DNA from: Deltaproteobacteria bacterium
GTDB taxonomy: Bacteria > Desulfobacterota > Binatia > Binatales > Binataceae
Reading direction: 5' to 3'
Assembly (NCBI GenBank): GCA_021799555.1
Contig: JAJZAG010000002.1
Span: 1-45,102, forward strand
DNA: 45,102 nucleotides
Below the pieces are notes generated by a model. The model saw only the letters and a program-made list of their open reading frames with translations, did no database searches and was not told the DNA's origin. Of this stretch, positions 1 to 45,102 are shown in pieces (within the stretch, counting starts at the first letter, position 1; each line of letters begins with the position of its first letter). A program made the translations under genes and the position numbers.

Positions 1-131
1 CTGAGAAGATGGTGGCCACCCTGCCGCGGGGGAAGCTGGCGGTGATTACAGAATCCTATCATCACGTCATGTTCGATAATCCCCGTGCTCTGATCGCGGC
101 GCTCAGGCAGTTCCTGGCGGAACTGGGATGA
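1..131 (+). CDS. alpha/beta hydrolase, C-terminal fragment (5' end outside window)
   Basis: The frame is open from the window edge (codons phased from nt 3) to TGA at 129-131. It translates to EKMVATLPRGKLAVITESYHHVMFDNPRALIAALRQFLAELG. This is the catalytic-His C-terminal segment of alpha/beta-fold hydrolases and parallels the C-terminus of the next gene (AAAHHHVILENPSAIARTLSEFI). Confidence 0.6.
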   Translation, partial: EKMVATLPRGKLAVITESYHHVMFDNPRALIAALRQFLAELG

Positions 132-175
132 CGACCGCAATTCGGTAACGCGAAAATGCCGCGCCAAACAATACC

Positions 176-1006
176 GTGAGCGACCCGCACAGCCACATTT
201 TCGATGCCGCGCCGCGCTTGCATTACCTCGAGTGGAATCCCGCGGGACGGGCTACCGTCATTCTTCTCCACGGCAACTGCGCCAATGCTTGGTGGTGGGA
301 ACCGCTCGCGCGTCTGATGCCTTCGGATATCCGTCTGATTGCCCTCGACCAGCGCGGCCACGGCGACAGTGAGTGGGTTCGCCCGGCGGCGTACTCGCCC
401 GCCGATTATGCGCGCGACCTCGTGGACTTTGTCGGGCACGTCGCCGAACGGCGCGGCAAGCCTTTCGTCGTCGGCCATAGCATGGGCGGAATCAATGCGC
501 TCGCGTTCGCGCGGGATCATGGAGACCTTACGTGCGCGGTTGCCGCGATCGACGTTGCAATCAGATCGAGCCGCGGACGCGATCGATATTTGCGGCGTCT
601 GAAGGCCTTGCCCACCGTCACCTATCCGGACCTTGAAACCGCGCTGGAACGCTTCCGGCTGATGCCCGACGAAGGCGTTATCGCGCCCGACGTGTTGCGC
701 GAGATCGCGCACAAGAGCCTGGCGCGCACCGACGACGGCCGTTGGACGCTCAAGTTCGACCGTGAGAGCTTCTTTGGCAGCGACGGCATCGATGTCGTCG
801 AAGCGATCAAGATGATCGCAATTCCAACCCTCTTGGTACGCGCCGAGCGCAGCCGCATCATGACGGCCGAGTCGGCGGCTGCGGCGTGCAACACGAATTC
901 TCGCGTGCGGCTGGTCGAAATCGCGGCGGCGCACCATCATGTGATCCTCGAAAATCCTTCCGCGATTGCACGCACGTTGTCCGAGTTCATCGCGCGGGGT
1001 TTGTGA
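176..1006 (+). CDS. alpha/beta fold hydrolase
   Basis: 276-aa ORF with the oxyanion segment VILLHGNCANAWWWEPL, the nucleophile elbow GHSMGG and a C-terminal His segment AAHHHVILENP. The antisense 438-aa ORF (62-1378) is Arg/Pro-rich noise. Confidence 0.85.
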   Translation: MSDPHSHIFDAAPRLHYLEWNPAGRATVILLHGNCANAWWWEPLARLMPSDIRLIALDQRGHGDSEWVRPAAYSPADYARDLVDFVGHVAERRGKPFVVGHSMGGINALAFARDHGDLTCAVAAIDVAIRSSRGRDRYLRRLKALPTVTYPDLETALERFRLMPDEGVIAPDVLREIAHKSLARTDDGRWTLKFDRESFFGSDGIDVVEAIKMIAIPTLLVRAERSRIMTAESAAAACNTNSRVRLVEIAAAHHHVILENPSAIARTLSEFIARGL

Positions 1007-1523
1007 CGAGTTGCGCCTGCGCGCCGGGAATCGGATGGGTTCGTCGTGGTCGCTTGGCGAATTGCGAAACACTGAAATAATGAGAGTTGCACTGGATTTT
1101 TTGCGATATCGCCGTGGCTTCGTTTGCGCATTTTTTCGAGGGTCCGGCGCATCCACCCGTGCAGCCGGGTCCGGACAAAAGTCCGCGACCTCGCGTGGCG
1201 CGAGAAGTTGCGCAATCCGGGACTTCGGGCCGGAGGTTCCTGCCGCCGGCTGATTGATCTGCCGGCCGGCTCGAAGCATCGCGAAGGGCCGGGTGTGCCG
1301 GCTTGATGTTCCTCGCGCTTCCACGCCCCATACTTCGCATATTTCTCGGATCCGCATAAGGCTGAACTGTTCAGCCATGAACTAACGTGGCTATCGCCCT
1401 AACGGATGTTAGATAACCGGGGCGCTGCGGTTCTTCCGATTGTTCGCCGCGCGGGACGCGCAAGGAGCCGTTCAAGCGACCGTCCAGAGCGGAGCAAAAC
1501 ATGGGACGCGGCGAGACGGCGGG

Positions 1524-1961
1524 TCAAAGCTCGCGCGACATGGCGCGATGCGGGATTCCGGCTTCTTCGAAGACTTCGCCGAAGGGCTGAAAGCCCTGCT
1601 TCAAGTAAAACCCTTGCGCCGTCAGTTGGGCGTGCAAGATTGCGCGGCGGTAGCCGCGCTCGCGCGCCGCACGCATCAGAAATTCCAGGATTGCTCGTCC
1701 AATTCCCGAGCCGCGCAGTTCGCGTATCACCGCCATCCTGCCGATCTTAACCTCGCCTTCACCATGCTCGACGTACCGGCCGCATCCCAAAACCTGCCCA
1801 CCGCGAATCGCTATCGCGTGGAAGGCGCGCGCGTCGTCGGCGTCGAGTTCGATACCCTCCGGCACGCGCTGCTCTTCGATAAACACGCGGCGGCGAATCG
1901 CATGGGCGGCGGCGATCTGCTCGTCTGAAACCGCGGCGACGATCTCAACTCGGATTTCCAT
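1524..1961 (-). CDS. GNAT family N-acetyltransferase
   Basis: 145-aa ORF with the acetyl-CoA binding motif A, VIRELRGSGIGRAILEFL, followed by GFYLKQGF. Size and layout are typical of a single-domain GNAT. Confidence 0.85.
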   Translation of the reverse strand: MEIRVEIVAAVSDEQIAAAHAIRRRVFIEEQRVPEGIELDADDARAFHAIAIRGGQVLGCGRYVEHGEGEVKIGRMAVIRELRGSGIGRAILEFLMRAARERGYRRAILHAQLTAQGFYLKQGFQPFGEVFEEAGIPHRAMSREL

Positions 1962-2208
1962 CCTCCAAGTGAACTAGCAATTCGCTGGAAGGCTTGAAAA
2001 GCCCTGATCGGCGTCCGCGTGACAGCGATGCATTGCGATGTCTCGCGATTGTTTGAAAAGGTTTAAAGCATCCGGGCGTTGAGCGAGTCTACTTTCCGTC
2101 GGCTATGCAGAGCCTCGGGTGATTCACTGCCGGAATCGGTTTCGTGTCATCGGGCCTGCCAACGTAATTTGATTTGTCCGCCGCGCACCGATGAGACATC
2201 GAGATGCA

Positions 2209-2928
2209 TCATCCGAATGCCCACGCGACCATCAGCGGGAACTCTTCTTGCCAGAAGGCGCCACCGTGCGACCCAACCCGCTCATTCATGACGACATCCG
2301 CATTTGCGTCGCGCAGCGCGTCCGCCCACCGCCTTGCGCTATCGAGGAAGAACGGCTCCTCCGTGCCAGCGACAAGGTATGTGCGCGGAAGCGGACTCGG
2401 CATAACGCCAGGCGGCTTGTAACCCCCGCCAGGCGAAGCGCAGAAGACGGCACCGTAGACATCGGGATGCCGAAGCCCAAGAGCGAGGGCCAGCTCTCCA
2501 CTCGCCGAGACGCCGAACACCGCCGTACGATGAATTGGCAGCGCCACGCCAAACCGCGACTGCGTCCATCGGCGAACGTCCTCGACGAAGAACTTCTCGT
2601 GCGCCGCGAACCGCTCCGGATCAAAGCCGGGTGAGTATTCGTGGAGCCGGAGCGCCTCATCGGTCTGCCGATGTACACCGACGACCAATGTCGACGGAAG
2701 GTCGGCCTTCTCGAGCAACCGGCCCCACTTCGAGATCATCTGACCGTCGCCGGCGAAGACTATAGCTTCGGGCGGGTCCGGTGGAACGTACACCGTGACC
2801 TGCCGTCCACCGTCGTACTCGAACGTCTCGGTGACAAACTCTCCCGACATTGCGCCGGTGGACTGGGCGGCCGCACTGTCGGACTCACTCTGCTTGCGGT
2901 TGACGTGATTGCCTGCTTGCTTCTTCAT
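2209..2928 (-). CDS. esterase (putative-esterase / enterochelin-esterase-like alpha/beta hydrolase)
   Basis: The ORF contains VYVPPDPPEAIVFAGDGQ and the serine elbow FGVSASGELALALGLRHPDVYGAVF. I chose the ATG at 2928 (MKKQAGNH...); the ORF stays open up to 3048, so the start is uncertain. Confidence 0.75.
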   Translation of the reverse strand: MKKQAGNHVNRKQSESDSAAAQSTGAMSGEFVTETFEYDGGRQVTVYVPPDPPEAIVFAGDGQMISKWGRLLEKADLPSTLVVGVHRQTDEALRLHEYSPGFDPERFAAHEKFFVEDVRRWTQSRFGVALPIHRTAVFGVSASGELALALGLRHPDVYGAVFCASPGGGYKPPGVMPSPLPRTYLVAGTEEPFFLDSARRWADALRDANADVVMNERVGSHGGAFWQEEFPLMVAWAFG

Positions 2929-3127
2929 GGCGTCGCTTTCATTTCTAGAACATTGGAACTGGGGTGTCTCGCAATTGATGGAGAGGCCGTGTTCCGCCGC
3001 CGAGTTATGGCCCACCGGTAGTGAGAGAGCGGGAATCATTATAAGCATTTTTTCGACTTCGCCCTTTACTGACTAAATGGGCGAGGCGGAAAAATGCGGA
3101 TTCCTGGCGCGCGCCGCTGCGCGCGGC

Positions 3128-3350
3128 AATGCCAGTGCCAGCTCCGCTGGTGCCGCAGTGGGAGTGAGCGCCAAGCTCTATTGTCGCAGCGCAGCGAGCG
3201 CGGCGCTGGCCGGCGGTCCATGATCCGTTCCAGTGTCAGCGCAACTTGCCGCGCGCTGATGCCGGTATCAACCGCGGTGGCCAGACATTCGAGGGTAAAC
3301 TCATCGATTATGGTCAGCAGCCAGATCGCACGACCTCCACCAATCCGATC
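3128..3350 (-). pseudogene. IS3-family transposase (rve integrase core) remnant
   Basis: The minus-strand translation is DRIGGGRAIWLLTIIDEFTLECLATAVDTGISARQVALTLERIMDRRPAPRSLRCDN. This matches the conserved ...GRR..LLTVVDEFTRECLAI.VD.S....V...L.......G.P..LR.DNG block around the second DDE aspartate of IS3/IS407-type OrfB. A stop codon lies just upstream, and the frame decays right after CDN. No N-terminal part and no terminal inverted repeats are visible. Confidence 0.55.
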
Positions 3351-3391
3351 TAGTGTTGTGTCTCATTACAACCTTCGCATCAAAAGCGTTT

Positions 3392-3531
3392 GTCATCCTG
3401 AGAGAAACGAAGGATCTCGCAGCCGCCGTCCTTGCGGCCGTATTGGATTCTCTCAAGCAACCGGGGCCGAATCACGCGGCGGAGAAATGCCGCGCGAGAT
3501 CCTTCGCTGCGCAGACTCCGCTCAGGATGAC
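3392..3531. repeat. palindromic REP/MITE-like element (GTCATCCTGAG family)
   Basis: The left arm GTCATCCTGAGAGAAACGAAGGATCTCGC (3392-3420) is the inverted complement of the right arm GCGAGATCCTTCGCTGCGCAGACTCCGCTCAGGATGAC (3494-3531). The outer 11 nt and inner 12 nt pair perfectly. The element is intergenic and lies next to the IS remnant. Confidence 0.7.
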
Positions 3532-3851
3532 GGGCATATTCGCTAAACTTATTTGCGGGATACCTCGCTAGCAGAGGGATCGGGCAGGCGCGGAGAGAAG
3601 AGACGGCGTGGAAGCGGGTCTGTTATCGTAAAAACCACCTTGTTCGTGTGATTGCGTCGGTCGGTCCAAAGCCGCACCCGAGACGGACGGGGAGTATTCT
3701 TGCTCAAGCGCTGCGACAGGCGTGCGATTTTCACTGGCGCACAGATTCGCGGCGCGTCAATAAAGATATTAGCCGTGCTACGCATTGGCTTCATGGTTGC
3801 GCCGGGCCTGTGCTACGCTTGCGCGCGGCTGGGAACGAGCGAGGAGACGCG

Positions 3852-4832
3852 ATGCCTAATCTATCCGAGACGATCTATGCACCGGAACTGGAGGGCGGCA
3901 CCTGGATTCAGGGCGGTCCCGTATCGATCAAGGCGCTGCGCGGCAAAGCGATCGTACTGGTGGATTTCTGGGATTACACGTGCGTGAATTGCATCCGAAC
4001 GCTGCCCTATGTTGAAGGATGGAATCGGCGCTACGCCAGAGACGGGCTCGTGATCGTGGGCGTGCACGCGCCCGAATTCAGCTTCGCGCGCGAGGGATCG
4101 CACGTCAAAACCGCAGCGCACGAATTCGGACTCGATTATCCGATTGTGCTCGACAACGAATATGCGATTTGGCGGTCCTACTCGAATCGCTTTTGGCCTG
4201 CGAAATACCTCGTCGATTCGCAGGGCCGCATCCGCTATTACCACTTCGGCGAAGGCGGCTATCAGGAAACCGAAGTCGCAATTCAAAACGCGTTGCGTGA
4301 GCTCAATCCCGACTTGAGACTGCCGCCGCCGATGGATCCCGTCAGAGAGTCCGACCAGCCTGGCGCGGTGTGCTATCGGGTTACACCGGAGCTATATCTC
4401 GGCCACGCGCGCGGCCAATTCGGCAATCCGGCGGGGGTCGTACGCGATCGTCCGCATGATTACGCGGACCCGGGCCGCCATGCCGAGGGACTGTCGTATT
4501 TGGGCGGTCGATGGCGGGTCGAGCAGGAATCGGTGCGCGCCGAAGCGCCGGGGGCGACGATTGCGCTCCGGTTTACGTCCAAAGATGTTAACCTGGTGAT
4601 GGCGCCGCCAGCCGGTGCGATCGCGCAGGTCGAAATCTCGATCGGCGCGGATCAGAAGCTCGGCGATGACGTGAAAACCGCGACCGGCCGTCCAATCGTT
4701 ACGGTGGATCGGCCGCGGATGTACAATTTGATCGCGAATGATTCAGTGATTCCGGGCGCGCTGGAACTGAAAGCGCTCGAGGCGGGTGTTGCGGCCTATG
4801 CGTTCACGTTTGTCTCTTGTGTGGTGAGCTAA
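3852..4832 (+). CDS. thioredoxin-like redoxin protein (DipZ C-terminal-domain-like)
   Basis: ATG at 3852 is preceded by GAGGAG (3841-3846). The thioredoxin-fold CxxC motif appears as VLVDFWDYTCVNCIRTLPY, followed by GVHAPEFSFA and FWPAKYLVDSQGRIRYYHFGEG. A C-terminal beta-rich domain follows. Confidence 0.8.
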   Translation: MPNLSETIYAPELEGGTWIQGGPVSIKALRGKAIVLVDFWDYTCVNCIRTLPYVEGWNRRYARDGLVIVGVHAPEFSFAREGSHVKTAAHEFGLDYPIVLDNEYAIWRSYSNRFWPAKYLVDSQGRIRYYHFGEGGYQETEVAIQNALRELNPDLRLPPPMDPVRESDQPGAVCYRVTPELYLGHARGQFGNPAGVVRDRPHDYADPGRHAEGLSYLGGRWRVEQESVRAEAPGATIALRFTSKDVNLVMAPPAGAIAQVEISIGADQKLGDDVKTATGRPIVTVDRPRMYNLIANDSVIPGALELKALEAGVAAYAFTFVSCVVS

Positions 4833-4860
4833 CCACCGGCTTGCGAAGTGGAGAGACGCG

Positions 4861-5661
4861 ATGAAATCGGAGCAAGAACGGCGCGCGACCGACACGCAAA
4901 TCGAACGTGCGGCGGAGATTATACTCGAAGCCGAATACCCGATTGCCCTTACCGGCGCCGGAATGTCGGTCGAAAGCGGCATCCCGCCGTTTCGAGGTCC
5001 GGGAGGATTATGGACGAAATACGGCGAGCCGCCGATGAACGGCTTCCAGCGCTTCATGGAGAATCCAAAAAAGGCCTGGGAAGAGCGTCTGAGCTCGCGT
5101 AACGACGAGCTCTACAAACCGCTCACGGAAGCCAAACCCAACCCGGGTCATCTGGCTTTGGCCGAACTCGAACATCTCGGAATCCTCCGCTTTGTCATCA
5201 CCCAGAATATCGATGACTTGCATCGACAGGCGGGGCAGAAATCGATGGCGGAGATCCATGGCAACTGGAAGCTAATCCGATGCCTCGAATGCGGCTTACG
5301 ATTCCGCCGCGAGCAGATTGATTTGACCGAACTGCCCCCGAAGTGCCCGGAATGCGGGGGTCTGATGAAGAGCGACACCGTATCGTTCGGCGAACCGATT
5401 CCCGCCGATATGCTGCGCTTATGCGCGGAACATTCGGCGCAGGCCGATTTGGTGATCGTGGCAGGCACCTCGGCTACGGTTTACCCAGCCGCGGGCTTTG
5501 CGCTGGAAGTGAAAGAACGCGGCGGTGCGCTGGTCGAGGTCAACCTCTATCAGTCGGAACTGACGGGGATCTGTGACGTTAGCCTGCGCGGCGGCTCCGC
5601 TGAAATCTTGCCCCGGCTGGCGAGAGCTATCGCAGCAATACGAAAGAAACGCGGATCGTAA
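4861..5661 (+). CDS. cobB: NAD-dependent protein deacylase, Sir2 family
   Basis: Sirtuin motifs are present: GAGMSVESGIPPFRG, TQNIDDLH, and the zinc-ribbon cysteines CLECG...CPECGG. Confidence 0.9.
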   Translation: MKSEQERRATDTQIERAAEIILEAEYPIALTGAGMSVESGIPPFRGPGGLWTKYGEPPMNGFQRFMENPKKAWEERLSSRNDELYKPLTEAKPNPGHLALAELEHLGILRFVITQNIDDLHRQAGQKSMAEIHGNWKLIRCLECGLRFRREQIDLTELPPKCPECGGLMKSDTVSFGEPIPADMLRLCAEHSAQADLVIVAGTSATVYPAAGFALEVKERGGALVEVNLYQSELTGICDVSLRGGSAEILPRLARAIAAIRKKRGS

Positions 5662-5720
5662 TCCGGGCTGATAGCGGAGGTGGCGAGGCTCCGCAAGGCG
5701 CTGCTTTCCGTCCGGCTGGC

Positions 5721-5833
5721 AGTCCTTCGCGCGACTCGTCCGAGGATCGAAACGGCCGGATTTCTCGCCGCAGTACGCCGCGCTGGGACTGGAGCCGATC
5801 TGCAAGAAATCTCGGACCCTCGCTCGAAATGAC
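5721..5833. repeat. two degenerate half-copies of the GTCATYYYGAG palindromic family
   Basis: AGTCCTTCGCGCGACTCGTCCGAGGATCGAAAC (5721-5753) resembles the right arm at 3494-3531. GAAATCTCGGACCCTCGCTCGAAATGAC (5806-5833) is the complement of GTCATTTCGAGCGAGGGTCCGAGATTTC and resembles the arms at 18352-18455. Both lie in a convergent intergenic region. Confidence 0.4.
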
Positions 5834-5949
5834 GCCTTCCGCGTAATCTGCGCGGTCATTGCGAAACCGCGCGGATCCCGGTCGGACGAACAACCGTACC
5901 CCGCCCGCCGTGGAGCTGAATTGCGCCAGGTTTTTGTTTTGAGCTCCGC

Positions 5950-6153
5950 TCAGTACTGCTTGATTACGCGGGCGCGGCCGAGGTCGTCGTAAATATAAGT
6001 GTCTTCGGGATTTTCGTCGCGGGTTTTTTTGTGGGAGCCGTCGCAGAACGGTTTATTCTTCGAAAGCCCGCACGCGCAGATATAAATCGGCAGCTCGGTG
6101 CCTTCGGGAACCTCGTAGGGGGAATTCTTGTCGTGCCGGATCATTCGCGCCAT
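5950..6153 (-). CDS. CDGSH iron-sulfur domain-containing protein
   Basis: 67-aa product MARMIRHDKNSPYEVPEGTELPIYICACGLSKNKPFCDGSHKK... carries the C-x-C-x2-(S/T)-x3-P-x-C-D-G-S-H signature. The long ORF upstream of this ATG (to 6459) overlaps the EamA gene and is not used. Confidence 0.8.
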   Translation of the reverse strand: MARMIRHDKNSPYEVPEGTELPIYICACGLSKNKPFCDGSHKKTRDENPEDTYIYDDLGRARVIKQY

Positions 6154-6292
6154 GGGATTAATCCTCTTGCTCTTTTTTCCGCCCTTGCCGAAAGCGCCGC
6201 TCGATTCGAGGGACGCTTTGCGAAGGCAGGTGACTCGCCCACTTAAGACCACGCCGCCGCGATAGTCAATTGCGCCGCGACCGGCGGGAGGC

Positions 6293-7309
6293 TTAAGCGA
6301 GTGGTTGATGGATTGCTTCGGCGGCTTCGGCGTCGGCGGAGATTGCGTCGCGAGCGTCCTGCGGATGGCGGCGATGCGCATCCGCACCGAGCACGAGCGT
6401 GAGCACGCCCGAGATCGCGATGAGAACGCCGATAATCTCACGCCGGGTCGCGCTCTCACCCAGAAACATCACCGCGAACAGAATCGAGAGCATCGGGATT
6501 CCCGGTACGACCAGCGCCGTCGTCCATGCGAGCGACAGACGGTTGATCGCGCCGTACCATGTGAGCGCGCTCAGGAAATAGACGAAAAACCCGGTGACAA
6601 GGATCGCAATCACCGCTGGACCGCTCGAGAGCTGTGCGAGCGCCGCCGGCCGCGCAATTAGCAGCATCGCGACCAGCGCAAGCGCCCCGTAGATCATTCG
6701 TCCCGCGGTGACGTTGACAGGAGTCAGTGGCGGCATCATCCGCAACCCCATCACATGCGACGCCTGCCAGAACACAGGAGTGCAAAACACGAGCGCCGCG
6801 GCCCAGATCGGCGAAAATTTGCCGCCCGCGCCGAACACCGAGCCGATTCCAACCAGAATCGTCGCCGTCGCGAGCAACTGACGCCACGATGGCCGTTCGC
6901 CGACCACAATTGTCGCCAACACGAGCGAGTAAACCGGCTCGGTCTGTAGCAGAATCGTTCCGGCGATGGCGTCGATTCTGGTCAGCCCGAAAGTCAAGGT
7001 CAGGCTAGTGGCGACCGTGCCGACCATCGCCATTGCAAACAGCGGCATCCGAAACCGCGACTGAAATAGCAGGCCAAGCTCCCGTTTTTTGACCATCGCG
7101 ATCGTGCTGCAAATCGCTGCGACAACAACTGCTCCCGTGCAGAACAGGAGCGGGTCCAGATGAACGGCGCCCCATCGCGTCAACCCGGGCTGCGATGCAC
7201 CGATAAGCGTGTTGGCTATTGCCAGCGCAACGCCGATTCTGAACGCGCGCGCCATCCCTTCGGCGCGCGATTTTGGCGCCGGAGCGTCCTTGTATTCCTG
7301 CTGGTTCAT
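6293..7309 (-). CDS. EamA/DMT family transporter
   Basis: About 10 hydrophobic segments in two halves, typical of drug/metabolite transporter (EamA) proteins. I chose the start at ATG 7309 (MNQQEYKD...) because it does not overlap the uppP stop at 7317. Confidence 0.8.
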   Translation of the reverse strand: MNQQEYKDAPAPKSRAEGMARAFRIGVALAIANTLIGASQPGLTRWGAVHLDPLLFCTGAVVVAAICSTIAMVKKRELGLLFQSRFRMPLFAMAMVGTVATSLTLTFGLTRIDAIAGTILLQTEPVYSLVLATIVVGERPSWRQLLATATILVGIGSVFGAGGKFSPIWAAALVFCTPVFWQASHVMGLRMMPPLTPVNVTAGRMIYGALALVAMLLIARPAALAQLSSGPAVIAILVTGFFVYFLSALTWYGAINRLSLAWTTALVVPGIPMLSILFAVMFLGESATRREIIGVLIAISGVLTLVLGADAHRRHPQDARDAISADAEAAEAIHQPLA

Positions 7310-7316
7310 CGCGGCT

Positions 7317-8105
7317 TCAGGCACGCGCGAGCGCAATCGCGATGACCACTGCGGCAAGTGCGAGGCGATACCAAGCGAATGGAACGTAGGTGCGAGTGCG
7401 GACGAATCGGACCAGTCCGACGATCGCGATCAACCCGAAGATCGCGGCCGCAATGAATCCCCATCCGACCTGCGCATTTATTCCGGCGTGAATGATTTTG
7501 CGCCCCTCGACCATCCCGGCGCCTGCGATTATCGGCGTCGCCATCAGGAAGGAAAAATTAGCCGCGTCCTGCCGCTCGATACCGAGAAATCGCGCCATCG
7601 TGATCGTGGCGCCCGAGCGGGATACGCCGGGAAAGATTGCGAATGCCTGACTCAGCCCAATTGCGGCTGCATCGAAGAGCGTAAGCTGGCGAAGTGTTCG
7701 TTCAGCAGTGTTATATTTATCCACTAGCCATAAAACGACGCCAAGAAGTCCCAACGCAGCCCCGATCAGGAGCTTGTGCTCGCGGAATAGAGTTTCAGCC
7801 TGCTTCTCGAGAGCGAGACCGATAATCGCACCGGGAATCGACGCGACGATCAGCAGTACCAGCAGGCGACGTTGGGGAGTGTTGCCGGTGAATACAGACA
7901 CCGCCATCCCAGTCCAATCACGCCAATAATACGCGATAAGCGCCACCAGCGTGCCGAGATGAAGCGCGACGTCGAAGGCGAGGCCGGGATCGGGCCATCC
8001 GAACAGCCACGGAATCAGCACCAGATGGGCTGAACTCGAGACCGGCAGAAATTCGGTAAGCCCTTGAACGGCACCCAAGATAATCGCTTGAAATGTCGAA
8101 AACAT
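7317..8105 (-). CDS. uppP: undecaprenyl-diphosphate phosphatase
   Basis: The BacA/UppP signatures GLTEFLPVSSSAHL and PGVSRSGATI are present. The 262-aa polytopic membrane protein has the expected size. Confidence 0.92.
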   Translation of the reverse strand: MFSTFQAIILGAVQGLTEFLPVSSSAHLVLIPWLFGWPDPGLAFDVALHLGTLVALIAYYWRDWTGMAVSVFTGNTPQRRLLVLLIVASIPGAIIGLALEKQAETLFREHKLLIGAALGLLGVVLWLVDKYNTAERTLRQLTLFDAAAIGLSQAFAIFPGVSRSGATITMARFLGIERQDAANFSFLMATPIIAGAGMVEGRKIIHAGINAQVGWGFIAAAIFGLIAIVGLVRFVRTRTYVPFAWYRLALAAVVIAIALARA

Positions 8106-8294
8106 AATTAAATCAATAGGTTAACGTCTCCAAGTCGATGTTCTGCCGGACTTTCAGGTGCGTCGAGGCGCGTGAAAACGTGTCAGTTTATGACAAAATG
8201 CCGTATCGATTTCGCTTGACCGGAGAACGGCGTGGTTTAGAATTGAAGTGCCAAATCGGATGTGGGTCGGGGTGAGGTTTTCGAGGAGGTCCTG

Positions 8295-8624
8295 ATGGGT
8301 ATGAGTCGAAGCGCACGGGGTAAAGTTATCCCGCTCAGGGAAGGCAGTATCGTTGAAGATGAAGCCGACTCGGCGCGTTCGCGTCTGTGGGATTCTCTTC
8401 AACCGGGTGACCCGCGGCCTTTTCCGACCGTCAATACGCTCCCGCGCCTGCCGGTCGCGATTCCTGACGAGATTCTCGATTATTACGGATGGGTCTTCTG
8501 TCAGGGAGGATTCCTTAATCTGCAGATGACCTTCGAACAATTTCTTGCCGTTGTGGCCGCTGTCAGCCCCTCGGGCTTGTGCCCGGAATATGACCCTTCG
8601 GAGTTGTCGGGCGCGATCGATTGA
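8295..8624 (+). CDS. hypothetical protein
   Basis: ATG at 8295 is preceded by GAGGAGG. The frame has protein-like composition and is followed 20 nt downstream by a strong hairpin plus T-tract. I recognise no family. Confidence 0.45.
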   Translation: MGMSRSARGKVIPLREGSIVEDEADSARSRLWDSLQPGDPRPFPTVNTLPRLPVAIPDEILDYYGWVFCQGGFLNLQMTFEQFLAVVAAVSPSGLCPEYDPSELSGAID

Positions 8625-8644
8625 ACTTAACTCTGGCCGCAGCC

Positions 8645-8695
8645 AAGCGCACCCGATTTCAGGGCGGTCGCCCGACGCGGTGCGCTTTTCATTTT
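8645..8695 (+). terminator. rho-independent terminator candidate
   Basis: The stem AAGCGCACC (8645-8653) pairs with GGTGCGCTT (8679-8687), with an inner GGGCG-GT-CGCCC hairpin, and is followed by TTTTCATTTT. Confidence 0.5.
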
Positions 8696-8735
8696 GGGGG
8701 CGAGCGGTAGCCTGGCTTGACAGCCAACCGGTGGG

Positions 8736-8755
8736 TTGATGTCGATCGACATCAA
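8736..8755. repeat. perfect 20-bp palindrome TTGATGTCGATCGACATCAA
   Basis: The sequence is self-complementary over all 20 nt. It lies 8 nt beyond the stop of the minus-strand lipoprotein gene, in a convergent intergenic region. Confidence 0.6.
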
Positions 8756-8763
8756 GATTGACC

Positions 8764-9444
8764 TCAGGGTGCAGAAGACGTCCCCTTGGTCGAGGGAAGC
8801 ATCGTGTCGCGAACCCAGATCGTCTGGACGCCGCTCAAGTCGCTCGCCGATGTAAGTCCGTTATCTTTGGCAATTTGTCGCCAGTTGTCTTCATTGCCGG
8901 TGGCCCGTTTGGCGAGCGCACGCAGGTCTTCACCCGGCAATAAAGCGAAGTTGACGCCGCCTTCGCGTGGAGTTGGCGATGGGGGCGGCAGCTTGGCGGC
9001 TAGCTGATCGAACTTGGTGAACAAATTAAGCCGCTTGGAGGGTAAATACGCCGCCAAGTCGGAATCGGGGATATCCTGAGTTTCCAGGTTCGCGACGATT
9101 CGGCTGGTGCGGGTACCGGTCGGAACAATCTCGATCACATAGCGATACTGCGGATTGAGACCGACCAGGCTTCCGAAAACTGAGGTATTTATATGCGCGG
9201 GGCGCCAATTCGTGACAACGTGGTCCTCGGGCCGAACTTCAAACAGCACTCCTTCACCGCGCAGCACGTCCTGTGTCATCACGAAAGTTTCCTGCGCGGT
9301 GTAGGGAGTATCATGCTGTTCGCCTTGGGCGGCTTCGCTTCCCCCACCGGCAGCGCCGTACGGTGCATACAGTGCCGCGCATCCAGCAATCATGAACGCC
9401 AGAAATCCGAGTATCGGCTTGGATAAATGTTTTGAGGCTCTCAT
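8764..9444 (-). CDS. lipoprotein with C-terminal LysM-like domain
   Basis: The start at ATG 9444 gives MRASKHLSKPILGFLAFMIAGC (signal peptide plus lipobox IAGC). The C-terminus PGEDLRALAKRATGNEDNWRQIAKDNGLTSASDLSGVQTIWV fits the LysM pattern. Confidence 0.7.
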   Translation of the reverse strand: MRASKHLSKPILGFLAFMIAGCAALYAPYGAAGGGSEAAQGEQHDTPYTAQETFVMTQDVLRGEGVLFEVRPEDHVVTNWRPAHINTSVFGSLVGLNPQYRYVIEIVPTGTRTSRIVANLETQDIPDSDLAAYLPSKRLNLFTKFDQLAAKLPPPSPTPREGGVNFALLPGEDLRALAKRATGNEDNWRQIAKDNGLTSASDLSGVQTIWVRDTMLPSTKGTSSAP

Positions 9445-9624
9445 GACCGCCGCACCGCTAATCAGGAAACCATGCGCTTGAGGTGTGCGCAAGAAGAGAG
9501 GTGAATAATCTTGAGACGAGCGCAACACTCCGGGGTGTGTACCATCGCTTCTCTCATTGCCGGACTGGACTGGTTCTCACGGATTGCGCCATTCGCGCGA
9601 GCAGGCTAATCAGATACTTCGCTA

Positions 9625-10986
9625 ATGGCTTCATCAGAAAATGGTTCCCCGCGGCACGTGATGGCGGTGGTCGGCGCTGCTACCGCAGGCTCGGAAATCG
9701 CCCGGATTCTTGCCCAGCGTGGCGCCTTGGTGGCGGTCTTCGAACAAAATCCGCGTCCGTACGGAAAGATTGAGGACGGTTTACCGCGATGGCACGTCAA
9801 GCAGCGGCGCGATGAGTACGCGGAAATCAATAGCCGCCTCGACCATCCTAATATCGCCTATGTTCCGCTGACAGCGCTCGGTCGAGACCTTGATTTCAAC
9901 GAGTTGCGCACCGGCTGGGGGCTATCGGGAATCGTGCTCGCACATGGTGCGTGGCGTGATCGTCCCTTTCCAGTGGAAGGCGCTGACCAGTTTATCGATC
10001 GCGGACTCGTCTATCAGAACAAGCTCATCTATTGGTTCAATCACTACAATGAAAAGGCTTACGTCGGCCCTCGCTACGAGATTACCCCGGGTGCAATCGT
10101 CGTCGGTGGGGGACTCGCCTCGATCGACGTCGTCAAGGTGCTGCAAATCGAGACGACGCTGCGGGCGTTGGCTGCGCGGGGAATTGCGGAAAGCATGCTT
10201 CGGCTTGAACGCGAAGGAATAGAGCCGGTGCTGGCCGCGCACGGCCTCAAATGGGCTGAGTTGAACGTCGCGCCGTGCCAGCTTTATTACCGGCGCCGGG
10301 TATTGGACATGCCCCTGTCCGACATTCCACCGGACGCACCGCCGAAGAGAGCTGAGGCGATGCGGTCCGCGCGCGCCAAGATTCTGGACAAGGCGATGCG
10401 CAAGTTTCTGTTCGGCTTCCGCGAGCTGCGCGCTCCCACGGGATTGATCGTGGAAGACGGAATGCTGGCCGGTGTCCGATTCAGCGCCACCGATGTGATC
10501 GAAGGGCAGGTCAGAATTGTCGCCGACGCGGTGGAGTCGCCGCGCGCAAAGTTAACCGTCAGTTCCATTGGCAGTATTCCCGAGCCGATACCGGGAATCG
10601 CGCAAAAGGGCGAGACCTACAGCTACGTAGATTCGAAAATCGGTCTCCTCATGGATGGCCCCACGGCCGTTTTTGCGGCGGGAAATGTGCTCACCGGCAA
10701 GGGAAATATCAAGGACTCGCTCGAAAGCGGAACCGAGGTGGGAACTCGCATCGCTGAAGCCTATCTGGGTCTGTCGGAAGAGAGCGTTGCGCTTGCCGAG
10801 GGTGCGCGTCACGTCGCGACGACGACGGGCGAGGCGATTGCCGACGCACTCTCCACACGGGCCAAGCTTGCGCCCGAAGCGGTTCAAGCGATCATGCGCC
10901 GGATTGAAGAGCGGCAGCGTGCGGTCGGCTATGCGGGCGACTACCGCGAGTGGATCGCAAAAGTAACCCCGCCCGACCTCGAGTAA
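9625..10986 (+). CDS. FAD/NAD(P)-binding oxidoreductase (adrenodoxin-reductase / GltD-like)
   Basis: N-terminal dinucleotide fold VMAVVGAATAGSEIARILAQRGALVAVFE, a second Rossmann motif AIVVGGGLASIDV, and the C-terminal FAD motif VFAAGNVLTGKGNI. Confidence 0.75.
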   Translation: MASSENGSPRHVMAVVGAATAGSEIARILAQRGALVAVFEQNPRPYGKIEDGLPRWHVKQRRDEYAEINSRLDHPNIAYVPLTALGRDLDFNELRTGWGLSGIVLAHGAWRDRPFPVEGADQFIDRGLVYQNKLIYWFNHYNEKAYVGPRYEITPGAIVVGGGLASIDVVKVLQIETTLRALAARGIAESMLRLEREGIEPVLAAHGLKWAELNVAPCQLYYRRRVLDMPLSDIPPDAPPKRAEAMRSARAKILDKAMRKFLFGFRELRAPTGLIVEDGMLAGVRFSATDVIEGQVRIVADAVESPRAKLTVSSIGSIPEPIPGIAQKGETYSYVDSKIGLLMDGPTAVFAAGNVLTGKGNIKDSLESGTEVGTRIAEAYLGLSEESVALAEGARHVATTTGEAIADALSTRAKLAPEAVQAIMRRIEERQRAVGYAGDYREWIAKVTPPDLE

Positions 10987-11043
10987 GCGGAACTATCGCG
11001 GGACATAACGAGGTTCGGCTTCGCGCGGCCAGGCATCGCGAAC

Positions 11044-11415
11044 TTACTTTTGAAATTTGATCGCTGTTCCCTTTACAGATGTGCAGGTGAAACTGAGGAT
11101 ATTGTAGACTGGAATGAAACCGTAAAGGCTGGTCGAAGTCGTCACGTTCACCAGGGCGTCCGCTCCCGTGGGCGCTAACGCGCGATCGACGGCGGTTTGA
11201 ATATCCGAGTCACCCCAAGGCACCACCGCGATTATGAAGTAGCGACATGCCTGGCCCTGCGCCGGTCCGAGATCCTGAATGTTGTGCCCCGACTTCAAAA
11301 ATGCGACCGGGTCTACAGAGCTCTTTGTTATGACACCAAGGGATCCCACTGACACACAGCCCGCGAGCGAAAGTACCTCCACAAAAATCATTAAACGAAC
11401 TAAAGTTTGCTTCAT
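11044..11415 (-). CDS. TRL-like family lipoprotein
   Basis: Signal peptide plus lipobox MKQTLVRLMIFVEVLSLAGC. The body (GQACRYFIIAVVPWGDSDIQTAVD...ALVNVTT) resembles the small TRL lipoprotein family. GC is lower than in the neighbouring genes. Confidence 0.65.
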   Translation of the reverse strand: MKQTLVRLMIFVEVLSLAGCVSVGSLGVITKSSVDPVAFLKSGHNIQDLGPAQGQACRYFIIAVVPWGDSDIQTAVDRALAPTGADALVNVTTSTSLYGFIPVYNILSFTCTSVKGTAIKFQK

Positions 11416-11619
11416 CGAGTGTTTTTTCCTGATTTCATGATACTACGCACTAAAATTTTTGCGGTGGGTCAGCCACTTATCTGCCAGCTGATCGTACTTG
11501 TCAACAAAAGGCAGAGAGAAACGGCCTTGGCGATGAGCGCAGTGGAACTGGTAGTCGCGTTTTGCCTCGTTCGGCGTCGGGCGCTACGCTCTCGGCAGTA
11601 ATCGCGCGCGAGGTGCGGT

Positions 11620-12867
11620 GTGGAAGAGCTGAGGAAATCCGATCCGGAAATTTACGATCTAATCGGCAAAGAAGAGCGCTACGAATTCGATTCAGTTCGG
11701 CTGATCCCGTCGGAGAATTACGCATCCGCCGCTGTCCTGGAAGCCACCGGCTCCATTCTGACCAACAAATATTCCGAGGGTTACCCCGGACGCCGCTACT
11801 ACGAGGGCCAGCGCTATATCGATACGCTTGAGAGTCTGGTGATCGATCGGGCCAAGGCCCTGTTTGGCGCCGAGCATGCGAATGTTCAGCCTTACTCGGG
11901 TTCGCCGGCGAATCTTGCGGTCTATTTTGGATTGGTGAAGCCGGGCGATACGATCATGGGGATGGCGCTTCCGATGGGCGGGCATCTGACCCACGGATGG
12001 AACGTCAGTATCACGGGCACCTTCTGGCGCTCCGTGCAGTACAACGTGGACCGCGAGACCCATCGGATTGATTACGACGCGGTGCGCGATCTCGCGCGGC
12101 GCGAAAGGCCGCGGATGATCGTCTGCGGGGCGACGGCGTACCCGCGCAAGATCGATTTCAAGGCGTTTGGCGAGATCGCGAAAGAGGTTGGGGCGCTGCT
12201 GCTCGCCGATATCGCGCATATCGCGGGCCTGATCGTCGGCGGACAGCATCCGAGTCCCGTTCCGTACGCTGACGCGGTTACCACCACGACGCATAAAACG
12301 CTGCGTGGACCGCGCGGCGCGATGATCCTGTGCCGCGGCGAGCATGCCGACGCGATTGACAAGGCGGTTTTCCCGGGACTTCAGGGCGGGCCGCATAACC
12401 ACACTACCGCCGCGATTGGAGTCGCGCTCAAGGAAGCGGCGACGCCTGAGTTCAGGGACTATGCCGCGCAAATCGTCCGCAACGCCAAGGCGCTGGCCGA
12501 AGAACTGCTCGCACGCGGATTCTCGCTGGTTTCAGGCGGCACTGATAATCATCTGATCCTCGTCGATCTGACCAGCAAGAAAGTTATTGGAAAGAAGGGC
12601 GCCAAGGCGCTCGACGCGGCCGGGATCGTCTGCAACTACAACACCGTTCCCTACGACCCGCGCAAACCTTTCAGCCCCAGCGGTTTGCGCCTTGGCACGC
12701 CGGCCGTGACCTCGCGCGGGATGCGCGAGCCCGAGATGAAGCAGATCGCCAAGTGGATGGACGAAGCGATCGCGCAAGCGGGCGACGAAGCCGCCCTCAA
12801 GAGAATTTCGGGTGAGGTTGCTGAGATGTGTCATCACTTCCCGGCGCCCGGTTTATCGATCCGCTGA
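11620..12867 (+). CDS. glyA: serine hydroxymethyltransferase
   Basis: LIPSENYASAAVLEATGSILTNKYSEGYPGRRYYEGQ and the PLP-lysine block TTTHKTLRGPRG are present. A GTG start gives a 415-aa product, which is the canonical length. Confidence 0.95.
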   Translation: MEELRKSDPEIYDLIGKEERYEFDSVRLIPSENYASAAVLEATGSILTNKYSEGYPGRRYYEGQRYIDTLESLVIDRAKALFGAEHANVQPYSGSPANLAVYFGLVKPGDTIMGMALPMGGHLTHGWNVSITGTFWRSVQYNVDRETHRIDYDAVRDLARRERPRMIVCGATAYPRKIDFKAFGEIAKEVGALLLADIAHIAGLIVGGQHPSPVPYADAVTTTTHKTLRGPRGAMILCRGEHADAIDKAVFPGLQGGPHNHTTAAIGVALKEAATPEFRDYAAQIVRNAKALAEELLARGFSLVSGGTDNHLILVDLTSKKVIGKKGAKALDAAGIVCNYNTVPYDPRKPFSPSGLRLGTPAVTSRGMREPEMKQIAKWMDEAIAQAGDEAALKRISGEVAEMCHHFPAPGLSIR

Positions 12868-12929
12868 AACGCAGCGCGCGACTTTGCGGTTGCTTGACAT
12901 CGTGGCGGCACTGACGCGATAAACGCGCC

Positions 12930-14027
12930 ATGGCGACCACAAATCCAGCGAAGATCAAAATCGAGCGCGGCCTCAATTTTGGCGCTCCATACACGCCCGA
13001 CATGCAGCAGGCGGGCAAACGTCCCGAACCAACCTGGAGCACGATCGCGGCGCAGGTACGCGAGGCTGAAGCGCTCGGCTACGACGCCCTGATCGCCGTT
13101 GAAACCCAACACGATCCCTACCTGGGCCTCGCAATCGCCGCGATGGAACCGGCGAAGCTCGAGCTTGGAACCGGAATCGCTCTGGCGTTTACGCGCAGCC
13201 CCGTTGCCACAGCTTACACCGCGTGGGATCTGCAGCGCATGAGCGGCGGGCGCCTCATGCTCGGTCTCGGATCGCAGGTCAAGGGACACGTGACGCGCCG
13301 GTTCGGGATGCCGTGGTCGAAGCCTGCGCAACGCATGAAGGACTACGTCGGCGCAATGCGCGCGTGCTGGAAAACGTGGCAGACGGGAGAGCCGCTTAAC
13401 TTTCGCAGCGAGCACTACAACCTGTCGCTGATGACGCCGAACTTTTCGCCGCCGCCGCAGGAGCATCCGCATATCCCGGTCGCGATCGCGGCCGTTCAGG
13501 AACGGATGCTGCAAGTCGCGGGCGAGGTTTGTGACGGCGTACGTCTGCACGGGATTGTGACGCGCAAGTATTTGGATCAGATCGCGTTTCCAAATCTAAA
13601 GCGGGGCTTCGAAAAATCCGGACGGCCCGTTTCCGAATGGCCGAATTTCCAAATCTCGGGCGGCGGCTTTCTGGTCGCGGCAAAAGATCGCGACTCGCTC
13701 GCGAAAGCCGTCGAGACCACCAAATCAACTATCGCGTTCTATGGATCAACCCGCTCGTACCGGTCGAGCTTCGAGCTCGACGGATGGGGCAATACCGCCG
13801 ACGAACTGCATAAGCTCTCGGTGCAGCAAAAATGGCGCGAGATGGCAAAGCTCGTCACCGACGAGATGGTTCATGCATTTGCCGCGGTCGGAACATATGA
13901 CGAGATCGCCGCGGTGATGAAACGGCGCTTCGCCGGAATCAACCGCCTCGGCTTCGACATGCCGGTGCATAGCGACCACGATCGCGGCGCGCTAAAGGAG
14001 ATCCTGCAGGACTTAAGGCGCGAATAG
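12930..14027 (+). CDS. LLM-class (luciferase-like) F420-dependent oxidoreductase
   Basis: Luciferase-like TIM-barrel pattern: EALGYDALIAVETQHDPYLGLA, LGTGIALAFTRSPV, GRLMLGLGSQ and RMLQVAGEVCDGV. The family assignment to the F420-type LLM group is supported by the cof genes in the same window. Confidence 0.8.
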   Translation: MATTNPAKIKIERGLNFGAPYTPDMQQAGKRPEPTWSTIAAQVREAEALGYDALIAVETQHDPYLGLAIAAMEPAKLELGTGIALAFTRSPVATAYTAWDLQRMSGGRLMLGLGSQVKGHVTRRFGMPWSKPAQRMKDYVGAMRACWKTWQTGEPLNFRSEHYNLSLMTPNFSPPPQEHPHIPVAIAAVQERMLQVAGEVCDGVRLHGIVTRKYLDQIAFPNLKRGFEKSGRPVSEWPNFQISGGGFLVAAKDRDSLAKAVETTKSTIAFYGSTRSYRSSFELDGWGNTADELHKLSVQQKWREMAKLVTDEMVHAFAAVGTYDEIAAVMKRRFAGINRLGFDMPVHSDHDRGALKEILQDLRRE

Positions 14028-14036
14028 TTCTCGCCG

Positions 14037-14735
14037 TTGATTCTGATGCGAGGAAAAACGCATCGGCTGGGCCCCCAGCCAACGAGTGTCGCTATGAGCG
14101 CAGCCGCAGGATTTGAACGCTACTATTATGGTCGGAAAGTGGTTTTGGAGTCCGAATCATTTGAGGACGCGAACAAGAAAATCAAGAATTTGATTGACAG
14201 CCGAGGGGGAACAGGCCAAAGGCGCCGCTTTTACTACTCAGAGGGCGGTTCGCTATTGTGGAGCGAATACCAGTTCCTCTTCCTTTGCCAGCTGATTGAG
14301 TTCAAGACTGCGGAAGCCATCAGCGTACTGGCAAAGGTCCAACTGGTGTCGCCTGAACTCGTCGAGCACCTAAAACAAGGGAAGAGAGCGAATCCTGAGC
14401 GGAGCAAGAGCCCGCAGAGGCTGGTGTCGCCAGCCTCTCTCTTGGGGGATTTCCAGTTCAATTTGGGAAAATTGGCGAAAATAATCGATTCTGACGTCCG
14501 TCCGTTCCAAGGGAAAAAGAGGTTGCTTTCCCGGCTAAAAGCCTTCAACCGTGAAAGGAATACCTTCATTCATCGTTCTTTCAATAATAGTCCCAAATCC
14601 CCCAGCGAGTGCATCACGCATGGGCTCTTCATCGGCAAAAGGCTACTGCAATTGATAGACACGATGGCTGAGGGTCTTCTCGTGCCCGCTCTCGCGCAGA
14701 AAAGAGCGCAGCTGCGGCGGGTCGCTCGGCCTTAG
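14037..14735 (+). CDS. hypothetical protein with candidate HEPN R-x4-H motif
   Basis: 232-aa ORF at about 50% GC, in a window of roughly 63% GC. It looks all-helical, with LKAFNRERNTFIHRSF (R-N-x3-H) near the C-terminus followed by a final helix. The start is uncertain (14037, 14046 or 14094). Its TAG stop overlaps the stop of the convergent gene. Confidence 0.55.
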   Translation: MILMRGKTHRLGPQPTSVAMSAAAGFERYYYGRKVVLESESFEDANKKIKNLIDSRGGTGQRRRFYYSEGGSLLWSEYQFLFLCQLIEFKTAEAISVLAKVQLVSPELVEHLKQGKRANPERSKSPQRLVSPASLLGDFQFNLGKLAKIIDSDVRPFQGKKRLLSRLKAFNRERNTFIHRSFNNSPKSPSECITHGLFIGKRLLQLIDTMAEGLLVPALAQKRAQLRRVARP

Positions 14736-15430
14736 TGCGATGGATCAATATCCGACCACAGCCTGCGCATGAACTCGATATGCGTCTCGACTGCCCATAG
14801 CGTCTCGGGTGCGGCGCTCGCGGGTATCGCTTTGAAAATCGAGGCGGCGCTCGAATCGCCGTGGTCGCGATCAACTTTGACGTGGACCGAGAAGAACAGC
14901 AGCGCGGCGTCCGACAAGTGGTAGTTACGGCGCAGGCCGTCGATCACACGAACGTACGCGTCGGGGTTGAATAGCTCGGAGCCGAGGCTGATCCCGGCCA
15001 GCGTCACGTACCAGGGCTTCGATTCCGCAAGCCAGTACATCCAGTGGACCATCGCGGTCGCGTCGGGCGACATCCGGGCTTCGCACAAAGCATTGCGCGG
15101 AATTCCAATTGCCTCACCAAATTCGAGATAAAGCTCAGGATGCGACCGGCCGACGCCGGAGACACGCCCGAGTTCCTCTTCGATCAGGTTCTCGACGATC
15201 GCCTTGCGTGCGGGAAAGTCGTCGCACTTGGCGTAAATAAGTCCAAGGATATTGGCGTTATGCGCCTTATTGCCGATGTACAGTTGCGTCGCCCACCATC
15301 GTAGCTGCTCGAGTGAGAGTTCGCCGCGTTCAATTTTCTCGATTGTCGGATGAGACTTGAGCGTGCGATTGTTGCGCTCGAGTCTGGCGATCAGCGCCTG
15401 GAGCTCTCGAACTCCATCCTGCACGTCCAT
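14732..15430 (-). CDS. PqqC/TenA-like haem-oxygenase-fold iron-containing redox enzyme
   Basis: 232-aa all-helical protein that can be aligned by eye to PqqC: HP...G.LS..Q...W..Q.Y......, ENLIEEELG....HPELYLEFGEAIG, and SLGSELF...Y. It starts 3 nt after the ligase stop. Confidence 0.75.
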   Translation of the reverse strand: MDVQDGVRELQALIARLERNNRTLKSHPTIEKIERGELSLEQLRWWATQLYIGNKAHNANILGLIYAKCDDFPARKAIVENLIEEELGRVSGVGRSHPELYLEFGEAIGIPRNALCEARMSPDATAMVHWMYWLAESKPWYVTLAGISLGSELFNPDAYVRVIDGLRRNYHLSDAALLFFSVHVKVDRDHGDSSAASIFKAIPASAAPETLWAVETHIEFMRRLWSDIDPSH

Positions 15431-15433
15431 GCT

Positions 15434-17131
15434 TCAGTTCTCCTCGGCGAGATCGACGTTGGCGCGTGGCGCGGGCGCGGAAGCCGCGCCCTTCGTATGC
15501 TCGGCCGCGAGCCGTATTTCAATTGTGCGTTTCAGCTCCGCCTTTTTTATCTTGCCGACATTGGTCAGCGGCATCACATCGATCACCTCGAGCCGCTCAG
15601 GAAATTTGAAGCGCGCAAGCCCGCGTTGCGCCAAATGGACCGATAGCTCTTCGAGCGACAGCGAGCCTCCCGGAGCGAGCTTCACAAATGCGCAGACCTT
15701 TTCGCCAAGCCGTGGGTCGGGCATCGCGACCACGGCTGCGGCGCTGACGGCGGGATGCGCGATAATGTGGGATTCGATCTCTTCGGCGCTGATCTTCTCG
15801 CCGCCGCGATTGATTTGGTCCTTAATGCGCCCCTCGACGATCAAGTTTCCGGACGGCGTTTGCCGTACCAGATCGCCAGTGCGGTAGAATCCATCGGCGG
15901 TAAATGCCGCGCGATTGGCGTCGGCGGCGCGATAGTAGCCGCGAATCGTGCTCGGCCCGCGGCACCATAGCTCTCCGGTCTCGCCCGCGGCCACTTCGGT
16001 CCCGTCGGCGCGCACGACGCGGATTTCATCGTCGGGCGAAACCGGACGTCCCTGCGTTGTGCACGCAACGTCGTCGCTTTCGTCGAGACGTGTATAGCAG
16101 ATTAGTCCTTCGCTCATACCAAGCACTTGCTGCACCTGCAGATGGGGGAATACGCGCCGGAGCGCGCGCGCAGTCGGCTCCTGAAGCCGCTGTCCGCCCA
16201 CGCTGATCACGCGCAGCGTCGCGAAACCGTGCCGGTCGCGCTCGGCGAGGCCGAGGATCGAAAGTGCGATCGCCGGGACGCAGGGCAGATGCGTGATTTG
16301 TTCGGCGTCCGCGACTCGCATGAGGTCGGAGGCGTTCGTCGATTCGGAAAAGATTGTGGCAGCGCCGCTCAGCAAGGCGCCCACCAGCCCCGGCGCTCCA
16401 AGGGGGAAGTGATGTTCCACCGGCAACGCGAGCAGCAACCGCGTCGCGGGATTGAACCCGCACACGGCGGCGCAGGCTTCAGCGCTACAAAGATAATCGG
16501 CGTGACTGCGCGGGATCAGCTTTGGCAGTCCGGTGGTTCCACCGGAGAGCAGCAGGATTGACACGTCGAATGGATCCCCGCCGCGCGAACCGATTGGCGG
16601 CCCCGGTTCAGCTACGGAGCCGAAATCAATCCCGCCTTCGGCGGGCTCGGTCGTCAGGATGATTCTGAGTTCCGGCGCGCGCCGGCGCAACTCGCGTGCC
16701 AGCGCGACATGATCGAAACCGCGGTAGGTGGGCGCAACGGCGATCGCGACAGGCTTGGCTAGCGTAATCAGATATTCGAGTTCGGCTTGCCGGAGCGCCG
16801 GCAGCGCCATCACCGGTATCGCGCCGATCTCCGCGCACGCGACCAGCAGCGTCGCAAACTCGACGCGATTCGGAAGCTGTACGATAATCCGGTCGCCACG
16901 CTTGATCCCGCGCCGTTCGAGGGTCGCCGCGATCCGCGACGACTCTTCGAGCAGCGCCGCGAAACTAATCGCGCGCCGGGCGTCTCTGATCGCGATCGCA
17001 TCGGGGCGCTCGGCGGCATGGCGCCGAGCGGCATCGCCGATTGCCTGAGCGAGAGTCTGGCGCCGCCAGCATCCTGCGCGAAGGTAGCGTTCGGCGTCGG
17101 CGGTCGGAATTGGGATATAATCCTCGAGCAT
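15434..17131 (-). CDS. aryl-acid adenylating enzyme, (2,3-dihydroxybenzoyl)adenylate synthase (EntE/DhbE)-like
   Basis: AMP-binding core motifs LLLSGGTTGLPKLIPRSH, YRTGDL and GRIKDQINRGGEKISAEEIE. It appears collinear with E. coli EntE along the whole length when aligned by eye from memory. Confidence 0.9.
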   Translation of the reverse strand: MLEDYIPIPTADAERYLRAGCWRRQTLAQAIGDAARRHAAERPDAIAIRDARRAISFAALLEESSRIAATLERRGIKRGDRIIVQLPNRVEFATLLVACAEIGAIPVMALPALRQAELEYLITLAKPVAIAVAPTYRGFDHVALARELRRRAPELRIILTTEPAEGGIDFGSVAEPGPPIGSRGGDPFDVSILLLSGGTTGLPKLIPRSHADYLCSAEACAAVCGFNPATRLLLALPVEHHFPLGAPGLVGALLSGAATIFSESTNASDLMRVADAEQITHLPCVPAIALSILGLAERDRHGFATLRVISVGGQRLQEPTARALRRVFPHLQVQQVLGMSEGLICYTRLDESDDVACTTQGRPVSPDDEIRVVRADGTEVAAGETGELWCRGPSTIRGYYRAADANRAAFTADGFYRTGDLVRQTPSGNLIVEGRIKDQINRGGEKISAEEIESHIIAHPAVSAAAVVAMPDPRLGEKVCAFVKLAPGGSLSLEELSVHLAQRGLARFKFPERLEVIDVMPLTNVGKIKKAELKRTIEIRLAAEHTKGAASAPAPRANVDLAEEN

Positions 17132-17907
17132 TATGGTTTTTGCGGCGATACGCTGATCGGGCGAACACTCTTCGGAAGTTGTGGCGCGGACGTCGGGTGA
17201 CGGTCCTCGATCGCGCCCTCGACCATAAAGTAAACCTCATCCATGATTCTGGCGCGCTGCTCGAAGTCACGGCCTGGTTCGTACCAGGTATAGAACCAGT
17301 TCATCGCTCCAAACAAAAGCGACGTTATAATTCGGCTGCGTTCCCGATCCAGCGGAGCGCCCCGTTCTTCAGCGAGTTGATCGAGCAACTTACGGCACAT
17401 CCGCGAGTACTCGCGTTTGAGCCGAGCGATGTCGTTTTGGTAGCGTCCGGAGAGCGAATCCGCCTCGCGAACCAGAACCTTCATCTCCGCGAGGTTGCCC
17501 ATGTGGTATTCGAGATGGGCGGCGATAAATTCCCGCATTCGAGTCTCCGCGTCGGGCGCTGAGCGAGCCGCTTGCTCGGCCCGGCGCAAAAGCGCTTCGA
17601 AGGCGCGGCGCGAGATCAGGTAGAGGATTTCCTCTTTGTTCCGCAGGTAATAATAGATGCGCGGAAACGAGATTCGCGCACGCGCCGCGATATCCCGTAT
17701 CGTGGCCAAGCCAAAGCTTTTTTCGGCAAACACGGCGGCGGCGGCACGCAGGATATGATCGATATTGGCGTCGTAACGTTCGTCTGGAGCGAGCGCGCGC
17801 GAAGCGGGTTTGATCCGGGTCACGCGCCGGACGGCGGGTTGAACGATGGCTTTTTTCAAATGAAATGCCTCCCGCCCAAGGTTTGCCCGCCCCGCCCGCG
17901 AACGCAA
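17131..17907 (-). CDS. TetR/AcrR family transcriptional regulator
   Basis: The N-terminal HTH is ILRAAAAVFAEKSFGLATIRDIAARARISFPRIYYYLRNKEEIL. An alternative TTG start at 17859 has a GGGAGG Shine-Dalgarno 9 nt upstream. The TAA stop shares one nt with the ligase ATG (TAATG). Confidence 0.85.
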   Translation of the reverse strand: MRSRAGRANLGREAFHLKKAIVQPAVRRVTRIKPASRALAPDERYDANIDHILRAAAAVFAEKSFGLATIRDIAARARISFPRIYYYLRNKEEILYLISRRAFEALLRRAEQAARSAPDAETRMREFIAAHLEYHMGNLAEMKVLVREADSLSGRYQNDIARLKREYSRMCRKLLDQLAEERGAPLDRERSRIITSLLFGAMNWFYTWYEPGRDFEQRARIMDEVYFMVEGAIEDRHPTSAPQLPKSVRPISVSPQKP

Positions 17908-17937
17908 GCCGTCGAAGCTTGCCGCATCCCGCCCCAG

Positions 17938-18300
17938 CTAAGCGGCGACCGGCGTGACCGCGACTGAGACCGCCTGCCAAATTCCGCCGCGCTTGGAAAA
18001 AACCCGCAGGAAGCGCTGATCGGTGTGGTGGTCATCGAACTCCAATTGAAGCCGTCCGCGGCTGATGCCGGTGTCTCCGAACACATGCACGAATTGCCCG
18101 CTGAATGTCACCGATCCTGCCCGCCCTGGCGGGTTAACCATAAGGATCGCTTTTGTGACGAGTTGACCTAAAGCGGTCCAACCGGTGAAGTCATCTGCAA
18201 GGATGTGAGCCAGCGGGGTGCGGTCGTGGCGCCGATACGCATCGTTCCACTCGTTGTCCAGACGCAGTATCTGCGCCTCATCGTCTGTTTGCGTGCCCAC
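17938..18300 (-). CDS. SnoaL-like / DUF4440 (NTF2-fold) protein
   Basis: 120-aa product with ILRLDNEWNDAYRRHDRTPLAHILADDFTG..., typical of NTF2-like DUF4440 proteins. Confidence 0.7.
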   Translation of the reverse strand: MGTQTDDEAQILRLDNEWNDAYRRHDRTPLAHILADDFTGWTALGQLVTKAILMVNPPGRAGSVTFSGQFVHVFGDTGISRGRLQLEFDDHHTDQRFLRVFSKRGGIWQAVSVAVTPVAA

Positions 18301-18351
18301 AGTCTACCCCCGCCGTCCAAGCTGCGTTCCGCTCAGTGAACCCTCCGCGCC

Positions 18352-18455
18352 GTCATTTCGAGCCATAGGCGAGAAATCGCGAGGCGTTCTCCCTCGACGC
18401 CCACGCCGCGTGCAGCGGGCGCTCGATCGCGATTTCTCTTTTCGGTCGAAATGAC
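18352..18455. repeat. palindromic REP/MITE-like element (GTCATTTCGAG variant)
   Basis: GTCATTTCGAGCCATAGGCGAGAAATCGCGA (18352-18382) faces TCGCGATTTCTCTTTTCGGTCGAAATGAC (18427-18455), whose complement is GTCATTTCGACCGAAAAGAGAAATCGCGA. It is intergenic, between the PaaA-like stop and the NTF2-like start. Confidence 0.7.
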
Positions 18456-18480
18456 AGACGCGATCTCGTGGCATCGCGGG

Positions 18481-19224
18481 TCACAGATAGAGGCGGCCGG
18501 CGGTTGGGTCCGGAATGGGAATTTCGAGCTTGGTCAGCAGGTTGTTGACCTCGGCTTCGAACTCCGCGCGCATCTGTTCGTTGCTGCGGCGCCTGAGTCC
18601 CATCCTGACGTAATCGAATTGCCGCTTCGAGCCCGACTTGCCGAACATATCGAGCCCGGCCGGATACCACTTGGCGAGATGCTTGATCAGCAACGCGCGC
18701 CCGCGCTCGCCTTCGCGCTCCAAATGGCGGCGCATCAGCCGATAGCCGAACGCTGCGTGACCGAGTTCTTCGCGATAAACCCGTTCCGCGATTTTGGCGA
18801 GAGGTTGATAAGAGCATCCCACCCACTCGTAGCCCATGTACGCGCCCTGCCGGTCGGCGAAAAAACTGAACAGTCCGTATTCGATCCAATCCTGCGCCTG
18901 GTCGCGCATTTCGAAAATATAGATCGGCATTGGCGTTGCCATGAAGGCATCATCGACGCTTACGCCGAGGTCGCCGAGCAGATGCATCCAATAGCTCGCG
19001 TGGCGGACCTCGTCGGACCAAAACGCGGCGTACTCGGCCTTGTCTTCGGGGGTGGGCGCGAGCGCGAGCGGCTTAAGGAGCGTGCGCTCAGGCATCAGCA
19101 TGTATTCCGACTCGATTCGCGACTGAATCGAGAGCATCCGGATGAGCAGATACTTGTACGCGGCTGGCAAGTTGCCGGGGCCGGTGAATTTTACCGCTTC
19201 GGCTTGTTCGGTCGGATTTTGCAA
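18481..19224 (-). CDS. PaaA/PaaC-family ferritin-like di-iron protein
   Basis: 247-aa product with two E-x-x-H motifs (SDEVRHASYW and YREELGHAAFG) plus the acidic partners (SRIESEYM, WIEYGLF). This is the pattern of the phenylacetyl-CoA epoxidase subunit family. Confidence 0.75.
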   Translation of the reverse strand: MQNPTEQAEAVKFTGPGNLPAAYKYLLIRMLSIQSRIESEYMLMPERTLLKPLALAPTPEDKAEYAAFWSDEVRHASYWMHLLGDLGVSVDDAFMATPMPIYIFEMRDQAQDWIEYGLFSFFADRQGAYMGYEWVGCSYQPLAKIAERVYREELGHAAFGYRLMRRHLEREGERGRALLIKHLAKWYPAGLDMFGKSGSKRQFDYVRMGLRRRSNEQMRAEFEAEVNNLLTKLEIPIPDPTAGRLYL

Positions 19225-19315
19225 TCCCGTGTTCCTCGCGAGCAGCGCTGTGTCATGTTCTGAACGTTGGTTCAGTTAACCATCTCGGGACTGAAACGGC
19301 AAGCGATTCTGAAGG

Positions 19316-20089
19316 CTATCCCGCCATCGTAAGTCCGCCGCTGATGCTGATGACCTGTCCGGTCGCGTAATCGGAGTCGGACGAGGCGAAAAACGCGACT
19401 GCGCCGGCAAGATCCTCGGGCTTACCCAGCCGGCGAAACGGAATTCCCCGCGCCATCGATTCGAGCACGCCCTCGCGTCCCGCCATCGCGTCGCGCAGCA
19501 GCGCGGTTTCCGTTGGTCCCGGACACACGACGTTGACGTTAACGTTGTACCGGGCCAGTTCGCGCGCCAGCGTTTTCGAAAAGCCGATGATCGCCGCCTT
19601 GCAGCCGGCATAGACGGCCTCGCCGGTCGAGCCGACGCGTCCCGCATCCGAGGCGATCGAGACGATCTTTCCGGCGCCGCGTGCTTTCATTCGCGGCGCG
19701 ATCGCGCGGCAGCAATTAAGCACGCCGCGATAGTTAATCGCGATAATTTTATCCCAGGTCTCCGGCGCACTTTCGATAAATGGCTCGAGCTTGTCCCATC
19801 CTGCGTTGTTCACCAGGATGTCGATCGCGCCGAGCTCACGCTCTGTCACAGCCGCGGCGGCCTCTGCGTCGCCCAGGTTGGTAACGTCGAGCTTGACGGC
19901 GAGCGCCTTTGCGCCGGCGGAGCGCAACTCGGCGGCGGTGCTTTCCGCCGCGGCGGCGTTGATATCAGCGATCGCAACGGCGGCGCCTTCGGCGGCAAGG
20001 CGGGACGCGATCGCGCGGCCGATACCCTGCGCGGCGCCAGTTACGATCGCGACTTTTCCGGCAAGCCGGGTTATCTGCGATGCGGGCAT
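19316..20089 (-). CDS. SDR family oxidoreductase (FabG-like)
   Basis: ATG at 20089. TGAAQGIGRA glycine motif, NNAG, and the catalytic YAGCKAA (YxxxK). Confidence 0.9.
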   Translation of the reverse strand: MPASQITRLAGKVAIVTGAAQGIGRAIASRLAAEGAAVAIADINAAAAESTAAELRSAGAKALAVKLDVTNLGDAEAAAAVTERELGAIDILVNNAGWDKLEPFIESAPETWDKIIAINYRGVLNCCRAIAPRMKARGAGKIVSIASDAGRVGSTGEAVYAGCKAAIIGFSKTLARELARYNVNVNVVCPGPTETALLRDAMAGREGVLESMARGIPFRRLGKPEDLAGAVAFFASSDSDYATGQVISISGGLTMAG

Positions 20090-20111
20090 TGTCAGCCTCC
20101 GTTTCGCGCGG

Positions 20112-20867
20112 TCAGCGCGCCACCCATCCGCCATCGATTATGAACGGAGCGCCGGTTGCAAAGGTCGCATCGTCGCTGGCAAGGAACAGCGCAGTGCGCG
20201 CGATTTCGTCCGGCGTTCCGATTCTGCCAAACAGCGACAGGCGGTTATTGTCCTGCGCGGTCACTCCGCCTTCTTCAGAGACCCGCTTTACCATCGGCGT
20301 GTCGATCACTCCGGGGCAGATGCAGTTGGCGCGGATGTTATACCGTGCGTATTCGAGCGCGGCGACCCGGGTCAGCGAAATGACGCCGGCCTTGGCCGCG
20401 CAGTATGCGGCCGCGCCTTTAATTGCGACGATTCCCGCGACCGACGCGGTGTTGATAATCGAGCCGCCGCCGCGCTTTATCAGGTGCGGGATGGCGTACT
20501 TCATTCCGAGCCACACGCCGCGAAGATTGATCGCGATCACACGGTCGAATGCGTCTTCACTGAGCTGCGCCATGAAGCCGCCTTCACCCTCGATACCGGC
20601 GTTGTTGTAGTTGATATCGAGTCCGCCGAAGCGGCGCACGGTTTCGTCGGACATCGCGCGCGCATCCTCAGAGTTCGATACGTCGGCGCGCATCGCGAAT
20701 GCGTCGCCGCCGGCGCCGGCGATCGCGGCGGCGGTTTCTTTGGCCGCGCCTTCGTTGACGTCGATCACCGCAACTTTTGCACCCTCGCGCGCGAACAGTG
20801 CCGCGGCCGCGCGGCCCATTCCTGATCCAGCGCCGGTTATCAGCGCAACTTTGCCTGCAAGTCTCAT
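20112..20867 (-). CDS. SDR family oxidoreductase
   Basis: The real gene is the 251-aa C-terminal part of the 514-aa ORF and starts at ATG 20867 (MRLAGKVALITGAGSGMGRA). NNAG and YCAAKAG are present. The upstream part of the ORF is antisense to the plus-strand SDR. Confidence 0.9.
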   Translation of the reverse strand: MRLAGKVALITGAGSGMGRAAAALFAREGAKVAVIDVNEGAAKETAAAIAGAGGDAFAMRADVSNSEDARAMSDETVRRFGGLDINYNNAGIEGEGGFMAQLSEDAFDRVIAINLRGVWLGMKYAIPHLIKRGGGSIINTASVAGIVAIKGAAAYCAAKAGVISLTRVAALEYARYNIRANCICPGVIDTPMVKRVSEEGGVTAQDNNRLSLFGRIGTPDEIARTALFLASDDATFATGAPFIIDGGWVAR

Positions 20868-20882
20868 CGTCGTTCTCCCGCG

Positions 20883-20918
20883 TGGTTCGGCGAATCGATC
20901 CACCGTCACGGCGAACCA
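20883..20918. promoter_or_regulatory. candidate operator (inverted repeat) in divergent promoter region
   Basis: TGGTTCG (20883-20889) and CGAACCA (20912-20918) form an inverted repeat with a 22-nt spacer that contains GAATCGATC. It lies in the 144-bp gap between the divergent SDR genes. Confidence 0.2.
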
Positions 20919-21011
20919 TACCGCATTCGCCGCCGCGCGCGTTAGCGCGATTTGTAAAGCGGCGCCGCGGATGCTACCCGACGATCGAGCACTGTGAAGG
21001 AGCATGAGCAG

Positions 21012-21815
21012 ATGAAATTTGACGGCAAGATCGGAATCGTAACCGGAGCGGGTTCGGGCATCGGCCGCGCAACCGCGCTCGGATTTGCGGCGCGCGGCGG
21101 AACGGTTGTGGCCGCCGACATCAACGCGGAAAACGCGGCCCGCGTTGCCGAAACGATCGCTGCGCATGGCGGGAAGGCGCTTGCGATGACAGTTGATGTG
21201 ACCCACGCCGCGGATATCGATCGCATGATCGCGGAAACCAAGTCGCAGTTCGGGCGAATCGACTTTCTGCACAACAACGCATTCGGGATGCCCGCCTCCG
21301 CGAGCACCAGCAACGAGGCCGCGGGGCGGCTGGCCGACCTCGAAGACGGCGTATGGAGCTACATGATCGAAGTCGGGCTGACGGCGGTATGGCGCGCGAT
21401 GAAACGGGCACTCCCGATCATGCGCGCGCAAGGCTCTGGCGCGATCGTCAACACGGCGTCGATCTCCGGGATGCGCGCCGACTATGGAATCGCGGCGTAC
21501 AACGCCGCCAAAGCCGGCGTAATCAATTTGACCCGCGTCGGCGCGATTGAATACGCGCGCGACGGGGTGCGCGTCAATTGTGTATGCCCAGGCGCGATTC
21601 ACACGCCGCTGCTCCAACCCGCGCTCGAGATGCCGGGTTTCGCCGAGCGGTTCCACGAGGCAATTCCGATGGGCAGATTGGGCAAACCTGAGGAGATTGC
21701 AAACGTGGTGCTGTTCCTCGCCTCGGATCTCGCGTCGTTCGTTACCGGTGCGGCAATAGTCGCCGACGGCGGTCAGACCGCAAAGACCGGCAGCCCATCG
21801 TTTATGCCGGAGTAG
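21012..21815 (+). CDS. SDR family oxidoreductase
   Basis: ATG at 21012 lies 9 nt after GAAGGAG. TGAGSGIGRA, NNAF and YNAAKAG are present. Confidence 0.9.
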   Translation: MKFDGKIGIVTGAGSGIGRATALGFAARGGTVVAADINAENAARVAETIAAHGGKALAMTVDVTHAADIDRMIAETKSQFGRIDFLHNNAFGMPASASTSNEAAGRLADLEDGVWSYMIEVGLTAVWRAMKRALPIMRAQGSGAIVNTASISGMRADYGIAAYNAAKAGVINLTRVGAIEYARDGVRVNCVCPGAIHTPLLQPALEMPGFAERFHEAIPMGRLGKPEEIANVVLFLASDLASFVTGAAIVADGGQTAKTGSPSFMPE

Positions 21816-21908
21816 TATTGATTGCGTCGGTCATACCGCGTCCGGCTGACTCTCAAGTCTTGACTTTCGCTGCGACGCGACGAATCTGAAGCAAGTGTTG
21901 GAGAAACG

Positions 21909-22778
21909 ATGAGCAATATTGACACGCGATCGCGGGAAACCGCGCATACCGAATTCGAATCATGGCTTGGAGTGCGGATGCTTGAGGCGGGCGCCGAAAG
22001 CGCGCGTATCGAACTGCCCTACAAAGAAGAGAACAGCAATCCGGGCCGCCAGGTTCATGGCGGCGTTGTGGCCTCGGCGATGATCGTTGCGGCCGAACGG
22101 GCCGCCAACGCCGATGCGCCCGAGTCGGCGAATCGAGCGCGCGGGATCGTGACCGCAAACGTCGCCTACCTCGCCTCGGCTGTCGGCGAGGCTATTATTG
22201 CCGAAGCTCGTACCCTGCGGCGCGGCAAAGAACTCCGCTACTTGCGCTCCGACGCTGTCAATGCGGAAGGCAAGCCGCTTGGCACCGCGACAATCATCTA
22301 TCGAACCGCGCCGCAGGACGATCCGCCGCCATATCCGTTCTCGGTCGACCGATCGCGCGACGCCGACGGTGAAGTTCTGCCGCTTGGCAAAATGCTGACT
22401 GGGGCGCCGTTCATATCGAAAGTCGGAATTTCGGCCGTACAGATGAAAGACGGCGTCGCACGACTTAACCTCGCCCCGCGCGAGGAAAATCTCGACCGCG
22501 ACGGACGCGTGCACGACGGTGTCGTCGCAGCGCTGCTCGACACCTGCGGATCGATTGCGGCGTGGTCGCTAGTCACGCCGAAGCGGGGACTGCGCGCTTC
22601 GACGGTTGCGATTGACGTCAACTATATCAACCGCGCGCCGAGCGTCGAGCTTATCGCGCGCGCCGTAACGACCGGCGCTAGGCGGGAGATCTTTTTCAAT
22701 CGCGTGGAAATCGAAACCGCCGATGGGTTGCGAATCGCCGATGGGACGGTGATCTACCGGATTGTAATTCCCGACTAG
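21909..22778 (+). CDS. tandem hotdog-fold (PaaI/4HBT-type) thioesterase
   Basis: Two PaaI-like halves are present, each with the characteristic V-H-G/D-G-V motif (GRQVHGGVVASAMIVAAE and GRVHDGVVAALLDTCGS). Confidence 0.8.
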   Translation: MSNIDTRSRETAHTEFESWLGVRMLEAGAESARIELPYKEENSNPGRQVHGGVVASAMIVAAERAANADAPESANRARGIVTANVAYLASAVGEAIIAEARTLRRGKELRYLRSDAVNAEGKPLGTATIIYRTAPQDDPPPYPFSVDRSRDADGEVLPLGKMLTGAPFISKVGISAVQMKDGVARLNLAPREENLDRDGRVHDGVVAALLDTCGSIAAWSLVTPKRGLRASTVAIDVNYINRAPSVELIARAVTTGARREIFFNRVEIETADGLRIADGTVIYRIVIPD

Positions 22779-22784
22779 AGGTGC

Positions 22785-23888
22785 GTGATGGCGAAAGCGA
22801 CAAGCGCTGCGATCATTCAGACGGGGCCGCGCAAGCTTGAGATGCGCGAGTTTCCGATTCCCGAAACTCACGAGGACGATGCGCTGTTGCGCGTCGAGGC
22901 CTGCGGTATTTGCGGCAGCGATTACGAGCAATATGCGGGAGCGTTTGTCGGGATGCGGATGCCGGTGATCCCAGGACACGAACCGCTGGGGTTTATCGAA
23001 AAGATCGGACCGGTCGCGGCGCGCCGCTGGGGTGTGAAGGAGGGCGACCGCGTTGCGGTCGAAGTACTATTGCCGTGCGGGTTCTGCGAGAACTGCCGCG
23101 CCGGAGCTTACCGGCTGTGCAACGGCAAGGGAAGGATGTCGGCATACGGTTATACGCCGATCGAAATTCCACCCGCGCTGTGGGGTGGTTACGCGCAGCA
23201 TATGTATCTTGACCCGCACACTATCGTGCACAAGGTTGCCGCCGACATACCTGCGGAACTCGCGGTGATGTTCAATCCGCTCGGCGCGGGGATTCGATGG
23301 GCGGTGCAGCTTCCGGGCACCACGATCGGCGACACGATCGCGATTCTCGGTCCGGGACAGCGCGGGCTTTCGAGCGTGATCGCTGCGCGCGAGGCGGGCG
23401 CCGCGATGATCATAGTTACCGGTCTCAAACGCGATGCGAAGAAACTTGCGCTGGCGCGAGAGTTCGGCGCGACCCATACGATCGTGGCCGACGAGCAGGA
23501 TCCCGTTGCGGTCGTCCGTGATCTGACTGGCGGGCGCGGAGTCGATGTGGTCGTGGACGTCACTGCGTATGCGACCGTTGCGGTGACGCAGGCAATCGAC
23601 ATGGTACGCCGCTCGGGGACGATTGTGCTGGCGGGAACCAAGGGTCCCAAGCCCGTGGACAATCTGTTCTCGGACAAGATTGTGACCCGGGAGATCCGAG
23701 TGCAGGGCGCGATGGGCGTGGATTTTCGCGCCTATAGGCCCGCGGTCCGGTTGATCGAGTCGCGGCGGTATCCGCTCGAGAAGATGCACACGCATACGGT
23801 GGCGCTCGCCGATGCCGAGCGCGCAATCAAGCTGCTCGCGGGCGAAGTGCCGGGCGAGGACGCAATCCATATAGTGCTCAAGCCTTGA
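22785..23888 (+). CDS. zinc-binding medium-chain alcohol dehydrogenase
   Basis: EACGICGSDYEQ, GHEPLG, the structural-zinc cysteines CGFCENCRAGAYRLC, and the Rossmann motif ILGPGQRGL. Confidence 0.9.
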   Translation: MMAKATSAAIIQTGPRKLEMREFPIPETHEDDALLRVEACGICGSDYEQYAGAFVGMRMPVIPGHEPLGFIEKIGPVAARRWGVKEGDRVAVEVLLPCGFCENCRAGAYRLCNGKGRMSAYGYTPIEIPPALWGGYAQHMYLDPHTIVHKVAADIPAELAVMFNPLGAGIRWAVQLPGTTIGDTIAILGPGQRGLSSVIAAREAGAAMIIVTGLKRDAKKLALAREFGATHTIVADEQDPVAVVRDLTGGRGVDVVVDVTAYATVAVTQAIDMVRRSGTIVLAGTKGPKPVDNLFSDKIVTREIRVQGAMGVDFRAYRPAVRLIESRRYPLEKMHTHTVALADAERAIKLLAGEVPGEDAIHIVLKP

Positions 23889-23978
23889 ACCGCGTGTCAG
23901 ATCTGTAACGGTGCATATCATCCGAGCCTTGCGGAGAGCGGGAGAGCGTCCGGCGGCGAGAGATTGCCACGGCGTAGC

Positions 23979-26900
23979 TCAGTGAAAATCGTGCGAGGGC
24001 GGTATCGCACCGGGAAGCTTTATCTCAGCGAATTTGCGCGCACGGATCGCGGTGACGCCATCGACCTGCTGGAGCCATCCTTCGGCGTAGAGGATTCCCG
24101 CGCTGCGCAGCAGTGCGCGATGCTTCTGAAAAAGATCGGGCACGACGATCAAGTTCGCGATTCCGGTTTCGTCTTCGAGCGTGACGAACAGAAAGCCCTT
24201 GGCGGTGCCGGGGCGCTGGCGCACGATCACGACACCCGCGGTCTTGACCCACGAATCGTGCGGTGCGCGCAAAAGATCGGCGGCGCTGAGGATGCCGCGG
24301 GCCTTAAGCCGCGTGCGCAGATGGGTCATCAGATGCGGTCCGGTGGTGATGCCGGTCGCGGCGTAATCGGCCGTGGTCTCCTCGAGCGGCGACATCTTTG
24401 GCAGTGGCGCGGGCGGCGGTCCGGGCGCGCGGCGCGGACTTGCGCCGGCGAGTAAGCTTTTCGGGTCGCGCTCGACGGCGGCTGCGTTCCACATCGCGTC
24501 GCGCCGGGTCATTCCGAAGGCGGCAAACGCGCCTGCGTAGGCGAGTGCGTCGAGTTCGCGGCGATTCGGTCCGACGCGCGCAGTGAAGTCGGCGATCGAA
24601 TCGAACGGTCGCCGCGCGCGTTCGCGCTCCGCGCGCCGCCCGGTTTCCTCGCGCAGTCCGGCAACATAGCGCAGCCCCATCCGGATGCCGAGCGCGGCAC
24701 GCCTCCCCTCTGATCCTTCGCCCTGAAAGGGAGGTGCCACTGGCACGCGGCCAGGTGAGGGTCCTTCCATCGCGCGCCACGCTGCCGTGCCCGATCCCTC
24801 GCCCTGTAAGGGAGAGGTTTGGTGAGGGTCATTATTCAGCGCGGAGCGCAGCGGAGCGCGATTTGAAATCTGATGTATTAGTTTAGATTCTGGATTTTCC
24901 GAATCCGGAGCATCAGCCGCATCGTTCCGACCTAACCCCTGACCCCTTCCCGCACGGGAAGGGGAACTATGCGCGGCGGTGACAGGAGGTTCGTTAGCAT
25001 CCTCACCCGCGCGGCGCAGCGCCGCGTTTCCCTTTCCCGGGGGGGGAGGGTTAATCGGTACGCGATTTGCGCGATATTGGAGGGTACAGTTCCAATCCGA
25101 GCTGGTTACGTCGATCGGCAGCATCGTTACGCCGTGGCGTTCCGCGTCTTTGATCAGTGTCGCTGGAGAATAGAATCCGAGCGGATAGCAATTCAGCATC
25201 GCGGCGAAGAACGCCGCCGGATGATGATATTTCAGATAGGCCGAGGCATACGCGATTAGCGCGAAGCTCGCGGCGTGCGACTCGGGAAATCCATAGAGCG
25301 CGAACGAAGTGATCGAGCGCACGATATCGTCGGCTGATGCGCCGATAATCCCGTTGCGCGCCATCCCGCCGCGCAGCCGCGCCTCGATCTTTTCCATCCG
25401 CTCGGCCGAGCGCTTGAAGCCCATCGCACGGCGCAACTCCTCGGCCTCGCCGCCGGTAAAGCCGCCCACCGTCATCGCGATGCGCAGCAGTTGCTCCTGG
25501 AACAGCGGCACGCCGAGCGTGCGGCGCAGAATAGGTTCGAGCGCCGGATGCGGATACGTTACCGGCGCGCGTCCGTTTCTGCGGTCGAGGTAGGGATGCA
25601 CCAGCTTGCCGACGATCGGGCCCGGCCGGATGATCGCGACCTCAACCACCAGGTCGTAAAACCGCTCGGGCTTCATCCGCGGCAGCGTCGCCATCTGCGC
25701 ACGGCTCTCGACCTGAAAAACTCCGACCGTGTCAGCCCGTCTGAGCATTGCGTACACGCCAGGATCGTCGGGCGGCAGATGGGCGAGATCAATCTCGAGA
25801 TTTTCATGCGCGCGGATCATAGGGATCGCCTCCTCAAGCGCGGCGAGCATCCCGAGCCCGAGCAGATCGATCTTGATAATTCCCAGATCGGCGCAATCGT
25901 CTTTGTCCCACTGGATCACGACCCGGCCCGGCATCGAGGCCGGCTCGAGCGGAACGATCTCGTCGAGCGGCTGCGCGGCGATCACCATGCCGCCGCTATG
26001 CTGCCCGAGATGGCGCGGGATGCTCTGGATGCGCCGCACGAGATCGATAAGCATCCGGATACGCGGCGCTTCGGCATCGATACCGCCGCGGCGTAATAAC
26101 TCGACCAGGTCGTCGTGATGGTCGCGGAACTCATAGACCTGGTTGAGTTTTGCCAGCCGATCGACCTGCTCGGGAGAAAATCCCAACGCTTTGCCGACCT
26201 CGCGCACCGCGCTTTTGGTGCGGTAGGTAATCACGTTGGCGGTCATCGCGGCGCCGCGCTCGCCATAGCGGCGATAGACGTACTGGATCACGCGCTCGCG
26301 ATCGTCTCCGCTTGGAAGATCGATATCGATATCGGGCCATTCACCGCGCTCTTCGGACAAAAAACGCTCGAATAGCAGCTCCATCTTGACTGCATCGACC
26401 GCCGTGATTCCGAGCGCGTAGCAAACCGCGCTATTGGCGGCCGAGCCGCGGCCCTGCGCGATGATCCGGTTCTCGCGGCAGAACTGCACGATATCCCACA
26501 CGATCAGGAAATAGCCCGCGAGCTTCAGCCGCGCGATCACGTCAAGCTCGTGCTCGAGTTGACGGCGCGTGCGCACGTCGATTCCGCCGCGGCCCCATCG
26601 CTCGCGCGCACCCGCATAGGTCAGCGCGCGCAGGTAGCTGTCGGCGCTCTCGCCCGGCGGCAGAGGATAGTCGGGAAAGCGGTAGCCCATGTCCGACATG
26701 GTGAATTCGCATCGCTCGGCGATCGCGCGCGTGGCGGCGACGGCGTCGGGCAGGTCGCGGAATAACGCGGCCATCTCAGCCGGCGATTTCAGATGGCGAT
26801 TGCTGTTGACCCACAGTGCGCGTCCGGCTTCCTCGAGCGTGGTGCCGAGCCGGATGCAGGTGAGCACGTCGAGCAGGCGGCGATCCTCGAGGGCGGCGCA

Positions 26901-27722
26901 TACGTCGTTGCTCGCGGCGACGGGAATGCGCATCGTTTCGGCGATCGCGAAGAGTTTGCGGTTTAGCCGTTCTTCGCTGGCGTCGAGATGGCGCTGTAAA
27001 TCGATGTAAAGATTGTCCGCGCCGAAAATCCCGCGCAACCGATCCGTGAGTGCGCGCGGATCTTCGCCGCGCACGAGCGCGCGCGCAAGCGGGCTCATCA
27101 CTCCACCCGCAAGGCAGATCAGCCCCCGTCCGTAGCGCTCCAAATCCTTCAGGGTGACGCGGCTTTCGCCCTTGGCCGGATAAACCGGCTGTTCCGATCC
27201 CTCGCCCTGTAAGGGAGAGGTTAGGTGAGGGTCATTATTCAGCGCGGAGCAAAGCGGAGCGCACTCAAAATTCTGAGGATTTCTCGCCGCGGCAATCGCA
27301 TCGGATCGACCTAACCCCTGACCCCTTCCCGCACGGGAAGGGGAACTATGTCCCGATGCAACCGATGATTCGTCAGCGCCCTCATCCACGCGGCGCTGCG
27401 CGCGATATCCGAGCACGCGGAGCTTCGATGCGGTGATCATCCGGCAGAGATTCTTGTAACGCGCGCGGTTGGGGATGAGAACATAGAGGCGGCTGTTGTC
27501 GTCAAGCGTGAGTTCCGCACCGACAATCGGGCGGATCGTGGCGGCCTTTGCGCCCTGGAAGAAGCGGGGATGCCCGTACATCCCGTCGCAATCGCCGAGT
27601 GCGAGCGCGCGGTAGCCGAGTTCGGCTGCGCGCGCGGCAAGGTCCTCGGGGGTCGAGGCGCCCTCAAGAAAGCTGAACGCGCTGCGCGTCCGCAGCTCGA
27701 TATAGTCAGTCGTACACGCCAT
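23979..27722 (-). CDS. dnaE2: error-prone DNA polymerase III alpha-like subunit DnaE2 (ImuC)
   Basis: The ATG at 27722 gives MACTTDYIELRTRSAFSFLEGASTPEDL (PHP domain). GRGSAANSAVCYALGIT, WPDIDIDL, VFQVESRAQM and VAIIRPGPI are present. The start overlaps the imuB stop by 17 nt. The product is about 1247 aa, roughly 150 aa longer than usual because of two repeat-derived inserts. The ORF stays open up to 27818. Confidence 0.92.
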   Translation of the reverse strand: MACTTDYIELRTRSAFSFLEGASTPEDLAARAAELGYRALALGDCDGMYGHPRFFQGAKAATIRPIVGAELTLDDNSRLYVLIPNRARYKNLCRMITASKLRVLGYRAQRRVDEGADESSVASGHSSPSRAGRGQGLGRSDAIAAARNPQNFECAPLCSALNNDPHLTSPLQGEGSEQPVYPAKGESRVTLKDLERYGRGLICLAGGVMSPLARALVRGEDPRALTDRLRGIFGADNLYIDLQRHLDASEERLNRKLFAIAETMRIPVAASNDVCAALEDRRLLDVLTCIRLGTTLEEAGRALWVNSNRHLKSPAEMAALFRDLPDAVAATRAIAERCEFTMSDMGYRFPDYPLPPGESADSYLRALTYAGARERWGRGGIDVRTRRQLEHELDVIARLKLAGYFLIVWDIVQFCRENRIIAQGRGSAANSAVCYALGITAVDAVKMELLFERFLSEERGEWPDIDIDLPSGDDRERVIQYVYRRYGERGAAMTANVITYRTKSAVREVGKALGFSPEQVDRLAKLNQVYEFRDHHDDLVELLRRGGIDAEAPRIRMLIDLVRRIQSIPRHLGQHSGGMVIAAQPLDEIVPLEPASMPGRVVIQWDKDDCADLGIIKIDLLGLGMLAALEEAIPMIRAHENLEIDLAHLPPDDPGVYAMLRRADTVGVFQVESRAQMATLPRMKPERFYDLVVEVAIIRPGPIVGKLVHPYLDRRNGRAPVTYPHPALEPILRRTLGVPLFQEQLLRIAMTVGGFTGGEAEELRRAMGFKRSAERMEKIEARLRGGMARNGIIGASADDIVRSITSFALYGFPESHAASFALIAYASAYLKYHHPAAFFAAMLNCYPLGFYSPATLIKDAERHGVTMLPIDVTSSDWNCTLQYRANRVPINPPPPGKGNAALRRAGEDANEPPVTAAHSSPSRAGRGQGLGRNDAADAPDSENPESKLIHQISNRAPLRSALNNDPHQTSPLQGEGSGTAAWRAMEGPSPGRVPVAPPFQGEGSEGRRAALGIRMGLRYVAGLREETGRRAERERARRPFDSIADFTARVGPNRRELDALAYAGAFAAFGMTRRDAMWNAAAVERDPKSLLAGASPRRAPGPPPAPLPKMSPLEETTADYAATGITTGPHLMTHLRTRLKARGILSAADLLRAPHDSWVKTAGVVIVRQRPGTAKGFLFVTLEDETGIANLIVVPDLFQKHRALLRSAGILYAEGWLQQVDGVTAIRARKFAEIKLPGAIPPSHDFH
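24712..24764. repeat. solo left-end module (long variant) of the hairpin-ended repeat, inside dnaE2
   Basis: GATCCTTCGCCCTGAAAGGGAGGTGCCACTGGCACGCGGCCAGGTGAGGGTCC matches the long left end of the imuB copy, including the GTGCCA-C-TGGCAC stem. No core or right end follows. Confidence 0.7.
24793..24967. repeat. hairpin-ended MITE/REP-like repeat, copy A (in frame in dnaE2)
   Basis: The left end is GATCCCTCGCCCTGTAAGGGAGAGGTTTGGTGAGGGTCATTATTCAGCGCGGAGCGCAGCGGAGCGCG. The right end is CGACCTAACCCCTGACCCCTTCCCGCACGGGAAGGGGAAC. It is translated as SSPSRAGRGQGLGRND...PLRSALNNDPHQTSPLQGEGS. Confidence 0.85.
27196..27346. repeat. hairpin-ended MITE/REP-like repeat, copy B (in frame in dnaE2)
   Basis: Its ends are nearly identical to copy A (left end GATCCCTCGCCCTGTAAGGGAGAGGTTAGGTGAGGGTCATTATTCAGCGCGGAGC; right end identical over 40 nt). 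It is translated as SSPSRAGRGQGLGRSD...PLCSALNNDPHLTSPLQGEGS. Confidence 0.85.
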
Positions 27723-29430
27723 CGACGAACCACCGCTCCGAGTTGAGATCGCAAAACACGCGATAGACACCGCCGTCGTCGAGCGCGAGTTCATAATAGT
27801 CGCGCAGGAACCCGCCACGCTGCACGCCCATATCCGATTCCTCTCCCTGTAAGGGAGGTGCCACTGGCACGCGGCCAGGTGAGGGATCCTTATTCAGCGC
27901 GGAGCGCAGCGGAGTGTGGTTAAGATTCTGCGGATGATTCGGCGTGCCAGCCGAATCGGGTCGACCTACCCCCTGACTCCTTCCCGCACGAGAAGGGGAA
28001 CCAGGTGCGATGCTTGGGCGGAGGTCTGTGGGCAAGGTGGATGAATCGGCGGCGGCCGCGCCTTTCCACCATTCGCCGTCGCGGCGCCACGGTCCCGCGA
28101 TCGAGACCACACGCGCGCCGAGATTCGCACCGCGCACGAACTCCGGCCCGCCACGTGAGACCATCACCTCGATTTCGAGCGCGGGCCGCAGTGCCCGGAG
28201 CACAAGCTGCGCGACCGGTTTGCCGCATGCGCCGTTGTGGTCAGGACGCGGTGGCGGCGGATCAAACGGCTCCAGACGTATCGCCTCAGGCCGGTATGAA
28301 TTCTCCGCGCGTAACGCGCCGACGTTGCCGGGGCCGCACAGCGCCGCGAGCCGCGCGATCGTGGTCGCGAGCCGATCGGGAGCCGGCGCGGGCGGCAGAA
28401 ACATGTCGGCCTGCGCGGGGCGCGGCGCACGCGGCGTGATTTCGAGTCTGACCGTCTCGACGGCGGCCTCCGGCGGCGCGGCTTCAAGCGCAAGGTTGAT
28501 GAGCGTCAGGATCGCGCGCACGTCGCAGGTGGGCGCGGCGATCGCGATGCGGCGGCTTGCGATCCGATGGTCTTCGAGTCCAAGCACGAGGATCGCGTCG
28601 CCCGCGGCGAATCCGCGCAGATGAAGACGCGCGATGATCCGTTCGAGGGCTCCGCGAATCACGAAGCCCAGCGGTTCGAGATTGTCGATCGCGTAATCGA
28701 GTTCGGCGGCTTCGGTGAAAATTTCCGCGCGCCGACGCGCCACGATCGGCCGCGAGCTTCCGCCCCGCGCAAGGCGCACCAGCTCGACCCCGCGCCGTCC
28801 GAGCCTGCTGCCGATAGCGTCCGGATCCAGGCGCGCCAGATCACCCAGCCGGCGCATCCCCCAGCGCGAAAACGTCGCTTCGAGCTCCGCGCCGGGATCG
28901 AGCATCTCCAGCGGCAGCCAATCGATGAACTCGCGCTCGCGTCCTGCGCCGATCACCCGGACGCCGCCGCATCGCGCCGCTATCGCGGCGATCTCGCGGC
29001 TCGCGCCGACGCCGACCGCCGCTTCCATCCCGAGCCTGCGCACGCGCCGCTGAAGCTCAATCGCAAGCTCGTCTTCGCTGGAGAAGATTCGCCCGAGGCC
29101 TGCCAGATCGAGCCATACGCATCCGGGCGCGCCCGGCTCGACGATCGGCGAGATCGATTCCGCGGCGTCGGCGAGCGCCTGATGCGCTGAATTTTCGGCG
29201 GCGGGCGCGGGCGCATTTACGATCAGTTTGGAAGAGACGGCGCGCGCCTGCGCCAGCGTCATCCCGGCGCGGATTCCGAGCGCGCGCGCGGATGACGAGA
29301 CGGCAACAACCTCGGCATGCGTGGCGGAGCTTGCGGCGATCGCGAGCGCGGCGCCTTCGAGCGCGGGATTAGCACGCACCATCGCGGCGATCGAAAAATC
29401 GTGAACCATGATGCATGCGATACGCGCCAT
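27706..29430 (-). CDS. imuB: Y-family-polymerase-like protein ImuB
   Basis: The gene sits between imuA and dnaE2 and is translationally coupled to both. The N-terminus MARIACIMVHDFSIAA and an overall Y-family (UmuC/DinB-like) layout are present. The C-terminal W...RDYYEL...WFVDG motif is typical of ImuB. Confidence 0.85.
   Translation of the reverse strand: MARIACIMVHDFSIAAMVRANPALEGAALAIAASSATHAEVVAVSSSARALGIRAGMTLAQARAVSSKLIVNAPAPAAENSAHQALADAAESISPIVEPGAPGCVWLDLAGLGRIFSSEDELAIELQRRVRRLGMEAAVGVGASREIAAIAARCGGVRVIGAGREREFIDWLPLEMLDPGAELEATFSRWGMRRLGDLARLDPDAIGSRLGRRGVELVRLARGGSSRPIVARRRAEIFTEAAELDYAIDNLEPLGFVIRGALERIIARLHLRGFAAGDAILVLGLEDHRIASRRIAIAAPTCDVRAILTLINLALEAAPPEAAVETVRLEITPRAPRPAQADMFLPPAPAPDRLATTIARLAALCGPGNVGALRAENSYRPEAIRLEPFDPPPPRPDHNGACGKPVAQLVLRALRPALEIEVMVSRGGPEFVRGANLGARVVSIAGPWRRDGEWWKGAAAADSSTLPTDLRPSIAPGSPSRAGRSQGVGRPDSAGTPNHPQNLNHTPLRSALNKDPSPGRVPVAPPLQGEESDMGVQRGGFLRDYYELALDDGGVYRVFCDLNSERWFVDGVYD
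27836..28001. repeat. hairpin-ended MITE/REP-like repeat, copy C (in frame in imuB, long left end)
   Basis: GATTCCTCTCCCTGTAAGGGAGGTGCCACTGGCACGCGGCCAGGTGAGGGATCCTTATTCAGCGCGGAGCGCAGCGGAG ... CGACCTACCCCCTGACTCCTTCCCGCACGAGAAGGGGAAC. It is translated as GSPSRAGRSQGVGRPD...PLRSALNKDPSPGRVPVAPPLQGEES. Confidence 0.85.
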
Positions 29431-29442
29431 GATACATCCGGG

Positions 29443-30576
29443 TTAGCGCGCCGCATCTGCGGCTGCATCTGATCCCTCGCCCTGTAAGGGAGAGGCCAGG
29501 TGAGGCACATTATTCAGCGCGGAGCGTAGCGCAGCGCGATTAAAATTCCGAGGGCGTTCCGGCGCGTCAGCCGAATCGTTTCGACCTAACCCCTGATCCC
29601 TTCCCACACGGGAAGGGGAACCAGATCTGTTGATTCTGCTGATGTCCCCGTAGGTAGCGGATGATTCAGCAGGCTCATGTTCAGAGCTGTGTCCGCTTCC
29701 CTTCCCGATGCGGCGAGGGCGGCAGGCTTCGCCCGCGAGACGAGGCCGCTCCGGATGCGCCCGCGCGATATCAGCATCGGATAGCGGCGCATCGCATACC
29801 GGATCGATCGCGGCGATAATTCGCGTGACCGCGCCCGAGCCGCCGAGCTTGTTGCGCGTGATGACGGATTCGAGTCTCAGCCCGTCGAAGAGCGCGGGCG
29901 CGCCGGGGCGGATCCGGCTGAACGACGCACTGGCGCGATTCATCGTGAGGCTCAGCGCCGCGAAGGTTCCGCAAATCCTGCGCGGTGCGATCGCGATCAC
30001 GGCGGCTCCGCTGCGCTCGGCCGCCCGTGCGATACGCAGCACGGCGCTGTCGGGAATCGCACGAAAAATATCGCCGAAATCGATTACTACCAGGCCGAAG
30101 CCTCCCGCCTCGAGCACCATCTCGGCGGCCTTGAGGATTCGTCCCTCGCGCGAGGACGTGAGGCGCGCGCGATTAGCCTCCCGCGGAATCGAGACCCACA
30201 GTACGCGCGCGAGCTCGACTCCGGCGGCGGCGATACTAGTGGGATCGAATGCACCAGCAGCATCGATCCATGCGATAACCTCTCCACTTCCAGTCGCATT
30301 AGCAGCGAAGGCCGCTACGAGCGAAGTCCTGCCAGTCCCGGCGCGTCCGATAACTTCGCTGACCCGGCCGCGCGCGATTCCACCGTCGAGAATAGCATCG
30401 AGCGCATCGATACCCGAAGCGAGCCGCCGCGCCTTGCGCGTAAGCTCCCGCCCACGAAAAACTCCAGCAAAATCAGCTAGATGAGACTCATTTCCAAGGG
30501 CAGACGAGAGTGGATGCAGCGGCGAAGCAGCCGAGGGATTAGAAGAGATCCATGGAGCTTTGATCGCAGCCGCCAT
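29443..30576 (-). CDS. imuA: ImuA (RecA/SulA-like SOS mutagenesis protein)
   Basis: It is the first gene of the cassette, and its stop lies 12 nt before the imuB ATG. The RecA-like core has a degenerate P-loop (VIGRAGTGRTSL), WIDAAGAFDP and GLVVIDF. The 377-aa product has a ~120-aa low-complexity C-terminal tail that contains repeat copy D. Confidence 0.75.
   Translation of the reverse strand: MAAAIKAPWISSNPSAASPLHPLSSALGNESHLADFAGVFRGRELTRKARRLASGIDALDAILDGGIARGRVSEVIGRAGTGRTSLVAAFAANATGSGEVIAWIDAAGAFDPTSIAAAGVELARVLWVSIPREANRARLTSSREGRILKAAEMVLEAGGFGLVVIDFGDIFRAIPDSAVLRIARAAERSGAAVIAIAPRRICGTFAALSLTMNRASASFSRIRPGAPALFDGLRLESVITRNKLGGSGAVTRIIAAIDPVCDAPLSDADIARAHPERPRLAGEACRPRRIGKGSGHSSEHEPAESSATYGDISRINRSGSPSRVGRDQGLGRNDSADAPERPRNFNRAALRSALNNVPHLASPLQGEGSDAAADAAR
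29471..29621. repeat. hairpin-ended MITE/REP-like repeat, copy D (in frame in the imuA 3' end)
   Basis: GATCCCTCGCCCTGTAAGGGAGAGGCCAGGTGAGGCACATTATTCAGCGCGGAGCGTAGCGCAGCGCG ... CGACCTAACCCCTGATCCCTTCCCACACGGGAAGGGGAAC. It is translated as GSPSRVGRDQGLGRND...ALRSALNNVPHLASPLQGEGS. Confidence 0.85.
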
Positions 30577-30582
30577 GAATCA

Positions 30583-30612
30583 ATTTTCGCTTTTTCTTCG
30601 CTATTAAGTCAA
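30583..30612 (-). promoter_or_regulatory. candidate sigma70-type promoter giving a leaderless imuA mRNA
   Basis: On the minus strand, TTGACT (30612-30607) is followed by an 18-nt spacer, GAAAAT (30588-30583), 6 nt, and then the imuA ATG (30576). No Shine-Dalgarno is visible upstream of the ATG. Confidence 0.25.
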
Positions 30613-30664
30613 ATCAAATTTATCTCGATGAGCTTGCACAAACGGACAGTGCGAACGCATAAGG

Positions 30665-30988
30665 TTAGCCGGTGTACGTCGCGAGCCACCAGGTGTTGCC
30701 GTAGGAGTCTTTCACGCCGGCTTCGAGCGCGCGCCTGTACGCGGCGTCCATGTCTTCTACATAGACGTAAATCGAGGCGCGTGTGCCGCCGGGATGAGGC
30801 GGGTCGCCGGCTTCGATCCCGATCATCGAGTCGCCGATTCTAGCTTCGATATGAAAACCATTTCCGACCGGCAGGCGTTCGAGCTCCTGTGCGCCGAAGG
30901 CATGTTTCAGCAATTCAGGCAGCTTGAGATCGCCGTAAAGATAGGGGCCGACGATTCCGTGGCGGATGTGCTGGCTTGTGCCCCTCAT
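30665..30988 (-). CDS. VOC family (glyoxalase/PhnB-like) protein
   Basis: GPYLYGD...LLKHAFGAQELERLP..NGFHIEARIGDSMIGI and IYVYVEDMDAAYRRALEAG...GNTWWLAT match the PhnB-like VOC pattern. At 107 aa it is somewhat short for the family. Confidence 0.7.
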   Translation of the reverse strand: MRGTSQHIRHGIVGPYLYGDLKLPELLKHAFGAQELERLPVGNGFHIEARIGDSMIGIEAGDPPHPGGTRASIYVYVEDMDAAYRRALEAGVKDSYGNTWWLATYTG

Positions 30989-31086
30989 CGGGATTCCTCC
31001 GGCCTGAATTGGTCACAATTGGATGCTACTGAGGATCAACTGTCGAGACGCACTTTGGTTACGCCGTCAGTAAGGACGGGAGCGGC

Positions 31087-32112
31087 TCAGACTTCGCGGT
31101 CGATCTGTTCGTCGATAATCGCGGCCAAGCTGTCGCGATAGGGCGAGGGACGCAACTCGCGCAGGATGTCGCGCGCAATCATTACCTCAGCGGCAGCCAT
31201 CGCGCGTGCCTCGGCGATAAGCTTCGGGTCGCGCAGGATTTCGAGTGCGCGTTGGAAGGCGGCGCCTGACATCTCGACCCGGTTTTGCAGCATCTGCTTG
31301 AGCTCGGGATTGCGCGCGGCTGCGAGCACGACCGGCAGCGAGGGGATTCCCTCGCGTAGATCGGAGCCGACCGGTTTGCCGATTTTTTCCTCGGGTCCGA
31401 GGACATCGAGCAGGTCGTCAATCATCTGAAAGGCAAGCCCCATCGTAAGCCCCAGGCGCGACATCGCGTCGATTCCACCGCTGGGCATCCCGGCCAAATC
31501 GGCGGCGACTTTTCCGCCCGCGTAAAATAGCGATGCGGTCTTGCGCGTGATCACCTGGCGATAGTCGGCGATAGTCGCCGAGGCGCTGTGACGCAGCCTG
31601 CCCTCCATCACCTCGCCCTCCGTCAGTTCGATACAAGCCTGCGCCGCCGTCCGGACCAGATGCTCCTCGAAGCGGCCGCATAGCTCGAAGGCGCGGCAGA
31701 ACATATAGTCGCCCGCGATCAGGGTGGGTGCGAATCCGTAGCGCGCGAGCGCCGAGGGCTTGCCGCGACGCAGGCGGCCGGCGTCAATAATGTCGTCATG
31801 CAATAGCGTCGCTGAATGGATCAGTTCGAGGGCGATCGCCGCGTCGATCGCGTCTTCAATTTTTTCGTCCGAGCCGCCACACGCGCGGTACACCAGCAAG
31901 ATGAAAATGGGGCGCAGGCGTTTGCCGCCGCCATCAACCAGGTAATGACAAATCTCCGCGATCAGCGATTCGTTCGAGTCGAGCAGGCGGGTGAGCTTGG
32001 CCTCGGCGGCGGCGAGATCGGCTTCGACGATCGCAGCGGGATTTGATAGGGCGCGATTGGCCGACGCGGGAGCGCGCCGGCTGGCGAGATCGATGGTTTT
32101 GGCTTTTTTCAC
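31087..32112 (-). CDS. polyprenyl diphosphate synthase (trans-IPPS, long/medium chain)
   Basis: The first Asp-rich motif is LLHDDIIDAGRLRRG and the second is FQMIDDLLD. KRLRP is present near the N-terminus. The gene starts 3 nt after the cofE stop. Confidence 0.9.
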   Translation of the reverse strand: MKKAKTIDLASRRAPASANRALSNPAAIVEADLAAAEAKLTRLLDSNESLIAEICHYLVDGGGKRLRPIFILLVYRACGGSDEKIEDAIDAAIALELIHSATLLHDDIIDAGRLRRGKPSALARYGFAPTLIAGDYMFCRAFELCGRFEEHLVRTAAQACIELTEGEVMEGRLRHSASATIADYRQVITRKTASLFYAGGKVAADLAGMPSGGIDAMSRLGLTMGLAFQMIDDLLDVLGPEEKIGKPVGSDLREGIPSLPVVLAAARNPELKQMLQNRVEMSGAAFQRALEILRDPKLIAEARAMAAAEVMIARDILRELRPSPYRDSLAAIIDEQIDREV

Positions 32113-32115
32113 GGG

Positions 32116-32868
32116 TTAGCGGAATAAATCGGCTTCGGCGGGGCGAATCAATACTTTCGCACTGCCGTCGAAGGGTTGATAGGGATAGCCGCGCACCAGC
32201 ACGGCGGGAATCGCGCCGGCTTTTTCCATCAGCAGGCCGGCCGCGCAGGCCAGTTCGTCGGCGATCGCAACGACGGTGTGATGCAGTTCGCGGCCGGCCA
32301 GATCAGCGGTGCCGCGCAAATCAAGCATCGCGTTCATTCCGGCGATCCCGAGGCAGATTTCGGTCAGGCCGTCGCGCCATGGACGACCGAATGTGTCGGT
32401 GACGAGCACGGCGAGGTCGACGCCGAAGCGGTCGCGGAGACCAGTGCGGATTCTGCGCGCGGAGGCGTCGGGATCGACGGGCAAGAGGATTGCGCTGTCG
32501 TTTTCGAGGCTGTTGGATTCATCGACGCCTGCGTTGGCGCAGACCCATCCGGGACCGGTCTCGACGATAATCACGCCGCGATCGTTGCGCACGATGCGAT
32601 TGGTCTGGCGCAGCACGAGCTCGACGGCGCGCGGATCTTTTTCCCACCTTGCGGCGACACTTTTAGCGAATTCCGACGGTTCGATATCGCCAAGATGGAC
32701 TACGCGGCCCTCGGATTTCGAGACGATTTTCTGGCAGACGACAAGGATATCGCAAGTTTCGGGGCGAAGTCCGCTGCGGTCGAGTGCGTCTCCGATAAGC
32801 GCGGCCAAATCGTCGCCCGCCTTGACCATCGGGATTCCTTCGATCGCGGTGAGTGAAATCGAGCGCAT
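32116..32868 (-). CDS. cofE: coenzyme F420-0:L-glutamate ligase (single-domain CofE)
   Basis: The ATG at 32868 gives MRSISLTAIEGIPMVKAGDDL. CQKIVSKSEGR and CANAGVDESN are present. The 250-aa product has no C-terminal nitroreductase-like domain. Confidence 0.88.
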   Translation of the reverse strand: MRSISLTAIEGIPMVKAGDDLAALIGDALDRSGLRPETCDILVVCQKIVSKSEGRVVHLGDIEPSEFAKSVAARWEKDPRAVELVLRQTNRIVRNDRGVIIVETGPGWVCANAGVDESNSLENDSAILLPVDPDASARRIRTGLRDRFGVDLAVLVTDTFGRPWRDGLTEICLGIAGMNAMLDLRGTADLAGRELHHTVVAIADELACAAGLLMEKAGAIPAVLVRGYPYQPFDGSAKVLIRPAEADLFR

Positions 32869-32881
32869 CGGTCGGACAAGC

Positions 32882-33847
32882 TTACACGGGAAGCGCGCGC
32901 AGGACCACATCGGCGAGCCGCGCCGCCTTTTCGGGGGTGGTCATAATCGTATCCGTGACGGCCGCGCGCATCCCGAGTTTTTCGATTGCGGGTGCCAAAG
33001 CGCGGTCGGCGTTGTCGATGACGAAGGTGCCAGCTATATCCTGGTAAAGGCGGGCGACCGCGAGCGCCGACGCCGGCATCCCGAGTCCGCGCAGCATCTT
33101 GTCCGCAGGCCCCTTGATCGTTTTGCCGCCGACAATCGGGCTGATTGCGGCGACGTGGGGACGTATGCGGTGCAGTAGCGTGCGCACGCCGCGCAGGGCC
33201 AAGATCGGGCCGAGTGAGACGAAGGGATTCGACGGCGCCATGATCACCGCGGCTGACTCGCCGATTGCGCGTAGCGCCGCCGGAAGCGGACCGGCGGCGC
33301 GCGCGCCGCGTATCTCGATCCGCTCGACGATGCCGCGCGCCCGCCCGCGGACAAAGTATTGTTGGAAGGCAAGCGGCGCTCGGCCGCGGAGTTTTACGAA
33401 CGTTCGCACCTGATCGTCGCTCATCGGCATCACCTCGGCGCGGACGCCCAGCGCGCGCGCGATTTCGGCCGTCACCTGCGACAGGCGCGCGCCGGCGCGC
33501 ATCCGCTCGGTGCGGTAGATGTGGGTGGCCAAGTCGCGGTCGCCAAGCGTGAACCAGTGCGGACCGTAAAAACGATCGAGCGCCTCGAGCGTCGCGTGCG
33601 AATCGTTTTCGCGGCCATAGCCCAGCGTCCGGTTGACCACGCCCGCGAGCGTATAGGTCACGGTGTCGATATCGGGCGAGACGTGGAGGCCATAGAAGAT
33701 GTCGTCGTCGCCGGTGTTGACGACGATCGACATCCTCTCAGGCGCAACCCGACGCGCCAGGCCGCGGATGAACTTAGCAGCACCCACTCCCCCCGCAAGC
33801 GTGGTGATCCGCGAGCGGGGTGGAAGTGGCAATCGGGCGCGCCCCAT
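32882..33847 (-). CDS. cofD: 2-phospho-L-lactate transferase (CofD/FbiA)
   Basis: ITTLAGGVGAAKFIRGL, VVNTGDD and GPHWFTLGDRDLATH are present. The start at 33847 (or TTG 33832) overlaps the cofH 3' end. Confidence 0.88.
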   Translation of the reverse strand: MGRARLPLPPRSRITTLAGGVGAAKFIRGLARRVAPERMSIVVNTGDDDIFYGLHVSPDIDTVTYTLAGVVNRTLGYGRENDSHATLEALDRFYGPHWFTLGDRDLATHIYRTERMRAGARLSQVTAEIARALGVRAEVMPMSDDQVRTFVKLRGRAPLAFQQYFVRGRARGIVERIEIRGARAAGPLPAALRAIGESAAVIMAPSNPFVSLGPILALRGVRTLLHRIRPHVAAISPIVGGKTIKGPADKMLRGLGMPASALAVARLYQDIAGTFVIDNADRALAPAIEKLGMRAAVTDTIMTTPEKAARLADVVLRALPV

Positions 33848-35027
33848 TGGGAGCCTTTTTTCCGTAGAGTTTTTTGTAGAGGGTGTTGCGTTCGACGGCG
33901 ACGCGGCCCATCGCGCGCGCTTTTTCCTCGATCAAATCGACCGGTACGAACTCGCCGGATTCGCCACCCGCTTGCGCGGTGATGCTCTCCTCCATCAGGG
34001 TGCCTGAAAAATCGTTGCACCCGGCCTTGAGCGTAAGCGCGGCGAGATCGGGTCCGAGCTTCACCCATGAGGTCTGCAGATTGTCGATATAGCCGCGCAG
34101 GAAGACGCGCGAGAACGCATACATCTGGAAGTCGAGTGTGCCGTTTGGGATCTCCTTAACAAGTCCTTTGCGGAACATCATCGTGTTCTGATGAATAAAG
34201 CGCAGCGGCACGAACTCGGTGAATCCGTGCGTCTCTTTCTGGATCGTGCGGAGCAGGTTCAGGTGATTGACTACCTGGCGCGGAGTTTCGATATGCCCGT
34301 ACATCACGGTCGAGGTGGTCGGCACTCCGGCGGCGTGCGCGCTGGTGATGATATCGACCCACGCCGCGACATCGACCTTTTTGTGCGAAAGGATCTCCCG
34401 CACAGAATCGTCAAGAATCTCGGCCGCCGTGCCGGGAATCGACCCTAGACCGTGATCGCGCAGCATCGCGATATATTCCGGATATTCCATGTGCACACGC
34501 TTGGCGCCGTACATGATCTCCATCGGAGAGAACGCGTGAACGTGGATAGCCGGGAACGCGCCTTTGATCACGTCGAGCAGGTCGCGGTACTTAAAGGGTG
34601 GCATCTCGGGATTAATCCCACCCTGCATGCAGACTTCGGTGGCGCCACGCGCGACCGCGTCGGCGACTTTGCCGAGGATAACCTCGTCGGAATGGTCGTA
34701 GGCGTCGGACTCCCAACGCTGGCGTTTGAAGCCGCAGAACTGGCAGCCGACAAAACAGATATTGGTGAAGTTGAGATTGCGATTTACGACATAGGTGACT
34801 TCGTCGCCCACATCTTCGGCGCGCGCGAGGTCCGCGCACTTCACCAGGGCGCGCAGATCGTCGCCCTTCGCGGTGTAAAGCGCGAGTCCTTCTTCGGGCG
34901 TGATTTCAATTCTCGCGCGGCTGTTTTCGAGCGGTGCTCGAACGGTGGGCGAGGCTTTGGCAAGGAGCACCTCGACCGGGGTCGCTGCGATTTCGTTAAC
35001 CCAGTTTCGCCAATCGGCAAGATTCAT
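33774..35027 (-). CDS. cofH: FO synthase subunit 2 (radical SAM, CofH)
   Basis: The radical-SAM cluster motif is NICFVGCQFCGF. ATG 35027 overlaps the cofG TGA (ATGA). The product is collinear with CofH (…GGINPE…, …SGTLMEE…). Confidence 0.9.
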   Translation of the reverse strand: MNLADWRNWVNEIAATPVEVLLAKASPTVRAPLENSRARIEITPEEGLALYTAKGDDLRALVKCADLARAEDVGDEVTYVVNRNLNFTNICFVGCQFCGFKRQRWESDAYDHSDEVILGKVADAVARGATEVCMQGGINPEMPPFKYRDLLDVIKGAFPAIHVHAFSPMEIMYGAKRVHMEYPEYIAMLRDHGLGSIPGTAAEILDDSVREILSHKKVDVAAWVDIITSAHAAGVPTTSTVMYGHIETPRQVVNHLNLLRTIQKETHGFTEFVPLRFIHQNTMMFRKGLVKEIPNGTLDFQMYAFSRVFLRGYIDNLQTSWVKLGPDLAALTLKAGCNDFSGTLMEESITAQAGGESGEFVPVDLIEEKARAMGRVAVERNTLYKKLYGKKAPNGARPIATSTPLADHHACGGSGCC

Positions 35028-36244
35028 GATGCTGTTCCCCGGGTTCGTTCCCAAATCGCGCGCACATTAGTCGCGACCGCCGGGTCGAGCCATTCGTCAT
35101 TTATATATTCTTGGTAAACGGCCAGGCGCTCGCCGAGCGTAAAGCCCGCGCGTGCGCACCTTTCGCCGAGGCGTTCGAGATGCGGCCACGGCGCTTCGGG
35201 ATTCACATAGTCTTTCGACAACGGCGAGATTCCGCCGAAATCGTTGATTCCCGCGCGGATGAACAGCTCGATTTCGCCGGGCGATAGATTCGGCGGCGCC
35301 TGCACGTTCATCGCGGGACCGAGGACCAGGCGTGCGGTGGCGATCGCGCGCGCCATCTCGTAAGCCTCGGGCTCGGGCGCCGATGCCATCGCGATTTCCG
35401 GCTTGGCTCGGAAATTCTGGATGATGACTTCCTGAATATGACCGTGACGCTCGTGCGAATCGCGCAGCGCGATCAGGCTCTGAGCGCGCTCGGCGACGGT
35501 CTCGCCGATTCCGAGCAGGATTCCGCTCGTGAACGGGATTCGCAGTGCGCCGGCTTCGTCGATCATCTTCATCCTGAGAGCAGGATCCTTGTCGGGCGCC
35601 GCCTGATGCGCTCCGCCGCGTGCGCGCAGCCGCGGCGAGATCGACTCGAGCATCAGCCCCATCGAGACATTGAGCGGCCGCAGCATCGCCATTTCGTCGC
35701 GCGACATCAGCCCGGCATTGGTGTGCGGCAACAGCCCCTCGCCGATCGCGATCGCGCACGCGCGGCCGACGTATTCGATCGTCGAGCGAACGCCGAGCGT
35801 GTCGAGCGTCGCGCGATATTCCTTGAACGCGACCTCGGGCTTGTCGCCCAGGCACATCAGCGCCTCTTTGCATCCGAGCTCGTGCCCGCGGCGCGACCAT
35901 TCGGCGATCTCGGCGGGCATCATGGTCCATGCGCCGGGGTCGCCGGGATCTTTGCGGAACGTGCAGTAGGTGCAGCGGTCGCGGCACAGATTCGTGATCG
36001 GCAGGAAAACCTTGCGCGAGTATGTGATCGCGTGGCCCTTGCCGCGGTCGCGCAGCTCGCCGGCCACGGCGAGAAGATCCTCGAATTCGCTCGCTGGGCA
36101 ATCGATTAGGGCGATCGCTTCGGCCTCGGTCAGGCGCGCGCCGCCGAGCGCGCGATCCAGCACCGGGCGAATCGATGCAGCCGAGCGAGCGAAAGATATA
36201 GCGGCAAGCTCTGCGAAGGCCATCCTTCGGTCCTTATAGGCCAT
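35024..36244 (-). CDS. cofG: FO synthase subunit 1 (radical SAM, CofG)
   Basis: The radical-SAM motif is TNLCRDRCTYCTF. ...GLMLESIS..., FTSGILLGIGE and IIQNFR are typical of CofG. Confidence 0.9.
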   Translation of the reverse strand: MAYKDRRMAFAELAAISFARSAASIRPVLDRALGGARLTEAEAIALIDCPASEFEDLLAVAGELRDRGKGHAITYSRKVFLPITNLCRDRCTYCTFRKDPGDPGAWTMMPAEIAEWSRRGHELGCKEALMCLGDKPEVAFKEYRATLDTLGVRSTIEYVGRACAIAIGEGLLPHTNAGLMSRDEMAMLRPLNVSMGLMLESISPRLRARGGAHQAAPDKDPALRMKMIDEAGALRIPFTSGILLGIGETVAERAQSLIALRDSHERHGHIQEVIIQNFRAKPEIAMASAPEPEAYEMARAIATARLVLGPAMNVQAPPNLSPGEIELFIRAGINDFGGISPLSKDYVNPEAPWPHLERLGERCARAGFTLGERLAVYQEYINDEWLDPAVATNVRAIWERTRGTAS

Positions 36245-36333
36245 ACCATAGGTGCAGGCAACCGACAGGTTTCAGTTTGCTACTGGCTCGTTGCGTGATA
36301 GCGACTTGCGCCGGCGAACGGGTGGGGCGCAAG

Positions 36334-36960
36334 TCACGGTATGAACATCATCCCAATCATCAGAAGAGGTACAAGCCAGCTCATCCAGCTCGTTTGTTGC
36401 TGGCTGACGTACTGTTGTGTTTGATCCACGGCAGGGTAATTTTGCTGATTTGCGATTTGGGATAGAACTTTGTTCGCGTCGCTGCCGTTGGATCCGGAGG
36501 AAGTTCCCGCGGAGGCCGAATCGTTGTTTGCAGCGAGTAGCTCCGGCTGGACGACTACACGATTTTCAATCACGACGTCGGGATCTCGCACGACCTGCCG
36601 CACCCTGGCTTCCGCGTTTTGCTTGCCATACGGAGTTGCCGTGTACCCATAGAGGATCACTTGGCGGCTGGTCCCACTACCTAGAACTTGCGCGCCGACA
36701 AGCGGAAGACGATGGTTTTTAAGGTAGTCGGTGATGACTCGGCTCTGACCAGCGGGATCCGTAGGCAATTCGGGCAGCGACTCCGTCGAACCGGAATGCA
36801 CCGCGCCGCTTCCTGACTCAATTTGAGGGGCTGACGGGGTCGCTACGGGGGCTGGAACTGCCGGTGCGCTGGAGACTGCCGCGCATGCTTCCATCCCGAT
36901 CGCACCTAGAACTAGCGAAACTACCAGAGCGATTTGGGCCACCCGCTCCATCGCAGTCAT
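36334..36960 (-). CDS. BON domain-containing membrane/periplasmic protein
   Basis: An N-terminal signal or anchor (IALVVSLVLGAIGMEACA), a BON-like segment (ITDYLKNHRLPLVGAQVL...VILYGYT...AEARVRQVVRDPDVVIENRVVV) and a C-terminal hydrophobic helix (WMSWLVPLLMIGMMFI). Confidence 0.65.
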   Translation of the reverse strand: MTAMERVAQIALVVSLVLGAIGMEACAAVSSAPAVPAPVATPSAPQIESGSGAVHSGSTESLPELPTDPAGQSRVITDYLKNHRLPLVGAQVLGSGTSRQVILYGYTATPYGKQNAEARVRQVVRDPDVVIENRVVVQPELLAANNDSASAGTSSGSNGSDANKVLSQIANQQNYPAVDQTQQYVSQQQTSWMSWLVPLLMIGMMFIP

Positions 36961-37025
36961 CGGGAAATCCTCTATCGATTATTGCATAGTGTAGCACTTA
37001 TTCCGGTTCGGCAAGCATCGGGCGT

Positions 37026-37676
37026 TCAAGCGATTTTGGGCAAATTCCAATGGCGCCAAACCGCGATGATTCGAAGGCCAAAGCAAAACACGCCGCCGAG
37101 GATCGCGGAGAGCGTCGGCGAGATCCCGAGCTTGCGGCTGATGACCATCACCGTGGCGCCGGCCAGCGCCGCAGTCGCGTATACGTCGGAAAGCAAAATG
37201 GCGGGCACGCGCGAGAGCAGCACGTCGCGCACCGTACCCCCGCCGACGGCCGTGATCGTTCCCATCAAGGTTGCGATGAAGGCGTTGATCTGATTGTCGA
37301 GCGCCTTCGCGGTTCCCGCGACCGCGAATAGCGCGAGACCGCCGGCATCGAGTGCGACGAGTACCGGAAAAGGAATTCGCCAGATGAACTGATGGACTAA
37401 AATCACCGCGGCGCCACCGGTGAATGCGATCGCGGCGTAACGCCAATCGCGAATCGCCTGTGGCGGCGTCGCACCTATCAACACGTCGCGGATGATCCCG
37501 CCTGCCAGTGCTGTTGCGAACGAAAGCACCATGATTCCGAAGACGTCGAGATTGCCGATAATCGCAGCCATCGCTCCTTCCGCCGCGAACACGACCGTTC
37601 CCGCAATATCCACCGCGAAGAGCAAACGGTTCGGAGCGGAAATTGCTGGTCTCGTCGATGGATCGTTGATAGGCAC
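37026..37676 (-). CDS. trimeric intracellular cation channel (TRIC/UPF0126) family protein
   Basis: Two UPF0126 repeats are present, with the conserved Gly-rich kinks LAGGIIRDVLIG and VGGGTVRDVLLS. There are seven predicted TM segments. Confidence 0.8.
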   Translation of the reverse strand: MPINDPSTRPAISAPNRLLFAVDIAGTVVFAAEGAMAAIIGNLDVFGIMVLSFATALAGGIIRDVLIGATPPQAIRDWRYAAIAFTGGAAVILVHQFIWRIPFPVLVALDAGGLALFAVAGTAKALDNQINAFIATLMGTITAVGGGTVRDVLLSRVPAILLSDVYATAALAGATVMVISRKLGISPTLSAILGGVFCFGLRIIAVWRHWNLPKIA

Positions 37677-37700
37677 GTGGCTGGCTTGCGATGTGCCGAG

Positions 37701-38657
37701 TTACTTCGCGCGCACCGCTGGAATCACGTCTTCGGCAAAGCGCTGGACCTCGTCCATCTGATAGGGAGCCATCTGCATGAAAATGAAATGCGTCACTCCC
37801 GCTTTGCGGTAACGCTCGACCGTGTCGAGGCATTCATTTTTGCCGCCGATCATGATCTGGCGGCGTGCTTCTTCGGGCTTCTGTCCGCTCATCGCTCCGA
37901 CCAGCTGCATGACCATCTGCTCGCGCTCTTTCGACGCGCCGTAACATAGCGCCATCATGACCGTCTTCTCGATTTCGTCGGTGTTGCGCCCTTCGGTGTC
38001 GCCGTGACGCTCGATGACACTGATCAGATGCGCTATTCGCTCTGCGCTGCTGCCTGTCGAGTTCCACATGTCGGCGTGGCGCGCAACCAGCTTGAGCAGA
38101 GTCCTTTCTCCCTGGCCTCCGATCATAATCGGCGGATGCGGCCTGGTGAGCGGCTTCGGATTGCAGACCGCGTCCTTTACCTTGTAATGCCGTCCGTCGA
38201 GGCTGGTCTTGTTCTGCGTGAACATCCCCTTGATGATCTTGACCGATTCATCGAGCGCGCCCAGGCGGCCGGGAATCGTTTTGAAATCGATACCGAAGCT
38301 CTGATGCTCCAGCTCGTACCATCCAGCGCCGATTCCCAGGTTCAGCCGTCCTTGCGAAGCGACATCGAGCGTCGCCGCCATCTTCGCCAGCACGCACGGG
38401 TTGCGATAAGTGTTGCCGTTGACCAGCGCTCCGATTCGCGCGCGCTTGGTATGCTGGCTGAGCGCGGACAGCAGGGTCCATCCTTCCATGCACGGCCCGG
38501 TCGGGTCGGGCACGAAAATCGGATAGAAATGATCGAACACCCAGAGCGAGTCGTAACCCCAGCGGTCGGCCTTGCTCCAGAGGTCGCGAATTTCGTCGAA
38601 GGAGACATTCTGCTGTCCGGTCTGAATTCCAAAGCGAATCGGATGAGTCGTCGGCAT
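37701..38657 (-). CDS. LLM-class F420-dependent oxidoreductase
   Basis: MPTTHPIRFGIQTGQQNVSFDEIRDLWSKADRWGYDSLWVFDHF, RIGALVNGNTYRNP, GRLNLGIGAGW and PPIMIGGQGE form the typical luciferase-like F420 group pattern. Confidence 0.85.
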   Translation of the reverse strand: MPTTHPIRFGIQTGQQNVSFDEIRDLWSKADRWGYDSLWVFDHFYPIFVPDPTGPCMEGWTLLSALSQHTKRARIGALVNGNTYRNPCVLAKMAATLDVASQGRLNLGIGAGWYELEHQSFGIDFKTIPGRLGALDESVKIIKGMFTQNKTSLDGRHYKVKDAVCNPKPLTRPHPPIMIGGQGERTLLKLVARHADMWNSTGSSAERIAHLISVIERHGDTEGRNTDEIEKTVMMALCYGASKEREQMVMQLVGAMSGQKPEEARRQIMIGGKNECLDTVERYRKAGVTHFIFMQMAPYQMDEVQRFAEDVIPAVRAK

Positions 38658-38999
38658 CGCGGGTACCTCCTGATATTCGCATCAACGTAACATCAAGCTT
38701 GGGCAGGGCGAAGCCGCCGCTTTGGCGATTCAACACGCGGGGCACATCGTCGCTGCCCAATTCTCGGTGCAAGCCAATACGCCCCCGCCCGAAATATTCG
38801 CTCGAGATCCCAACTGACGTGCGCTTACGTCACGGCTGCCGCGCGCGATGCTGCCGAATCTTGATGACGCGGCGAGCGCAATGCTTCCAGGGATCGAACC
38901 CGTCGCTCGGTCGAGCGTTTAGTTGCCGGTTGGCCCGCTTGCCATCGATGCGCTACTCTTTTTTCTGATTTACCGACGCATCGAGGAGAATCGTCAGTT

Positions 39000-40025
39000 A
39001 TGCCTCAAGCCGAGGGTGCGCGCGTGCAGCCCGAGACCGCCGCGCGCGTCGAATATGAACTTCAGCTCTACTACTGGATGAAGCTGATCCGGGCGTTCGA
39101 GGATCGCGTCTCGCGGCTTCATCGCCAGAACAAAATCATGGGCGGCGTCTACTCGGGCGCCGGCCAGGAAGCTATCTGCACGGGAATCTGCGCGCCGCTC
39201 AAGGACGGCGATTTCGTCGCACCGCTGCATCGCGATCTCGGCGTCTTCCTGGTCCGCGGATGTGATCCTGCGCGGTTGATGGCGCAATTGATGGGCAAAG
39301 AGACCGGGCTGTCGCGCGGCAAGGACTCCTTCCTGCACGGCGGCGACATGGAGCATCTCATTTTCGGATCGACCTCGATGCTGGGATCATCGCTGCCGGT
39401 CGCTGTTGGCGCGGCACTTAAGTTCCGCATGAAACGCGAGAAGAACATCGCAGTCGCGTTTTTCGGCGAGGGTGCGTCTTCGCGGGGCGACGTGCACGAG
39501 GCGATGAATTTTGCCGGCGTGCAAAAGCTGCCAGTCCTGTTCGTGTGCGAGAATAATCGCTACGCCTACTCGACTCCGCTCGAAAAGCAGATGGCGATCG
39601 ACGACGTCGCCGACCGTGCCGAAGCTTACGGATTCAAGGGCCACGTCGTGTCGGGCAATGACCTGCTCGCGGTGCTCGAGGTGAGCGAGCGTGTGATCGC
39701 CCACGTCCGTGCGGGCGAGGGCCCTGCACTTATCGAGTGCAAGACCTACCGCTATCGCGGCCATAGCGAGCACGACGCGGCGCTGTACCGCGATCAGGAA
39801 GAGTTGCTCGAGTGGCAGACTCGCGACCCGATTCCGCAATATGAGTTGTTCCTTGAAAAGAAGGGCCATGACCTGAAGCATATCCGCGAGCAGATCGACG
39901 AGCGGACCCATCGCGTGGTCCAGGAGGCGGTCGATTTTGCCGAACAGAGCCCGCTGCCCAAACCTGAAGAAGCACTCGAAGATCTATACGCGCCCAATAG
40001 CGGCGCCGTTTCGAAAGCAAAATAA
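39000..40025 (+). CDS. 2-oxoacid dehydrogenase E1 component, alpha subunit (TPP-dependent)
   Basis: The TPP motif is VAFFGEGASSRGDVHEAMNFAGVQKLPVLFVCENNRYA, and YRYRGHSEHD is present. GAGGAGAA lies upstream of the ATG. Confidence 0.9.
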   Translation: MPQAEGARVQPETAARVEYELQLYYWMKLIRAFEDRVSRLHRQNKIMGGVYSGAGQEAICTGICAPLKDGDFVAPLHRDLGVFLVRGCDPARLMAQLMGKETGLSRGKDSFLHGGDMEHLIFGSTSMLGSSLPVAVGAALKFRMKREKNIAVAFFGEGASSRGDVHEAMNFAGVQKLPVLFVCENNRYAYSTPLEKQMAIDDVADRAEAYGFKGHVVSGNDLLAVLEVSERVIAHVRAGEGPALIECKTYRYRGHSEHDAALYRDQEELLEWQTRDPIPQYELFLEKKGHDLKHIREQIDERTHRVVQEAVDFAEQSPLPKPEEALEDLYAPNSGAVSKAK

Positions 40026-40037
40026 AGGCATCAGACG

Positions 40038-41018
40038 ATGGAAATGACTTATATCAAGGCGATTAATTCCGCCCTGATGGAGGAAATGCGCCGCGACGAG
40101 AACGTCTTCATGATGGGCGAGGACGTCGGCGAACTTGGTGGGGCCTTCAAAGCAACCGAGGGTTTGCTCGAGGCGTTCGGAGAGGAACGGGTGATCGACA
40201 CTCCGATCTCCGAGGCGCTGATTGTCGGCGCAGGGATCGGCGCCGCCGTGCTCGGAATGCGCCCGATCGTCGAGATGCAGTTCGCCGATTTCATCTCGTG
40301 CGCGTTCGACCAGATTGTGAACATGGCTGCGACCACCCGCTATCGCCACGGTGGACGCGCCGAATGCCCGCTTGTGGTGCGCGCACCGTCCGGTGCCGGA
40401 ATCCACGGTGCGCTGTTCCATTCGCAGAATCCTGAAGCGTGGTTCACTCGAGTGCCGGGGCTCAAGGTCGTCGCGCCGGCGACCGTCTATGATGCCAAGG
40501 GGCTTCTCAAGGCGGCGATTCGCGACAACAATCCGGTCATCTACTTCGAACACAAGCGCCTTTACAGAAGCATTAAGGAAGATCTGCCCGACGCCGATTT
40601 CACCGTGCCGATCGGCGCGGCCGAAATCCGCAAGGAAGGAACCGATCTTTCGCTTATCACTTACGGCGGTACACTCGGCCAGTCGCTCGACGCGGCGAAG
40701 ATCGTCGAGAAAGAAGATGGCCTCGCTGTTGAGGTCCTCGATCTGCGTACGCTTCTGCCCCTCGACCGCGATGCGATTCTGGCCACGGCGCGCAAGACCG
40801 GAAAGGTGCTGGTCGTTCACGAAGATCGTCTGACCGGCGGCATCGGCGGCGAAGTCGCGGCGATTATCTCTGAGCACGCCTTCGAGTTTCTCGACGGTCC
40901 CGTCAGGCGGCTTTGCGCGCTCGACACGCACGTGGCGTTCAGTCCGCCGCTCGAAGAAGCGATCCTTCCCAACACCAACAAGATCGTCGATGCGATCCGC
41001 AGCCTTGCGGCCTACTGA
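40038..41018 (+). CDS. 2-oxoacid dehydrogenase E1 component, beta subunit
   Basis: MTYIKAINSALMEEMRRDENVFMMGEDVG..GGAFKAT.GL, DTPISE and PIVEMQFADF form the canonical transketolase-like E1 beta pattern. Confidence 0.92.
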   Translation: MEMTYIKAINSALMEEMRRDENVFMMGEDVGELGGAFKATEGLLEAFGEERVIDTPISEALIVGAGIGAAVLGMRPIVEMQFADFISCAFDQIVNMAATTRYRHGGRAECPLVVRAPSGAGIHGALFHSQNPEAWFTRVPGLKVVAPATVYDAKGLLKAAIRDNNPVIYFEHKRLYRSIKEDLPDADFTVPIGAAEIRKEGTDLSLITYGGTLGQSLDAAKIVEKEDGLAVEVLDLRTLLPLDRDAILATARKTGKVLVVHEDRLTGGIGGEVAAIISEHAFEFLDGPVRRLCALDTHVAFSPPLEEAILPNTNKIVDAIRSLAAY

Positions 41019-41019
41019 C

Positions 41020-42408
41020 ATGAGCACTGAAGTTACGATGCCCCAGATGGGCGAAAGCGTGGTCGAAGGAACGATCGCAAAATGGTTGGTCAAAGTGGGC
41101 GACGTCGTCACCGAAGATCAGCCGCTCTGCGAAATCTCTACCGACAAAGTCGATACCGAAATTCCGTCACCTGCCGCCGGCCGTATCGCGAAAATCGTTG
41201 CGCAGGAAGGGCAGACGCTGCCGGTCGGTGCACCGCTTGCGATGATTGACAGCGCAGGCGAACCCGCCGCCAAATCCGGTGCGCAGCTCGCGCCGATCGA
41301 GGTTTCGAAGCCTTCCGCCGCGCCTGCGCCGGTCCGCGAGATTCGCTCGGTCCCTGCGCCGGAGCCGCGCCCGCAGGTGCGCATCATAGCGGCGGCCGCC
41401 GCTCAGATGGCACCCGACGAAGAAGTGAGCGCGCCGCGCCGTTACTCGCCGGTAGTTTTGAAGATGGCCGCCGAACACAGGATCGATCTCGCGCGAGTTA
41501 CCGGTACGGGAATCGGCGGCCGCGTAAGCAAACGCGACGTCGCCCGCTACCTGGATTCGCTGCGCGCGGGTCGCGCTGGGAACGGCTCGGCGGCGCCTCT
41601 GACCCGCTCAGTTTCCGTAGCTCCGACGCTGACTGCTGATGCGCAGACATCTGCGCCGCCGGCTCCTGCAGGAATGGTGTTCCATGCGCCGGTCTATCAG
41701 CCGCGCGAGGGTGATATCGTCGAGCCGTTCACCCGTCGGCGCAAGCTAATCGCGGAGCACATGGTCTATTCAAAGACCCATTCCCCGCACGTGCCAACGG
41801 TGGCGGAAGTCGATATGACGCGGATCTCGCACCTGCGCGACAAACACAAGGCTGCGTTCGCCGAGCGCGAAGGCTTCGCGCTCACTATGCTGCCACTGAT
41901 TGCCGCCGCTACGGTGCGCGCACTCAAGGAATTTCCGCGCATGAACGCATCCGTCGTCGGCGATGCGCTCGTCATCCGACGCGAGATCAATCTAGGTATC
42001 GCAATGGATTCGGACGAAGGGTTGCTCGTGCCCGTCATCAAGCGCGCCGAGGGGATGTCCGTCGTCGGAATTGCGCGTGAGATCGCGGCGCTGCAGCGCA
42101 AGGTCATGGATAAGAAGATTACCGCCGACGACCTCGCCGGCGGTAGCTTCACGCTCTCAAACCCCGGCCGCGAAGGAAACCTTTACGGCTTTGCCATTAT
42201 CAATCAGCCCCAAGTCGGAATCCTCCGCATGGGCGAGGTCAAAAAGCGTGCGGTTGTGATCGAAGTAGACGGCGAGGATGCGATCGCGATCCGCACGATG
42301 ATGTATCTGGCCCTGTCATACGACCATCGCGTAATCGATGGAGTCCTCGGCAACCGGTTTCTCTACCGGACTGCCCGGATAATCGAAGCAGCCGACTTTG
42401 AGTTTTAG
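41020..42408 (+). CDS. dihydrolipoamide acyltransferase (E2)
   Basis: ATG 41020 lies 1 nt after the E1 beta stop. The lipoyl domain is MPQMGESVVEGTI...CEISTDKVDTEIPSP, followed by an Ala/Pro linker, the subunit-binding domain (SPVVLKMAAEHRIDLARVTGTGIGGRVSKRDV) and the catalytic LSYDHRVIDG. Confidence 0.92.
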   Translation: MSTEVTMPQMGESVVEGTIAKWLVKVGDVVTEDQPLCEISTDKVDTEIPSPAAGRIAKIVAQEGQTLPVGAPLAMIDSAGEPAAKSGAQLAPIEVSKPSAAPAPVREIRSVPAPEPRPQVRIIAAAAAQMAPDEEVSAPRRYSPVVLKMAAEHRIDLARVTGTGIGGRVSKRDVARYLDSLRAGRAGNGSAAPLTRSVSVAPTLTADAQTSAPPAPAGMVFHAPVYQPREGDIVEPFTRRRKLIAEHMVYSKTHSPHVPTVAEVDMTRISHLRDKHKAAFAEREGFALTMLPLIAAATVRALKEFPRMNASVVGDALVIRREINLGIAMDSDEGLLVPVIKRAEGMSVVGIAREIAALQRKVMDKKITADDLAGGSFTLSNPGREGNLYGFAIINQPQVGILRMGEVKKRAVVIEVDGEDAIAIRTMMYLALSYDHRVIDGVLGNRFLYRTARIIEAADFEF

Positions 42409-42674
42409 GATTTCGGGCACTGCTGTTACGGTTGATAGCCTCGCAGCGCTGGGGCGGGCATAGGTCTGCGCGCGGACGTAATCATCGCTCACAGATGGTT
42501 CTCGGATATCCTTTGCACTCTTCCGTCATTCTCTCTTGTCAAAAGGAACTATGAGTGATATCCATCACTGAATCTTGATTTCAGATATTGTGCGGGAAAT
42601 TCTAAGAGTAACGCTTCCGTTGGCCATTTTTACGTAGTCGGTTTGTCTGCTTTCACGCAATCGGAGTGAACGCG

Positions 42675-45102
42675 ATGCGCCCCAAATCCAGTCTGGTCAC
42701 CTCAAAGTCCAGTTCATTCACCTTGCTTCTCTTATTCGCGCTCCTGATCGTGGGAGCGATGTCACTGGCTTCAATACTGACCTACTCGGAACCGCTCGCC
42801 GTTCACTCGAAGCATCCGCATCGGAGTGCGATCGCCAAGGGGGACGCCACCCGGAAAATTGATGGGATGCCGATCTACTTTGAGCGCAATGACGGTCAGA
42901 CCGATCCCCGCGTCAAATTCCTTTCCCATTCGGGTCGCTACAGCTTGTTTTTGACCGAGGACTCGACGGTTATTTCGCTCATCGGCGGTGAGGTGCGCAA
43001 AGGGCCTGAAATTGCCACTTTTAACCCTCACAGCCTCGGTACGACCGATGGTCTCGTCGAGTCGGCGGTTCGCATTCGGATGGTTGACGCCAACCCGCAT
43101 CCCGTAATTTCCGGCATGGACCAACTCGCGGGACGGGTAAATTATCTGATCGGAAACGACCCGACGAAATTTCACAGAAACGTGCCGACCTTCGGACGCG
43201 TTAAGCTCAGCGCCGTGTATCCGGGCGTCGATGTCGTCTATTACGGCGCCGGTGGCGTGCTCGAATACGATATTATCGCAGCCCCCGGGGCCGACACCTC
43301 CAAAATAAAATTTGCGGTAGAGGGTCCTGCAGAGACCGCGATCGACTCGGCAGGTAATCTCGAAATCAAAACCGCGGCCGGCGTCGTGATGATGCGCAAG
43401 CCCGTCGTTTATCAGCCGGCTCAAGATGGCAGCCGGATCACGGTGGCCAGCTCACTCGAACTTGCGAATGATGCGGTTATCAAGGCGGGCGTGCGCACAC
43501 GACAAGTCGCTGTTCGGCTCGCCTCGTACGACCACTCTCGGCCGATCGTGATTGACCCTCCGATCGTCGCCTACTCGACATACCTGGGTGGAGACGCATC
43601 AAGCCAAGGTCAAGTAAACCTTGAACAGTTTTCCGGGATCACCGGAAACACACCATTGGTTGTCGCCGACGTGGGGCTCGACGTCGCGCTCGATCCTTCA
43701 AATAACGCGTACGTGACTGGAGTCGCATACTCCAACGATTTTCCAACGGCGAACGCTTACCAGACGTCACAGAATGGGTTCGGGCAGCCTCCAGTTCAGA
43801 ATCCAACAACATTTATTTCGAAATTCGACTATAGCCAATCGGGCAGCGCTTCTCTGGTCTACTCGACTTATCTCGGCGGAAGCGGCGATACCAACATCAG
43901 CGATGCGGGACACGGCAACGGCGATTTGGCATTCGGGATCGCGGTGGACTCGAGCGGTCAGGCGTACATTGTAGGACAGACCTATTCGAAGGACTTTCCC
44001 GGCACTTCGAGTTGCGGAAGCTTCGGGAGCAGCAACGACCAATTGAAGACTGACGTCAACGTCGGATTTATCGCCAAGCTGAATTCCAGCGGTGATGGCT
44101 TGGTGTACTCGTGTTATATCGACGGGCGGGACAACGCGACCGAATCTCGGGTAGCACTCTACCCGGCAGGATGCGGCGGGACCAGTTGCAAGGCCTACAT
44201 TTCCGGATCGACACAGAGCGACGGCAGTACCGGCTTTCCCGTGACCAGCGGCGCCTTTCAAAGCACCCTCAACACGACCAACGGTAAGAGCAATGCAACG
44301 TTTGTTGTCGTGCATGAAGATGGCCAGTCGCTCGATTACGCAACCCTCTACGGGGGTTCCGGAAACGGCACCAACGGCGACGCTGGTATCGCCGTCGCGG
44401 TGGATTCGAGCGGCAACGGATACATCACCGGCGCAACCTACTCGAGTAACCTGACTACCAAGAATCCCGCGATCGCCAATTACGCCGGCGGCGGCAACGG
44501 GACTAGCAACGCGTTTATCGCCGAATTCGCGCCCTCTCAGACCGGCGTGAATTCGCTCGTCTACGCCACCTATCTTGGCGGCAACGGCTCAGTGGGGACA
44601 ATCAGCCTTCTTGGCTCACCGCTACTGTCGTTGGGGTTCGGGGATGTAGGCACAGGAATCACGGTCGATAATTCAGGCAACATTTGGGTGACCGGTCCCA
44701 CCGCGTCAACCGATTTTCCGGTTCCAGGGACCAACGATAATTACTTCTACGGTTCGAATTACGCTAACATTGATTCTGGAGCACCCGCATCAACCGGTTT
44801 CGTCACCGAACTGGATACGAGTCAGAGCGGCTCGCAGCAGATTATTTATTCGACGTACTTTGGCGGAGGTGGCACCTATTTACAACCGCCATCACCAGCC
44901 TCCGGTCAGATCGGCTTCGGCGATATTCCAACGGATATCCAAGTAGCGGATGGAAAGGTTTATATATCCGGCGCAACCGCGAGCGGTGCGGTTTCCAACG
45001 GGTTTCCGTTGAGCAGTAATGTTTCTTCATGCAGCGAGTTGAACTTGAATCACAGTGTCGGAATCCCGATCAGCTTCACTGCCGGCTCTCAGACCTATAC
45101 CG
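42675..45102 (+). CDS. large secreted/surface SBBP (beta-propeller) repeat protein, 5' part (3' end outside window)
   Basis: This CDS is not in the ORF track because the frame has no stop before the window end. ATG 42675 gives MRPKSSLVTSKSSSFTLLLLFALLIVGAMSLASIL (signal/anchor). IDGMPIYFERNDGQTDPRVKFLSHSGRYSLFLT follows, and then at least 5 repeats of the form (V/I)YSTYLGG.G...G.GIAVDSSG.AY(I/V).G.TYS.DFP. I checked by hand that the frame is open from 43560 to 45101. The antisense ORFs 42771-43424 and 43767-44315 are spurious. Confidence 0.8.
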   Translation, partial: MRPKSSLVTSKSSSFTLLLLFALLIVGAMSLASILTYSEPLAVHSKHPHRSAIAKGDATRKIDGMPIYFERNDGQTDPRVKFLSHSGRYSLFLTEDSTVISLIGGEVRKGPEIATFNPHSLGTTDGLVESAVRIRMVDANPHPVISGMDQLAGRVNYLIGNDPTKFHRNVPTFGRVKLSAVYPGVDVVYYGAGGVLEYDIIAAPGADTSKIKFAVEGPAETAIDSAGNLEIKTAAGVVMMRKPVVYQPAQDGSRITVASSLELANDAVIKAGVRTRQVAVRLASYDHSRPIVIDPPIVAYSTYLGGDASSQGQVNLEQFSGITGNTPLVVADVGLDVALDPSNNAYVTGVAYSNDFPTANAYQTSQNGFGQPPVQNPTTFISKFDYSQSGSASLVYSTYLGGSGDTNISDAGHGNGDLAFGIAVDSSGQAYIVGQTYSKDFPGTSSCGSFGSSNDQLKTDVNVGFIAKLNSSGDGLVYSCYIDGRDNATESRVALYPAGCGGTSCKAYISGSTQSDGSTGFPVTSGAFQSTLNTTNGKSNATFVVVHEDGQSLDYATLYGGSGNGTNGDAGIAVAVDSSGNGYITGATYSSNLTTKNPAIANYAGGGNGTSNAFIAEFAPSQTGVNSLVYATYLGGNGSVGTISLLGSPLLSLGFGDVGTGITVDNSGNIWVTGPTASTDFPVPGTNDNYFYGSNYANIDSGAPASTGFVTELDTSQSGSQQIIYSTYFGGGGTYLQPPSPASGQIGFGDIPTDIQVADGKVYISGATASGAVSNGFPLSSNVSSCSELNLNHSVGIPISFTAGSQTYT

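Follow-up and report, generated by a model that had tools for sequence, protein, structure and literature searches.

The window analysed here is a stretch of 45,102 nucleotides from an uncultured soil bacterium of the family Binataceae. It contains an error-prone DNA-repair polymerase operon (mutasome), and the genes and repeat features mapped in it below lie on the (-) strand. The operon comprises imuA (29443-30576; 377 aa, RecA-like, with Pfam matches to RecA, KaiC and Rad51 and alignment to outgroup ImuA), imuB (27706-29430; 574 aa, Pfam IMS, with homologues annotated at source as ImuB or Y-family polymerase) and dnaE2, or imuC (23979-27722; 1247 aa, Pfam PHP, DNA_pol3_alpha, DNA_pol3_finger and HHH_6, with PDB matches to Pol III alpha). 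A promoter-like site upstream of imuA (TTGACT-18-GAAAAT, 30583-30612; a consensus match only) is the sole one in the operon. Compact relatives have ImuA proteins of 257-291 aa and ImuB proteins of ~500 aa, and the dnaE2 product is ~214 aa longer than that of the compact relative L128 (1033 aa, from gene sizes in outgroup operons). Host genes have 92% amino-acid identity versus 74% identity at fourfold sites, which indicates strong purifying selection, so they are not pseudogenes. Pfam searches of the host proteins found no Hint or splicing domain.

These genes carry a repeated unit. Full copies occur at 24793-24967 (dnaE2 C-site; A hairpin, core, variable part and B hairpin, also detected by nhmmer), 27196-27346 (dnaE2 N-site; both terminal hairpins form in the fold), 27836-28001 (imuB; the left hairpin is an A' variant) and 29471-29621 (imuA). 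The four copies reported in the initial annotation were recovered by repeat finding, pattern searches and alignment, as was the additional "solo end" at 24712-24764 (repeat family D6, also found with nhmmer). This A' hairpin end consists of an A hairpin with a 14-nt palindromic mini-insert, GTGCCACTGGCACGC, encodes the peptide SPGRVPVAPPFQGEGS, and matches the left end of the imuB copy (27833-27885), which has the same mini-insert, at 91% identity. In shuffled sequences, the chance expectation is 0.00 for both the 23-nt right-end and the 22-nt left-end patterns. The remaining 38.5 kb of the window has 0 copies, as had been claimed; the 13-nt motif has just one other match in the window (615-627), which differs at 2 positions and lacks a hairpin.

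Each unit end is a 9-10-bp GC-rich hairpin followed by an inverted repeat of the GGTGAGGG/GGTTAGGT type. The terminal stems described initially are present but less regular than proposed: in three copies the left stem contains a single G.A mismatch, and only the two dnaE2 copies have a perfect right 10-bp stem. An intact variant from a sister species (L007) combines two terminal hairpins with a long inverted-repeat stem (-91.8 kcal/mol, z = -6.7 versus shuffles); together with the subterminal inverted repeats, this upholds the suggested MITE/REP-like architecture. The window-type unit retains both hairpins and the GGGGTTAGG/CCTAACC pairing, with stability similar to that of shuffles (z = -0.9). 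The units have no Rfam match, and a consensus scan found no promoter-like site within them.

The units are pieces of longer, composite and fast-turning-over arrays that span 240-384 nt in the window and up to 585 nt in relatives. The units delimited initially are real, but each forms part of a larger array with boundaries given by outgroup alignment. The DnaE2 C-site array (24693-25076, 128 aa) lies between ...DWNCTLQ and LGIRMGLRYV. In mRNA order, a D-type hairpin remnant and a B hairpin are followed by the core and an A hairpin, and then by a spacer and an A' hairpin. The last four of these modules make up a composite, with the "solo end" as its final part, and this composite is found again at several places in L006, L131, L007 and ImuB homologues. 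The D-type remnant (25000-25052), recognized by alignment of window and L007 copies, comprises CCTCACCC, an inner hairpin GCGCGGCGCAGCGCCGCG (also detected at 25009-25027) and a degenerate terminal hairpin, and is the counterpart of the right end of L007 units. Outgroups L128 and L130 have 0-7 residues at this site, and Taq Pol III alpha has ~9 residues between the aligned blocks that flank it. The DnaE2 PHP-domain array (N-site; 27177-27416, 80 aa) lies between SKLR and AKGESR; this site is empty in L003, L005, L006 and L128 (3 nt) and holds 33-57 hairpin-free nucleotides in L129 and L130.

The ImuB-C domain loop array (27814-28065, 84 aa), delimited by alignment of relatives, lies between GEWW and GFLRDYY. 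The loop ranges from 4 aa (L128) to 195 aa (L005) in relatives, with arrays of 12-585 nt that are always in frame. AlphaFold assigns pLDDT < 50 to most of ImuB residues 459-537 and secondary structure to none of them, between strands 441-448 and 543-550, so that the insert is predicted to be a disordered loop between confident beta strands, in agreement with the surface-loop location proposed earlier. In DnaE2, both sites lie between the blocks that align with solved Pol III alpha structures. In ImuA, a variable 117-aa C-terminal tail (29446-29796) was delimited by alignment with L128 and L129, whose proteins terminate shortly past ...IDPV/IDAV. Besides the repeat unit, the tail contains an E-type hairpin remnant (29697-29720, CCCTTCCCGATGCGGCGAGGG, encoding ...RPRRIGKG...), which was identified by eye only and resembles the CCCTCCCCGATGCGGGGAGGG module of L003, L005 and L006 copies. 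All four places are true insertion sites and not ancestral sequence, because they are empty or compact in L003, L005, L006, L128, L129 and L130 and in ~30 short ImuB homologues; compact relatives have 0-13 residues there. The initial placement of the copies where homologues are contiguous is borne out by the near-empty PHP loop, DnaE2 C-site and ImuB-C loop of L128. Comparison of insertion sites with the empty sites of relatives revealed neither a target-site duplication nor a defined target motif.

Mis-assembly caused by the repeats, which the initial annotation raised as a possible refutation, has a negligible probability. Nothing was found in its favour, and the NCBI MAG contig, which terminates inside dnaE2 near window position 26739, does not end at a repeat. 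A separate JGI metagenome assembly contains the entire operon without a difference, an identical ImuB protein occurs on three other contigs, and the same ImuB is encoded on a 232-kb ENA contig. Orthologous insertions are present in at least seven other assemblies, and orthologous in-frame arrays come from many samples and assemblers. The contig names of some of these (contig_NNNN) suggest long-read assembly. Reading frames are unbroken across arrays of up to ~300 aa. As first described, imuA, imuB and dnaE2 read every copy in a single stop-free frame and in the same orientation, but only one of the six frames of a unit is stop-free, the same one in all four copies, and the uniformity is therefore forced and reflects survivorship. 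The segments appear to be retained in the protein; the unbroken frames suggest that the copies would be transcribed and translated as disordered loops.

The constant part of the unit, which consists of the A hairpin and ~55 nt of core, shares homology with the 5' flank of small endonuclease genes of the DUF559 type (Vsr-like, PD-(D/E)XK). Across many lineages, the same hairpin-plus-GGTGAGGG inverted repeats enclose the DUF559 genes. At loci L004/L033, a DUF559 gene (Pfam E = 5e-34) is flanked by the same left end and core (nhmmer E = 7e-15) and by an inverted end, and a gene-less copy adjoins this cassette. A DUF559 gene is adjacent in ~12 of 120 metagenome loci picked by the hairpin only, and a hairpin of matching type lies directly upstream of the start in all three DUF559 loci picked without regard to hairpins, followed by GGGTGAGGG in L132 and L135 and by a degenerate version in L134. 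A loose pattern for ...PHPxPLPxGEG tails, which correspond to the translated 3' inverted repeat, matches 86 of 120 DUF559 homologues. These homologues are often found on very short contigs, where repeated DNA tends to lie. DUF559 is a nuclease fold and is not known as a transposase. No DUF559 gene occurs in the window or adjoins any imu operon examined. Only one cassette was seen in the same genome, and its sequence departs from that of the operon copies at 2 positions within the invariant 16-mer, so frequent overwriting from a master copy is not evident.

Enrichment of the repeat in the mutasome operon is real. The observed clustering, with no copy in the rest of the window, has a maximum probability of 1e-4 under any uniform density; a uniform genomic density is rejected, and random abundance, which had been named as grounds for refutation, is excluded. 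A search for the exact core pattern in 185,579 species genomes gave 10 matches, all in four Binataceae-type MAGs, with 9 in the mutasome operon; contigs of 473 and 526 kb have no further exact-core match. Among ~16 metagenome loci with full-length core copies, four are imu operons. Copies within one operon seem to evolve in concert, and lineage-specific modules point to gene conversion. The four window copies have the B-hairpin module in common, the four copies of L007 have a different D module and a GAA loop, and those of L003, L005 and L006 have a third module. In L131, the imuB and dnaE2 N-site composites are near-identical over >250 nt. Core identity is 0.87 for copies at the same site and 0.87 for copies at different sites, with no orthology signal.

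The explanation that we favour, with a probability of about 0.6 for the whole, is that the repeats are non-autonomous, hairpin-ended, MITE/REP-like DNA elements. The operon copies would be gene-less derivatives of DUF559 cassettes that inserted, were tolerated and spread locally by recombination. Elements would have landed in four permissive places (the PHP-domain loop, the DnaE2 junction before HhH, the ImuB-C beta-domain loop and the ImuA tail), with survival only of copies in the single stop-free frame and orientation. Shared modules suggest that sites then grow and shrink through nested insertion, deletion and ectopic gene conversion among copies 0.6-2.4 kb apart, and this turnover would produce composite arrays and concerted evolution inside each operon. 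The cause of the enrichment is the weakest step; it could lie in recombinational local spread and in loop tolerance in a normally repressed, non-essential operon; we do not ascribe the enrichment to a dedicated function.

Core conservation is the observation that passive tolerance does not appear to explain, because a tolerated element should decay. Any two operon copies agree at ~87% of positions in the 82-nt core plus A hairpin, whereas host fourfold sites are 61-77% identical, and only 61% in dnaE2 among lineages that retain this core identity. Local gene conversion among three or four copies cannot account for this because it does not slow divergence between species. Domestication, in which the core and A hairpin are selected as a shared peptide or as a DNA or mRNA site, is a less probable reading but has the best claim among the alternatives. 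TTATTCAGCGCGGAGC is invariant in 19 of 23 aligned operon copies, and first and second codon positions of the core are conserved about as well as those of the polymerase itself. Third codon positions are about twice as variable as first positions (0.158 versus 0.072, with 0.099 for the remaining ones), a weak signal of peptide constraint. Operon copies also have a characteristic broken second hairpin (GGAGCG..CGGAGC), whereas most non-operon copies keep a covarying hairpin there, and across species the three genes tend to be occupied together. Yet the ImuB insert is predicted to be disordered, all sequence beyond the core changes at least as fast as neutral DNA and has large indels, and L128 and L129 keep an intact operon with empty sites, which implies that the segments are dispensable for the basic machine. 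The A hairpin has a mismatch in most copies and no compensatory change; the shuffle-like stability of the window-type unit and its lack of Rfam matches and promoter-like sites also weigh against selection. If domestication is correct, the segments could be a common flexible tag in all three subunits (for assembly, localisation or turnover) or a nucleic-acid site (for protein binding, mRNA stability, translational pausing or antisense effects).

Homing-type spread is less probable still: a DUF559 nuclease encoded elsewhere would cut units, and break repair would copy a unit or array onto another. Copies would thereby be homogenised and new ones seeded nearby, which would make the operon a recurrent target and not a passively tolerant site. 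The tight physical linkage between DUF559 genes and these inverted hairpins, the repeat-like occurrence of many DUF559 homologues on very short contigs, the duplication between sites of composite arrays rather than single units, and the mosaic sharing of variants among copies are all consistent with this, and Vsr-like folds occur in the described homing-endonuclease family I-Bth0305I (PMC3239194, PMC2677866). It is disfavoured by the absence of a DUF559 gene from the window and from beside the imu operons examined, and DUF559 has no known cleavage activity or target. Under homing, loss of a recognition site is normally favoured, so that a conserved core is not predicted, and the choice of the mutasome operon as a target is unexplained. 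The segments are very unlikely to be old, lineage-specific low-complexity host linkers that are alike by chance. One large ImuB clade (L130) has a hairpin-free ~75-aa insert in the same loop, with a conserved peptide (...HPRQVSAENLKALS...) that faintly resembles the unit, and the short flanks VL... and ...EQPVYP at the PHP site are older than the element. However, three different genes share the same DNA and not only a similar peptide, inverted repeats and hairpins mark the ends of the units, and linkers are contradicted by empty sites in close relatives and by intergenic copies of the same DNA, beside a DUF559 gene, elsewhere in a related genome. The refutation anticipated initially, diverged DNA beneath homologous peptides, thus fails for the core, which is conserved at DNA level, but the L130 clade has such a diverged insert in the ImuB loop.

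Rickettsia palindromic elements (RPEs), the precedent cited initially, are an apt comparison: they are palindromic ~100-150 bp repeats in frame within protein-coding genes, always with one stop-free peptide frame, at fold-tolerated sites and with no transposase of their own (Ogata et al. 2000, 2002, as summarised in PMC10969869), all of which are shared here. The likeness is one of architecture, and the present host belongs to an unrelated, GC-rich, free-living soil group. RPEs are scattered over dozens of unrelated genes, whereas here four to five units occupy the three genes of one operon, with none in the surrounding 38 kb, build composite arrays whose length differs even between close species, evolve in a concerted manner, and are tied to DUF559 endonuclease cassettes. 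REPs and REPINs, including GTAG/CGTC-tagged REPs, are likewise short, GC-rich imperfect palindromes that occur singly, as inverted pairs and in clusters, and inverted copies of them typically flank a small gene, just as the hairpins here flank DUF559 genes. They are extragenic by definition, and their RAYTs are IS200/IS605-type tyrosine transposases (PMC3733652), whereas here copies lie inside genes and the flanked gene encodes a Vsr-like nuclease. No RAYT-like gene occurs among the genes called or examined at these loci, and no terminal GTAG/CGTC tag was noted by eye. Bacterial MITEs in genes (ERIC, Correia, QMITE1 and others) give occasional in-frame fusions (PMC10969869) and are similarly small, with terminal inverted repeats, long-hairpin folding and no transposase. 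Target-site duplications and an identifiable parent IS characterise classical MITEs, but neither was found here, and in-frame survival is the exception for them but the rule here. Inteins and homing genes also place selfish DNA in frame in polymerase or RecA-type genes, with a Vsr-like nuclease implicated (I-Bth0305I, PMC3239194) and spread by gene conversion plausible. The units lack a splicing domain, are far too short for inteins and appear to stay in the protein, and the nuclease gene lies outside the insert, unlike in homing genes. The kind of element is already known; what is unusual is that so many copies gather in one operon, and that related species show the same, with the pattern common to a whole family of species.

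Copies of one hairpin-ended repeat lie within all three genes of a mutasome operon. The genes have the ImuA-ImuB-DnaE2 order and domains (Pfam, gene calls): imuA (29443-30576, minus strand; 377 aa) is RecA-like, imuB (27706-29430, minus; 574 aa) has an IMS domain, and dnaE2 (23979-27722, minus; 1247 aa) has PHP, Pol III alpha, finger and HHH_6 domains. This family comprises a RecA-like ImuA, an inactive Y-family ImuB with an ImuB-C beta domain, and DnaE2 (ImuC); ImuB-C is a beta-rich region and the proposed DnaE2-binding part (PMC6511836). A compact relative, L128, has an ImuA of 257 aa, an ImuB of 500 aa and a DnaE2 of 1033 aa. Host genes of the window and of its sister species, L007, are 92% identical in amino acids and 74% at fourfold sites, and this strong purifying selection indicates working genes with passengers rather than pseudogenes. 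Upstream of imuA (window 31087-39000), the neighbourhood is kept across relatives (L001, L129, L130) and includes genes for a polyprenyl synthase and for F420 biosynthesis (two of radical-SAM CofG/CofH type, CofD and F420 ligase), so the operon is chromosomal and vertically inherited in Binataceae. The complete 4.58-Mb Binataceae-type genome of L130 has a rearranged operon (8300-12130): a gene of just 164 aa is called where imuA is expected, with a gap of 1.2 kb on its upstream side, imuB and dnaE2 are separated by a CopG-antitoxin-like gene, and the ImuB loop holds a 79-aa insert without hairpins.

Repeat finding, pattern searches and alignment recover the four full copies described in the initial annotation (24793-24967 and 27196-27346 in dnaE2, 27836-28001 in imuB, 29471-29621 in imuA) and the extra left end at 24712-24764; for the long end patterns, 0.00 chance occurrences are expected. 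The remaining 38.5 kb of the window likewise proved to be without a copy in loose motif searches and with a profile HMM. Every copy is read in one stop-free frame of the host genes, as had been claimed. The main interpretation of that annotation, in-frame insertion of a palindromic element throughout the operon, stands, with larger boundaries and a forced frame. Mis-assembly, which it had named as a concern, is excluded by an identical operon in an independent JGI metagenome assembly and by orthologous arrays in many other assemblies; the same ImuB is found on NCBI and ENA contigs. The NCBI MAG contig DAHZDX010000018.1 stops within dnaE2 at window ~26739, away from any repeat copy, and both the JGI contig and the window continue through this point.

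When the unit is read in all six frames, just the frame in use has no stop in any of the four copies; in the remaining five, most copies have 1-4 stops. Uniform orientation and frame require no insertion bias, because selection against truncation would leave just that arrangement. Rickettsia palindromic elements (RPEs) show the same single-frame behaviour (PMC10969869). Intein, intron and bypass readings are rejected: no unit breaks the frame or introduces a stop, as would be expected only of translated segments. Inteins have a Hint/splicing domain with conserved junction residues and span at least ~130 aa. The host proteins have no Hint/intein Pfam match, and the low-complexity peptide of the repeat unit (50-58 aa) is predicted to be disordered.

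The segments are insertions in permissive protein loops. In the DnaE2 PHP-domain loop, 240 nt in the window correspond to 3 nt in L003, L005, L006 and L128, and to 33-57 hairpin-free nt in the outgroup operons L129 and L130. The DnaE2 C-site has 128 residues in the window and 0-7 in L128 and L130. Solved Pol III alpha aligns on either side of both DnaE2 sites with few residues between the blocks. In the ImuB-C loop the window has 84 residues (the compact form is GEWW-SGAS-GFARDYY), and in the ImuA tail it has 117 (the L128 protein ends soon past ...IDPV). An AlphaFold model of ImuB (62 homologues) places most of residues 459-537 at pLDDT < 50. No secondary structure is predicted for this interval, which is flanked by predicted ImuB-C strands at 441-448 and 543-550; C-terminal strands are predicted at pLDDT ~69-80. 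Comparison of filled and empty PHP-loop sites reveals no convincing target-site duplication, and older linker sequence blurs the boundaries there.

Each unit (151-175 bp) consists of an A hairpin, a conserved 82-nt core, a variable part and a B hairpin, and units are modules of longer arrays (240-384 bp). Their ends are GC-rich hairpins followed by GGTGAGGG/GGTTAGGT-type sequence, inverted at opposite ends and able to pair, as are MITE terminal inverted repeats. The elements are also MITE-like in size (MITEs span about 50-500 bp) and in having no transposase, with only host domains found in the three proteins (Pfam). The L007 variant is an intact inverted-repeat element with two terminal hairpins and a long stem, and folds at -91.8 kcal/mol versus -63 in shuffles (z = -6.7). 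In the window variant both hairpins persist, inverted-repeat pairing is reduced to ~9 bp, and the complete unit folds no more stably than shuffles. In mRNA order, the DnaE2 C-site array comprises a remnant of another right-end module, D (25000-25052), then a B hairpin, core, A hairpin, spacer and an A' hairpin. The latter, initially taken for a solo end, is an A hairpin carrying a 14-nt palindromic mini-insert, and further sites and species have the core-A-spacer-A' composite too. ImuB-loop arrays among relatives measure 12, 39, 252, 255, 378, 438, 567 and 585 nt, every one in frame, and in L131 an unbroken 1452-codon dnaE2 frame runs through a much larger PHP-site array. The gene caller began this dnaE2 (L131 7069-11427) only past the array, which marks automatic annotation of such genes as unreliable; ~1 kb of element-rich DNA also lies between the called imuA end and imuB (L131 4049-5118).

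The repeats are enriched in the operon relative to the rest of the window. At least four insertions in 6.6 kb with none in 38.5 kb have P <=1e-4 under any uniform density, which rejects the random genome-wide abundance that would have made such clustering unremarkable. The exact core pattern, GGTGAGG-N3-5-TTATTCAGCGCGGAGC, has 10 matches when one genome per species is searched (185,579 species), all within four Binataceae-type MAGs (two titled Binataceae, two 'uncultured delta proteobacterium' with closely related operons), and 9 of them fall inside imuA, imuB or dnaE2. On the two contigs of 473 and 526 kb, every exact-core match lies in the operon. The generic hairpin is very common in metagenomes (>120 stretches from many lineages among the matches listed). 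Full-length cores occur in ~16 loci among those matches, four of which are imu operons; copies outside operons are, among the same matches, mostly intergenic or at gene ends. Non-operon cores and hairpins often form head-to-head inverted pairs, giving long perfect-type palindromes (head-to-head or palindromic loci: L040 1697-1883, L052 7750-7940, L070 6767-6970, L080 119-310). Several also have a second internal hairpin, with arms that vary from locus to locus yet remain complementary, a pairing lost in operon copies. A second, highly conserved family shares the generic hairpin (...GGGAGAAGCGATCACCTCTCCCTGGCAGGGAGAGGTCAGGTGAGGGTCGATTGACTTATGAAACTACTTGTAG...) and occurs on at least 15 unrelated soil/sediment metagenome contigs (L022, L028, L037, L053, L054, L064, L069, L104, L106, L115 and others). 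A profile of the encoded peptide matched one short hypothetical protein among 5.8 billion proteins, in a search that is insensitive with this low-complexity query, missed the host proteins themselves and is silent on other host genes.

Inverted copies also flank a gene. A DUF559 gene of 119 aa (Pfam E = 5e-34), present on a different contig of L007's genome (L004 5850-6590) and in a metagenome (L033 740-1420), has the A hairpin, GGTGAGGG and core running up to its start codon and an inverted end after it; an A'-type end and a copy lacking the gene adjoin this cassette. DUF559 (PF04480; homologues also with PF18741) is Vsr-like, and a different Vsr-like family acts as homing endonucleases (PMC3239194, PMC2677866). 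Among the loci listed that were picked by hairpin alone, ~12 of 120 have a DUF559 gene directly adjoining, often with inverted hairpins on both sides and in both GC-rich and AT-rich lineages. Conversely, when DUF559 loci were picked regardless of hairpins, all three had such a hairpin directly upstream of the start, followed by GGGTGAGGG in L132 and L135 and by a degenerate version in L134. Further loci of this kind are L114 2580-3135, L026, L055, L097, L102 and L118, and the observation also takes in proteins P0122-P0241. A loose tail pattern (...PHPCPLPKGEG or ...PSPLQGEG type) is matched by 86 of 120 DUF559 homologues; translation of the 3' inverted repeat gives this PHPxPLPxGEG-type tail, a peptide of the same type as the operon's ...DPHLTSPLQGEGS. 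Many homologues come from contigs no longer than ~1 kb, as is usual for repeated DNA. Hairpin-bracketed DUF559 genes thus look like a widespread cassette, of which we infer the operon repeats to be gene-less derivatives. We found no published description of the hairpin-DUF559 association, and none of these repeats in the literature on DUF559, Vsr-like mobile elements, Binatia or ImuB disorder.

The element is best filed as in-frame palindromic DNA that is both RPE-like and MITE-like. It shares with RPEs in-frame insertion, one conserved frame and fold-compatible loop or disordered sites; composite-array growth and concerted evolution within an operon are, in contrast, undescribed for RPEs in the literature found, and we treat the relation to RPE-1 to RPE-10 as one of analogy rather than membership. 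MITEs are dispersed in multiple copies through a genome and have an autonomous relative with the same ends; here, copies are seen outside the operon in a related genome (L004) and in many metagenome contigs, and the sole gene-bearing relative encodes a DUF559 nuclease and not a transposase. REP/REPIN sequences are extragenic and high-copy, whereas all window copies are intragenic with none in the 38-kb flanks; inverted REPs accompany RAYT, an IS200/IS605-like tyrosine transposase, in whose place DUF559 is found at the DUF559-adjacent loci. It is set apart by its clustering in a single SOS-type operon throughout a bacterial family, by its composite arrays and concerted evolution, and by its kinship with the ends of DUF559 cassettes.

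The window's four copies have a B-hairpin module and a GTA loop in common, the four of L007 have the D module (a different right half) and a GAA loop, and those of L003, L005 and L006 have a third module; L131 imuB and PHP-site composites are near-identical over >250 nt. Core copies (82 nt) from one genome share an identity of 0.88, and those from different clades 0.87, at the same site and at different sites alike, so that identity is independent of relationship. Variable core positions carry common variants in mosaic combinations, and a tree of the 82-nt core does not resolve, with no grouping by site or by genome. Repeated gene conversion between neighbouring copies, combined with module turnover, would be expected to produce this pattern.

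We consider it probable (about 0.6) that the repeats are passenger elements subject to local conversion: hairpin-ended, gene-less cassette derivatives would sit in loops, and gene conversion would homogenise neighbouring copies. The array outside the core evolves near the neutral rate or faster; where imuB arrays can be aligned, for example, they share 59-78% identity, and they have large indels. The core behaves differently, and a domesticated core that functions in the operon is an alternative that we regard as unlikely. Any two core copies are ~87% identical versus 61-77% for host fourfold sites between the same lineages, and this favours domestication. Third positions, too, vary less in the core than in the host, TTATTCAGCGCGGAGC is invariant in 19 of 23 aligned operon copies, and core diversity at codon positions 1, 2 and 3 (0.072, 0.099, 0.158) suggests some coding-type constraint. 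Conversion among local copies alone cannot slow divergence between species, and operon copies differ inside the invariant 16-mer from the sole cassette observed in a related genome; the core is therefore either refreshed from unseen sources or selected in place.

Against a functional core, relatives keep intact operons without inserts, the ImuB insert is predicted to be disordered, and the A hairpin shows no compensatory change. Rfam gives no match at gathering thresholds across the window and none in the units at E <= 1 (24600-29750), and a sigma-70-type promoter scan finds none in the units, which leaves the idea of an antisense promoter unsupported. An Xoo8 sRNA match in dnaE2 (25982-26110, minus; 20.9 bits against a gathering threshold of 90, E = 0.0065) falls outside the repeats and is almost certainly chance. 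By eye, the peptide has no clamp-binding or RecA-NT motif. A more elaborate version, to which we give less weight still, holds that core and hairpin are a domesticated mobile module kept by selection in all three genes. The module would serve as a disordered peptide tag coordinating ImuA, ImuB and DnaE2, or as a shared nucleic-acid site, such as a DUF559-type nuclease target at which breaks would induce SOS and reshuffle linkers, backed by widespread, undescribed hairpin-bracketed DUF559 cassettes that behave as selfish or mobile elements across many bacterial phyla.

DUF559 endonuclease genes are now tied to a hairpin motif (CCCTCTCCC...GGGAGAGG-NNN-GGTGAGGG) that is very common in bacteria. 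Judged from the sequences, the operon would be a clear case outside Rickettsia of palindromic elements in frame within proteins. The four sites in ImuA, ImuB-C and DnaE2 mark tolerance of 80-300 extra residues and are useful for tagging and domain mapping of a complex still poorly known in structure. If the core is functional, a mobile element would have been recruited by mutation-generating machinery.
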